A stretch of 32,000 nt of DNA. It comes from Desulfobulbus propionicus DSM 2032 (GTDB taxonomy: Bacteria; Desulfobacterota; Desulfobulbia; Desulfobulbales; Desulfobulbaceae). How positions within the stretch are numbered: position 1 is the stretch's first letter; every line of letters starts with the position of its first letter. The stretch covers positions 1,800,001 to 1,832,000 of the forward strand of contig NC_014972.1 of NCBI RefSeq assembly GCF_000186885.1, read 5' to 3'. Made by a program: the position numbers and the translations under genes. The notes beneath the pieces were generated by a model that was given only the letters and a program-made list of their open reading frames with translations, searched no databases and was not told where the DNA came from. Shown piece by piece: positions 1 through 32,000 of the stretch.

Positions 1-147
1 ATCATCAATATCAAGGGCTTGGTGGCGGAGATCGAAACACTGCTGGGCGGGGAGATGGTCTGCGCGGACTGGTCGTTGGGGCATACCATCCAGAAGGGAC
101 GGTCGCTGCACTGCATCCCGCTGACCATCAAGCTGCGCGAAGGGTAA
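1..147 (+). CDS. 3' end of an unidentified CDS entering from upstream (partial)
   Basis: Frame 1 is open from base 1 to TAA at 145-147 (IINIKGLVAEIETLLGGEMVCADWSLGHTIQKGRSLHCIPLTIKLREG*). Composition is host-like. No family can be recognised from 48 aa. Confidence 0.4.
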   Translation: MINIKGLVAEIETLLGGEMVCADWSLGHTIQKGRSLHCIPLTIKLREG

Positions 148-197
148 AGGCCTGATCGTTTCTTCGGCGGAGTCGCGACGGCCGATAACGGGGCTGT

Positions 198-1196
198 TTA
201 GTTGACCGCGACCTGGGCGCGACCGTTGGCCTTGGCCTGGTAGAGGATGTCGTCGGCCCGTTCCAGCCAGGCATCGAGCTGCATGCCGCTTTTCCATTCG
301 GACAGGCCGATGCTGACCGCCAGGCGCCCGGCCTGGGTGACGATGTTGAGTTCTTCCACGGCCTGGCACAACCGTTCGGCCAGGAAACGGGCATCCTCCA
401 TGGCGGTATCGGGAAGGACGAGCAGGAATTCGTCGCCGCCCATGCGCACCAGCAGGTCGGAGAGCCGGATCTGACGCTGCAGCACCTCGGCCACCTGTTT
501 GAGGACCTGATCGCCCATCAGATGCCCCATGGTGTCGTTGACCGCCTTGAAGTGGTCCAGATCCAGGGCCGCCAGAGTCAACGGCCGGCCATGGCGGTTG
601 GCCTGCTCGACGATTGCCCCGATCCGCTCCTCGAAGACAAAACGGTTGGGCAGACCGGTGAGGCTGTCCTTGCGGGCCTGGGCAAAGATCTCTTCATACT
701 CGATCGCCCGTTTGAGCGGATCGGCGAGAATCATCAGTGATTCGTCGATGAACTGCAATTCGTCCTCGGTCAGCGGCTTGCCCTTGCGCAGCATCACCAG
801 CAGCCCGTAGCAGTCGGTGGAGTTGAAGGCCCATTTATGCACATGAAAGCCATCGGCCCGCACCATGGGCGGTTGAGCGTCCTGCTCCAAAACTTCCTGG
901 GCCAATTGAATGGCCTGCCGCCGCTGCGGCCCATGATAGGAACAAAACATGTGCATCCGCTTCCGGCCGGGGTTGTGGTAGCCGATCAGTTCATGTCCGA
1001 CAAACTCCATCAACCAGATCGAGTAGGCCTCGATCATGGCCGGCAGATCGAGAATGCCCGCCATCCGTTGATACAGCGTATTGATCTTGCGCAATTTTTC
1101 CGATTGCTGCCGATAATGGCTCAGCTCGGACAACAGATTTTCCATGGTGGCGGCAATTTGAACATCGACCTGCTCATCAAGGGATTTCAATTCCAT
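198..1196 (-). CDS. Diguanylate cyclase, GAF-like sensor domain plus GGDEF domain
   Basis: The C-terminal half carries canonical GGDEF-domain motifs: LTGLPNR, DLDHFKAVNDTMGH, RMGGDEFLLVLPDT. An RxxD I-site (RLSD) lies 5 aa before GGDEF. The ORF is open to 1361, but the ATG at 1196 (MELKSLDEQ...) starts the conserved part, so the start is uncertain. Confidence 0.85.
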   Translation of the reverse strand: MELKSLDEQVDVQIAATMENLLSELSHYRQQSEKLRKINTLYQRMAGILDLPAMIEAYSIWLMEFVGHELIGYHNPGRKRMHMFCSYHGPQRRQAIQLAQEVLEQDAQPPMVRADGFHVHKWAFNSTDCYGLLVMLRKGKPLTEDELQFIDESLMILADPLKRAIEYEEIFAQARKDSLTGLPNRFVFEERIGAIVEQANRHGRPLTLAALDLDHFKAVNDTMGHLMGDQVLKQVAEVLQRQIRLSDLLVRMGGDEFLLVLPDTAMEDARFLAERLCQAVEELNIVTQAGRLAVSIGLSEWKSGMQLDAWLERADDILYQAKANGRAQVAVN

Positions 1197-1455
1197 GGCA
1201 TTCACTGAGGGGTGATAATTCCGTCGGGTGTGGAGCGATTCCGGTTGCCTCGACGCGCAGCCCAAGGCCTGCGGGGAGAACCATATGGAAAGAGTTAAGC
1301 GAATTGCATGCCTGTTTTGCTGAAATGTATTTTTTGTATGTAACATTAAAAGATTACCCACAGATAACGAATTCGGCGATCCTCTGCAAGCTGTTCATCG
1401 GGCGATTAGTCAGAATTTCGACAGTTGAGGTGAGGCGAGGGAAAAGGAGGGAACG

Positions 1456-2520
1456 GTGCCAGGAAAAATGACGATCGGCCAGATGTTCGTGGTCGGCTTT
1501 CGCGGCTGTGACATCGGCGCCAATGCTTGGCTTGTCGAGGCCATTGCCCGCGACGGCCTGGGCGGGGTAATCCTCTTTGACCGCAATGTCGACCGTTCGG
1601 TGCAGAACATCGAGTCGCCCGAACAGTTGCGGCGGTTGACCGCCGGCTTGCAACAGCAAGCCCGCACGCCGTTGTTCATCGCCGTTGATCAGGAAGGGGG
1701 CCGGGTTTGCCGGTTGAAGGAGCGGGACGGTTTTTTGCCCTCGCATTCCGCCGCCGAGCTGGCTGCGCTGGGTATCGAGGCCACCGCCCATCATGCCGAT
1801 ATTCTGGCGGAGGAACTGGCGGCCTGCGGCATCAACCTCAATTTCGCGCCGGTGGTCGATCTCGATCTCAATCCGGACAATCCGATCATCGGCCGTTACC
1901 AGCGGAGTTTCGGCGCCGATCCGGCCACGGTGGCCAGCCATGCCCGCGTCTTCGTCGAGGCCCATCACCGCCACGGTGTCGGCTGCTGTCTCAAGCATTT
2001 TCCCGGCCACGGCAGCGCCGGCAACGATTCCCACCTCGGTTTTGTCGACATCAGCGCCTGCTGGCGGACAGTGGAGCTGGACCCCTACCGGCAGCTGCTG
2101 GCCGCCGGCTATGGTGACGGGATCATGACAGCCCATCTGGTCAACCGTCGCCTCGACTCCTCCGGCTTGCCGGCCACCCTGTCCGCGTCGGTGATCGACG
2201 AGCTGTTGCGCCGCGAACTCGGCTTTGACGGAGTGGTGTTCAGCGACGATCTGCAGATGCGGGCGATCAGCAACGGCTGGAGCACGGCGGAGGCGGTACA
2301 GCGGGCGGTGCTCGCCGGGGTCGACGTGCTGGTGATCGGCAATAATCTCACCCCCCGGGACGACGCGTTCCGGGCGGGCGTCGACGCCATCGAGCAGTTG
2401 CTTGACAGCGGCCGGATCGATGGGCAACGTATCGAGCGGTCCCTGGCGCGTATCGCCCGATTCAAGGAACAACTCACAGGAAAACAACCATGGAACTCGA
2501 CCGTCCCACCCACAGCCTGA
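1456..2520 (+). CDS. nagZ: Beta-N-acetylhexosaminidase (glycoside hydrolase family 3, NagZ-type)
   Basis: GH3 N-terminal domain signatures are present: FVVGFRG, AVDQEGGRV, KHFPGHGS..DSH. AGGAGG lies about 6 nt upstream of the GTG at 1456. An alternative ATG is at 1468. Confidence 0.85.
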   Translation: MPGKMTIGQMFVVGFRGCDIGANAWLVEAIARDGLGGVILFDRNVDRSVQNIESPEQLRRLTAGLQQQARTPLFIAVDQEGGRVCRLKERDGFLPSHSAAELAALGIEATAHHADILAEELAACGINLNFAPVVDLDLNPDNPIIGRYQRSFGADPATVASHARVFVEAHHRHGVGCCLKHFPGHGSAGNDSHLGFVDISACWRTVELDPYRQLLAAGYGDGIMTAHLVNRRLDSSGLPATLSASVIDELLRRELGFDGVVFSDDLQMRAISNGWSTAEAVQRAVLAGVDVLVIGNNLTPRDDAFRAGVDAIEQLLDSGRIDGQRIERSLARIARFKEQLTGKQPWNSTVPPTA

Positions 2521-2915
2521 TGATCGGCTACATCGCCTGGTTGTTCGGCTTCATCGGCGCCCATCGCTTCTACTACGGCAAGCCGATCTCCGGCACGATC
2601 TACTTTTTCACCCTCGGCATCTTTTTCATCGGCTGGATCGTCGACCTCTTTCTCATTCCCAGCATGGACCGCGAGGCGGAAATCCGCTACATCCCCGGGC
2701 CGATCGACTACAATGTCGCCTGGTTGCTGCTGGTTTTTCTTGGCATGTTCGGCGTTCACCGCCTCTACATGGGCAAGGTCTGGACCGGTATTCTCTACAT
2801 GCTGACCTTTGGTTTGTGCGGCCTAGGGTATATCTACGACATGTGGACCCTGAATGACCAGCTCACCCTGATCAACGGCCAATCCGGCGGCAATCGGACC
2901 CTACGCAGCGCCTGA
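2490..2915 (+). CDS. TM2 domain-containing membrane protein (two TM2-like repeats)
   Basis: Two copies of the TM2 pattern are present: WLFGFIGAHRFYYGK...GWIVD and VFLGMFGVHRLYMGK...GYIYD. With the 2490 start it overlaps nagZ by 31 nt. An alternative start at 2520 forms a TGATG stop-start junction with nagZ. Confidence 0.75.
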   Translation: MELDRPTHSLMIGYIAWLFGFIGAHRFYYGKPISGTIYFFTLGIFFIGWIVDLFLIPSMDREAEIRYIPGPIDYNVAWLLLVFLGMFGVHRLYMGKVWTGILYMLTFGLCGLGYIYDMWTLNDQLTLINGQSGGNRTLRSA

Positions 2916-2923
2916 CGGCTCGC

Positions 2924-3682
2924 TCAGGCGGCCGGCCGGGTGAAAACCAGCTGTCGGTTCGTTGACAGGTCCGGGCGAAACCCATACCCGCCGCCGGTGA
3001 AGGCGGTGATCCCCTCCGGTCGGTCGATCCGCTGACGGATAAGGAAGGCAGCCATCATCCCCCGTGCCCGTTTAGCGTGAACAGCCATGATTTTCAGTTT
3101 GCCCGCCCCTTCCTCCTTGAACTGGATGTCAATCCAGGGCGCGCGCAGCCGGTTCTTGTCCACGGCCTTGGCGTATTCGTGCGAAGCCAGGTTGATCAGC
3201 AGGGGATGTGGTTCACGCGCCAACTGCCGGTTCAGTTCATCGGTGATCCGTTTTCTCCAGAACGCGTACAGATGCTTGCCGTGCTCGTTGCGCACGGCGT
3301 AGCCCATCTCCAGACGATGGGGCTGAATCAGGTCCAGGGGCCGGAGGAGTCCGTACAGGCCGGAAAGGATGCGCAGCCGCTGTTGGGCTGCGTGCAGATC
3401 ATCGGCGGAGAACTCCGCTGCTCCCAGACTGCGATAGGCCTCGCCGTCGTAGGCCAGCAGGGCCGGTTTGCCGCCGTCTGCCGCAAACCCATGGAACTGG
3501 GCCATGGTCCGTTCGGCCAGGGACTGACTGACATCCATCAGTGCGCGCAGGCTAACCAGATCGTACTGGCGCAGCAGGGTGACCAGCTCTTCCGCCTGCG
3601 CCCAAAAGATCGGCCGGGTCGAAGGCAGGGGGCAAGGGGCGGGGCTGAAATCCTGTCCCTTGGAGGAATTGATGATGATCAT
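2924..3682 (-). CDS. yaaA: YaaA-family (UPF0246/DUF328) peroxide stress protein
   Basis: The N-terminus (MIIINSSKGQDF), overall length (252 aa) and internal blocks (RILSGLYGLLRPLD, INLASHEY) are typical of YaaA. Confidence 0.8.
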   Translation of the reverse strand: MIIINSSKGQDFSPAPCPLPSTRPIFWAQAEELVTLLRQYDLVSLRALMDVSQSLAERTMAQFHGFAADGGKPALLAYDGEAYRSLGAAEFSADDLHAAQQRLRILSGLYGLLRPLDLIQPHRLEMGYAVRNEHGKHLYAFWRKRITDELNRQLAREPHPLLINLASHEYAKAVDKNRLRAPWIDIQFKEEGAGKLKIMAVHAKRARGMMAAFLIRQRIDRPEGITAFTGGGYGFRPDLSTNRQLVFTRPAA

Positions 3683-3700
3683 GGCGACACTCCGATTGAT

Positions 3701-4615
3701 TCAGGGGCAGCACAACACCTGATTGCCGCCGGCCGCCTTGGCTTGCATCAGGCAGCGGCTGGCAATCAGCAGCAGGTCGTCCGGAGAGGCGTTGCGCTCG
3801 GCGATCTCCGGGGTGAATCCGGCCACCCCGAAACTGGCGGTGCAGCTGACCAGATGGCCGTTCGCCGCACAGTTGAGACCAGCGAACCGTTCGCGCAGCC
3901 GGCTGGCCACCAGGGCGCCGCCACGGATGGGCGTTTCCGGGAGGACCAGCAGGAATTCGTCCTCGCCCCAACGGGTGATGGTGTCGATATCCCGACGAAT
4001 GGATTCCATGGCCATGCGGGCGAATCCGGCCAGGATCTGATCGCCGACGCGGTGGCCCAAGGACTCGTTGACCCCCTTGAGGCCGTCGATGTCGCAGAGG
4101 ATGACCGCAAGCGGGTGGGTGTAGCGCAACGACCGGCGCAGCTCCTTCTTGAGCAGTTCCTCCAGGTGCGGCCTGCTCAGGCAGCCGGTGAGCGGATCGA
4201 TCACGGTCATCAGGTCGATTCGCTCCCACAATTCCTGTTCCTGCAGGACCAGGCCAAACTGGCGGGCGGTGTCGAGGAGGATGGTGGCCAGGATCTCACC
4301 GGAGGTCGATTCCGGCACCACCCGGAACAGGGAGCGGCTGTTGGCCAGGTGCAGGGCGGCGGGCAGATGATCGTCGGGGACCAGCAGCAAGGGGATGGCC
4401 TGGGTGAGGGTGACCGCCTGGTTGAGAAAATCAAGCAGGCCCATGTCGGGCAGTTCACAAGCCACCAGCATCCCGCACCATTGATCCTCCAGGGCCAATT
4501 GGACCAGCCCCGTCCGGCCGTCGGCGACGGTGATAAACTCGAATTTTCCCGTGAAGTCAGCGGGAAGCTGGGCAATATTCAAACGATGGTTGATAATCAG
4601 GATGCGGTGCGACAT
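3701..4615 (-). CDS. Pseudo-receiver domain plus degenerate GGDEF domain protein (GEDEF, I-site retained)
   Basis: The GGDEF-domain core is present (CDIDGLKGVNESLGHRVGD) but the signature reads RWGEDEF, with the second Gly replaced by Glu. RDID (RxxD) lies 5 aa upstream of it. The N-terminal REC-like fold lacks the acidic pocket (IINHR instead of DD), the Asp acceptor (VACELPDM) and the conserved Lys. Confidence 0.8.
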   Translation of the reverse strand: MSHRILIINHRLNIAQLPADFTGKFEFITVADGRTGLVQLALEDQWCGMLVACELPDMGLLDFLNQAVTLTQAIPLLLVPDDHLPAALHLANSRSLFRVVPESTSGEILATILLDTARQFGLVLQEQELWERIDLMTVIDPLTGCLSRPHLEELLKKELRRSLRYTHPLAVILCDIDGLKGVNESLGHRVGDQILAGFARMAMESIRRDIDTITRWGEDEFLLVLPETPIRGGALVASRLRERFAGLNCAANGHLVSCTASFGVAGFTPEIAERNASPDDLLLIASRCLMQAKAAGGNQVLCCP

Positions 4616-4746
4616 GAAAGACTCCGGAAAACAAGAGGTTGCTTGGCTCGCGCATCATACCATCGGCGACCGCAAATGCGGAGCGGTATTTTCTGTTGGC
4701 AAGCAGGGGCCGACGCGCTATACAGCCCCGGACAAGGAGTGAGAGC

Positions 4747-5010
4747 ATGCAAAACGTCAGTGGCTGCAAGCCGGACATCCAATATCCCTGCCGGTGGCAG
4801 TACCGGTTGATTGGCGAGGACCGGGCTGCCATCATGGCGGCCATCCATGCCTCGGTGGACGTGACAACCTGCGTCATCGCCGAGGGCAACGTCAGTTCCG
4901 GCGGTCGCTATCTCAGTATCAATCTGGAAATCACGGTCGGCGACGAGGCCGAACGGCTGCGGTTGTATCAGTGTTTTGCCGGGCATCCGGCCATACGGGT
5001 AGTGTTATGA
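4747..5010 (+). CDS. DUF493 / YbeD-like small protein
   Basis: 87 aa. The YPCRWQYRLIGED motif is typical of UPF0250/YbeD-like proteins. AAGGAG lies 8 nt upstream of the ATG at 4747. The longer 4639 start lacks support. Confidence 0.7.
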   Translation: MQNVSGCKPDIQYPCRWQYRLIGEDRAAIMAAIHASVDVTTCVIAEGNVSSGGRYLSINLEITVGDEAERLRLYQCFAGHPAIRVVL

Positions 5011-5525
5011 ATCAGGACGCAACAGGCGAACAACCATTGGTCGACAACAAGGTGATCCCGGTGATGCGGGAGGCGATCTTTACCGTGCAGATGCTCCTGT
5101 TCAAGGTGCTGCGCCAAAGCGTTCATGACCGCTACGTCGATCAGGCCGAACCATTCCCTGTCCACCTAGCCGGGGCGGTGGTCAACAACCTGTTCGGCAC
5201 CCAGCCGACAGACCAGGCGGTGGCGGCCTTTGCCGGCGTCAACCGGGAACTGGTCGAACGGGAGTTGCGCGAGCTCTCCAGCCACTGCCAGGAATTGCTC
5301 CCCGTGCTCACCGACGGCCTGCGGATGAAAACCATCTGCGACAACCAGGAGGGCATCCACTCCATTCCCTCGCTGCTCATGGCCAAGGCCCTAGGCATCC
5401 TTCAGGAGGAGCGCGACCTGCCGCTGCCCTCCACCTTCATGCTTCAGGTGCGGGCACTGGCCTCGGCCCATGGGCTCATCGAGCCGATGGAGACGACCCC
5501 GCCGCCCGAAGAATCACCAGCGTAG
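5007..5525 (+). CDS. Hypothetical protein, translationally coupled to the DUF493 gene
   Basis: An ATGA stop-start overlap with the upstream gene occurs at 5007-5010. The 172-aa product looks helical with a Pro/Glu-rich tail. No family was recognised. Confidence 0.5.
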   Translation: MNQDATGEQPLVDNKVIPVMREAIFTVQMLLFKVLRQSVHDRYVDQAEPFPVHLAGAVVNNLFGTQPTDQAVAAFAGVNRELVERELRELSSHCQELLPVLTDGLRMKTICDNQEGIHSIPSLLMAKALGILQEERDLPLPSTFMLQVRALASAHGLIEPMETTPPPEESPA

Positions 5526-5775
5526 CCCCCCAACCGCCGCTGGTCTCGTCGCCCAGACGATACCCGGCCACCATCTCCATCCGATCGAGCAGGGCGTGCA
5601 CCGTGCGCCGCAGGGTGCCGCTGCCCTTGCCGTGGATGATCCGCACCTGCAGGATGCCGTTTTCCCGGCATTCCTGCAGATAGTCAGGAATCAGGGTCTT
5701 GATCTCCGAGGGCCGGAAGGCGTGCAGATCGAGGGTGCCGTCAATGGGCACTTCGATAGGTGGGTCATCGTGCAT
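5476..5775 (-). CDS. Smr (small MutS-related) domain protein
   Basis: The pattern LDLHAFRPSE...VRIIHGKGSGTLRRTVHALL matches the Smr domain. The product is 99 aa. Confidence 0.8.
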   Translation of the reverse strand: MHDDPPIEVPIDGTLDLHAFRPSEIKTLIPDYLQECRENGILQVRIIHGKGSGTLRRTVHALLDRMEMVAGYRLGDETSGGWGATLVILRAAGSSPSAR

Positions 5776-6099
5776 ATCTTATTGTTTTACTCTTTTTTTA
5801 AAGATAGACGGGGCCGAGGTGCTTGCTGCGCGTGGAACATGGAGCGCAAAGCGCGCAGGAGTCCACCTTCGATCCCTCTTGCTTGCTGGGCAATTGTTTC
5901 AGACGATTCTGCCGGCTGACCGGCGCGCGGACCCTTGCCGCCCGTGCATCCCGGCAGGGACGTGGCGACCTTCCTTAAGGAGAGAAAAATAATAGTTGAT
6001 TTTTTCCAAGAGGTTACTGTACACCTGCTGTCTTAGTAATAAACAGGTAAAGCACCGGCTCTACCAGTGGGCTCCCAAAGTTTGACGGGGAGAATTCCC

Positions 6100-6237
6100 A
6101 TGTATGACGAACAGGGCCTAAGCCACACCAAGAAGGATTGCGAGTATCGTGTCGTATGGATACCAAAGTTTCGCAAGAATGCGATCTTCAATGACTTTAG
6201 TTTTCATAAACATGGAGATAGAGACAATTGTGAATGA
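6100..6237 (+). mobile_element. 5' remnant of an IS200/IS605-family tnpA (Y1 transposase) gene
   Basis: GGGGAG lies 8 nt before the ATG at 6100. The translation MYDEQGLSHTKKDCEYRVVWIPKFRKN matches the conserved TnpA N-terminus (SLxHTKWxCKYHxVFxPKYRR). Similarity is lost after about 27 aa, where the AT-rich DNA begins, and the frame stops at 6235-6237. Confidence 0.6.
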
Positions 6238-7006
6238 TAAAATGGTCGTTATATATCAAATGGGAAAAGTAGCTTCATCAACTATCAAAGCAACGTTAGC
6301 TCAGATAAAAGGATTGAATGTTATTCATACTCATCATCTTAGCTCAAATTATACAAGAAATCTGAATAGCATAAAGAGAAAAATGGGTTGGAAAACAACT
6401 ATCTCACCAGAAAGCATTGACGATCTTTACAATAAAATTATTCATGAAAATGAAATTTATATTATATCTCTGGTGAGAGAGCCAATTGGAAGAAATATTT
6501 CAGCTTATTTCCAAAATTTAGATCTAATATTTAAGCAGGATGATGCATATAAAAATATTCCATTCGATCAAGTTTTAGAAGGTTTTTTTACAAAATACCC
6601 ACATTCGATACCAATAACATGGTTTGATAATGAGTTTAATGAAGTGTTAGGGTTTGATATTTATAATCATGATTTTCCGAAGGATGAAGGGGCTGTTATT
6701 ATAAATAATAAAAAATATCATATACTTGTTATGCGTCATGATATTGATGATGAAAAAAAACAAAAATATTTGCAAAAACTATTAAATATTAAAAATATTA
6801 AGATCGTTCGAAAGAATGAGGCTTCTAGTAAATCATATTTTGAAATTTATGCAAAATTTATTGATAAAATTTCATTTTCTGATGATTATATAAATAATAT
6901 GCTTGAATCTAAGTATACAAAGCATTTTTTTAGTATTGATGATATTGAATATTTAAAAAGTAAGTGGATTAAAAATTGTGACATTTCTGCGCAATCACAA
7001 ATCTAA
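6212..7006 (+). CDS. Sulfotransferase-fold protein (family-2-like), AT-rich orphan
   Basis: A 5'-PSB-like loop QMGKVASST lies at about 6263-6283. A 3'-PB-like motif VREPIGRNISAY (RxPxxRxxS) lies at about 6476-6508. The ORF is open from GTG 6149, but that part reads out of frame through the tnpA remnant. ATG 6212 or ATG 6242 is the more likely start. Confidence 0.5.
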   Translation: MEIETIVNDKMVVIYQMGKVASSTIKATLAQIKGLNVIHTHHLSSNYTRNLNSIKRKMGWKTTISPESIDDLYNKIIHENEIYIISLVREPIGRNISAYFQNLDLIFKQDDAYKNIPFDQVLEGFFTKYPHSIPITWFDNEFNEVLGFDIYNHDFPKDEGAVIINNKKYHILVMRHDIDDEKKQKYLQKLLNIKNIKIVRKNEASSKSYFEIYAKFIDKISFSDDYINNMLESKYTKHFFSIDDIEYLKSKWIKNCDISAQSQI

Positions 7007-7085
7007 CAAAGTAAATCATCCGACGTGTTCCAGTCGATTCGTTCCTTATGGCTCGGCTGGTTTACGATATTGGTTTGTCTGAACC

Positions 7086-7456
7086 ATGTCACTAACTCAT
7101 CGTCCTGTCGCCGAGAGCGACATTGAGTGCATTTGCGGCTTTCCGCAAAGTGAGGATGAGCTGTTTTTCTTGTTTCCAGGGGCAACTTCTCGCTGACTGG
7201 ATCGCAGTTGCGCAACGCCATTGCCCAGCGTTCGGCTGCAACGGTGGTCGCGCGCTCATCGAGCGGATGAGTGACGTGGCTTTCTCCAAATACCAGGCCG
7301 CCGAGGTAACAATCTCGTGCTTCAATCAAAACGTTGCCGGCCTGCTGCTGTACGCAAAACTGGGCTTTCGACCTTATGCCGTCGAGTAGCAGAACGACAA
7401 CAAAGGGGAACCGGGTCGCGCTTCTTCACATGCGGTTGCCTGGCAATGCAGCCTGA
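7086..7456 (+). pseudogene. GNAT-family N-acetyltransferase pseudogene (multiple frameshifts plus internal deletion)
   Basis: GNAT-like pieces lie in different frames. MSLTHRPVAESDIECICGFPQSEDELFFLFP is in frame 0 and stops at 7194. FSLTGSQLRNAIAQRSAATVVA is in frame 2. GRALIERM...AAEVTISCFNQNVAGLLLYAKLGFRPYAVE is in frame 1 and stops at 7387. GNRVALLHMRL is in frame 2 and stops at 7454. The acetyl-CoA-binding core seems to be missing. Confidence 0.6.
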
Positions 7457-7512
7457 CGTGCGACCAAGAGCAATATTCCGCAAGCGCAGCGGCCTGGCCG
7501 ACGAGTCTGCGG

Positions 7513-8715
7513 TTATGCGTCGCTCGCCATCAGGGAGGGGCGCTGACGGTCGGCCAGCACCTGGAGGGCGATATCGGCGGCCCGTCGCGATGCCCCCGGA
7601 CCGCCCAAGCGCTCGCGCACTTCCCGCAATCCGGCGAGCATGCTCTGGCGGGCGACATCGTTGTCGAGCATGTTGCGCAGTTCCGAGGCGATCCGGCCGG
7701 GCGTGACCGCATCTTGCAGCAATTCGGGGATGATTTCCCGCTCGCCGATCAGGTTGACCAGGGAAAAGAAGCGTAAATTACGGATGAGCAACCGGCCGAG
7801 AAAATAGGTACGGGGCGAGACCCGATAGGTGGCCACCGTGGGCACGCCGAGGAGGGCCAGTTCGAGCAGCACCGTGCCCGAGGCGGCCACCACTGCGTCG
7901 CAGGCGGCCATCATCGCGTAGCGGCCCTCGCTGATCACCCGGTAATCGTAGCGACCCAGCCAGGCGGCCAGGCCGTGTTCGTCGAGCAGCGTGCGGCCGA
8001 TGGTCGGCGCCAAGGGGATGAGGAAGGTGTAGGCCTGGGGATGGTCGCGGGCGAGTAGTTCGGCGGCGGCAAGAAAATCGGGCAACAGGGCCGCCACCTC
8101 CTTTCTGCGGCTGCCTGGCAAGAGACCAACCAGTTTCCGGGTCGGTTCGATCCGGTGCGCTGCCCGGAACTGGGCCGGACTCAGGTCAGGATGCACCGCA
8201 TCCATCAGCGGGTGGCCGACGAAATCGACCCGCACGCCGTAACGGGCGTAAAAGGACTGCTCAAAGGGCAGGATGACCGCCATCCGGTCGGTCAACCGTT
8301 TGATGGTCCGCACCCGGCCCTTGCGCCAGGCCCAGACCTGCGGGCTGATGTAGTAAAACACCGGGATGCCGAGCTTCTTGGCCGATCTCGCCAGCAGCAG
8401 GTTGAAGTCCGGATAGTCGATCAGGATCAGTAACCCGGGGCGGCGGTCGCGCATGCGCTCGATCAGGGCACGGCGGGCGGCGAGGATATCACCCAGGTGG
8501 CTGAGGACCTCGAAAGCACCCACCACCGCCAGCTTGGCGGCGTCGCACAGCAGTTCCACCCCGGCCGCGTGCAGTTCCCGGCCGCCCATGCCGCAGAAGC
8601 GCAACTCTGGCCGCTGCTCGCGCATGGCCCGCACCAGATTGGCGCCGTGCAGGTCGCCCGAGGCCTCGCCGGCCACGATCATCACCTCCTGGGTATATCC
8701 GCCGTGGATGTTCAT
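7513..8715 (-). CDS. lpxB: Lipid-A-disaccharide synthase
   Basis: Motifs are typical of LpxB: MIVAGEASGDLHGANL, FCGMGG, IDYPDFNL, ISPQVWAWR. I prefer the ATG at 8715 over the TTG at 8730. Confidence 0.9.
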   Translation of the reverse strand: MNIHGGYTQEVMIVAGEASGDLHGANLVRAMREQRPELRFCGMGGRELHAAGVELLCDAAKLAVVGAFEVLSHLGDILAARRALIERMRDRRPGLLILIDYPDFNLLLARSAKKLGIPVFYYISPQVWAWRKGRVRTIKRLTDRMAVILPFEQSFYARYGVRVDFVGHPLMDAVHPDLSPAQFRAAHRIEPTRKLVGLLPGSRRKEVAALLPDFLAAAELLARDHPQAYTFLIPLAPTIGRTLLDEHGLAAWLGRYDYRVISEGRYAMMAACDAVVAASGTVLLELALLGVPTVATYRVSPRTYFLGRLLIRNLRFFSLVNLIGEREIIPELLQDAVTPGRIASELRNMLDNDVARQSMLAGLREVRERLGGPGASRRAADIALQVLADRQRPSLMASDA

Positions 8716-8726
8716 CGCCTGACCCG

Positions 8727-9731
8727 TCAATGGTGGAGGTAGGCCAGCAGGTCGGAGCGGCCCTCGTCGGCCAGGATCTGCTCGACCCGCCGACGGTTGC
8801 TCTCAATCTGCTCGACCACCTGCAGGGCCACGTCCAGGGCGCGGCGGCCCTCTTCACCGGCCACGGCCGGACGGCTACGGTCGCGCACATGCTGGACGAA
8901 ATCGCGTAACTCCAGTTCCAGGGCATCCTGGTCCTGGAAGCCCGACTTGCTGATCTCCGGCACCGGTGCCGCGCCTGTTGCGCCGGGCTTGAGCCGCACC
9001 GACATCACCTCCTTCTTGCCGAAATCCACCGACAAATACTGGCCGGGTTGGAAGATGCGCATCCGCCGCATGTTGTCCATGGAGATACGGCTGACCGTAA
9101 TGTTGGCGGTGCAGCCGTTGGCAAAGATGAGGCGGGCGTTGGCGATGTCGGTGTGCTGGGTGACCACCGGCGCACCGGCGGTGAGGATGGAAACGATCGG
9201 CGCCTTGACGATGGATAGGACGATATCGATGTCGTGAATCATCAGGTCGAGCACCACATCGACATCCGTGCCCCGCTCCTTGAACACGGCGATGCGATGC
9301 GCCTCGATGAACAGCGGATGGGTGAGCAGCGGCTGCATGGCCAGCACCGCCGGGTTGAACCGCTCCAGATGGCCGACCTGGAGAATCCGCCCGTGCTCGC
9401 GGGCCAGATGGATCAGATCGTCGGCTTCGCTCAGGGTGGTGGTGATCGGCTTTTCCATCAGCACGTCGATACCCTGCTGCAGGCAGACCTTGCCCACTTC
9501 GTGATGGAGGCTGGTCGGCACCACGATGGACACCGCATCCACCTGGGGCAACAACTCCCGGTAATCGGCAAAAGAGGCGGTGGAGCATTCCTCGGCGATT
9601 TGCCGTGCCCGCGCCGGATCGGCATCGGCCACCCCCACCAGGTCGACATCCTCCATGGCCGCGTATTTTTGGGCGTGAAAACGGCCCAGGTATCCAACTC
9701 CAATCACTCCAACCTTCATTGTCTTGCTCAT
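8727..9731 (-). CDS. Gfo/Idh/MocA-family NAD(P)-dependent oxidoreductase
   Basis: A Rossmann N-terminus is present (MKVGVIGVGYLGRFHAQKY) together with an EKP motif (VLMEKPIT). The start is ATG 9731 or ATG 9719. The ORF extension to 10139 overlaps livF and is rejected. Confidence 0.85.
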   Translation of the reverse strand: MSKTMKVGVIGVGYLGRFHAQKYAAMEDVDLVGVADADPARARQIAEECSTASFADYRELLPQVDAVSIVVPTSLHHEVGKVCLQQGIDVLMEKPITTTLSEADDLIHLAREHGRILQVGHLERFNPAVLAMQPLLTHPLFIEAHRIAVFKERGTDVDVVLDLMIHDIDIVLSIVKAPIVSILTAGAPVVTQHTDIANARLIFANGCTANITVSRISMDNMRRMRIFQPGQYLSVDFGKKEVMSVRLKPGATGAAPVPEISKSGFQDQDALELELRDFVQHVRDRSRPAVAGEEGRRALDVALQVVEQIESNRRRVEQILADEGRSDLLAYLHH

Positions 9732-9778
9732 GTCCTTCCTGTTCTGTTCCCGGCTGGACTGCAAAATGCAGCCTGCAT

Positions 9779-10486
9779 TCAAATGCCGAGATAGGCTTGT
9801 TGTATGGCAGGATTGCCGAGCAGCGCCGCTGCCCGGTCCTGCATGACGATGCGGCCATTTTCCAGGACATAGCCCCGATCCGCCACTTGCAGGGCGAGAT
9901 TGGCGTTCTGTTCCACCAGGAAAATGGTCGTGTGGTGTTCCCTGTTGATCGTGGTGATAATGGTAAAAATTTGTTTGGTCACCAGGGGCGCCAGCCCCAT
10001 GGACGGCTCGTCGAGCAGCAGCAGTCTTGGCCGGGCCATGAGTGCCCGGCTGATGGCCAGCATCTGTTGCTCGCCGCCGGAGAGGGTGCCGCCCGGCTGG
10101 TGGCGCCGCTCGGCCAAAATCGGGAAGAGGCTGTAGCACATCTCCCGGTCCGCGGCGATCGCCTTGCTGTCCCGGCGGAGGAAGGCACCCATGTCGAGGT
10201 TTTCGGCCACGCTCAGCGCGGGAAAGATGTGCCGTCCCTCGGGAACCTGACAGATGCCCAGCCGGACGATCCCGTCCGGGGCCTTGCCAGTGATCGCTTG
10301 TCCTTCAAACACGATCTCGCCCCGCCGCACCGGCACGATGCCGCTGATGGCCATCAGGGTGGTGGACTTGCCCGCGCCGTTGGCACCGATCAAGGTGACG
10401 ATCTCGCCCTGGCTGACGGTGAGGCTCACGCCGTGCAGGGCCTGGATGCTGCCGTAGAATGCGTCGACCTCACGGAGCTCAAGCAT
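9779..10486 (-). CDS. livF: Branched-chain amino acid ABC transporter ATP-binding protein
   Basis: Walker A (GANGAGKST), the signature motif (LSGGEQQML) and Walker B (LLLLDEPS) are present. Length and position after livG are typical. Confidence 0.9.
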   Translation of the reverse strand: MLELREVDAFYGSIQALHGVSLTVSQGEIVTLIGANGAGKSTTLMAISGIVPVRRGEIVFEGQAITGKAPDGIVRLGICQVPEGRHIFPALSVAENLDMGAFLRRDSKAIAADREMCYSLFPILAERRHQPGGTLSGGEQQMLAISRALMARPRLLLLDEPSMGLAPLVTKQIFTIITTINREHHTTIFLVEQNANLALQVADRGYVLENGRIVMQDRAAALLGNPAIQQAYLGI

Positions 10487-11279
10487 GGATGCTTTCCTCG
10501 CCGAGATAGGCCCGGATCACCGCCGGGTTGTGCCGCACCTCCTCGGGCGAGCCCTCGGCGATCTTGCGGCCATAATCCAGGACAAAGATGTGGTCGGAGA
10601 GGCGCATCACCAGTTTCATGTCGTGCTCGATCAGCAAGATGGCCGTGCCATCGTCCCGAATCGAGCGAATCAGTTCGTTGAGTTCCAGTGTTTCCTGCGG
10701 GTTCATGCCGGCCGCCGGTTCGTCGAGCAACAGCAGCAGCGGCTCAGTGGCCAGGGCCCGACCGATCTCCAGCCGCCGCTGAGCCCCATAGGGCAGATGC
10801 TTGGCGAACTCGTCGGCCTGATCCGCCAGGTCGATCCGCTCCAGCAAAGCAAGGCTCATGCCAACAATGGCCTTTTCTTCGTGCCGCACCGCCGGCGGGC
10901 GGAAGATGGCCCCGAAGACCGTTGCATGGGTGCGGCAGTGGCGACCGATCATCACGTTCTCGAGCACGGTCATGTTGGGGAAAAGGCGGATGTTCTGGAA
11001 GGTGCGCGCCACTCCCTGCGCGGTGATCTGGTTGGGCTTGAGTCCATTCAACCGTTTGGGTGCTTGGCCGGGCGGAGTCAGCAGCAGTTCGCCGCCGGTG
11101 GGGGCGTAGATGCCGGTCAAGCAGTTGAACAAGGTGGTCTTGCCGGCGCCGTTGGGGCCGATCAGGGCCGCGATTTCTCCCGGATGGAGGCGGAGATCGA
11201 GATGATCCAGGGCACGGATGCCGCCGAAATCCATGGTCAGGCCGCTGACGGTGAGGAGTGGGTCCATGGGCTGTGTCAA
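10479..11279 (-). CDS. livG: Branched-chain amino acid ABC transporter ATP-binding protein
   Basis: GPNGAGKTTLFNCLTGIY, LPYGAQRRLEIGRAL and LLLLDEPAAG are present. It overlaps livF by 8 nt. Confidence 0.9.
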   Translation of the reverse strand: MTQPMDPLLTVSGLTMDFGGIRALDHLDLRLHPGEIAALIGPNGAGKTTLFNCLTGIYAPTGGELLLTPPGQAPKRLNGLKPNQITAQGVARTFQNIRLFPNMTVLENVMIGRHCRTHATVFGAIFRPPAVRHEEKAIVGMSLALLERIDLADQADEFAKHLPYGAQRRLEIGRALATEPLLLLLDEPAAGMNPQETLELNELIRSIRDDGTAILLIEHDMKLVMRLSDHIFVLDYGRKIAEGSPEEVRHNPAVIRAYLGEESIHA

Positions 11280-11291
11280 AAGTGCAACAAA

Positions 11292-12503
11292 TTATCGGTT
11301 GACTGTGTAGCTTCGGCGCACCGTGGCCACGATGCCCTGGGGCCGGAAGACCATCATCACCACCAGAACGGCGCCGAAGGCAAGCATGCGGTAGTCGGCC
11401 ACGGCACGCAGGTATTCGGGCAGGAGGATCAGCACCAGGGCGCCGACAATCACCCCGACGATCGAACCCATGCCGCCCAAGACCACGATGCAGAGGATGA
11501 TCGCCGACTCGAGAAAGGTGAAGCTGGCCGGGTTGACAAAGGTGGTCTTGGCAGCGAAAAAGACCCCGGCCATGCCCGCCCAGGTGGCCCCGAGGGCAAA
11601 GGCGGTCAACTTGGTCCGGGTCTTGTCGATGCCCATGGCCTGGCAGGCGATGTCATCCTCGCGCAGGGCGTACCAGGCCCGGCCGATGCGCGAGTTTTGC
11701 AGCCGATTGATCATGAAGATGGTGAACAGCACCATGAGGATCATTAGATAATACAAATAGATGATCGAGGCCTCCAGCGACAGCTCAATGCCGAACAGGC
11801 CAGGGCGGGGGATGTTGGCGATGCCGCTTGGGCCTTGGGAGAATTCGGTCCAGTTCTCCAGCACCAGGCGGATGATCTCGCCGAAACCGAGGGTGACGAT
11901 GGCCAGATAGTCGCCGCGCAACCGCAGCACCGGAAAGCCGAGCAGGATGCCGAACAGTGCGCCCAGCAGGCCGCCGATGGGCAGCACGGTCCAGAAGCCG
12001 AGGCCGAAATGGAGGTGGAGCAAGGCGTAGCTGTAGGCGCCGACCGCATAGAAGGCCACGTAGCCGAGGTCGAGCAGTCCGGCCACGCCGACCACGATGT
12101 TCAAACCCAGCCCCAGCACCACGTACATCAGGGCCGTGCTCATGATGTTGACCTGATAGGTGGAGAAGAGGGTGGGGAAGGCGAGGAAAAAGAGGGCGCC
12201 GATACCGAGCAGCGGAAGGGTGACGGCGCGTTGCGCCAGCAGACGCGGCAGCAGGGGAGGGGTCTCCTGCGCCAGGCCCAGGCGGATGCGTTCCCGACGG
12301 GCGGCGCGAAAGGCGAGAAGCAGGCGGGAAGCCACGAAGAGGCCAAAGCTCACCCCGCCGACCCAGGCCAGATTGGACCAGCGCCAGAGGATGCTCTTTT
12401 CCACCGGATTGACCTTGATCACCAGCAGGGGAAAGGTGAGAAACATGAACCACAGGGCTGTGAGCAGGGCCTGGCGGAAATCCTTGACAGTCAGCATGGG
12501 CAT
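11292..12503 (-). CDS. livM: Branched-chain amino acid ABC transporter permease (long LivM type)
   Basis: The protein is polytopic and hydrophobic, with LivM-type blocks (LDLGYVAFYAVGAY, FGEIIR) and an N-terminal extension. Confidence 0.85.
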   Translation of the reverse strand: MPMLTVKDFRQALLTALWFMFLTFPLLVIKVNPVEKSILWRWSNLAWVGGVSFGLFVASRLLLAFRAARRERIRLGLAQETPPLLPRLLAQRAVTLPLLGIGALFFLAFPTLFSTYQVNIMSTALMYVVLGLGLNIVVGVAGLLDLGYVAFYAVGAYSYALLHLHFGLGFWTVLPIGGLLGALFGILLGFPVLRLRGDYLAIVTLGFGEIIRLVLENWTEFSQGPSGIANIPRPGLFGIELSLEASIIYLYYLMILMVLFTIFMINRLQNSRIGRAWYALREDDIACQAMGIDKTRTKLTAFALGATWAGMAGVFFAAKTTFVNPASFTFLESAIILCIVVLGGMGSIVGVIVGALVLILLPEYLRAVADYRMLAFGAVLVVMMVFRPQGIVATVRRSYTVNR

Positions 12504-12510
12504 CGAACGG

Positions 12511-13413
12511 TTAGACTTTTTCCACTGCCGCCTTGCCGAGCAGTCCGGCAGGACGGAAGATCAGGATCAGCACCAGCAGGGAGAAGGCGAATACGTCCTC
12601 ATAGTCGCTGCTCACATAACCGGTGGCAAAGGCCTCGGTCAGGCCGAGGACAAAACTGCCCAGCACGGCACCGGGAATGGAGCCGATGCCACCGAGCACT
12701 GCGGCGGTAAAGGCCTTGATGCCGGCGAGGAAGCCGATAGAGAAGTTGATCTGGCCGATGTGCGAGGCAATGAGCAGACCACCGATGGCGGCCAGGGCCG
12801 AACCGAGGACAAAGGTGATCGAGATGATCCGGTCGACATTGATCCCGACCAGCAGCGCCATGGTGCGGTCTTGGGCCGTGGCGCGCATGGCCTTGCCGGT
12901 GCGGGTGCACTTGATCAGCACGGTCAGGAACAGCATGACCACGGCCGAGACCACCAGGATGGCCAGGTCGGTGGAGCCGATGATGGCGGCATAGGGCTCG
13001 AGCAAGGCAAAATCCGGAATCAGGGCCGGAAAGGGCAGGAAGTCCGAGGTCTGGGCCAGGAGGACATAATTCTGCAGGAAAATCGACATGCCGATGGCCG
13101 AGATCAAGGGCGACAAACGGGGGGCGTTGCGCAAGGGCCGGTAGGCCAGCCGCTCCACGGTGTAGCCGTAGGCCCCGGCCCAGACCACGGCCGCCAGCGC
13201 GGTCAGAACAAGGATGGCCGGCAGCGGCAGGCCGAGGATCGAGAAGACGGTCGAGGCGATCAGGGCGGTGAAGGCGCCGATCATGTAGATCTCGCCATGG
13301 GCGAAGTTGATCAGGCCGATGATGCCGTAGACCATGGTGTACCCCAGGGCGATCAGGGCGTAGATGGAACCCCGGGTCAGACCACTGAACAGCAGTTCGA
13401 TGAAGTAGTCCAT
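12511..13413 (-). CDS. livH: Branched-chain amino acid ABC transporter permease
   Basis: The translation starts MDYFIELLFSGLTRGSIYALIALGYTMVYG. GAGGA lies 6 nt upstream of the ATG at 13413. The ORF extension to 13512 is rejected. Confidence 0.9.
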   Translation of the reverse strand: MDYFIELLFSGLTRGSIYALIALGYTMVYGIIGLINFAHGEIYMIGAFTALIASTVFSILGLPLPAILVLTALAAVVWAGAYGYTVERLAYRPLRNAPRLSPLISAIGMSIFLQNYVLLAQTSDFLPFPALIPDFALLEPYAAIIGSTDLAILVVSAVVMLFLTVLIKCTRTGKAMRATAQDRTMALLVGINVDRIISITFVLGSALAAIGGLLIASHIGQINFSIGFLAGIKAFTAAVLGGIGSIPGAVLGSFVLGLTEAFATGYVSSDYEDVFAFSLLVLILIFRPAGLLGKAAVEKV

Positions 13414-13478
13414 GGAAATCCTCTTGCAAACGGGTCGGGCTTGAAGGGCGCGGCAACCCCAGCGGGCGCACAAAACAT

Positions 13479-13514
13479 CAATGCCTGGGACCGCAGCGGC
13501 GATTCCAGGCATTG
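13479..13514 (-). promoter_or_regulatory. Intercistronic hairpin between livK and livH
   Basis: A perfect 10-bp stem pairs CAATGCCTGG (13479-13488) with CCAGGCATTG (13505-13514) around a 16-nt loop. On the transcript it is followed by AUGUUUUG. Confidence 0.5.
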
Positions 13515-13535
13515 GCAGGTTGGCATGGGCGAGCG

Positions 13536-14660
13536 TTACTGGACTTGCACGTATTGGCCGTCCTTGACTTGATAGATGGAAAAGCCGATGCCGATCGGTT
13601 CGCCCTTGGCGTCGAACTTGATATGGCCAAACGGGGTGGCCACCTCCTCGCTGCGCAGCGCCTGGGCCACGGCCTCGGGATCGGTGGAGCCGGCCTTGGC
13701 CAGGGCATGGGTCAGGGCCAGGGTGGCGGCGATGGCGTTGTCGAAAAAGGCGCCGGGATCGGTACCCTCGGCCTGTTTGAATTTGGCGCGATACTCCTTG
13801 GTGATCGGATTCTGGGAGACGTCGGCCGGTCCGGTGGCGTAGACGCCCTCGGCATCCTTGCCCGCGACCTTGATGAAGGTGTCGTCCTTGACGCCGTCGT
13901 CGGAGACAAAGGGGATGGTCATCCGCTTCTGCCGCATCTGACCGACGACCTTGGAGGCCTCCGGATGGTAGCCGCCGAAGATGACCGCCTCCGCACCGGA
14001 GCGCTTGATCTTCTGCACCACCGCCGAATAGTCGACCGCGCCGGGCGTGACCCCTTCAAAGAGCACCACCTCGCCCTTGCCGCCGCTCTGCTCGATGAAG
14101 GTTTTGGCGTACTCGGCCAGCCCCTTGCCGTAGTCACCTTTATCGTGGATCACGGCAATTTTCTTCACTTTGAGGGTGCCTAGGGCGAAATCCACCTGGG
14201 AACGGGCCTGGGCGTCGTCACTGGCGATGGTGCGGTAGAAGTTGGGGTACTCGCCGCTCTGGGTGAGTCCGGGGGTGGTGGCCGAGGGAGAGATGACCGG
14301 CACCTTGGCGGCGCGGTAGATGGGCAGGGCGGCTTTGGTCGGACCGGAGCAGATATGGCCGATCACCGCCTTGGCGCCGTTGGAGATCAGTTTCGTGGCG
14401 GTGTTGGTGGCGATTTCCGGCTTGCACATGTCATCCTCGATCAGCAATTCCACCGGCGCGCCGTTGATGCCGCCTTTGGCGTTAATCTCTTTGACAACAA
14501 GTTGGGCAGCCTTTAAAGTCGGCAGGCCGTAGGAGGCCAGGTCGCCGCTGTGGGCGCCGGCCACGCCGATCTTGACCGCTTCGGCGGCCAGGGCATTGAC
14601 GCTCAGGCCAATGGCCAGGATACTAGCAGCAAACAGGGTGAAGGGTGGGACACAACGCAT
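13536..14660 (-). CDS. livK: Branched-chain amino acid ABC transporter substrate-binding protein
   Basis: A signal peptide (MRCVPPFTLFAASILAIGLSVNALAAEA) precedes the periplasmic-binding type I pattern (VKIGVAG...GHICSG). GGGAGG lies upstream of the ATG at 14660. An alternative ATG is at 14723. Confidence 0.85.
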   Translation of the reverse strand: MRCVPPFTLFAASILAIGLSVNALAAEAVKIGVAGAHSGDLASYGLPTLKAAQLVVKEINAKGGINGAPVELLIEDDMCKPEIATNTATKLISNGAKAVIGHICSGPTKAALPIYRAAKVPVISPSATTPGLTQSGEYPNFYRTIASDDAQARSQVDFALGTLKVKKIAVIHDKGDYGKGLAEYAKTFIEQSGGKGEVVLFEGVTPGAVDYSAVVQKIKRSGAEAVIFGGYHPEASKVVGQMRQKRMTIPFVSDDGVKDDTFIKVAGKDAEGVYATGPADVSQNPITKEYRAKFKQAEGTDPGAFFDNAIAATLALTHALAKAGSTDPEAVAQALRSEEVATPFGHIKFDAKGEPIGIGFSIYQVKDGQYVQVQ

Positions 14661-14891
14661 TGTGGAGACACCTCCCGGTCGGGTCAGGTTGCAAACGATC
14701 TTGTCTTTTTCGAGTGTGCCCATTTTTTACCCCATTGAGATAATTTTGCACTAAAAATGACCGGATGGCAGGTCTGGCGGACCGGCGCGCACCCTGCGGG
14801 AGGTTTGCCGCTTCGGTGCCACGGTGAAGGAGCCGTGGACCGCTTCCCCTATCTCCATCGTGGTCCGTCGACGGGAGCTGTTGTGCACGAC

Positions 14892-15968
14892 ATGAAGCAA
14901 TCAACCGCGTTTTATTTTGCCTTGGGCCGGCCATTGAGCCCGATCTACAGCCTGGCCATGCGCCTGCGCGAGACCCTCTACCGTCGGGGCGTGCTCCGCT
15001 CTTACCGGCTGGCCGCACCGGTGGTCAGCGTCGGTAACCTGACCTTGGGCGGCAGCGGCAAGACGCCGATGGTTCAGTACCTGGCCCGGCTGCTGCAAGA
15101 CAACGGCTTCCACCCGGCGATCATCAGCCGCGGCTACGGCGGACGGGCGAAAGGCGCCATCAACGTGGTGTCCGACGACAAGAGTCTGCTGCTCGATGCC
15201 GAGCAGGCCGGCGACGAACCGCGTTTTTTGGCCGAAACCCTGCCGGGCGTACCGGTGCTGACCGGTATTGTCCGCCGGCTGCCGGCCCAGCGTGCCGTGG
15301 AGATGGGAGCCGATGTCCTGTTGCTGGACGACGGTTTTCAGCATCTGCAAATCAAGCGCGATGTCAACCTGGTGCTGTTCAACACCGACCGGCTGGCCGG
15401 CAACTCGCGGGTCTTCCCCGGCGGCGACCTGCGTGAACCAGTGGCCGCGCTCAAACGGGCCACCGGTTTTGTCATGACCGGCGTCCATGCCGGTAACCGG
15501 GAACGGGCCGACCGGTTCGCCGACCTGCTGCGCCATCGCTTTCCCGGTATTCCGGTCGTCCAAGCCGGGTATGGGGTGGAAGGGCCGGTGCGGCTCGCCG
15601 CCTCGGGCATTCTTGAACCGGCAGCCGCCGACATTCTGGTCCAGCACCCTTTATTTGCCTTTTGTGGCATCGCCCACCCCGAATCCTTCCGCCAGACGCT
15701 CATCGCACAGGGGGCGGTGCTGGCCGGTTTTCATCCCCTGGACGACCACCAGCGCTATTCGTCGGCCGTGATCGAGCGGCTGGCCAATCGCGCCCGTCAA
15801 TCCGGCGCCCAGAACCTGATCACCACCGAAAAGGATCTGGTCAAGCTGGCTCCCCATGTCGAGGCCCTGTCCCTGCCTGTGTTCGGGTTGCGGATGCGGG
15901 TGGAGGCAGAGGAGCCGTTAGCGCGGAACATCCTTTCGGCGGTCCGTTCCTGGAGCGGCCACGATTGA
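14892..15968 (+). CDS. lpxK: Tetraacyldisaccharide 4'-kinase
   Basis: The P-loop VVSVGNLTLGGSGKTP, ISRGYGG and LLDDGFQH are present. I prefer the ATG at 14892 (MKQSTAFYF) over the 14757 ORF start. Confidence 0.85.
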   Translation: MKQSTAFYFALGRPLSPIYSLAMRLRETLYRRGVLRSYRLAAPVVSVGNLTLGGSGKTPMVQYLARLLQDNGFHPAIISRGYGGRAKGAINVVSDDKSLLLDAEQAGDEPRFLAETLPGVPVLTGIVRRLPAQRAVEMGADVLLLDDGFQHLQIKRDVNLVLFNTDRLAGNSRVFPGGDLREPVAALKRATGFVMTGVHAGNRERADRFADLLRHRFPGIPVVQAGYGVEGPVRLAASGILEPAAADILVQHPLFAFCGIAHPESFRQTLIAQGAVLAGFHPLDDHQRYSSAVIERLANRARQSGAQNLITTEKDLVKLAPHVEALSLPVFGLRMRVEAEEPLARNILSAVRSWSGHD

Positions 15969-15997
15969 TCCCTCTTGCCAACTGTGTAAAAAAAACA

Positions 15998-16033
15998 ACA
16001 TTCGCCCGGAGTTGTCCGGAATGTGTTTTTTTT
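15998..16033 (+). terminator. Rho-independent terminator after lpxK
   Basis: ACATTCGCCCGG-AGTTGT-CCGGAATGT forms a stem with a small bulge, followed by a T8 run at 16026-16033. An A-run lies upstream, so it may act bidirectionally. Confidence 0.6.
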
Positions 16034-16097
16034 GCCACATCTGTGTCGAGGCCCCTGGGCCATCAATCTGCTACTTCTGCGGTCTATTTTTTTGATT

Positions 16098-16106
16098 TGG
16101 TATAAT
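16098..16106 (+). promoter_or_regulatory. Candidate extended -10 promoter element upstream of lpxC
   Basis: TGGTATAAT (TGnTATAAT) lies within the 255-nt AT-rich spacer, about 120 nt upstream of the lpxC ATG. No convincing -35 element was found. Confidence 0.3.
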
Positions 16107-16224
16107 TTTTTGAATTTTGTACCACCATGTAATATTTGTCGACCAGTTGGATCGCAATTTGCATAGTTTATAGATATATAGACAATATTGCCCTCTTCTT
16201 TCACAGAGTTTACAGTAGGTCACC

Positions 16225-17220
16225 ATGGCATCTCACATAGAGCCGCATCAATATACAGTAAAACGAACCGTCAGTTGCTGCGGTGTTGGACTGCACACCG
16301 GACGCACCGTCAACCTGACCATCAGTCCCGCGCCGGCGAACAGCGGCATCCAGTTCGTCCGTTCCGATCTGGCCGGCCGACCCACCATTCCAGCCCGGGT
16401 TGAACGGGTGGTGGATACCACCTTGGCCACCACCATCGGCGACGGACGCAATAAGATTTCCACCACCGAGCACCTGATGGCCGCCCTGCGCGGCTGCGGC
16501 ATCGACAATGCGGTGATCGACCTCGATTCCCACGAGGTGCCGATCATGGATGGCAGCGCCGGACCCTTTACCCGCTTGCTCAAGACCGCCGGTTTGCATC
16601 GCCAGCAGGCCCTGCGCAAAATGCTACGCATCACCCGGCCGCTCAGCTATGTCGACGGCAACAAATCGATCCGTATCGAACCCTATGACGGGTTCAAGGT
16701 ATCGGGACGCATTCAGTTCGACGACGCCCTGATCAGCGAGCAGCGCTACTCGGTGGAGGTCAACCCCGAGCGGTTCACCAAGGAGATCGCCTCGGCCCGC
16801 ACCTTTGGCTTTGTCGAGCAGGTGGAACAATTGTGGCAAAATGGACTCGCCCTTGGCGGCACCCTGGACAACGTCATCGCCATTCACTGGAACCGGCGTT
16901 CGATTCTGAACGAAGATGGTCTGCGGTTCGACGACGAATTCATCCGCCACAAGGTGTTGGACGTGATCGGCGACATCGCCCTGCTCGGTTCGCCGGTGCT
17001 TGGCCATGTGATTGCTGATCGGTCCGGACACAGTCTGCATTTGGGACTGATGCGCACCATCATCGACAACCCCCACAGTTGGGAGTATGTCACCTTCCAG
17101 AAACGAGGCGAGTCCCTGTTGCGCCAGGTAGTGCAGTCCACCCAGAATTCTGGGCACCGGTTCGCCCCTTTCTTTGCCCCGGTCAACGAGTCGTTGCCTC
17201 AGCAGGCCTGCGCGATGTAA
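16225..17220 (+). CDS. lpxC: UDP-3-O-acyl-N-acetylglucosamine deacetylase
   Basis: TVKRTVSCCGVGLHTGRTVNLTISPAPANSGIQF, TTEHLMAAL and HKVLDVIGD are present. The product is 331 aa with a short C-terminal extension. Confidence 0.9.
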   Translation: MASHIEPHQYTVKRTVSCCGVGLHTGRTVNLTISPAPANSGIQFVRSDLAGRPTIPARVERVVDTTLATTIGDGRNKISTTEHLMAALRGCGIDNAVIDLDSHEVPIMDGSAGPFTRLLKTAGLHRQQALRKMLRITRPLSYVDGNKSIRIEPYDGFKVSGRIQFDDALISEQRYSVEVNPERFTKEIASARTFGFVEQVEQLWQNGLALGGTLDNVIAIHWNRRSILNEDGLRFDDEFIRHKVLDVIGDIALLGSPVLGHVIADRSGHSLHLGLMRTIIDNPHSWEYVTFQKRGESLLRQVVQSTQNSGHRFAPFFAPVNESLPQQACAM

Positions 17221-17248
17221 GCGTTCCCCTGTTTCTGTCGTACGCACA

Positions 17249-17278
17249 GCCGCCGGATCCCTCCGGCGGCTTTTTTTT
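17249..17278 (+). terminator. Rho-independent terminator after lpxC
   Basis: GCCGCCGGA-TCCC-TCCGGCGGC forms a perfect 9-bp stem followed by T8. Confidence 0.8.
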
Positions 17279-17309
17279 GCCCCGGAGCAACGCGGTTTAG
17301 GTTCTGCGG

Positions 17310-17338
17310 TTGTCGGCCCGGAGGAAGATGCGTATAAT
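17310..17338 (+). promoter_or_regulatory. Candidate sigma70-type promoter for proC-nadK
   Basis: TTGTCG (17310-17315), a 17-nt spacer, then TATAAT (17333-17338), about 50 nt upstream of the proC ATG. Confidence 0.45.
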
Positions 17339-17388
17339 AGCACGTTATTGCCTCTTCGTTCCCATTGTATCGTTCTCACAGGAGAAAT

Positions 17389-18204
17389 ATGCGTTCATCG
17401 ATAGACACCCTTGGTTTTGTCGGCGGCGGTCAGATGGCCGAGGCCATGATCCGCGGCATTGTGGCCAGTGGCCTAACCACCGCGGAGAAGATAATGGTCG
17501 CGGAACCGTCGGTGTTCCGCCGAGATGCCCTGCTCAATCAATACGGGGTGGTCTGTACCAGCGAGGCGGAAATGCTCTGCCACTCCTGCAAGGTCCTGGT
17601 GCTGGCAATCAAGCCCCAGCTCGCGGCCACGGTGCTGGCCGAGTACCGCCCCTTCCTCACCTCCGAACACCTGGTGATCTCGATCATGGCCGGCGTGACC
17701 CTGCACACCCTGGCAGGATGGCTTGGTGACACAATTCGTCTGATCCGGGTGATGCCCAACACGCCGGCCCTGGTGCTGGCGGGCGCCACCGCCTTCAGTC
17801 CCAACCATCATGTCACTGATCAGGATCGGAAAACCGCGTCAGCGCTCTTTTCCGCCGTGGGCTCCTGCGTCGAGGTGCCGGAGAGCCAGCTGGACGCGGT
17901 CACCGGCCTGAGCGGCAGCGGTCCGGGCTACGTGTTCACCTTTATCGAGGCCATGATCGATGGCGGCGTGCTCGCCGGCCTGCCCCGGCCGGTGGCCGAG
18001 CAGCTGGTCTTGCAGACTGTCTACGGTTCGGCCAAGCTGGCCCTGGAGACCGGCGACCATCCGGCGGTGTTGAAAGGCAAGGTGACCTCGCCTGGCGGCA
18101 CCACCATCGCCGGGATTCAGGTGTTGGAGGATGGCGCCCTGCGGGGCGTGGTCATGGGGGCGATCGAGGCGGCCACCGAACGTTCGCGGGAGTTGGGCGC
18201 ATGA
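17389..18204 (+). CDS. proC: Pyrroline-5-carboxylate reductase
   Basis: LGFVGGGQMAEAMIRG (NADP-binding), RVMPNTPA and SPGGTTIAG are present. AGGAG lies upstream of the ATG at 17389. Confidence 0.9.
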   Translation: MRSSIDTLGFVGGGQMAEAMIRGIVASGLTTAEKIMVAEPSVFRRDALLNQYGVVCTSEAEMLCHSCKVLVLAIKPQLAATVLAEYRPFLTSEHLVISIMAGVTLHTLAGWLGDTIRLIRVMPNTPALVLAGATAFSPNHHVTDQDRKTASALFSAVGSCVEVPESQLDAVTGLSGSGPGYVFTFIEAMIDGGVLAGLPRPVAEQLVLQTVYGSAKLALETGDHPAVLKGKVTSPGGTTIAGIQVLEDGALRGVVMGAIEAATERSRELGA

Positions 18205-19064
18205 AGATCGGCCATGCGGGAATCGTCACCCGTCCAGACAGTCCGGAGGTGGAGCAGATCGGCCGCGAGGTGATCGCTTGGTTTGCCGAGCGGGGAATCA
18301 AGGCGGAACTGAACCGGATCGACGCGGCCATGGACGTGCTGATCGTGCTCGGAGGCGACGGCACCCTGCTCCATGTGGCCGGCGAGGCCAGCCGCCATCA
18401 GCTGCCGGTGCTCGGGGTCAATCTCGGCAACCTCGGTTTCCTCACCGAGGTGGCGGCCGACGAGATGTATGAGGCCCTGGAAACCTTGCTGTTCGAGGAT
18501 GAGGTGCGGATGGAGCGGCGGATCATGCTCACCGCCGCCTTCATCAACGGCGCCACCGGCCAGAAAAGCCCATCGGTCCACGCCCTCAACGAGGTGGTGA
18601 TCGTCAAGAAGAGCACCGAGGCCATGATCCGCCTGCGCTGCTGGGCCGATCGGGAATATGTCACCACCTACCGCGCCGACGGTCTGATCATGGCCACGCC
18701 CACCGGTTCGACCGCCTACAACCTCTCGGCCGGCGGGCCGGTGGTCCACGCCGAGCTCGACGCCATCGTTGTCACCCCCATCTGTCCCTTCATGCTCGAA
18801 TCACGGCCGGTGCTACTGGGCTCGCAGCACAAGGTCACCACCCAGCTGCTGGCTCCTGCCGGTCAGGTCAAGGTGATCGTCGACGGCGAGCTGCAGTGGA
18901 CCATCACCGAAAACGACTATCTGCTGGTGCAGAAGGCCTCCAAGCCGCTGCTGATCATCAGCTCGCCGTGGAAGAGCTATTTCAATATCCTCCGCAGCAA
19001 GCTCAACTGGGGCGGCGCCAGCGTCGACCTGCCGCTGCCGGAAAAGGTCTGCAAACACTGCTGA
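18201..19064 (+). CDS. nadK: NAD(+) kinase
   Basis: VLGGDGTLL, NLGNLGFLT and TPTGSTAYNLSAGGP are present. An ATGA overlap with proC occurs at the start. Confidence 0.9.
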   Translation: MKIGHAGIVTRPDSPEVEQIGREVIAWFAERGIKAELNRIDAAMDVLIVLGGDGTLLHVAGEASRHQLPVLGVNLGNLGFLTEVAADEMYEALETLLFEDEVRMERRIMLTAAFINGATGQKSPSVHALNEVVIVKKSTEAMIRLRCWADREYVTTYRADGLIMATPTGSTAYNLSAGGPVVHAELDAIVVTPICPFMLESRPVLLGSQHKVTTQLLAPAGQVKVIVDGELQWTITENDYLLVQKASKPLLIISSPWKSYFNILRSKLNWGGASVDLPLPEKVCKHC

Positions 19065-19092
19065 TTTTCTTGATGTCGTCCATCCTCCAGCC

Positions 19093-21621
19093 CTATCCGG
19101 GCTGGTTCCTGCGTTTCCCCCCCCTGGTGGCTTCGGCGACCAGGGGGTCATCGGGCCAAAAGTGCTTGGGGTAGCGGCCCTTGAGTTCCTTTTTCACCTC
19201 CGTGTAGCCCCGCCGCCAGAATCCGGCCAAATCGGTGGTCACCTGAATGGGTCGCCGGGCCGGGCTGAGCAAGTGGAGCACCAGTGCCAGCTGGCCGTCG
19301 CAGACCGTGGGCGTCTTGCTCTGGCCGAACATTTCCTGAATGCGCACCGCCAAGATCGGCGGTCCATCGAGGCGGTAGTCGATACGGATCCTTGATCCGC
19401 TGGGCGCGGTGAAGGTCTCCGGCGCCAGCCGTGCCAGCCGCTGCTGCCCCTCCCATCCCAGCATACTGGCCAAGATCCCCTTGAGGTTGATCCGGGTCAG
19501 CTGGTCGGCCCGGGTGATGCCGTTCAGGTACGGTTCCAGCCAGCCAAGATCGCGAAAAAGCGCTTCGTCGCTCACCTCCGGCCAACCTGCCTGCGGTTGC
19601 CAGGCACGGACGGAGTGGATCCGCGCCTGCAGCTGCCGCGATTCCCGATCCCAGGGCAGACAGCCGCTGCCCATCCGAGCGATGCCCTCCATCAGGGCGG
19701 CCCGGCCGGCCTCTGGATCGATGTCCGCGAGCGGGCTTTCCTCGACGATAATCGCCCCCACGCGTACCTGCCGGACCGCCATCACCCTGGCGCTGGCCGT
19801 GTCCCAGCACACCCGCTGCTCGGTGGTCAGCAGTTGACGATGCTGCTCGCGGATGTCCGCAATCTCCACTCCTTCGGCGAGAAAAATTTTTCCTTCCCTG
19901 GAGCCGGCATCGACATGCGGCACCACCAGGTACTCGTTGGTGGCCAGCGGATCGGCCGGATCCAGGAGGACTCCGCGGCCGTTGGCCAGTTGGTAGCGGC
20001 CTCGTTGCCCCGGCCGCCTACGGGCGATGCATTCGGGATAGGCATGCACAAGCAGGGCGGCAACGGCTAACGGGTCATGGCCGGTCGGTGGGCAGCCAAG
20101 CAGTTGCCGCCATTGGCCGGCCGCTTGATCAATCCGGCGGCAACGCTGGGGATCGATGCCCCCCTCACGCGCCGCCCGCTCGCCTTTGTCGCGCCACTGG
20201 GCTAAAAGAGTGAGCCGTACGCCAAGATCGGCCGAGGCCTGGGGATGATCCCGTGGCAGCAGGTCTCGTTCCGAGAGCAGGGCCGCCAGGTCGCAGGCCA
20301 GGGCACCCTGGCCATTCTCCCTCGCGATGAGCAGCATGCGCCCCAAACGCGGATGCAGGGGCAGGCCGGCCATCTGCCGCCCCAGGGAAGTGACGCGGCC
20401 AGACTCATCGATCGCCTCCAAGGCCCGAAGCAATAGTCGGGCCTGCTGCAGGGCGCCGCTGCGGGGCTGATCGAGCCAGCGCAGTTCGCCGGCGTCAAAA
20501 ACACCCCACAGGGCCAGTTCCAGGGCCAGCGGGGCGAGGTCGGCATGCACTATTTCCGGAGGATGAAAGGCTGGTAGGCTGTGGTGCTCCTCCCTGGTCC
20601 ACAGACGCAGACAGTGGCCTGGGCCGAGACGTCCCGCCCGCCCAGCCCGCTGGCGCGCCGAGGCTCGGGAAACCCGGACCGTGGTCAGCCTGCTCAACCC
20701 GCTACCTGGATCAAAGGTGGGCCGCCGTGACCAGCCGCTGTCAACCACGCACCCCACGCCCTCGATGGTCAGGCTGGTTTCGGCGATCGAGGTGGCGAGA
20801 ATGATCCGCCTCCTGCCTTGCGGATCGGCGAGCAAGGCGCGGTCTTGTTCCTTTTGGGGCAGGTCACCGAACAGCGGCAGGATCAGCAGGTCGCGGCAGG
20901 ACGGATCTCCGGCGAGCAGGTGAAGAGCGTCCCTGATTTCGCCTGCGCCGGGGAGAAAGGCCAGCATATCGCCCTGCTGTCGCGGCAGTGCCTGGAGGAT
21001 GCCTTGGGCGGTGATTGCGCCGATCCGTCCTCGGGGTGGCCGCTGCAGATAATCGATGCCCACCTGGTGCTCGGCCCCCTCGGCGACAACGACGGGTGCC
21101 TCGCCCAACAACCGGGCGATCGCTTCGGTCTCCAGGGTGGCGGACATCACCAGCAGGCGCAGGTCGTCCCTGAGTTGGCAGAGATCAAGGCACAGGGCCA
21201 GGGCCAGGTCGGCGTGGAGGGAGCGCTCGTGGAACTCGTCGAAGATGACTAGCCCCACGTCGGCAAGGGCGGCGTCGTGCTGGAGTCGCCGGGTAAGGAT
21301 GCCTTCGGTGACCACCTCGATGCGGGTCTGCGGCGAGATGCAACGGTCAAAACGGATCTGGTACCCCACGCGCTGGCCGAGTCGCTCGCCGAGCAGGGCG
21401 GCCATCCGGGAAGCCGCTGCCCTGGCCGCCAACCGGCGGGGTTCGAGGAGGATGATCTTCCTGTTGGCCAGCCAAGGCTCGTCGAGCAGGGCAAGGGGCA
21501 CAATGGTGGTTTTGCCCGAGCCCGGCGGCGCGGCCAGGACCGCCGAACCGGCTGCCAAGGCATGTTTGATCCGGGGCAGGGCCGAATCAATCGGCAGGGA
21601 CGCGAAAGGGGAGGAAGGCAT
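19093..21621 (-). CDS. hrpB: ATP-dependent RNA helicase HrpB (DEAH-box)
   Basis: APPGSGKTT, DEFHERS, SATL, TSIAETSLTIEG and QRAGRAGR are present, and an HrpB-type C-terminal domain follows. The product is 842 aa. Confidence 0.9.
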   Translation of the reverse strand: MPSSPFASLPIDSALPRIKHALAAGSAVLAAPPGSGKTTIVPLALLDEPWLANRKIILLEPRRLAARAAASRMAALLGERLGQRVGYQIRFDRCISPQTRIEVVTEGILTRRLQHDAALADVGLVIFDEFHERSLHADLALALCLDLCQLRDDLRLLVMSATLETEAIARLLGEAPVVVAEGAEHQVGIDYLQRPPRGRIGAITAQGILQALPRQQGDMLAFLPGAGEIRDALHLLAGDPSCRDLLILPLFGDLPQKEQDRALLADPQGRRRIILATSIAETSLTIEGVGCVVDSGWSRRPTFDPGSGLSRLTTVRVSRASARQRAGRAGRLGPGHCLRLWTREEHHSLPAFHPPEIVHADLAPLALELALWGVFDAGELRWLDQPRSGALQQARLLLRALEAIDESGRVTSLGRQMAGLPLHPRLGRMLLIARENGQGALACDLAALLSERDLLPRDHPQASADLGVRLTLLAQWRDKGERAAREGGIDPQRCRRIDQAAGQWRQLLGCPPTGHDPLAVAALLVHAYPECIARRRPGQRGRYQLANGRGVLLDPADPLATNEYLVVPHVDAGSREGKIFLAEGVEIADIREQHRQLLTTEQRVCWDTASARVMAVRQVRVGAIIVEESPLADIDPEAGRAALMEGIARMGSGCLPWDRESRQLQARIHSVRAWQPQAGWPEVSDEALFRDLGWLEPYLNGITRADQLTRINLKGILASMLGWEGQQRLARLAPETFTAPSGSRIRIDYRLDGPPILAVRIQEMFGQSKTPTVCDGQLALVLHLLSPARRPIQVTTDLAGFWRRGYTEVKKELKGRYPKHFWPDDPLVAEATRGGKRRNQPG

Positions 21622-21832
21622 GGGGGATCACCAAAAAAACGGGCAGAGGCGGCAGGTCGATACAGTTGGCGGCGGAACGAATCAGGACAGCTCCAGGAAA
21701 TCAGGGGCCAGTGGTCCTGGCGGTCATTTTTTGCATCCGTCAGGAGCAAAAGCGGGTATGGTGGGGGATCGTCCGTTCAGGCCCTGTTGTCCCGGTCCTG
21801 CCTCCCGCCAATCTTTGCGACCACGGATTACC

Positions 21833-23062
21833 ATGTCAACCGACACTCCACGGCTCCCGTCGGCCGAAACGTTCAACCGGGCCTTTGCCCTGGCCTGTAC
21901 CGCCCATGACGCCGGACGCCTGGCCGAGGCCAGGGAAGGTTATTTGCGGCTGCTGGCTGCTGCGCCTCGTTCGATGCTGCTTCACTACAACCTCGGGTTG
22001 GTGCAGTACGGCCTCCACCAGTTCGACCAGGCGTTGAGTTCCTTTTCCCAGGCCGCCAGTCTCGGCCCCGAGGACAACGATGTCCTGTTCAACCTTGCCC
22101 TGTGCCAGAAGGAAACCGGTGATCTGGCCGCCGCCGTTGCCACCTATCAGCGGATTTTAGCCGCCGCCCCGGATCATGCCGACTGCCTGTACAACCTCGG
22201 CGGCTGTTACCGGACACTCCACGACGATGTCCAGGCCATGGCCTGCTACCATCGGGTGCTGGCGGTGGCGCCCGGCTATCATCAGGCAGCCAACAACCTG
22301 GCCTACCTCTACCACCGTGCCGGCGAGATCGAGCAGGCGGTCCGCTACTACAGTCAAGTGTACGAATCCCGGCCCGACGACGAGTCGGTCGGCTACATGC
22401 TGGCGGCCCTGCTCGGCGTTCCGCTCGACCACGCGCCCGATGCCTATGTGCGCGGTTTTTTCGATGCCTATGCCGAGCACTTTGAGCAGAGCCTGGTGGA
22501 GAAACTGGGCTACGACAATCCGCGCTGCCTCTACGAGTGCCTGTGCGCGTGCGGAGAAACGCGGACCGAATATGACCACGGGCTTGATCTCGGCTGCGGC
22601 ACCGGCTTGAGCGGTCTGTCGTTCAAGCGCAGGGTAACGGCCCTGGACGGGGTCGACCTGTCACCCCGGATGCTGGACCACGCCAAAGGTAAGGGATGCT
22701 ATGCCCATCTGTACGCGGACAGCATCGACCACTACCTGCATGCCACCAGCGAGACCTACGATCTGTTTCTGGCCACCGATGTTTTTATCTATGTCGGCGA
22801 ACTGCTTGAGCTCTTCACCGCAGCCCAGGCCGTTGCCCGGCCCCAAGCCCTTTTCTGTTTTTCCACCGAGCACCTGGAAGCGGAGGGGTATCAACTGCTG
22901 CCCACCGGTCGCTTCGCCTATTCGACCAACTATATCCATGCGATTGCGGCCGGCACCGGCTGGACCGTGCTTACTCGGCAGCCGACCCGTCTGCGCCGGG
23001 AGCGCGATGCCTGGATCAATGGCGATTTGTGGATTCTTCGTCTCGCTCCAGCTGCCGTTTGA
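21833..23062 (+). CDS. TPR-repeat / SAM-dependent methyltransferase fusion protein
   Basis: N-terminal TPR-like repeats are present (AxxxYxxxLxxxPxxxxxxxNLG pattern, several copies). The C-terminal class I methyltransferase motif I is LDLGCGTGLSG. This resembles the 'predicted methyltransferase with TPR repeat' architecture. An alternative start at 21758 has an AGGAG upstream. The ORF extension back to 21056 is antisense to hrpB and is rejected. Confidence 0.75.
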   Translation: MSTDTPRLPSAETFNRAFALACTAHDAGRLAEAREGYLRLLAAAPRSMLLHYNLGLVQYGLHQFDQALSSFSQAASLGPEDNDVLFNLALCQKETGDLAAAVATYQRILAAAPDHADCLYNLGGCYRTLHDDVQAMACYHRVLAVAPGYHQAANNLAYLYHRAGEIEQAVRYYSQVYESRPDDESVGYMLAALLGVPLDHAPDAYVRGFFDAYAEHFEQSLVEKLGYDNPRCLYECLCACGETRTEYDHGLDLGCGTGLSGLSFKRRVTALDGVDLSPRMLDHAKGKGCYAHLYADSIDHYLHATSETYDLFLATDVFIYVGELLELFTAAQAVARPQALFCFSTEHLEAEGYQLLPTGRFAYSTNYIHAIAAGTGWTVLTRQPTRLRRERDAWINGDLWILRLAPAAV

Positions 23063-23077
23063 ACAAAGAATCCCACC

Positions 23078-24313
23078 TTACGGAAACAGCGGCTGATTGA
23101 AGGGGCCAAAGCCGCTGAGGCAGTCATCCTCCACCTGCTGAGCGATCTGGGTTCCCCAGACCGAAGAGTACTCGGGATCGAAATAGACCAGCTCCACGGT
23201 TTCACGGATGTGTTCGATGCCGATCCGACCGCCTTGGCTGTTTTCGTAGCGCAGCAAGGCTTGCTCCGCAGCCTGGGGTGTTTCGCCGTCATCCCGCATC
23301 CAGGCCGTGGTGGTGAACATCTCGCCGACTGTGCGGCACAGGGATTCCCGGCCGCTTGGCCCGGCCGGTTTCGTTTCCTGGAGAGATGGGGCCTGAAGGG
23401 CCGCAGAGGACGGTTGGCACCGACCCCAGATCACCCCCGATCCGGTCGTGGCGGAATCGCCGGGTGTCATGCACCAACCGAGATCCTGCAACCGCTGAGC
23501 GTTGACCCGCATCTGCCGGCAAGCGTCGTCAGCCGCCGGTCCGACCGTGTCCCAGCACAGGTGGGTCAGATCCTGGTCACGGTCGATCAGCGCCTGAATC
23601 TCGGGGCTGATGGCCACGATGCGCGCCGAATCCTCGCCGGGAGATGGCGCGGGTGCTGCTTGCCAGCCGCCGCTGGAACCAACGGCTTGCGCGCTCGGTG
23701 AACCTGGCGGCGCCTGCGGTGGAGCATCCTCCTGCGGCAACGAGGCCCGGTCGAGCGCTGTTTCCTGCTCTTCCGGGCGTTCCGTTTGCCGTGTATCCGC
23801 CTCCCCGGGTTGCTCGGTCCGGGCTTGCGGGGGCGCAACGGCGGCAACCGGCTTTTTCGCCTTCATGAACAGAAAACCGGATTCCGATCCTTTGTTGTAG
23901 GACAGGACAATACTGCTGATGTCCCCGGTCCAGCTGTACATTTCCTCGCCATTTTGCTCGATTTTCTTGCGGTCGCCGAAACGGGCAAAAGCCTCGGTCT
24001 TCATCGCGGCAAAATTTTTGTTTCCGGCAAAAAGCAGGATCACGCCCTGCAACCGCTGGTGCGTGAAGGTGCAGGAGATGCCGCTGAGGGTAGCCTTGCC
24101 AAAGCGCAGGTCCTCGTTTTGCAGGGCATAGAGGGTCTCGCCATTGGCGTCGGTTTCCTTGGTGAGAACCAGCTGTTTCGTCCGTTGCAGGTCGTTGAGC
24201 GCGCTGCCCCAGCGCATGCCCTTGAATCCATCGACATCGGCCAGGGCCGCGAGGGATGTCACGGACACGATCAGACCAAGAAGAACAAGAGACAGCGTGC
24301 GGAAACAATTCAT
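23078..24313 (-). CDS. Secreted hypothetical protein with a Pro/Ala/Gln-rich linker
   Basis: A signal peptide is present (MNCFRTLSLVLLGLIVSVTSLAALA). It is followed by a domain of about 130 aa, an acidic low-complexity linker of about 70 aa rich in P/A/Q/E, and a Cys-containing C-terminal region. No family was recognised. Confidence 0.6.
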   Translation of the reverse strand: MNCFRTLSLVLLGLIVSVTSLAALADVDGFKGMRWGSALNDLQRTKQLVLTKETDANGETLYALQNEDLRFGKATLSGISCTFTHQRLQGVILLFAGNKNFAAMKTEAFARFGDRKKIEQNGEEMYSWTGDISSIVLSYNKGSESGFLFMKAKKPVAAVAPPQARTEQPGEADTRQTERPEEQETALDRASLPQEDAPPQAPPGSPSAQAVGSSGGWQAAPAPSPGEDSARIVAISPEIQALIDRDQDLTHLCWDTVGPAADDACRQMRVNAQRLQDLGWCMTPGDSATTGSGVIWGRCQPSSAALQAPSLQETKPAGPSGRESLCRTVGEMFTTTAWMRDDGETPQAAEQALLRYENSQGGRIGIEHIRETVELVYFDPEYSSVWGTQIAQQVEDDCLSGFGPFNQPLFP

Positions 24314-24335
24314 GATCTCTATCCCAGCCGCATTG

Positions 24336-25046
24336 TCAGCGGCGGCGGCCGTCTTTACTGGCGCGAATGCTTGGAGTGACGATCAGGGCGATCCGTTCGC
24401 TGGCCGCCTTGGACAGGTGCGGGTACTGCTCGCGCAGCCAGACCAGAATACTCGCCTTGTGGGTCGCGGCCGTCGCCGGTTCTGCCCCCGCGAACAGGGC
24501 GGCCCAGCAGGCATTAGCCGCCTGGAGTTCCTGGGCGAAACAGGGATGATCGGGTGTGTTGCCCAGCGCCTCCCCCCTGATTGCCGGCTGGTGGTCGGTT
24601 AAATCGGTCGCGGCCGTACTCCGCGGTTCGATGCGGTGGGTGGTTTCGTGGTTGATCACCTCGTTGAGCCGCGCAAAAAGGCGCATCGGGTTGAGCGCGA
24701 GCATGCTGGTTTCACCCCATTCCTCGCCGACCGAATTGCTGACCGCGATCTCCTTGCCTTTGTCGTCCACGCAAAGAATTTCGGCACCAATCAGCATGCG
24801 GTCAAGGCGCCCTTGCACCTGCCGCAGCACTTCGTGTTGAAGCCGCATTTCGACCTGGGCGCTGGGTTGCGGCGCGGCCGGTTTCTTTTTCTTGCCACCA
24901 TCTCGTTTCTCGATAAACACATCGAAAAATTCGATCCACAGATCTATTGTGCCGGCCAGAGCCATTTCCACAATCTGCTCCGCGCTTGTCCGCCACCGGG
25001 CACGCAGGTCACCGAGATACACACGCTGATTTTCCGGGGTTGTCAT
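24336..25046 (-). CDS. Hypothetical cytoplasmic protein with a Lys-rich linker
   Basis: 236 aa with no signal peptide. A KRDGGKKKKPAAPQP linker is present. AAAGGA lies 7 nt upstream of the ATG. The gene ends 22 nt upstream of the 23078-24313 gene on the same strand. No family was recognised. Confidence 0.55.
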   Translation of the reverse strand: MTTPENQRVYLGDLRARWRTSAEQIVEMALAGTIDLWIEFFDVFIEKRDGGKKKKPAAPQPSAQVEMRLQHEVLRQVQGRLDRMLIGAEILCVDDKGKEIAVSNSVGEEWGETSMLALNPMRLFARLNEVINHETTHRIEPRSTAATDLTDHQPAIRGEALGNTPDHPCFAQELQAANACWAALFAGAEPATAATHKASILVWLREQYPHLSKAASERIALIVTPSIRASKDGRRR

Positions 25047-25357
25047 ACCAAATCCTTTTGTTTGTCAATTGGTTGTACCATGACGTAATCGCACCCACCC
25101 GCCGGTTCTGCTCGAAACGTCCTCGCGGACATGCCCAACAGGGCACCACCAAATCGCTCTCTTGGCCAACCCGGGAAATGGGTTCCATTTTTTTCGCATC
25201 GCCTGCCAGGTCAGGCTCGGAGCGGCCGGCAGCACGCAATTCATCAAGGTAGCAAGATCGGGTAGGGAAGGGCAACTAAAATCCTTTGTGCTCCCCCGGT
25301 GGCGGTGCGCTCCTGTTTCGACGCGGTTGGTTGTCGACCAGGGGGGCAGGATGCGGG

Positions 25358-25816
25358 TCAGTTTGGCCGTAGGTCGAGTTGGATGTAGTTGAGGTCCAGT
25401 TGGTCTCCACCCTCGCCACCTACCTCGATCAGCAGACGATCCTGGGTTTCGACAAAGGCAAAGGGTCGGTGGCCATTGGCCTCCAAGACATCCAAGAACA
25501 GGGGATAGAAAAAATCGTTGGTCTGCCCTTGGGGATCATAGGCAAACCGTACGCCGAAGACCGGATATTGACCCTCCCGGCACAGTTGAACCCATTGCAG
25601 TTCGGTTTTTGGCCGCTGACGCACTATTTCCAGGGCAGGCGATTTCCAGGCGCGTGCATCCACGGGGTGACAATCGCGGCCGAGCTGCTGGCTGAGGTCG
25701 AGAGGCGGCTCGGCGCTGGCTGCAAGGGAGGGCAATACCACAAGCAGCAGGAGCAGCAGCGATGTCTTGGCGTCTGGGCATCGTCTATTCAGCAGGGATC
25801 TGGCCGACAAAAACAT
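25358..25816 (-). CDS. Small secreted hypothetical protein directly downstream of the autotransporter
   Basis: GAGAGGA lies 5-6 nt upstream of the ATG at 25816. The signal peptide is MFLSARSLLNRRCPDAKTSLLLLLLVVLPSLAASA. The mature part is about 117 aa. No family was recognised. Confidence 0.55.
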   Translation of the reverse strand: MFLSARSLLNRRCPDAKTSLLLLLLVVLPSLAASAEPPLDLSQQLGRDCHPVDARAWKSPALEIVRQRPKTELQWVQLCREGQYPVFGVRFAYDPQGQTNDFFYPLFLDVLEANGHRPFAFVETQDRLLIEVGGEGGDQLDLNYIQLDLRPN

Positions 25817-25964
25817 GGGGGTTCCTCTCGAAAAAACGGTTGATGGGACCCTGCCGCCACAGCGACCCACCCCAGGATGGGTCTGCTTTCAGGCATTGGG
25901 CAGGGCGTGTTTGCCAGGGGCGTCTTTCCGTTACCCTGTTTGGCGGGTTCGGACAAGCTGGAAA

Positions 25965-28900
25965 TCAAAAGGTCCAAGCGAGGCGCAGGGAGAGGGCATG
26001 GTCGGTGGCACCGTTGTCGCTTTGCAGGGTGCAGTCGTAGCCAAGATGGGCGAATGCGCTTGGCGAGAGGCGGGCCTCGAGCGCGGCGCCCATGACCAGG
26101 CTGTCACCGGCCAGGTCGCGTCCGGGCGTAAGGAACATATCGCCGCCGCCAGCCAGTTGGGACTGCAGATCGTCGCTGTGGCGGTTGAACTCATGCCACC
26201 AGTGCAGCCTGAGTTCCGGTTCCAGGGCAAAGGTCTTCCATTGGAAGGGATAGGCGATCCGGGCGCCGGCAAAGCCGAGCAGGGAATCGCTCGCCCGGGA
26301 GCCTAGGGAGAGATCGGCGCTGTCGGCGCCGGATTCCTGGAAGCCTTCCTCGTCGAGCCTCACCCAGCCGCCACCCACGGAAGGCCCCAGGATCCAGTTG
26401 CCGATCACCCAGTCGTAGCCGCCCTGGACAGTGGCGCCGAACAGGCGGCCCTCGTGGTCGCTGTGGGTTGCACGGCCGGCAAAGGCCAGTGACCGGTCGG
26501 CGTCGAAGTCGATCAGGCCGGTGCCGAGCGCGGCGCCCAACCGCCAGCCCCCCGGGGTCAGGGGATCGTTCCAGGAACCGTAGAGATAGGCGTGCAGACT
26601 TTTGTTTTCCCCTTCGTCGGCACTGCTGTCGGATTCGTAGCGGCTCTCGCCGAGGGCGCCGGCCATGCCCAGGATCAGGCCATCGGCCGTGGAGCGCTCC
26701 AGGCCGAACAGCAGGCCGTAAACGTTCTTTGTCGCCCCGAAAGAGGCATCGTCCGCTTCGTACCGGCTGTGATGGCTGGGGAACTCGAACCAGGCAGTGG
26801 TCGCACCCGCACGGTCGCTGCTCTCCGGCGACGGATCGAAGTGCTCCATGCGGCGGCGCAGGCTGTCGAAACGGGACTGGGCATCGTCGAGGGCCAGGGT
26901 GGTGGCCAGGCCGTGAATGCGCGGGGTCATCTCGGCCAACGCGTTGTTGAGGGCGCTGGTGGTCAAGGCCAGGTCGAGGCGGTCAAGCAGGTCGGCGAAA
27001 TCGTTGGCCGCCGAGGGGCGAACCCTATCCAGGCTGGTTGCCAAGCCGCTGTTATGCGGGATGGCCAGGCTGGTGTAGCTGTTGCGGCTGACCTCCAGGC
27101 TCAGGTTGCCGGGCGAGAGGCTCAGCAGCTCGGTGTCGAGAATGGCGGCGCCTTGCACCCGGTCAAAGACACCGGAGATGCTGCCGGCATCGAGCATGGA
27201 GAAGCTGCCGCCGTTGGTGTAGCCGTTCGGGACGAGAAGCAGGGTCCCGTCGAGCGAGGCGGTGCCGGTGACGGTGAAACGGTCGGCTTGATCGGCACCG
27301 ATTTCCATACCCAGGGTGGCGGAGGAACTCTGGGTATAGTTGCCGTCGATGGTCAGATGGCCGATGGAATGGCCGGGAGACACGGTGCCCCGGTTGGTGA
27401 CGTTGCCGGTCAAGGTGCCGTTGCCGCCCAGGATGCCGTGCGCGCCGACAGTGGTCTCGCCGCCGATGACGCCGTCGATCCCCAGTCGTCCGTGCTCGAC
27501 CTGGATCGCACCAAAGGTGGAATGGCCGGAGAGCGACCAGTCCACCCCGTGCATGACCAAGGTTTCGGCGCCATAGAAGACCTCATTTTCCATGCCATTG
27601 CCATTGAGCAACACCACGTCGGTCTCCCCTGCCATCCACGCCGGCCCAACCAGGTCCGAACCGCTTTGCAGGATGAGACGGGTGGTATCGTAGCTGGCAA
27701 TGGAGGCGTTGTAACCGCTGATCGTGCCGCTGTTGATGATGACCGAGGGGGTGTTCGCCCAGACACCAACACCGCCCTGATAATCGAGCAGGGGCTGCAC
27801 AGAGGAAGCGACCGCGGTGATGGTGCCGCTGTTTTCCAGCCATCCTGGACCCTTGATGAAGGCGACGCCGATTGCCCAATCACCGGAGACCGCGGAAATG
27901 CTGCCCGAATTGGTTACCTGCGTGCGTCCATGGTTTTCCGACCATATCCCGGCGCTTCCCTTGAGCGTGTCCGCTCCTGTTTGGGCCACGATCTCGCCGC
28001 TGTTCTCGATGACCAAATCGTTCTTGCCGTTACTGGCCCATATGCCATAGGAGAGGGTGAAATTGGCATCACTGTCGGCCTCGGCCGTTACTGTTCCCTG
28101 GTTGACGATTTCCCCTCCTTGCAGGCAGATCCCATAGGCAACAGCCTGTCCTTGCGGGCTGAAAGCCGATGCGGTGATCAGTCCTTCATTGCGGACAGAA
28201 CCGCCGGGCCCGCCCCAGAGATAGATTCCGCGCGCCGTTGTCAGCGCCTCGTCCGACTGGGCATGGGCGCCAATCGTGCCCTGGTTGACGACGCTGCTGG
28301 CCTTTCCGCCCCAAAAATCGACGCCATGAGCATTGTAGGTTCCTCCAGCGCTCCAGGGAACCGCCTGGATATCGCCGGTGTTGACGAGGTGCAGACTCTC
28401 GCCGCTCCAGGGTTCCGCGATAAGATAGAAGCTCCAAAGGTTGGACATCGAGGTTGTGTAGCGAAGACGCATGTAGCCGTCCTCTCCCCATTCCTCGCTC
28501 CAGGAATTGCGCAGTATCCAGTAGCCTAGCCCATCTTCTCCGGTCTCGTCATTGTAGCCGATCAATGCCACCGCATGATCCAGGGCTGCTATGTTCACCT
28601 GCGTGGGGACGCGAAAATTGTCGTTGAGGACACCCCCCTGGTAGTCATGCCATTCCTCCCTGTCGGAATTCACGCCAATGGTGACCGCACCGATGGCATG
28701 GAGAACGCGGCGGGTGGTCTCCACGTCATTGACCGGTATGGAATACCAATCCTCCATCGTATAACGCGGGGCATCCCAATGCTGTCCGGCAGGCTGTTCA
28801 ATGACCGTCCACTGATCCTCCTGCACTGGATAGGGATAGACGCTTTCCAAGGGCGTTCCATGTTCCACCATGGCGGTCATCGGATCTTCAAGCAGACCGC

Positions 28901-29195
28901 CATCACAGCCATCCATTCCGTCATACAGGGGGCTGAGACTCCAGACCATGAAGGCCTCGGACAGATCGATGGCCTGCTGGTCGTACAGACCGTGCGTCCG
29001 GTTCCAGGTGCTTTCCGCTGCGGCCAGCGTACCAAAGGCATAACAGCTGCCGCAGTAGGCCTGATCGCGCACGGCACCGATGAAGCTGTGACCGTCGATG
29101 TCGCGCAGGTCAAAGGAAGAAGGAAGATCCATGGCCAGTCCCGGCATCGGAGCCAGGAGCACGGTGGTCAATGAAGCATACAGTGTCAAATTCAT
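25965..29195 (-). CDS. Type Va autotransporter with an N-terminal papain-like (peptidase C1) cysteine protease passenger
   Basis: A signal peptide is present (MNLTLYASLTTVLLAPMPGLA). C1 catalytic motifs are intact: VRDQAYCGSCYAF (Cys codon at 29043-29045), LDHAVALIGY and ILRNSWSEEWGEDGYMRL. A passenger of about 450 aa follows with periodic NxGxI...GI repeats typical of a beta-helix. The C-terminal beta-barrel domain of about 280 aa ends LSLRLAWTF. Confidence 0.85.
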   Translation of the reverse strand: MNLTLYASLTTVLLAPMPGLAMDLPSSFDLRDIDGHSFIGAVRDQAYCGSCYAFGTLAAAESTWNRTHGLYDQQAIDLSEAFMVWSLSPLYDGMDGCDGGLLEDPMTAMVEHGTPLESVYPYPVQEDQWTVIEQPAGQHWDAPRYTMEDWYSIPVNDVETTRRVLHAIGAVTIGVNSDREEWHDYQGGVLNDNFRVPTQVNIAALDHAVALIGYNDETGEDGLGYWILRNSWSEEWGEDGYMRLRYTTSMSNLWSFYLIAEPWSGESLHLVNTGDIQAVPWSAGGTYNAHGVDFWGGKASSVVNQGTIGAHAQSDEALTTARGIYLWGGPGGSVRNEGLITASAFSPQGQAVAYGICLQGGEIVNQGTVTAEADSDANFTLSYGIWASNGKNDLVIENSGEIVAQTGADTLKGSAGIWSENHGRTQVTNSGSISAVSGDWAIGVAFIKGPGWLENSGTITAVASSVQPLLDYQGGVGVWANTPSVIINSGTISGYNASIASYDTTRLILQSGSDLVGPAWMAGETDVVLLNGNGMENEVFYGAETLVMHGVDWSLSGHSTFGAIQVEHGRLGIDGVIGGETTVGAHGILGGNGTLTGNVTNRGTVSPGHSIGHLTIDGNYTQSSSATLGMEIGADQADRFTVTGTASLDGTLLLVPNGYTNGGSFSMLDAGSISGVFDRVQGAAILDTELLSLSPGNLSLEVSRNSYTSLAIPHNSGLATSLDRVRPSAANDFADLLDRLDLALTTSALNNALAEMTPRIHGLATTLALDDAQSRFDSLRRRMEHFDPSPESSDRAGATTAWFEFPSHHSRYEADDASFGATKNVYGLLFGLERSTADGLILGMAGALGESRYESDSSADEGENKSLHAYLYGSWNDPLTPGGWRLGAALGTGLIDFDADRSLAFAGRATHSDHEGRLFGATVQGGYDWVIGNWILGPSVGGGWVRLDEEGFQESGADSADLSLGSRASDSLLGFAGARIAYPFQWKTFALEPELRLHWWHEFNRHSDDLQSQLAGGGDMFLTPGRDLAGDSLVMGAALEARLSPSAFAHLGYDCTLQSDNGATDHALSLRLAWTF

Positions 29196-29317
29196 GGTGT
29201 TTTTGTTCCCGTGATGAAGTGTTTGCCGCGTGCAGCGGTGGACGTGGACCGCGGGCATGATCGCTGTCGAGACGTCTTGGTCGTGATGAGGCAAGGTGTC
29301 CGGGTAACGGCGTTTTC

Positions 29318-29340
29318 AGGGGAGGGGGAGGAGGGGAGAA
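29318..29340. repeat. Pure polypurine/polypyrimidine tract in the autotransporter leader
   Basis: The plus strand reads AGGGGAGGGGGAGGAGGGGAGAA. The transcript therefore carries UUCUCCCCUCCUCCCCCUCCCCU, between the aptamer and the start codon. Confidence 0.7.
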
Positions 29341-29359
29341 CGAGACATGAGGAGAATAC

Positions 29360-29445
29360 GCATGCCGCAGTCCCGCTACCATAGTTTCCCGTAGGCCGGA
29401 GACTTTGCGCCCATACCTTTCGGTATGTTTGCCCAGTTATCAAGA
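29360..29445 (-). promoter_or_regulatory. c-di-GMP-I (GEMM-I) type riboswitch aptamer
   Basis: The minus strand reads CUGGGCAAAC-AUACC-GAAA-GGUAU-GGGCGCAAAGUCUCCGG-CCUACG-G-GAAA-C-UAUGG-UAGCGGGACUGCGGC. The conserved blocks GGGCAAAC, GCGCAAAG, CUCCGGCCUA and GGUAGCGGG match the Vibrio cholerae Vc2 aptamer as I recall it. P2 is a 5-bp stem capped by a GAAA tetraloop (29413-29426). P3 contains an 11-nt-type GAAA tetraloop receptor, CCUACG...UAUGG (29379-29395). Confidence 0.8.
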
Positions 29446-29474
29446 TTCCTATCACAGCAGAAAGGCAATGTCAA
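29446..29474 (-). promoter_or_regulatory. Candidate sigma70-type promoter driving the riboswitch and autotransporter
   Basis: On the minus strand: TTGACA (29469-29474), a 17-nt spacer, then TAGGAA (29446-29451). This places the predicted start a few nt before the aptamer. Confidence 0.4.
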
Positions 29475-29542
29475 AACGATCGGCGTGCAATGGGTGCGAG
29501 GAGGGACGGGATTTTTCTGCCCGGGAAGGGGGGAATCAAGGT

Positions 29543-29578
29543 AAAAAAATGCCCGACAGCCGAAAAGCACTGTCGGGC
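29543..29578 (-). terminator. Rho-independent terminator of the hsp20 operon
   Basis: GCCCGACAG (29551-29559) pairs with CTGTCGGGC (29570-29578) in a perfect 9-bp stem with a 10-nt loop. On the minus strand it is followed by AUUUUUUU (29543-29550). Confidence 0.8.
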
Positions 29579-29612
29579 TACGAGAAGAACGCACGACGAA
29601 CGGTTCTCGCCG

Positions 29613-30188
29613 TTAACTTCCAGAGGTGATCTCCACCTTCTTGACCTCTCCCTTTGGCATGGCCTTGCGAGGCATGGTGACGAACAGCACGCCGTTCTTG
29701 AAGCTGGCCTTGATGTTATCCTGATCCACGTCCTCGGGCAGGGACAGTACCCGCTGGAACGAGCCGTAACTGCGCTCGATCCGGTAGTAGTTCTTCTCCT
29801 TGTCTTCTTTTTCCTGTTTCTTTTCGCCCCTGATGGTCAGGGCGCCGGCGGCGATATCCACGGACACATCCTTTTCGCTCACTCCGGGGATCTCGACGGT
29901 GAGTTGATACTCACTGTCGGTGGCGCTCAGATCGACCTTGGGTTTGAGTACTGCCGTGCCCTCAAAGGCGGGAAAAGCGCCGAAACCGCCAACGGCGGGC
30001 AGATTGAAGCCGCGGAAAAATTGATCGAACAGTCGATCGATGTCGCGGTGAATTTGTACCATTGGATCACCGTGCCGTTGTGGATAAAAGGGGGCCTTGT
30101 GTTCGTGTTTCACCGGCACGGTATGCTCGATTTCCTCTTCGTTCTTGAACCAATTCCAGGGGGCCAGTTTTTTCAGTTCCATGGTCAT
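29613..30188 (-). CDS. Hsp20/alpha-crystallin family small heat shock protein (long form)
   Basis: The alpha-crystallin domain is present (YQLTVEIPGVSEKDVSVDI...LTIRGEKK...ERSYGSFQRVLSLPEDVD...ASFKNGVLFVTMPR). The start is 30188 or the ATG at 30182, which has better spacing to GAGGAG. Confidence 0.85.
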   Translation of the reverse strand: MTMELKKLAPWNWFKNEEEIEHTVPVKHEHKAPFYPQRHGDPMVQIHRDIDRLFDQFFRGFNLPAVGGFGAFPAFEGTAVLKPKVDLSATDSEYQLTVEIPGVSEKDVSVDIAAGALTIRGEKKQEKEDKEKNYYRIERSYGSFQRVLSLPEDVDQDNIKASFKNGVLFVTMPRKAMPKGEVKKVEITSGS

Positions 30189-30232
30189 TGCTCCTCTTGC
30201 TTCCGTGTTGGTTGTTCGGCGTATCTGCGTTA

Positions 30233-30619
30233 TCAGCCGACCTTGATTTCAATCTGCCTTGGCTTTGCGGCCTCTGACTTGGGCAGATGGAGCCGCAAGA
30301 CACCGTTACTGAGCTCGGCATGGACTTTCTCGATATCAATGCTCTGCGGCACGGAGAACGTCCGGCGGAATTCCACCTCGCCAAATTCCCGCCAGGCAGC
30401 GGCGCCGCTGGTCACCAGCCGGCGCATGCCGGACAGGGTCATCTTGCCGTTGTCGATGTTGATGGCTATGGCGTCCTTGATCACGCCGGGCATATCGGCA
30501 TAGAGCAGAATCTCGCTGTCGTTTTCAAAAATATCCACTTCGGGCGCGACAACCGGCAGCTGTTGAACAAGTTCTCCTGCCTGTTCTTTTCGGGTGACAA
30601 CCTCGGTGTTCTCGCTCAT
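30233..30619 (-). CDS. Hsp20/alpha-crystallin family small heat shock protein
   Basis: ILLYADMPGV...FRRTFSVPQSID...AELSNGVLRLHLPKSEAAKPRQIEI is present. AGGAGG lies 6 nt upstream of the ATG. Confidence 0.85.
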   Translation of the reverse strand: MSENTEVVTRKEQAGELVQQLPVVAPEVDIFENDSEILLYADMPGVIKDAIAINIDNGKMTLSGMRRLVTSGAAAWREFGEVEFRRTFSVPQSIDIEKVHAELSNGVLRLHLPKSEAAKPRQIEIKVG

Positions 30620-30664
30620 GGGTATCCTCCTTGTTCTGTGTTCGATTTTTGAATGATCGTCGAA

Positions 30665-31111
30665 TCAATTGATACTGATCTGTCGTGGTTTGGCGGCTTC
30701 CGACTTGGGGAGGGTCATTTTGAGCAAGCCATCCTTCAAGGTGGCTTCCACTTTGGAAGCATCTACCTCGTAGGGCAGGGTGAAGCTACGGGAAAAGGAT
30801 CCTGTCCCCCGTTCGGTGCGATGGATTTTAAAGGTGTCGGGGGTGTCCGATTTGCGCGCTCCGCTGATTTCCAGATAGTTGCCCTGAATCTTGACCTGCA
30901 GATCCTCTTTCAGCACTCCGGGCAGTTCAACGACGATTTCCAGATTATCGCCGGTATCGCTGAGATTGGTGCGCGGAAAGGTATCAGCGGCAACCCATCC
31001 CTGGCCGAGATTGTAGGCCCGGTCGAACTCATTGAATACGTTGTTCATCCGGTTGCGGAACAGATCCATGGCCCCCATCATCTGATGAATGTCATTCCAT
31101 CGGGTAATCAT
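30665..31111 (-). CDS. Hsp20/alpha-crystallin family small heat shock protein
   Basis: LEIVVELPGVLKEDLQVKI...FSRSFTLPYEVD...ATLKDGLLKMTLPKSEAAKPRQISI is present. AGGAGG lies 6-7 nt upstream of the ATG at 31111. The 31156 ORF start is rejected. Confidence 0.85.
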   Translation of the reverse strand: MITRWNDIHQMMGAMDLFRNRMNNVFNEFDRAYNLGQGWVAADTFPRTNLSDTGDNLEIVVELPGVLKEDLQVKIQGNYLEISGARKSDTPDTFKIHRTERGTGSFSRSFTLPYEVDASKVEATLKDGLLKMTLPKSEAAKPRQISIN

Positions 31112-31185
31112 CTTGTCTCCTCCTTTTCGTGAGTGTGTAGGGTATGTTCCGATCATGCATGACCCCGTCTTTGTGTTGTAGTTGA

Positions 31186-31213
31186 ACTATAAGTATGACA
31201 AATAGCCAGTCAA
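31186..31213 (-). promoter_or_regulatory. Candidate promoter of the hsp20 operon
   Basis: On the minus strand: TTGACT (31208-31213), a 16-nt spacer, then TATAGT (31186-31191), about 70 nt upstream of the first hsp20 ATG. Confidence 0.4.
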
Positions 31214-31237
31214 TGCGACTTATGAATATTTTGGTTG

Positions 31238-31271
31238 CATTACTTATTGTGAAAATTTATCAATAGTAATG
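31238..31271. promoter_or_regulatory. Imperfect inverted repeat (candidate operator) in the divergent hsp20 / RHH-like gene spacer
   Basis: CATTACTTATTG (31238-31249) and CAATAGTAATG (31261-31271) are reverse complements apart from one extra T. They are separated by 11 nt. The repeat overlaps a possible plus-strand promoter: TTGCAT (31235-31240), 17 nt, TATCAA (31258-31263). Confidence 0.35.
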
Positions 31272-31307
31272 AAATGGTATGAATGAGCAGTAAGAAGGAG
31301 GTGTGCG

Positions 31308-31907
31308 ATGAGTGATGAACAGGATGGAAAAAAATACGGGGAGGGGCTATTGGCTGGTTTGTCCGCCGATACCCTGCGGGGCCGGCAATCGGTACGGGCG
31401 ACTTTTCGTCTGCCGTCGCAGGTGATAGCGTTACTCAGCCTAGCCGCCAACCAGTTGGGATTGAAGCAGAAATCGCTCTTCGATCAGCTAGTGGAAGACC
31501 GGGAGGTGCTGAAACAGCTCGCCCAGGCCGCCGGTTCGTATTCGCCAAGCGGTGAACAGCGGCAGCAAAAGACCTTTGTGGTCAGCCGCAACTCGCTGCT
31601 GTCGCTCGAATATGTAGCCAAGGCCTGCGGTTTGCCGCGTGATCTCCTGGTGGAGTTGTCCATTCGACGACTGTTGCCGGTGATGAGTTCGGAGCAGGAA
31701 AAACAGAAGAAAAGGCGGGCGGTCCTGGCCGAGATGGAATCGTTTCTGCAACAAGGTCAGGCTTTGTGGGCGAGCGCCGAGCAATTGCTCGGCGAAACTG
31801 ATGACACCACCAGGCAGCTCGCCATGGTGTTGCTGCACTGTGAACGGGCGGTCAACGATCTGCGCCAGGCTATTGACCAGGGAAAAGAAATCGAGGGATA
31901 TCAATAA
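31308..31907 (+). CDS. Hypothetical protein with two ribbon-helix-helix-like segments (possible DNA-binding regulator)
   Basis: A strong RBS (AAGGAGG) lies 7 nt upstream of the ATG. RATFRLPSQVIALLSLAANQLGLKQKSLFDQLVED and KTFVVSRNSLLSLEYVAKACGLPRDLLVELSIRRLL both fit a beta-strand/helix/helix (CopG/Arc-like) pattern. The C-terminal part looks like a helical coiled coil. Confidence 0.55.
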   Translation: MSDEQDGKKYGEGLLAGLSADTLRGRQSVRATFRLPSQVIALLSLAANQLGLKQKSLFDQLVEDREVLKQLAQAAGSYSPSGEQRQQKTFVVSRNSLLSLEYVAKACGLPRDLLVELSIRRLLPVMSSEQEKQKKRRAVLAEMESFLQQGQALWASAEQLLGETDDTTRQLAMVLLHCERAVNDLRQAIDQGKEIEGYQ

Positions 31908-32000
31908 GCATCGCTGTGCATTGACCACATGGTGGTGGTCTTGGGTCACAATTCAACATCTTGGAAATATGAGAAATATTTATAATATATTGTTTTTACA

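Follow-up and report, generated by a model that had tools for sequence, protein, structure and literature searches.

Sequence comparison in Desulfobulbus propionicus DSM 2032 points, with a probability of about 0.8, to a self-contained single-gene cassette (29474-25965, minus strand) in which a promoter, a GEMM-I riboswitch and a leader precede the gene for a C1A protease autotransporter. The cassette spans about 3.5 kb, and its promoter, riboswitch and protease gene move together as one unit. (Positions refer to the window, that is, to the whole stretch of 32,000 nucleotides that was analysed; the features are collected in Table 1.) Three hypothetical genes lie downstream, which a previous, sequence-only reading had put forward as candidate protease partners under the same riboswitch; to judge from their distribution, they appear to be unrelated neighbours of the cassette. 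This corrects the operon picture: an annotation of these genes as partners that share the protease's riboswitch control should be avoided.

The control of a secreted protease by a c-di-GMP riboswitch is not a new principle, since zmpI is already known. What is new is the cargo, namely an uncharacterised family of papain-type autotransporters, of which about 78 full-length homologues were found and one clade of which has acquired a GEMM-I leader. Because the host is a cultured type strain, the prediction is directly testable.

Table 1. Features of the cassette and its surroundings (window coordinates)
Feature	Position	Strand	Remarks
hsp20 terminator	29578-29551		upstream boundary of block
-35 hexamer TTGACA	29469..29474	-	cassette promoter
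-10-like TAGGAA	29446..29451	-	17-nt spacer from -35; inside conserved block TGTGATAGGA
GEMM-I (c-di-GMP-I) aptamer	29363..29443	-	RF01051, 66.3 bits, E 4.5e-11
Conserved short hairpin GGCAUG...CAUGUC	29344..29366	-	from consensus fold of five leaders
Leader between aptamer and start codon	29196..29362	-	167 nt
Pyrimidine tract	29318..29343	-	29340-29318 = 23 consecutive C/U
C1A papain-like protease autotransporter gene	25965..29195	-	ATG at 29195, 1076 aa
Signal peptide	29195-29133	-	
C1 domain	~29126-28449	-	followed by repeat-rich passenger
Beta-barrel	~26792-26034	-	
Small secreted protein	25358..25816	-	152 aa; outside unit; signal peptide and ~110-aa two-cysteine domain
Spacer, small ORF to 236-aa gene	25357-25047		311 nt
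Promoter-like element TTGCCC, 18 nt, TACCTT	25246..25283	-	in 311-nt spacer, upstream of 236-aa gene; outside unit
236-aa cytoplasmic protein (Despr_1591)	24336..25046	-	outside unit; Desulfobulbus-restricted
411-aa secreted two-domain protein	23078..24313	-	outside unit; signal peptide; Desulfobulbus-restricted; 22-nt gap after 236-aa ORF
Convergent TPR-methyltransferase gene	end at 23062		downstream boundary of block
GGDEF genes	198-1361, 3701-4615	-	elsewhere in window

Boundaries and conservation of the cassette

The limits of the cassette are drawn by its closest relative, locus L088, whose protease shares 91% identity with that of the window. Nucleotide homology between the two loci is confined to 29480-25973 (92% over 3508 nt); it begins 6 nt upstream of the -35 hexamer and ends 6 nt short of the protease stop codon. 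In a neighbour-joining tree of the protease, the riboswitch-bearing loci form one clade, all five members of which (57-100% protein identity) have the riboswitch ahead of the protease gene: these are the window, L088/L089 (91% identity), and L096/L097, L098/L099 and L100 (57-58% identity). The orthologous aptamers in L088, L096, L098 and L100 score 65.6-69.4 bits against RF01051; upstream of 34 more distant homologue loci no riboswitch was found.

The pairing occurs in three different genomic contexts. Upstream of it lie hsp20 in the window, an HD-domain gene in L088, and a divergent CheW-domain gene in L096 and L098; downstream, a convergent gene directly follows the protease gene in both the 91% and the 57-58% orthologues (an alpha/beta hydrolase in L088, a sigma-54 activator in L096 and L098). 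The linkage of GEMM-I element and C1-autotransporter, for which the sequence-only reading had proposed a synteny check, is therefore conserved down to 57% protein identity and across unrelated surroundings. The remaining anatomy that it had listed was likewise recovered at the same positions and on the minus strand, from the promoter to the last of the downstream genes with the intervening spacer and gap, as were the hsp20 terminator and the convergent TPR-methyltransferase gene that bound the block and the two GGDEF genes; its leader of about 170 nt measures 167 nt.

The TTGACA-17-TAGGAA element, which had been called promoter-like from its letters, can be read at 29474-29446 and is conserved among the five loci: both the TTGACA hexamer and the TAGG core are identical throughout although the loci have diverged, and the sequence further upstream has diverged as well. 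A generic sigma-70 scan passed over the site, since TAGGAA agrees with TATAAT in just 3 of the 6 positions. A sigma-70-type promoter is nevertheless part of the best explanation of the cassette, and transcription would then start near 29440.

The aptamer lies in the 5' leader, on the same strand as the protease gene, a few nucleotides past the promoter-like site and 167 nt before the ATG. Its covariance-model score (gathering score 35) comes from a match over model positions 1-87 of 87, which, together with the pairing in relatives, bears out the earlier assignment of a GEMM-I element upstream of the protease; no Rfam family besides RF01051 matched the region at E <= 1. The first hairpin, of GNRA type, carries a GAAA tetraloop, and model positions 11, 38 and 83 fall on G29433, A29406 and C29367. 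We take these to be the equivalents of the ligand-contacting G20, A47 and C92 of Vc2, in a numbering that rests partly on the Vc2 sequence and partly on PMC6140456. All three are intact, which argues for c-di-GMP rather than cGAMP as the ligand.

The protease autotransporter

The identity of the encoded protein as a C1-protease autotransporter, which had been proposed from the sequence, is upheld by matches to both expected Pfam families: Peptidase_C1 (PF00112) at 2.6e-39 and the autotransporter beta-domain (PF03797) at 2.8e-47, the latter over profile positions 2-255 of 255. The N-terminus, MNLTLYASLTTVLLAPMPGLA, reads as a Sec signal peptide with predicted cleavage directly before the MD that follows, and the C-terminus, ...LAWTF, ends in Phe, the aromatic end by which type Va autotransporters are recognised. 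Between head and barrel the passenger comprises about 550 residues of NxGxI-type repeats that are conserved in the family consensus. Q45, C51, H207 and N230 (as well as W232) are invariant in 38 homologues and correspond to the oxyanion-hole Gln and the catalytic Cys, His and Asn. By these features the protein is a type Va (classical) autotransporter with a C1A head; its 78 full-length homologues have the same architecture and occur mostly in sulfate- and metal-reducing Desulfobacterota.

The I29 inhibitory propeptide is typical of papain-like zymogens, though not required for membership in C1A. No match to it was found here, and the C1 domain begins at residue 24, right after the signal peptide. 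The protease thus has no inhibitory prodomain, so that regulation at the level of expression is the chief restraint in evidence, and the riboswitch may act as its main safeguard.

Leader structure and direction of control

Two elements of the leader are conserved in all five loci, namely the short hairpin and the pyrimidine tract behind it; beyond the tract, the sequence diverges between two subclades. The hairpin begins one nucleotide past the ligand-pairing C, is weak (-6.0 to -6.7 kcal/mol) and shows G-C to G-U changes in the consensus fold. The tract, a candidate anti-aptamer strand or Rho-loading site, is either C-rich or U-rich in each of the five leaders. Over the 80 nt past the hairpin there are 37 C and 11 G in the window and 32 C and 9 G in L088; the 57% group has a weaker excess of C (23-24 C versus 17-20 G), so that strong C-richness is confined to the window and L088.

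In the predicted minimum-energy fold of the ligand-free RNA, the tract pairs with the 3' strand of the aptamer, GGUAGCGGGAC, in all five leaders; this fold lies 0.1-9.7 kcal/mol below the fold in which the aptamer is enforced, and when it is enforced, the short hairpin still forms alongside it. The extended helix that arises in the ligand-free fold uses different registers in the two subclades and hence has no true covariation behind it, and the leader as a whole folds no better than shuffled sequence (z = +0.77). None of the five leaders contains a canonical intrinsic terminator; sequestration of a Shine-Dalgarno sequence was looked for in the leader and not found, and a search for the closing P1 helix of the aptamer did not identify it.

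These features suggest the following course of events. Transcription would begin about 7 nt ahead of the aptamer core, and the aptamer, as its G20, A47 and C92 equivalents indicate, would bind c-di-GMP. Without ligand, the pyrimidine tract would capture the G-rich 3' strand of the aptamer and thereby extend the short hairpin into a long helix; with ligand, the aptamer would be locked, and the tract behind the short hairpin would remain unpaired. The favoured reading, with roughly even odds, is that the C/U tract, once exposed, brings about premature termination (through Rho loading or through a weak hairpin with a U tail), so that high c-di-GMP would lower the protease.

The opposite direction is the foremost alternative, a possible but less probable one: in an ON switch, the hairpin or its extended form would terminate transcription in the ligand-free state and high c-di-GMP would induce the protease, after the manner of the cGAMP riboswitch of Geobacter pilM. 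The hairpin does adjoin the ligand-pairing C, the extended helix does destroy the aptamer, and four of the five leaders have a U-rich stretch behind the short hairpin; in pilM, moreover, the terminator and the aptamer cannot form together (PMC9262584). What weighs against an ON switch is that hairpin and aptamer coexist in the aptamer-enforced folds and that the extended helix uses up the U/C tract, leaving non-U sequence next in the window, in leaders where no canonical terminator was detected. Were the bound aptamer to exclude the short hairpin, the logic would reverse to that of an ON switch. Outputs other than these two directions share the remaining likelihood.

Within the OFF logic, a more far-reaching proposal is doubtful as a whole: the cassette would be the first case of a c-di-GMP riboswitch that exposes or hides a pyrimidine-rich Rho-loading tract, in place of a terminator/antiterminator pair, and of direct gating of a prodomain-less papain-type autotransporter protease, and it would be a portable unit relocating among Desulfobulbus genomes. 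If so, surface proteins would be released when c-di-GMP falls.

The downstream genes

The sequence-only reading had recognised no family for the three downstream proteins, and searches of Pfam, NCBIfam and PADLOC returned none either; the sole PHROGs match was a marginal one of the 236-aa protein to phrog_24056 (E 0.0079), a family of unknown function. The small protein has a Sec-type signal peptide, called by inspection, and a domain that occurs in 178 representative clusters, also inside large TPR proteins, and that has no match in Pfam or the PDB. For the 236-aa protein, 45 homologues were found, and those with a named source all belong to Desulfobulbus; its gene always lies directly upstream of that for the 411-aa homologue, and its AF2 model (pLDDT 84) has no fold match in the PDB. 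The 411-aa protein has 69 homologues, and a weak likeness to DUF4309/TM1622-like folds was seen for the first of its domains, the N-terminal one (Foldseek E 2e-3 to 3e-3).

A four-gene operon under the riboswitch, with these proteins as functional partners of the protease, now seems improbable. The four genes do share a strand, the protease gene is followed by no canonical terminator, and eight assemblies have exactly this arrangement; these all belong to one species, however, and thus lend no independent support. Against the operon stands the distribution of the genes: none of the three occurs at any of the 113 loci fetched for protease homologues, that of the 91% orthologue included, and tblastn found none near protease homologues outside D. 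propionicus. Absence of synteny with the protease in relatives is the outcome that the sequence-only reading had itself named as speaking against a partnership, and the co-occurrence of the small ORF and of the 24336-25046 and 23078-24313 genes with the protease, which it had proposed to look for, is lacking there.

Conversely, the genes are found where the protease is not. In other Desulfobulbus (L091-L095), the 236/411 pair adjoins the same TPR-methyltransferase and HrpB genes, with neither autotransporter nor riboswitch; one lineage has the small-protein domain there too; in L091 and L092 a 46% homologue of the small protein lies between hsp20 and a 229/414 pair. The homology with L088, for its part, ends where the protease gene ends. 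The 311-nt spacer, which had already made the membership of the last two genes uncertain, contains a promoter-like element that shares 87% identity with the corresponding site of L094 along 38 nt and that is kept in L091 and L094 amid an otherwise diverged spacer; with a pair that exists elsewhere without the protease and has a conserved promoter-like element of its own, inclusion of the two genes in the unit is not sustained. The best explanation is a resident Desulfobulbus block (hsp20, the small protein, the 236-aa and 411-aa proteins, the convergent TPR-methyltransferase and HrpB) in or beside which the cassette sits. Read-through or co-transcription is possible in this strain, since no canonical or strong terminator separates the protease gene from the small ORF.

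Ligand choice and the small protein

A GEMM-Ib aptamer that senses 3',3'-cGAMP, as many riboswitches in Geobacter and its relatives do, would suit the host, a member of the Desulfobacterota, in which GEMM-Ib riboswitches are common. The choice of ligand, however, is decided by G or A at position 20, with A defining the cGAMP binders (PMC6140456), and the specificity position is G in the window aptamer and in all four orthologous aptamers, rather than the adenine of GEMM-Ib (A14 of Gs1761); cGAMP sensing is accordingly very unlikely. Least probable of all is a role of the small secreted protein in inhibiting the protease or giving immunity to it, as a dedicated counterpart like chagasin or a staphostatin encoded beside its protease: it is indeed small, secreted, adjacent and on the same strand as a protease that has no prodomain, but it lies beside no other member of the protease family, its closest homologues adjoin the 229/414 pair where there is no protease, it matches no inhibitor family, and its domain is widespread, even within large TPR proteins.

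Comparison with known systems

Like the SPATEs and the subtilisin-type EprS, NalP and SphB1, the encoded protein has a signal peptide, a protease at its head, a passenger rich in repeats and a PF03797 barrel, but its head is a C1A cysteine protease without a prodomain where theirs is a serine protease. The EprS model matches its passenger and barrel (residues 583-1109 of the 1109-aa extended ORF translation that served as query), but scores 107 bits where the cut-off is 1700, so that the protein is not an EprS. No description of a papain-type autotransporter was found in the literature.

In Rho-dependent riboswitches, such as those of Salmonella mgtA (Mg2+) and E. coli ribB (FMN), the fold set by the ligand exposes or hides a C-rich, G-poor tract. 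The cassette's tract may resemble theirs, and we infer a role for Rho purely from base composition; we know of no c-di-GMP riboswitch that acts through Rho.

Among riboswitches, Geobacter pilM and Gs1761 (GEMM-Ib) belong to a related host phylum and have the same fold; they control transcription by an alternative helix that invades the aptamer, and such a helix is predicted in the cassette too, but they are cGAMP binders with A at position 20, whereas the cassette aptamer has G. Vibrio cholerae Vc2 and Clostridioides difficile Cd1 share the RF01051 family, the G20/A47/C92 equivalents and the GNRA tetraloop hairpin. The Cd1 aptamer can form together with the hairpin downstream of it, both in competition with an alternative pairing of the aptamer 3' strand (PMC9262584). 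Unlike these, the cassette has a weak hairpin and a pyrimidine tract of about 25-40 nt, with no clear terminator/antiterminator pair, followed by a leader of 167-320 nt.

A close counterpart in regulatory arrangement is C. difficile zmpI (PPEP-1), in which a GEMM-I aptamer likewise occupies the 5' leader of a single secreted-protease gene. ZmpI is a zinc metalloprotease, freely secreted by a Gram-positive organism and controlled by a canonical terminator, whereas the cassette belongs to a Gram-negative sulfate reducer, encodes a cysteine protease of papain type carried by an autotransporter, and has no canonical terminator. High c-di-GMP acts through the zmpI riboswitch to reduce the protease and thereby keeps adhesins at the surface (PMC6366702); this OFF logic is the one preferred for the cassette.

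Conservation of the riboswitch-protease pairing

The c-di-GMP-I (GEMM-I) riboswitch that precedes the protease autotransporter gene also lies upstream of the 91% identical orthologue at L088, a locus from another assembly (65.6 bits, with a leader likewise of 167 nt), and upstream of three orthologues of 57-58% identity, at loci L096, L098 and L100 (termed here the 57% group; L100 is probably the locus encoding homologue P0003). These five riboswitch-bearing proteases form a single clade in the family's neighbour-joining tree. Thirty-four loci of more distant full-length homologues (no more than 55% identity), all with sufficient sequence upstream of the gene, contain no riboswitch known to Rfam.

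The genes on either side of this cassette vary: in the window it stands between hsp20 and the small ORF, in L088 between an HD-domain gene and a convergent gene for an alpha/beta hydrolase, and in L096 and L098 between a divergent gene with a CheW domain and a convergent gene for a sigma-54 activator. In L100 the positions of the ORFs agree with the last arrangement. When the window is compared with L088 by blastn, the alignment is confined to 29480-25973 (92%, 3508 nt), so that homology begins 6 nt upstream of the -35 element and ends 6 nt before the stop codon; none of the five leaders departs from TTGACA at -35 or from TAGG, the core of the -10-like element, and the sequence further upstream diverges. 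Because the riboswitch tracks the protease, the flanks vary, the edges of homology are sharp and the promoter is kept, the conserved unit consists of promoter, aptamer, leader and protease gene, and elsewhere this unit is monocistronic.

No direct repeat of at least 7 nt common to both cassette borders was found, and the GC content of the cassette shows no anomaly. Several metagenome assemblies, as well as the metagenome-assembled genome GCA_029267735.1, contain the DSM 2032 locus in unchanged form.

Features of the cassette and its surroundings (window coordinates)
Feature	Position	Strand	Remarks
GGDEF gene	198-1361	-	2.5e-44
GGDEF gene	3701-4615	-	1.1e-30
38-nt element GATTTTAGTTGCCCTTC...CTTGCTACCTT	25283-25246	-	within 311-nt spacer; conserved upstream of the 236/411 pair in L091 and L094
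GC-rich compound stem-loop	25845-25905	-	stable; just past protease stop codon; U6 run 11 nt later
90-aa ORF	29110-29382	-	start inside aptamer; overlaps protease gene start in another frame; proline/serine-rich
Protease ORF	ATG at 29195	-	1076 aa; Peptidase_C1 2.6e-39, autotransporter beta-domain 2.8e-47
Pyrimidine tract	29340-29318	-	23 consecutive C/U in window; directly after short hairpin
Short hairpin GGCAUG...CAUGYC	29366-29344	-	one nt after ligand-pairing C; -6.0 to -6.7 kcal/mol
c-di-GMP-I aptamer	29443-29363	-	66.3 bits (gathering score 35)
Strong terminator	29578-29551		behind last hsp20-family gene
Three tandem hsp20-family genes	29613-31156	-	191, 128 and 163 aa (ORF listing); directly upstream of cassette

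The three downstream genes

The sequence-only reading had tentatively joined the protease to three downstream partner genes in one riboswitch-gated module. The elements that it listed are all in place, including the ORFs, the 311-nt spacer, the hsp20 terminator, the convergent TPR-methyltransferase gene and two GGDEF genes elsewhere in the window. As to synteny in relatives, the pairing of GEMM-I with the C1-autotransporter was borne out in all five members of the clade, but the proteins encoded by the small ORF and by the 236-aa and 411-aa genes were found by tblastn near none of the protease homologues at 113 loci outside this species.

Homologues of the 411-aa protein (69) and of the 236-aa protein (45) all come from Desulfobulbus where the source is named, and the 236-aa protein itself shows 100% identity to Despr_1591 of Desulfobulbus propionicus DSM 2032. 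The 236/411 pair recurs in three further Desulfobulbus lineages (loci L091/L092, L093 and L094/L095), where it directly precedes the convergent methyltransferase gene, which in L091/L092 and L093 is followed by HrpB; the content upstream of the pair is variable, and neither an autotransporter nor a riboswitch is present at these loci. The domain of the small ORF has a 46% homologue in L091 and L092, encoded by the gene that stands there between hsp20 and the pair. Because the pair and the small domain thus keep their places at protease-free loci of other Desulfobulbus, the ancestral block is hsp20, small secreted protein, 236 and 411, followed by the convergent TPR-methyltransferase and HrpB genes; in DSM 2032 the cassette separates hsp20 from the small gene. 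Given these occurrences, and the end of window-L088 homology at the protease, the proposed multi-gene module is an accident of gene order: the riboswitch-protease pairing stands and the three partner genes fall away.

The 38-nt element, within which TTGCCC is followed after 18 nt by TACCTT, is plausibly the pair's own promoter; the rest of the spacer has diverged between the window, L091 and L094. No terminator was found in a scan behind the protease gene, where the stem-loop is not canonical and falls beyond the stretch that shares homology with L088, and read-through from the protease gene into the small ORF is possible in this strain.

The pair occupies 23078-25046 on the minus strand. The 236-aa protein is cytoplasmic and its gene lies 22 nt from that of the secreted, two-domain 411-aa protein. 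Its AF2 model is confident (pLDDT 84) and has no fold match in the PDB (best E 0.036); its N-terminus may be read as a beta-alpha-alpha-beta-beta arrangement that recalls winged helices of the excisionase/MerR type. In the 411-aa model (pLDDT 79) the N-terminal domain has a weak resemblance to extracytoplasmic domains of the DUF4309/TM1622 type (E 2e-3 to 3e-3); after it come a disordered Pro/Ala/Gln linker and then a cysteine-rich helical domain. The small ORF, at 25358-25816 on the minus strand, encodes a domain of some 110 aa with YPVF, DP and ANG motifs and a pair of nearly invariant cysteines, to which neither Pfam nor the PDB offers a match. This domain is present in 178 representative clusters; it forms either a stand-alone protein (about 135-155 aa) or a part of larger ones of about 250-1600 aa, and TPR repeats are found in some of the latter. 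That the small ORF is a remnant of a gene whose 5' part was removed by cassette insertion was rejected, inasmuch as its signal peptide aligns with that of the two-domain homologue P0238; it is a single-domain version of that protein. A role as protease inhibitor was rejected on synteny and on the absence of a family match.

The protease autotransporter family

A search of 5.8 billion proteins yielded 78 full-length proteins with the C1-plus-autotransporter architecture, and most homologues with a named organism belong to Desulfobacterota. The catalytic residues Gln45, Cys51, His207 and Asn230 are invariant in a 38-sequence alignment of the family. The C1 domain starts at residue 24, directly after the signal peptide; there is therefore no inhibitory propeptide. 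No paper describing a papain-type autotransporter was found.

The autotransporter gene is split into two ORF calls in two metagenome assemblies from this species (L004, 5872-9080, 886 + 191 aa; L008, 5212-8441, 944 + 132 aa), which reflects either frameshifts due to assembly error or pseudogenisation in some populations. At L014 of Desulfuromonas sp. CSMB_57, a group II intron (14128-15925; matches to RF02001, RF01998 and RF00029) lies about 2 kb downstream of an autotransporter homologue. The 90-aa ORF that begins within the window aptamer is almost certainly spurious.

Predicted ligand of the aptamer

c-di-GMP-I is the sole Rfam family in the whole window, and within 22900-29700 no second RNA element was found in Rfam at E <= 1. 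Positions 11, 38 and 83 of the Rfam model, taken as the equivalents of G20, A47 and C92 in the Vc2 riboswitch, align with G29433, A29406 and C29367 of the window aptamer, and the G20-equivalent position is G in all five aptamers of the clade. The cGAMP-sensing GEMM-Ib RNAs are defined by an A in place of this G (PMC6140456). Since the G is kept throughout and an A defines cGAMP sensors, cGAMP specificity was rejected and c-di-GMP is the predicted ligand. No literature was found that connects c-di-GMP riboswitches with autotransporters or with Desulfobulbus.

Candidate expression platform and direction of control

Downstream of the aptamer, only the short hairpin and the pyrimidine tract are conserved between the two subclades (the window with L088, and the 57% group). 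The 80 nt after the hairpin hold 37 C and 11 G in the window, 32 C and 9 G in L088, and 23-24 C and 17-20 G in the 57% group. The distance from aptamer to start codon is 167-320 nt; none of the five leaders contains a canonical terminator, and the leader taken whole is unremarkable in its degree of structure (z = +0.77). A leader peptide as a conserved coding feature was rejected because of differences in ORF length and sequence: the conserved AUG in the hairpin opens an ORF of 10-15 codons in the window and L088 and of 93-107 codons in the 57% group, within which, beyond the first few residues, the L096 sequence is unrelated to that of the L098/L100 pair.

With the tract added to the folded sequence, every leader in its unconstrained minimum-energy fold loses the second hairpin of the aptamer; instead, the strand GGUAGCGGGAC pairs with the pyrimidine tract, stacked on the short hairpin, and this alternative fold lies 0.1-9.7 kcal/mol below the aptamer-enforced fold. 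The short hairpin persists in the aptamer-enforced folds; therefore aptamer and short hairpin can coexist. These folds suggest a switch in which ligand-bound RNA would leave the C/U tract single-stranded behind the short hairpin, where it could promote Rho loading or weak termination and thereby lower the protease at high c-di-GMP; in ligand-free RNA the tract would be hidden and transcription would read through. To this OFF direction, the favoured one, we assign a probability of about 50%; the reverse direction of control, in which high c-di-GMP would raise the protease, is the less likely of the two.

Comparison with known systems

A novel type of autotransporter protease is here paired with a c-di-GMP riboswitch; the pairing is genuine and conserved, and is of a regulatory kind already known. 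As regards coexistence of aptamer and hairpin, the leader bears a closer likeness to the Cd1 OFF switch than to the pilM ON switch (PMC9262584), and the favoured OFF reading follows the same biological logic as C. difficile zmpI (PMC6366702).

Follow-up and report, generated by a model that had tools for sequence, protein, structure and literature searches.

A papain-family cysteine peptidase autotransporter in Desulfobulbus propionicus belongs to a recurrent family of anaerobic bacteria

Gene structure and domain architecture

The window, a 32,000-nt stretch of the Desulfobulbus propionicus genome, carries on its minus strand a complete C1-peptidase autotransporter gene (25965..29195, stop codon at 25965-25967), delimited from the ORF list and its translation. 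The longest form of the open reading frame (25965-29294, minus strand) begins at a TTG; the ATG of MNLTLY at 29195 gives a protein of 1076 aa that ends in LAWTF followed by the stop. This start is backed by the N-termini of homologues, in which signal peptides of 20–25 residues are followed directly by LPSSFDLRDIDG, and the upstream starts (TTG at 29294, ATG at ~29258) were ruled out because homologues uniformly begin 20–25 residues ahead of LPSSFDLR. The upstream intergenic region (29196..29550, minus strand) is the presumed site of the gene's own promoter and 5'UTR and is preceded by the hsp20 terminator (29551-29578), a terminator-like hairpin with a T-run that reads 29578-29551 on the minus strand; no match to the sigma-70 consensus was found in this region.

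The full-length AlphaFold2 (AF2) model (mean pLDDT 90.7) places a C1 fold, a beta-solenoid, a linker and 12 strands in one confident chain. Both expected Pfam models matched far over their thresholds, Peptidase_C1 (PF00112) at aa 24-249 (E 2.5e-39, 136 bits against a cutoff of 20.7) and Autotransporter (PF03797) at aa 802-1054 (E 2.6e-47, 162 bits against a cutoff of 26). The order of parts proposed in a first-pass annotation of this DNA, which left the strand unstated (predicted signal peptide, C1 peptidase, beta-helix, barrel), is thus borne out by profile HMMs, invariant residues, AF2 and Foldseek, as is its description of an intact peptidase with Gln-x5-Cys, His and Asn-Ser-Trp motifs.

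A papain-family catalytic domain

The papain-family (C1A) peptidase domain, which has no propeptide, occupies aa 22-262 (28410..29132, minus strand) according to PF00112, phmmer and Foldseek, and the C1B-type model PF03051 stayed under threshold (E 0.096). A phmmer search of the PDB with this domain returned fibroinase, DPPI and cathepsins (E ~1e-21), and Foldseek aligned it with cathepsins S, L and K (TM 0.87–0.88, rmsd 2.3–2.8). The minus-strand codons of Gln45 (29061-29063), the catalytic Cys51 (29043..29045, papain Cys25), His207 (28575-28577) and Asn230 (28506-28508) were all verified. Q45-x5-C51 lies within VRDQAYCGSCYAF, H207 within LDHAVALIGY and N230-S231-W232 within ILRNSWSEEWGEDGY; Q45, C51, H207, N230 and W232 align with papain Q19, C25, H159, N175 and W177.

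Seven residues (Q45, C51, H207, N230, S231, W232 and W236) are invariant in 78 family clusters spanning 26–91% identity, and across family members no region is better conserved than the C1 domain, both of which point to selection on the enzyme. The superposition on cathepsins (TM 0.88), together with the alignment of sequences, leads us to infer the geometry of a Cys-His-Asn triad. The C1 domain shows no sign of an occluding loop, mini-chain or exclusion domain, which suggests an endopeptidase. Insertions relative to papain and cathepsins lie near aa 120-150 and 190-205, with lower AF2 confidence there.

Stalk, linker and translocator barrel

The beta-helix passenger stalk (aa 263-706; 27078..28409, minus strand) comprises eight Nx Gx[IVL] rungs at aa 272-488 and then a C-terminal cap. 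The motif recurs every 26–33 residues (mean ~31), with three strands per rung, so that the original reading of this repeat as a beta-helix passenger stands and the period of ~25 aa assigned to it is corrected. Modelled alone, the stalk is all beta (pLDDT 95.4, pTM 0.93), and its best Foldseek matches are autotransporter passengers, namely Ssp (8e7f, E 3.4e-6), pertactin (1dab), Ag43 and IgA1 protease, with EspP, Hbp and UpaB among the further matches. The cap appears to resemble an autochaperone region, a purely structural assignment: the IcsA autochaperone region (3ml3) aligned with the stalk in Foldseek at TMt 0.53 and E 1.2, and the Pfam PATR and Pertactin HMMs gave no match at E<=0.1. A single-sequence PDB search with stalk and barrel returned no match, and the NCBIfam EprS model matched partially (aa 550-1076, E 7.7e-31).

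An alpha-helical linker (aa 707-798; 26802..27077, minus strand), defined by AF2 secondary structure, connects the stalk to the barrel. Its helix 759-784 stands directly ahead of barrel strand 1 in the model and probably runs through the barrel pore, and linker and barrel together align structurally with EstA and AaaA over ~350 columns (Foldseek). The type Va translocator barrel itself (aa 799-1076; 25968..26801, minus strand) was already described as classical and as ending in LAWTF, an assignment now confirmed by PF03797, by 12 long strands over aa 799-1075 in the AF2 model and by Foldseek matches to EstA (3kvn, E 1.8e-16) and AaaA (9oqa). The terminal Phe of the C-terminal beta-signal (...LSLRLAWTF) is kept in at least 90% of members.

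Family distribution and gene neighbourhood

The full architecture occurs in ~78 clusters (90% identity) from Desulfobacterota, Planctomycetota and Verrucomicrobiota. Hosts include Desulfobulbus, Desulfuromonadales/Pelobacter, Syntrophaceae, Desulfovibrionales, Phycisphaerales and Opitutales, with relatives from Pelobacter, Syntrophotalea and Desulfuromonadales recovered at 47–53% identity; they are free-living anaerobes of sediment, sludge and soda lakes, mostly represented by MAGs. The C1-autotransporter design is therefore confirmed as real and recurrent in anaerobic bacteria. In a neighbour-joining tree the autotransporter C1 domains are monophyletic. A search with stalk and barrel as the query separates the family (326 bits or more) from the next autotransporters (145 bits or less). 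This tree and score gap indicate, at the level of sequence, that the C1 autotransporters are one coherent lineage. A recent exchange that placed a C1 head on an S8-type chassis is unsupported, since close relatives of the stalk and barrel all carry C1 heads and these heads form a single clade.

Gene neighbourhoods were compared by clustering all ORFs of at least 80 aa from 26 family loci and the window. No conserved partner gene (inhibitor, chaperone or second protease) was found, only a few closely related loci sharing more, and the locus of a 91%-identical homologue (P0001) has other neighbours, an HD-domain protein and an alpha/beta-hydrolase. The C1 autotransporter is thus a stand-alone gene across the 26 loci. 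A 152-aa secreted ORF just downstream (25361-25816, minus strand, with a good RBS) was considered as a periplasmic inhibitor and rejected; it has no Pfam match and is not conserved beside homologues.

Predicted signal peptide and loss of the N-terminal extension

The first 21 residues (MNLTLYASLTTVLLAPMPGLA; 29133..29195, minus strand) are predicted to be an N-terminal Sec signal peptide from their hydrophobicity and conserved position, with cleavage predicted after GLA; aa 3-13 form a helix in the AF2 model. The n-region has no Lys or Arg, while P0001 has MKLPLY. A hydrophobic leader of 20–25 residues directly precedes LPSSFDLR in 78/78 family members, and the mature-type N-terminus LPSSFDLR, at aa 24, follows right behind the leader with no pro-segment. 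The I29-type inhibitory prodomain with which C1A peptidases are typically, but not universally, synthesised as zymogens is missing.

Comparison with other C1 proteins places this absence in context. The median number of residues ahead of the C1 domain is 22 in 79 autotransporter members and 114 in the 40 nearest non-autotransporter relatives; among 89 non-autotransporter matches from an index-free search of 1.84 billion representatives it is 99, with at least 60 residues in 83/89. Relative to its closest non-autotransporter relatives, the autotransporter clade has therefore lost an N-terminal extension of ~80–100 residues. Pfam I29 does not match the extension of these relatives, which can be called a putative propeptide from its position and conservation.

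The absence of a propeptide-like segment, remarked on in the first-pass annotation, accordingly extends to the whole family. The problem that the annotation drew from it, restraint of the protease in the periplasm, was not upheld. Type Va passengers are unfolded in the periplasm and fold only at the cell surface, which largely answers the puzzle, and the serine-protease passengers of SPATEs are likewise made without a propeptide. A better question is how a papain fold forms without a prodomain and without most of its disulfides.

Cysteines and disulfides

Cys48 (codon 29052-29054) and Cys97 (codon 28905-28907), spanning 28905..29054 on the minus strand, represent the retained papain C22-C63 pair. 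They covary perfectly among 78 members, both being Cys in 48 and both non-Cys in 30. The other two papain disulfides (C56-C95 and C153-C200) are absent, leaving the domain short of the three that characterise C1A. The median number of C1-domain cysteines is 3 in autotransporter members versus 11 in non-autotransporter relatives, so that about 8 of 11 have been lost in the clade; eight Cys of one such relative, P0079, are substituted in the Desulfobulbus protein. Passenger domains are generally cysteine-poor (PMC9769942). The C48-C97 spacing of 49 residues is far wider than the ~11-residue loops common in passengers. If oxidised in the periplasm, this pair might hamper export.

Proposed mechanism and alternative explanations

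Judged from sequence and structural models, the gene probably (roughly 80%) specifies a protease autotransporter of the classical type Va, with an active papain-family cysteine endopeptidase as its effector. The precursor would be exported via Sec with removal of the 21-residue leader, and, by analogy with established type Va biology, the passenger would remain unfolded and chaperone-bound in the periplasm, so that no inhibitory propeptide would be needed. BAM would insert the 12-strand barrel by way of the terminal ...AWTF signal, and the passenger would be threaded out C-terminus first. The beta-helix stalk would then fold first at the surface and serve as a platform for the folding of the N-terminal C1 domain, which would emerge last. 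Comparison with relatives suggests that the cargo has adapted to this route by dropping the N-terminal extension and by replacing the cysteines of all but one disulfide, and in many members of all. The enzyme would act at the cell surface, or in the medium if the linker is cleaved, and its putative task is the breakdown of proteins outside the cell or on its surface, with the supply of peptides and amino acids or the remodelling of the surface as the most likely purpose; the choice between a nutritional and a processing role is a guess drawn from host ecology. Judging from host taxonomy, the anoxic, reducing habitats would keep the exposed catalytic thiol reduced.

A further proposal, which we put forward tentatively and at well under even odds, is that this clade may show how a papain fold can be folded and regulated without a prodomain and without disulfides, the type Va route replacing both and redox gating being part of the control. 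Unfolded periplasmic transit would then act as the 'inhibitor' and the folded C-terminal beta-helix as an intramolecular scaffold or foldase, while the exposed thiol would gate the surface protease by redox state and so restrict its activity to anoxic or sulfidic surroundings. Such gating, if true, would explain the confinement of the family to anaerobes.

Among other explanations, the one that deserves most weight, although we consider it doubtful, is that the C1 domain serves chiefly in maturation, cutting its own linker to release or trim the passenger and processing other surface proteins rather than serving broad nutrition. NalP and SphB1, subtilisin-type autotransporters that process passengers or other surface proteins, would be the models for this role. 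The likeness of stalk and barrel to subtilase autotransporters (Ssp 8e7f as top structural match, the partial EprS HMM match) would fit it, as would the long linker of ~90 residues with several helices and its conserved positions L722, D723, R726, D741 and P758; no conserved partner or substrate gene adjoins the family loci, however, and no cleavage site was identified in the sequence. Maturation is in any case compatible with the main explanation and not exclusive of it. A role as an offensive effector against competing microbes or a eukaryotic host, in virulence or antagonism as for the SPATEs, is improbable: although most characterised protease autotransporters serve virulence (PMC5767081, PMC9289746), the hosts here are free-living anaerobes of sediment, sludge and soda lakes, mostly MAGs, and no immunity-like or inhibitor-like neighbour is conserved.

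Many beta-helix autotransporters are adhesins, and Ag43, pertactin and UpaB are among the structural matches, so the passenger could also be imagined as an adhesin or structural surface protein bearing a dead C1 binding module. We regard such a pseudoprotease as very unlikely, given that all 78 members, even at 26% identity, keep Q45, C51, H207, N230 and W232, that conservation along the protein is highest in the C1 domain and that the fold of this domain superposes on active cathepsins at TM 0.88. That the fusion is an artefact, a mis-assembly or read-through call joining separate C1 peptidase and autotransporter genes, has nothing but the rarity of the architecture in its favour. It is already refuted by the same collinear architecture in ~78 clusters from independent samples and several phyla and by an identical protein on a 3.85-Mb contig and in several independent assemblies; the frame is moreover uninterrupted over 1076 codons, and AF2 gives one continuous, confident chain.

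Work on protease autotransporters has so far dealt with serine or metallo enzymes of pathogens, to which the C1 family is the cysteine-protease counterpart in environmental anaerobes. It is a candidate cell-surface protease for protein breakdown in anoxic sediments and sludge, and with Desulfobulbus propionicus in culture the member described here can be tested directly. The family also offers a natural experiment in cargo adaptation, in which the same catalytic clade occurs with or without the N-terminal extension and with ~11 versus 1–3 cysteines, extension and cysteine state following the export route (type Va barrel versus others such as T9SS). This would be useful for studying prodomain-independent C1A folding and for designing autotransporter display of disulfide-rich cargo.

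Comparison with known systems

C1 autotransporters are already known as a class, of which the Desulfobulbus protein is a further member. Cysteine peptidase C1 (IPR025660) was listed among the protease autotransporter classes in a 2018 T5aSS census (PMC5767081), and the Pelobacter carbinolicus genome paper remarks on Pcar_0046 as a C1 autotransporter (PMC3543383). Both report the same domain combination in one sentence apiece, without analysis of catalytic residues, pro-segment, cysteine loss, structure or distribution, and these two passing mentions make the initial judgement of papain-fold passengers as 'at best rarely described' a fair one. We found no experimental work on C1 autotransporters in the literature, nothing specific on papain or cysteine-protease autotransporters in two large autotransporter surveys (PMC3419190, PMC9289746) and no mention of them in the supplements of PMC5767081; a paper on C1A evolution (PMC10380794), which sets multidomain bacterial forms aside, likewise contains nothing specific.

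The closest systems in layout are the S8 autotransporters Ssp of Serratia marcescens (8e7f) and EprS of Pseudomonas aeruginosa (NF051851), which share the N-terminal protease head, beta-rich stalk, helical linker and 12-strand barrel. The head here is a papain-fold cysteine peptidase and not a subtilase, stalk and barrel show little sequence relatedness to S8 autotransporters (none above ~90 bits), and the NF051851 match (107 bits against a cutoff of 1700, aa 550-1076 only) means that the Desulfobulbus protein is not an EprS equivalog. SPATEs (S6: EspP, Hbp, Pet) likewise carry an N-terminal protease on a long beta-helix with no propeptide, and by analogy activity would arise only after folding at the surface. 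The present protein differs from them in catalytic class and fold, with no Peptidase_S6 match in Pfam or NCBIfam, in lacking an extended signal peptide and in its hosts, which are environmental anaerobes and not Enterobacteriaceae.

On the catalytic side, the non-autotransporter C1A relatives, such as P0079 (PEGA) and P0096 (DUF333, fn3, GEVED, T9SS sorting domain), have 34–42% catalytic-domain identity and share the motifs CGSCYAFG, NHA..LVGW and WILRNSWG..WGE.GYM. Unlike the autotransporters, they have 70–150 extra residues between signal peptide and catalytic domain and ~11 domain cysteines, and they end in PEGA, BACON, fn3, FG-GAP or a T9SS CTD instead of a beta-helix and barrel. With papain and cathepsins L, S and K (C1A) the Desulfobulbus protein has in common the fold (TM 0.87–0.88) and the catalytic machinery, and it departs from them in having no I29 prodomain, in keeping one of the three canonical disulfides and in the C-terminal tether that joins its peptidase domain to a beta-helix.

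Architecture and predicted structure

The autotransporter with an intact cysteine protease that the first-pass annotation had described from the sequence is real, and its presence in the window is well supported. Pfam searches placed Peptidase_C1 at aa 24–249 (E = 2.5e-39) and Autotransporter at aa 802–1054 (E = 2.6e-47), both far above gathering scores, and the catalytic motifs are exactly those first reported (Q45-x5-C51, H207 and N230-S231-W232). Q45, C51, H207, N230 and W232 align with Q19, C25, H159, N175 and W177 of papain, and also with fibroinase and DPPI retrieved by PDB search. An AlphaFold2 full-length model (mean pLDDT 90.7, pTM 0.75), built from a 78-sequence family alignment, supports the proposed order of signal peptide, C1 peptidase, repetitive passenger and barrel, with a leader helix (aa 3–13), an alpha+beta C1 domain (aa 22–262) in which helix 51–67 begins at Cys51, an all-beta solenoid with three strands per rung (aa 265–705), a helical region (aa 707–795) with a long helix at 759–784, and twelve long strands forming the barrel (aa 799–1075). 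In Foldseek comparisons with the PDB, the C1 head matched cathepsins S, L and K (TM 0.87–0.88, rmsd 2.3–2.8 Å), a superposition from which, with the sequence alignment, the geometry of the catalytic triad is inferred; the barrel with its helical linker matched the full-length autotransporters EstA (3kvn, E = 1.8e-16) and AaaA (9oqa). The beta-helical stalk, modelled alone with higher scores (pLDDT 95.4, pTM 0.93), had autotransporter passengers as its top matches, with Ssp (8e7f) at E = 3.4e-6, and others including pertactin, Ag43, IgA1 protease, IcsA C-terminal/autochaperone fragments, EspP, Hbp and Hap. The periodicity of about 25 residues originally assigned to the passenger needs correction: the Nx Gx[IVL] repeat, which occurs eight times within aa 272–488, is spaced at 26–33 residues, with a period of about 31.

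Gene boundaries and genomic context

The gene lies on the minus strand within one uninterrupted ORF (25965–29294 at maximum, from the ORF listing), and translation confirmed that the upstream boundary initially proposed, 29195, is the ATG of MNLTLYASL..., giving a product of 1076 aa that ends in ...LRLAWTF*. A hydrophobic leader of 20–25 residues directly precedes LPSSFDLRDIDG in 78 family members, and the TTG and ATG starts further upstream were therefore rejected as unnecessary. The gene (25965–29195, minus strand) stands alone, directly downstream of two tandem Hsp20/alpha-crystallin genes (29613–30188 and 30665–31156, both minus strand), from which it is parted by a strong intrinsic terminator (29578–29551, minus strand). 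Downstream of it, three consecutive minus-strand ORFs (23078–25870) encode hypothetical proteins without a match in the Pfam search, two of them of 411 and 236 aa and the third a secreted protein of 152 aa. The ORF for the secreted protein is the first after the autotransporter gene and starts at ATG 25816 with the RBS GAGAGGAA; in the locus comparison it was not found beside the autotransporter homologues, and no inhibitor-like or chaperone-like partner gene is conserved at the family loci.

Elsewhere in the window, the lipid A genes lpxB (7513–8730, minus strand), lpxK (14757–15968, plus strand) and lpxC (16225–17220, plus strand) are interleaved over 7513–17220 with the genes of a branched-chain amino-acid ABC transporter of the Liv type (10479–14723, minus strand), which consists of an ATPase, a pair of permeases and a binding protein. 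A sharp low-GC islet at 6001–7006 (GC 0.30 vs about 0.62 elsewhere) was probably acquired horizontally; its 285-aa ORF (6149–7006, plus strand), which adjoins lpxB, has NKWYS capsular-polysaccharide and sulfotransferase-like matches.

Distribution, conservation and origin of the family

When 5.8 billion protein clusters were searched with a word index, about 78 clusters at 90% identity proved to carry the full PF00112+PF03797 architecture, with 26–91% identity over 97–100% of the window protein. Roughly 20–30 full-length representatives came from a second search, run without an index on 1.84 billion representatives at 50% identity. A 91%-identical protein, which shares the 90%-identity cluster of the window protein, is annotated as Desulfobulbus propionicus. 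Relatives are found in MAGs of Pelobacter/Syntrophotalea/Desulfuromonadales, Syntrophaceae, Desulfobacteraceae, Desulfovibrionales and Desulfonatronovibrio, as well as Phycisphaerales/Planctomycetota and Verrucomicrobiota/Opitutales, plus one labelled Pedobacter. A type Va autotransporter of this clade would not be expected in Pedobacter. The locus in question (L007, JBFWJC010000001.1), from a Pedobacter sp. MAG according to its label, holds a full-length member of 51% identity on a contig of 1.76 Mb; the label may be wrong, since its flanks resemble those of two Pelobacter/Desulfuromonadales loci (L004 and L016). Across the family, Q45, C51, H207, N230, S231, W232 and W236 are invariant (78/78 members) and the C1 domain is the best conserved segment (mean majority fraction 0.67 vs 0.45–0.55 elsewhere in the protein), a degree of conservation that speaks strongly against a pseudoprotease and in favour of catalytic activity.

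In a neighbour-joining tree of 119 C1 domains, computed without support values from a biased sample, the 79 autotransporter heads group in a single clade that excludes every non-autotransporter domain. With stalk and barrel as the query, the scores are 326 bits or more within the family and no more than 145 bits for the next autotransporters, among which are a metallophosphatase, a few S8 proteases and proteins with PATR repeats. The single head clade and this score gap speak against a recent shuffle and indicate that head, stalk and barrel have evolved together as one lineage, now spread across phyla. Three database proteins of 685–752 aa (P0154, P0155 and P0158, the last on a 919-kb contig) have the family-specific stalk and barrel (35–53% identity) without a C1 domain; they may have lost the head, or their gene calls may be cut short at the N-terminus.

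Loss of the N-terminal extension and of cysteines

The nearest non-autotransporter relatives have 34–42% identity in the catalytic domain and end in PEGA, BACON, fn3/GEVED, FG-GAP or T9SS sorting domains. That no propeptide is present, as claimed in the first-pass annotation, applies to the family as well: the median number of residues ahead of the C1 domain is only 22 in the autotransporter clade (n = 79) vs 114 in the relatives (n = 40), and in an independent, index-free sample of relatives the median is 99, with at least 60 residues in 83 of 89. The extension of the relatives contains either a conserved FExxDTLEEIRxKIxxNGYxFxVxxNWV...EEK..FFSRR segment or a DUF333-containing region. The closest non-autotransporter C1 peptidases (P0079–P0114) have some 80 conserved residues at the N-terminus in common; the Bacteroidota versions start with DUF333 instead and end in a T9SS sorting domain. 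The Pfam search of the ~80-residue segment matched no family, I29 included; its position and conservation point to a possible C1A prodomain of a bacterial type not yet described.

Cysteines differ in parallel, with a median of 3 (range 1–4) per C1 domain in the autotransporter clade vs 11 in the relatives. Pairwise alignment with P0079, a non-autotransporter C1A peptidase with PEGA domains, showed eight of its cysteines substituted in the window protein, which keeps only C48 and C97 besides the catalytic Cys51. This pair, equivalent to papain C22–C63, covaries perfectly (48 members have Cys at the two positions, 30 at neither), a classic signature of a disulfide. Passenger domains are generally cysteine-poor and tolerate only short disulfide loops (PMC9769942 and references therein). 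With the extension and most cysteines lost, the cargo looks adapted to its export route.

Export and folding of the protease head

Type Va passengers are held unfolded in the periplasm and fold at the surface from the C-terminus, so that an N-terminal protease head comes out and folds last. How activity is restrained during periplasmic transit, the puzzle originally posed by the missing propeptide, is thus not a paradox: its absence is expected because passengers cross the periplasm unfolded and SPATEs lack a propeptide too. C1A enzymes normally depend on their prodomain as a folding aid, and the proper question is how the C1 head folds without one and with at most one disulfide. The pre-folded beta-helix could act as a scaffold for folding of the head, and reducing habitats may keep its exposed thiol active.

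Relation to known systems

The architecture itself is already on record. In a 2018 T5aSS census (PMC5767081), 'cysteine peptidase C1 (IPR025660)' appears in the list of protease autotransporters, and the P. carbinolicus genome paper noted a predicted cysteine peptidase in the Pcar_0046 passenger (PMC3543383). C1 autotransporters are undiscussed in large autotransporter surveys and in a C1A evolution study, and our literature search found no experimental characterisation of them; the window protein belongs to a small family mentioned in passing and never studied. What is new is the comparative part, namely the loss of the extension, the loss of cysteines, the one covarying disulfide and the restriction to anaerobes. 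Among known systems, the window protein has the tested features of a type Va autotransporter, with a putative signal peptide, and those of a C1A peptidase, with a predicted triad geometry; of the C1A features it lacks two of the three canonical disulfides and the zymogen prodomain that is typical of the group. Its architecture would work in the manner of the S8 (Ssp/EprS) and S6 (SPATE) protease autotransporters, but by the Pfam and NCBIfam searches the window protein belongs to neither.

Follow-up and report, generated by a model that had tools for sequence, protein, structure and literature searches.

Organization of the locus

The 32-kb window, by which we mean the whole stretch of DNA that was analyzed, carries on its minus strand an hsp20 gene with its stop at 29613, the intrinsic terminator of that gene (29551..29578; a 10-bp stem with 7 G-C pairs, then a T7 run) and a second gene that opens with an ATG at 29195. 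The spacer that the first-pass annotation had described between the hsp20 terminator and the autotransporter ATG was confirmed, and runs from 29578-29551 to 29195. The terminator forms the 5' boundary of a unit made up of a promoter-like element, an RNA aptamer and the downstream gene, with the aptamer on the same strand as the gene and 167 nt upstream of its ATG. The gene (25965..29195, minus strand) encodes a protein of 1076 aa with a signal-peptide-like N-terminus, a Peptidase_C1 domain at residues 24-249 (PF00112; E 2.5e-39) and an Autotransporter beta-domain at residues 802-1054 (PF03797; E 2.6e-47). Judged from its Pfam domains, the product is a type V autotransporter with a papain-family (C1) cysteine protease passenger; the catalytic Gln, Cys, His and Asn (Q45, C51, H207 and N230) are invariant across 40 homologues, and proteolytic activity is predicted.

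Upstream of the aptamer lies a -35-like TTGACA hexamer (29469..29474, minus strand) that is invariant in all five related leaders, although it was not flagged in a strict consensus promoter scan, and 17 nt past it an extended -10-like element, TG-n-TAGGAA (29446..29454, minus strand), the TGnTAGG part of which is common to all five leaders. We infer a promoter function for both. The aptamer starts a few nucleotides 3' of this TTGACA-17 nt-TGnTAGGNN arrangement, and transcription is predicted to start about 5 to 10 nt upstream of the aptamer core.

A full-length c-di-GMP-I aptamer

When the window was compared with 4227 Rfam families using cmscan, RF01051 (c-di-GMP-I, or GEMM-I) was the sole match at gathering threshold. 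The match occupies 29363..29443 on the minus strand and spans model positions 1-87 of 87, with no truncation; its score of 66.3 bits (E 4.5e-11) is nearly twice the gathering score of 35 and bears out the GEMM-I identity proposed in the first-pass annotation, whose minus-strand sequence was found in the window exactly as quoted and whose coordinates, 29360-29445, lie within 3 nt of the model match. RF01051 scored better at this site than related members of its clan, weaker overlapping clan matches having been removed by the scan, and RF01786 (c-di-GMP-II) gave no match at gathering threshold anywhere in the window. A chance match is excluded by the E value, together with five independent occurrences of the element. 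The covariance-model match thus identifies the segment 29443-29363 almost certainly as a genuine GEMM-I aptamer; it is a clear but ordinary further example of a well-known RNA family. The 46-nt core of the subfamily to which it belongs is GGGCAAACATACYGAAAGGTATGGRCGCAAAGTCTCCGGCCTACGG.

The P2 hairpin, CAUACC-GAAA-GGUAUG (29412..29427, minus strand), aligns to P2 of the model and is also present in the single-sequence minimum free energy (MFE) fold. It had been described as a perfect 5-bp stem capped by GAAA; the cap stands, but the stem has 6 bp (CAUACC/GGUAUG). A C-to-U change in three of the related sequences (L083, L084 and L205) retains pairing as G-U. P2 is flanked by GGGCAAAC and GGGCGCAAAG, in agreement with the family pattern GGCAAAC / GRCGCAAAG. 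P3 (29369..29404, minus strand) aligns to the model with six distal positions deleted and contains the two halves of a tetraloop receptor, CCUACG (29395-29390) and UAUGG (29383-29379), beyond which there is just G-GAAA-C. Sequence and model alignment alike uphold the earlier description of a minimal P3 built on CCUACG...UAUGG, one base off CCUAAG. The receptor aligns with CUAAgg...cuAuG of the model, and docking of the P2 loop into it is predicted; among the relatives, its sole variable base is the third of UAUGG (U, C or A). The A-to-C receptor variant, CUACGG, is common, occurring in at least 120 metagenomic stretches that match a GEMM-I-derived pattern; among the matches listed, none belongs to the minimal-P3 subfamily and none is informative on the expression platform.

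The P1/P2/P3 architecture expected for the aptamer was recovered in part: P2 with its GAAA loop and P3 with its receptor fit the model consensus, whereas inspection by eye of the 5' flank and 3' tail revealed no convincing P1 pairing. Single-sequence MFE folding of the aptamer recovered P2 and part of P3 (z = -1.79), and the whole leader had no unusual structure (z = +0.71); thermodynamic folding alone is therefore insufficient to identify the element.

Related loci and conservation

A search of genome contigs with a single protein as the query returned no relatives, and one based on a 40-sequence alignment returned 79 loci. The promoter-aptamer-gene unit recurs in three further lineages as four distinct sequences on five contigs (L080/L081, L083, L084 and L205), and the related aptamers score 64.5 to 69.4 bits against RF01051 and lie upstream of orthologous genes whose encoded proteases are 57 to 91% identical between loci. 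Identity between loci is 85 to 98% in the aptamer, 63 to 94% in the first 900 nt of the coding sequence, 22 to 84% in the leader and 50 to 63% in the DNA upstream of the promoter, a gradient from which we deduce purifying selection on the aptamer. The neighboring genes vary, with hsp20 in the window, an HD-domain gene at L080 and genes for CheW and a sigma-54 regulator at L083/L084, and TTGACA...TGnTAGG, aptamer and gene are kept together across these differing neighborhoods. Rfam scans of L001-L040 revealed no c-di-GMP riboswitch near orthologues or C1 peptidase genes, and the riboswitch is missing at 30 more distant orthologous loci and at L207; the association is thus restricted to the closest clade. 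With just 85 nt ahead of its gene, L206 is uninformative with respect to the aptamer.

Ligand specificity

Three positions that are important for ligand recognition in the Vibrio cholerae aptamer Vc2 were located by our own alignment of model positions to Vc2 numbering. The equivalent of Vc2 G20 is a G at 29433 (model position 11, immediately before the paired G-C in GGCAAAC), that of A47 is an A at 29406 (model position 38, the first A after GCGC) and that of C92 is a conserved C at 29367 (model position 83), all on the minus strand. In the structural literature, G20 reads the first guanine of the ligand and discriminates c-di-GMP from cGAMP (PMC6140456), the backbone of A47 contacts the ligand (PMC5888326) and C92 is the Watson-Crick partner of the second guanine (PMC6140456, PMC5888326). 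The G that the first-pass annotation had claimed at the discriminating position is G29433, and its preference for c-di-GMP as the likelier ligand is supported by this equivalence with G20 (PMC6140456). On the strength of this G and of the A47 and C92 equivalents, c-di-GMP and not 3'3'-cGAMP is the expected ligand, an assignment that we regard as probable.

A GEMM-Ib-type aptamer that senses 3'3'-cGAMP, or both dinucleotides, is improbable. It draws some plausibility from the host, whose best protein match is to Desulfobulbus propionicus and which belongs to the former Deltaproteobacteria, as does Geobacter, in which GEMM-Ib is abundant (PMC8835794), and from the capacity of single mutations low in P2 to shift selectivity (PMC9262584). 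Against it, adenine occupies the G20 position (A14 in Gs1761) in the GEMM-Ib RNAs that bind cGAMP, and wild-type Vc2, which has G20, selects against cGAMP (PMC6140456). The adenine that marks GEMM-Ib is absent here: the aptamer of the window and the four related ones all have G at this position. The window also contains an intact GGDEF gene, the product of which has Asp in its GxxGD motif and is presumably of the canonical GTP-specific type, a further point against cGAMP.

The leader downstream of the aptamer

Immediately 3' of the aptamer is a 45-nt pyrimidine tract (29318..29362, minus strand; 87% Y, 51% C, 9% G) that is the most pyrimidine-rich 45-nt stretch on either strand of the window. 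Its composition is kept at 76 to 87% Y in all five leaders; its sequence is not kept. A small hairpin, GGCAUG / CAUGUC (29344..29366, minus strand; -6.0 kcal/mol), makes use of the last aptamer nucleotides and has equivalents of -6.2 to -6.7 kcal/mol in L080, L083 and L084, with a G-U pair of the window replaced by G-C in L083 and L084. A larger, alternative hairpin (29330..29380, minus strand; -15.7 kcal/mol) would engage the 3' strand of P3 together with the C92 equivalent and lies 4 to 9.5 kcal/mol below the aptamer-enforced fold; in isolation, its counterparts in the other four leaders reach -14.0 to -16.4 kcal/mol. In the MFE fold of the aptamer plus 48 nt, all five leaders lose P3, the 3' strand of which pairs instead with the tract downstream, and this alternative fold lies 4.2 to 13.5 kcal/mol below the fold in which the aptamer is enforced. 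However, dinucleotide-preserving shuffles of the tract paired with the aptamer equally well: 70 of 200 were as good as the window sequence (z = -0.35), and the best score was that of L084 (z = -2.4). A specific, conserved anti-aptamer helix was accordingly dropped, and since the shuffled tracts equal the alternative hairpin, support extends to the composition of the tract but to no particular pairing.

The remaining leader to the start codon (29196..29317, minus strand) has no clear Shine-Dalgarno (SD) sequence, just a weak SD-like GGGA that precedes the ATG by 14 nt. The window, L080 and L205 share the conserved motif A(A/G)AACACCAUG. A consensus scan with loops limited to 3 to 8 nt detected no canonical intrinsic terminator in the window leader or in the four related leaders; the tail 3' of the best window hairpin, UCCCCCUCCCCU, is C-rich and not U-rich.

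Could conservation at the site instead reflect coding, by a 10-codon ORF or by overlapping ORFs, or could the match be a chance occurrence or decayed relic? We regard this as extremely unlikely. The AUG at 29348 opens a 10-codon ORF (MSRSPLLPLP*) that has the same UGA end in L080, the homologous AUG in L083 and L084 opens an ORF that reaches the gene start, and several mechanical ORFs of 57 to 90 aa overlap the region. To that extent the earlier assertion that no ORF explains the conservation was incomplete, but the overlapping frames are conserved neither in frame nor in sequence and do not explain it. Within the 10-codon ORF, the window and L080 differ at four codons, every one of these changes being nonsynonymous yet pyrimidine preserving, a 1-nt indel between L083 and L084 causes a conserved DNA block to be read in different frames, the AUG at 29348 has no preceding SD sequence, and pyrimidine runs are stop free by composition. 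The first three of these observations led us to reject a leader-peptide (uORF) reading of the tract, and the E value of 4.5e-11 and the five independent occurrences weigh against a chance match or relic.

Proposed mechanism and alternatives

We suggest that the aptamer would be located at the extreme 5' end of a monocistronic mRNA, transcribed from its own promoter-like TTGACA-17 nt-TGnTAGGAA element, and that this mRNA would encode a C1 cysteine protease autotransporter that is secreted or anchored at the surface; that the aptamer is the cis-regulator of the protease gene appears very likely. From the folding models, we infer that switching may take place through competition for the 3' half of the aptamer. 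Without ligand, the purine-rich P3 3' strand and the ligand-pairing C would pair with the pyrimidine tract in a hairpin of about -15 kcal/mol, and with c-di-GMP bound, the P3 3' strand would be held in the aptamer and the tract would be left single stranded. Taken as a whole, the picture of a functional c-di-GMP-I riboswitch aptamer with its own promoter-like element, acting on the protease mRNA by competition switching, is in our judgment likely to be correct. The direction of the output is a guess by analogy: the element might be an ON switch, in which ligand would keep an attenuating hairpin from forming. The model for this is the GEMM riboswitch of Geobacter pilM, where the terminator captures the ligand-pairing C and is incompatible with the aptamer fold (PMC9262584). 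We consider ON rather than OFF to have slightly less than an even chance, and the antitermination reading is weaker at the window locus because the sequence after the hairpin is C-rich and not U-rich.

Two other platforms deserve consideration. In one, which we think unlikely while taking it seriously, the element would be a Rho-dependent OFF switch: the c-di-GMP-bound aptamer would expose the tract as a rut-like site, which without ligand would be hidden by pairing with the 3' half of the aptamer, and transcription would stop before or early in the protease gene when ligand is bound and would otherwise proceed. The tract (29362-29318) has a suitable composition (51% C, 9% G, 22 YC dimers per 45 nt; over 80 nt, still 46% C and 12% G), the window has neither a U-tract after any hairpin nor an intrinsic terminator, an aptamer strand is able to sequester the tract, and riboswitches that modulate Rho-dependent termination are documented (PMC5499598, PMC10946432, PMC12360218). 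Composition alone, however, is weak evidence for a rut site; the tracts of L083 and L084 are U-rich with just 24 to 27% C, and the U-rich tails of L080 and L084 are closer to intrinsic termination. The other platform is translational and has still less to commend it, being in our view a rather poor prospect. Here the ligand-bound aptamer would free CCCCUGA (about 29323-29317) to pair with UCACGGG (about 29216-29210), masking the weak SD-like GGGA and repressing initiation from a distance, and distant masking of the ribosome-binding site has reportedly been found for Vc2. The aptamer-enforced fold of the full leader does pair CCCC.UGA with nucleotides of the UCA.GGGG region, and the window and L080 have CCCUGAAAACGCC and UCAC(G/A)GGAAC in common, but the helix has 6 bp with a C-C mismatch and is confined to these two closest relatives, the leaders of L205, L083 and L084 differ and are without equivalent pairing, and a GGGA 14 nt from the ATG is a poor SD sequence.

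Competition for the aptamer 3' half could be read out by the tract itself. The lineage might use a platform not described for cyclic-dinucleotide riboswitches, in which a pyrimidine tract of about 45 nt is either hidden, through pairing with the purine-rich 3' half of the aptamer, or exposed, once c-di-GMP locks the aptamer; we regard this as doubtful. If it were so, the factor drawn to the exposed tract would be Rho or, as another option, ribosomal protein S1 or the ribosome, and c-di-GMP would control a surface cysteine protease by factor-dependent termination and not by an intrinsic terminator or SD masking.

Significance

To our knowledge, the Desulfobulbaceae are sulfate reducers in which second-messenger regulation has been little studied, and no paper in the literature searched combined c-di-GMP, a riboswitch and Desulfobulbus. 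The locus adds a well-supported candidate c-di-GMP-responsive gene to this family and ties c-di-GMP to a papain-type protease, secreted or at the cell surface, that could plausibly act in attachment or dispersal; knowledge of the c-di-GMP-I riboswitch class itself is unchanged. The promoter-aptamer-gene cassette is compact and portable and could serve as a c-di-GMP reporter for the Desulfobulbaceae. Since the leader is without the usual terminator or SD-masking signals, it also offers a reasonable system in which to study the coupling of GEMM-I aptamers to expression in high-GC Gram-negative bacteria.

Comparison with known systems

Riboswitches with Rho-dependent output, such as E. coli lysC, provide a possible analogy in the ligand-dependent exposure of an unstructured C-rich region (PMC5499598, PMC10946432); they belong to other ligand classes, and a role for Rho at the present locus is hypothetical. 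Bc1, from the Bacillus cereus group, shares a class-I aptamer and a long leader before the gene, but its platform has two typical rho-independent terminators, of which the window leader has none (PMC11218506). Cd1, the transcriptional OFF switch in the flgB leader of Clostridioides difficile, is likewise a class-I aptamer with G at the G20 equivalent, and no stable P1 was reported for it (PMC9262584), as seems to be the case here; it differs in having a separate downstream terminator and antiterminator, in its Gram-positive host and in its control of a flagellar operon.

Closer in lineage are the cGAMP-responsive GEMM-Ib elements of Geobacter (pilM, Gm0970 and Gs1761), which are transcriptional ON switches with a highly similar aptamer scaffold in hosts that share the former class Deltaproteobacteria. 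The hairpin proposed here would take the aptamer 3' strand and the ligand-pairing C, as does the pilM terminator (PMC9262584); in contrast, the Geobacter RNAs are cGAMP binders with A in place of G20, and pilM has a real intrinsic terminator whereas none was detected here. Vc2, the structural reference for GEMM-I, belongs to the same Rfam family, has a P2 GAAA tetraloop that docks into a P3 receptor and has the G at position 20 and the A47 and C92 for which equivalents were found in the window (PMC6140456). The present aptamer departs from Vc2 in its minimal P3, where a single G-C pair and the GAAA loop follow the receptor, in a receptor that reads CCUACG and not CCUAAG, in the base after the C92 equivalent (G here, C in Vc2), in the lack of an obvious Watson-Crick P1 between the flanks, and in the gene downstream, which is tfoY in Vc2 and a protease autotransporter here.

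Identity and anatomy of the aptamer

A cmscan search of the entire 32-kb window against all 4227 Rfam families at the gathering threshold returned a single match, to RF01051 (c-di-GMP-I riboswitch aptamer), at positions 29443 to 29363 of the minus strand (score, 66.3 bits; gathering score, 35; E value, 4.5e-11; model positions 1 to 87 of 87, not truncated). The first-pass annotation had proposed a GEMM-I element in this spacer; the minus-strand sequence that it quoted was found exactly as given, and the scan bore out the identity by a wide margin. In the model alignment, P2 (29427 to 29412, minus strand) reads CAUACC-GAAA-GGUAUG, so that the perfect GAAA-capped stem described earlier stands but comprises six pairs rather than five. 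P3 (29404 to 29369, minus strand) lacks six distal model positions and is as minimal as had been supposed: it contains the tetraloop receptor CCUACG (29395 to 29390)/UAUGG (29383 to 29379), beyond which there is G-GAAA-C alone. The classical 11-nt GAAA receptor is CCUAAG/UAUGG, and we agree that the variant is one base removed from it. The variant is not unusual, since a pattern scan requiring CUACGG in a GEMM-I context matched at least 120 metagenomic stretches; among close relatives, the receptor varies only in the third base of UAUGG (U, C, or A). Tandem pairs of GEMM-I aptamers were seen in several metagenome contigs (L155, L102, L127, L196, and L172); in L155 (220 to 471), the two are separated by 207 nt, and a terminator-like hairpin and a U-run come after each copy. 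The single-sequence minimum free energy fold recovers P2 and part of P3 and is only marginally better than those of shuffled sequences (z = -1.79); it is therefore the covariance model and the comparative data, rather than thermodynamics, that support the identification. A chance match is excluded by the E value together with five independent occurrences.

Two papers (PMC6140456; PMC5888326) describe how, in the Vibrio cholerae riboswitch Vc2, one c-di-GMP guanine is recognized at its Hoogsteen edge by G20 and the second is bound by Watson-Crick pairing to C92, how A replaces G20 in GEMM-Ib RNAs that bind cGAMP, and how wild-type Vc2 discriminates against cGAMP while a G20A mutant binds both. 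In our own alignment of Vc2 numbering to the model, an inferred map, the minus-strand equivalents of G20, A47, and C92 would be G29433 (model position 11, directly 5' of the paired G-C in GGCAAAC), A29406 (model position 38, the first A after GACGC), and C29367 (the conserved C at model position 83). The G that had been said to be kept at the cGAMP-discriminating position would thus be G29433, and model position 11 is also G in all four related aptamers; given the Vc2 rules, c-di-GMP would be the expected ligand. Two GGDEF-domain genes lie in the window: in one (198 to 1361, minus strand), the GGDEF motif is intact and the guanine contacts follow the canonical N...GD pattern, and the other (3701 to 4615, minus strand) has a degenerate GEDEF motif, and its product may be inactive or a receptor. 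Elsewhere in the window, G+C content dips to 30% in a 1-kb island (6001 to 7000; about 60% for the window) that lies among the lipid-A genes lpxB, lpxK, and lpxC; the island, with its gene (6149 to 7006, plus strand) for a 285-aa NKWYS family protein putatively involved in capsular polysaccharide synthesis, looks horizontally acquired.

A conserved unit of promoter-like element, aptamer, and gene

TTGACA (29474 to 29469, minus strand) is invariant in the five leaders, those of the window and of the loci L080, L083, L084, and L205, and is followed after 17 nt in all five by TGnTAGGNN (29454 to 29446, minus strand). The pair looks like a -35 box with an extended -10-like box, although its -10 hexamer is poor and a strict consensus scan did not flag it; predicted transcription would start a few nucleotides before the aptamer core, and the aptamer would form the 5' end of the protease mRNA and act in cis. 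The gene downstream (ATG at 29195, minus strand) encodes a 1076-aa C1 protease autotransporter with a signal-peptide-like N terminus, a Peptidase_C1 domain (residues 24 to 249; E value, 2.5e-39), and an autotransporter beta-domain (residues 802 to 1054; E value, 2.6e-47). Across 40 aligned homologues, the papain-type catalytic residues (Q45, C51, H207, and N230) do not vary. The top database match is a Desulfobulbus propionicus protein of 91% identity, which marks the window's source as closely related to that species. Three tandem hsp20 (alpha-crystallin) paralogues (29613 to 31156, minus strand; 163, 128, and 191 aa) directly precede the riboswitch unit on the same strand; the last stops at 29613 and is followed by a strong intrinsic terminator (29578 to 29551, minus strand), and none was detected after the other two. 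Downstream of the autotransporter gene are two minus-strand open reading frames (ORFs) (25358 to 25870 and 24336 to 25046; 170 and 236 aa) without Pfam matches, the 170-aa product having a signal-peptide-like N terminus; they are probably outside the regulated unit because the downstream neighbours of the orthologues differ.

About 78 full-length C1-autotransporter homologues were present in the protein collection, and the loci of the closest were inspected. The aptamer was found upstream of the gene in L080/L081, L083, L084, and L205 (64.5 to 69.4 bits), whose proteins are 91%, 58%, 57%, and 59% identical to the window orthologue, respectively. In reference genomes of Desulfuromonadales, Desulfobacterales, Desulfovibrionales, Planctomycetota, and Verrucomicrobiota, 30 loci with more distantly related full-length orthologues lacked the aptamer, as did L207, where the gene lies 25 nt behind another. 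Because the neighbouring genes differ between positive loci (hsp20 in the window, an HD-domain gene in L080, and CheW and sigma-54 regulator genes in L083/L084), the conserved unit is the promoter-like element, aptamer, leader, and gene. Pairwise identity is 85 to 98% for the aptamer, 63 to 94% for the first 900 nt of coding sequence, 22 to 84% for the leader, and 50 to 63% for DNA upstream of the promoter; at the level of sequence comparison, these values make selection visible. The analysis shows a genuine GEMM-I aptamer whose contact nucleotides are of the c-di-GMP type and which is kept alongside the promoter-like element and the gene.

In L205 (319 to 3647), the orthologue is split into two ORFs (776 and 321 aa) and may represent a frameshift or pseudogene; neither the promoter-like element nor the aptamer (64.5 bits) is disrupted, and the leader would measure only about 75 nt with the conserved AACACCAUG at position 295 taken as the start. 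A group II intron just downstream of a Desulfuromonas orthologue (L006, 7628 to 7908; RF02001 and RF01998) and a cobalamin riboswitch on the opposite strand about 500 nt upstream of a matched C1 peptidase gene (L032, 1752 to 1998) are unrelated to the c-di-GMP aptamer.

Leader and possible modes of switching

Coding was ruled out as the source of conservation, in agreement with the earlier statement that no ORF accounts for it. A 10-codon ORF from AUG 29348, which has no Shine-Dalgarno (SD) sequence before it, ends at the same UGA in L080, but all four codons that differ change the amino acid while keeping pyrimidines. In L083 and L084, an ORF opens at an AUG immediately past the aptamer and closes at a UGA overlapping the start codon, and a 1-nt indel causes their conserved DNA block to be read in different frames. 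These two leaders are longer and share, about 60 nt before the UUG start (at about 2925 to 2960 in both), the block CCGGCAAGGGGA(U)CAAGCUyCUCCGUGGC, which is absent from the window's leader. A second leader hairpin (29257 to 29224, minus strand; UGCC(C)GCG/CGCGGCA), about 30 nt before the start codon, has an equivalent stem in L080 (GCCGUGG/CCACGGC), in which a single pair differs, C-G having become U-A on both sides; the correspondence was noted by eye and in the L080 fold, and two sequences do not amount to evidence of function.

Directly 3' of the aptamer lies a 45-nt tract (29362 to 29318, minus strand) made up of 87% pyrimidine, with 51% C and 9% G; among all 45-mers on both strands of the window, it is the richest in pyrimidine. 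Its composition is kept in the relatives (76 to 87% pyrimidine; U-rich, not C-rich, in L083 and L084), but its sequence is not. A small hairpin, GGCAUG/CAUGUC (29366 to 29344, minus strand; -6 kcal/mol), could form with the last aptamer nucleotides, and a G-U pair in it is G-C in L083 and L084. A longer alternative hairpin (29380 to 29330, minus strand; -15.7 kcal/mol) would join the tract to the 3' strand of P3 and the C92 equivalent; hairpins of this type occur in all five leaders (-14.0 to -16.4 kcal/mol) and, in transcripts of the aptamer plus 48 nt, lie 4.2 to 13.5 kcal/mol below the aptamer-enforced fold. Dinucleotide-preserving shuffles of the tract fold with the aptamer equally well (window z = -0.35, with 70 of 200 as good; the strongest case is L084, z = -2.4), and because shuffled tracts pair just as well, the support is for a conserved composition able to pair with the purine-rich aptamer strand and not for a specific helix.

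We suggest that ligand binding would compete with pairing of the aptamer's 3' half to the tract. An attenuator-type ON switch ranks first among the outputs, as a tentative choice that falls a little short of even chances; in the Geobacter pilM ON switch, the ligand-pairing C is taken up by the terminator, whose formation precludes that of the aptamer (PMC9262584). No canonical intrinsic terminator was found between aptamer and start codon in the window or the four related leaders by a scan that admits loops of 3 to 8 nt only. Beyond the alternative hairpin, the tail is rich in U in L080 and L084; in the window it is rich in C, which makes intrinsic termination at the window locus doubtful. Ranked second, and rather unlikely, is a Rho-dependent OFF switch, in which ligand binding would expose the C-rich tract; riboswitches of other classes are known to control termination by Rho (PMC5499598; PMC10946432). 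The window's SD sequence is weak (GGGA, 14 nt before the ATG), and its masking at a distance by CCCCUGA, which was seen in the window and L080 only, ranks third and appears improbable.

Comparison with known systems

Every feature testable in silico places the element in RF01051. The G at the equivalent of position 20 rules out GEMM-Ib, and the element is not a class II c-di-GMP riboswitch either. The c-di-GMP-I class was already known in 2008, and this instance would turn up in any annotation based on Rfam. The literature searched did not link c-di-GMP riboswitches with Desulfobulbus, and the titles and abstracts retrieved from it contained no riboswitch controlling a papain-type autotransporter. 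The element differs from textbook GEMM-I examples in four respects: P3 is minimal, the receptor is the CCUACG variant, no P1 is evident, and the leader has neither a terminator nor a helix that masks the SD sequence. The architecture of its proposed alternative hairpin is that of an ON switch such as pilM (PMC9262584).
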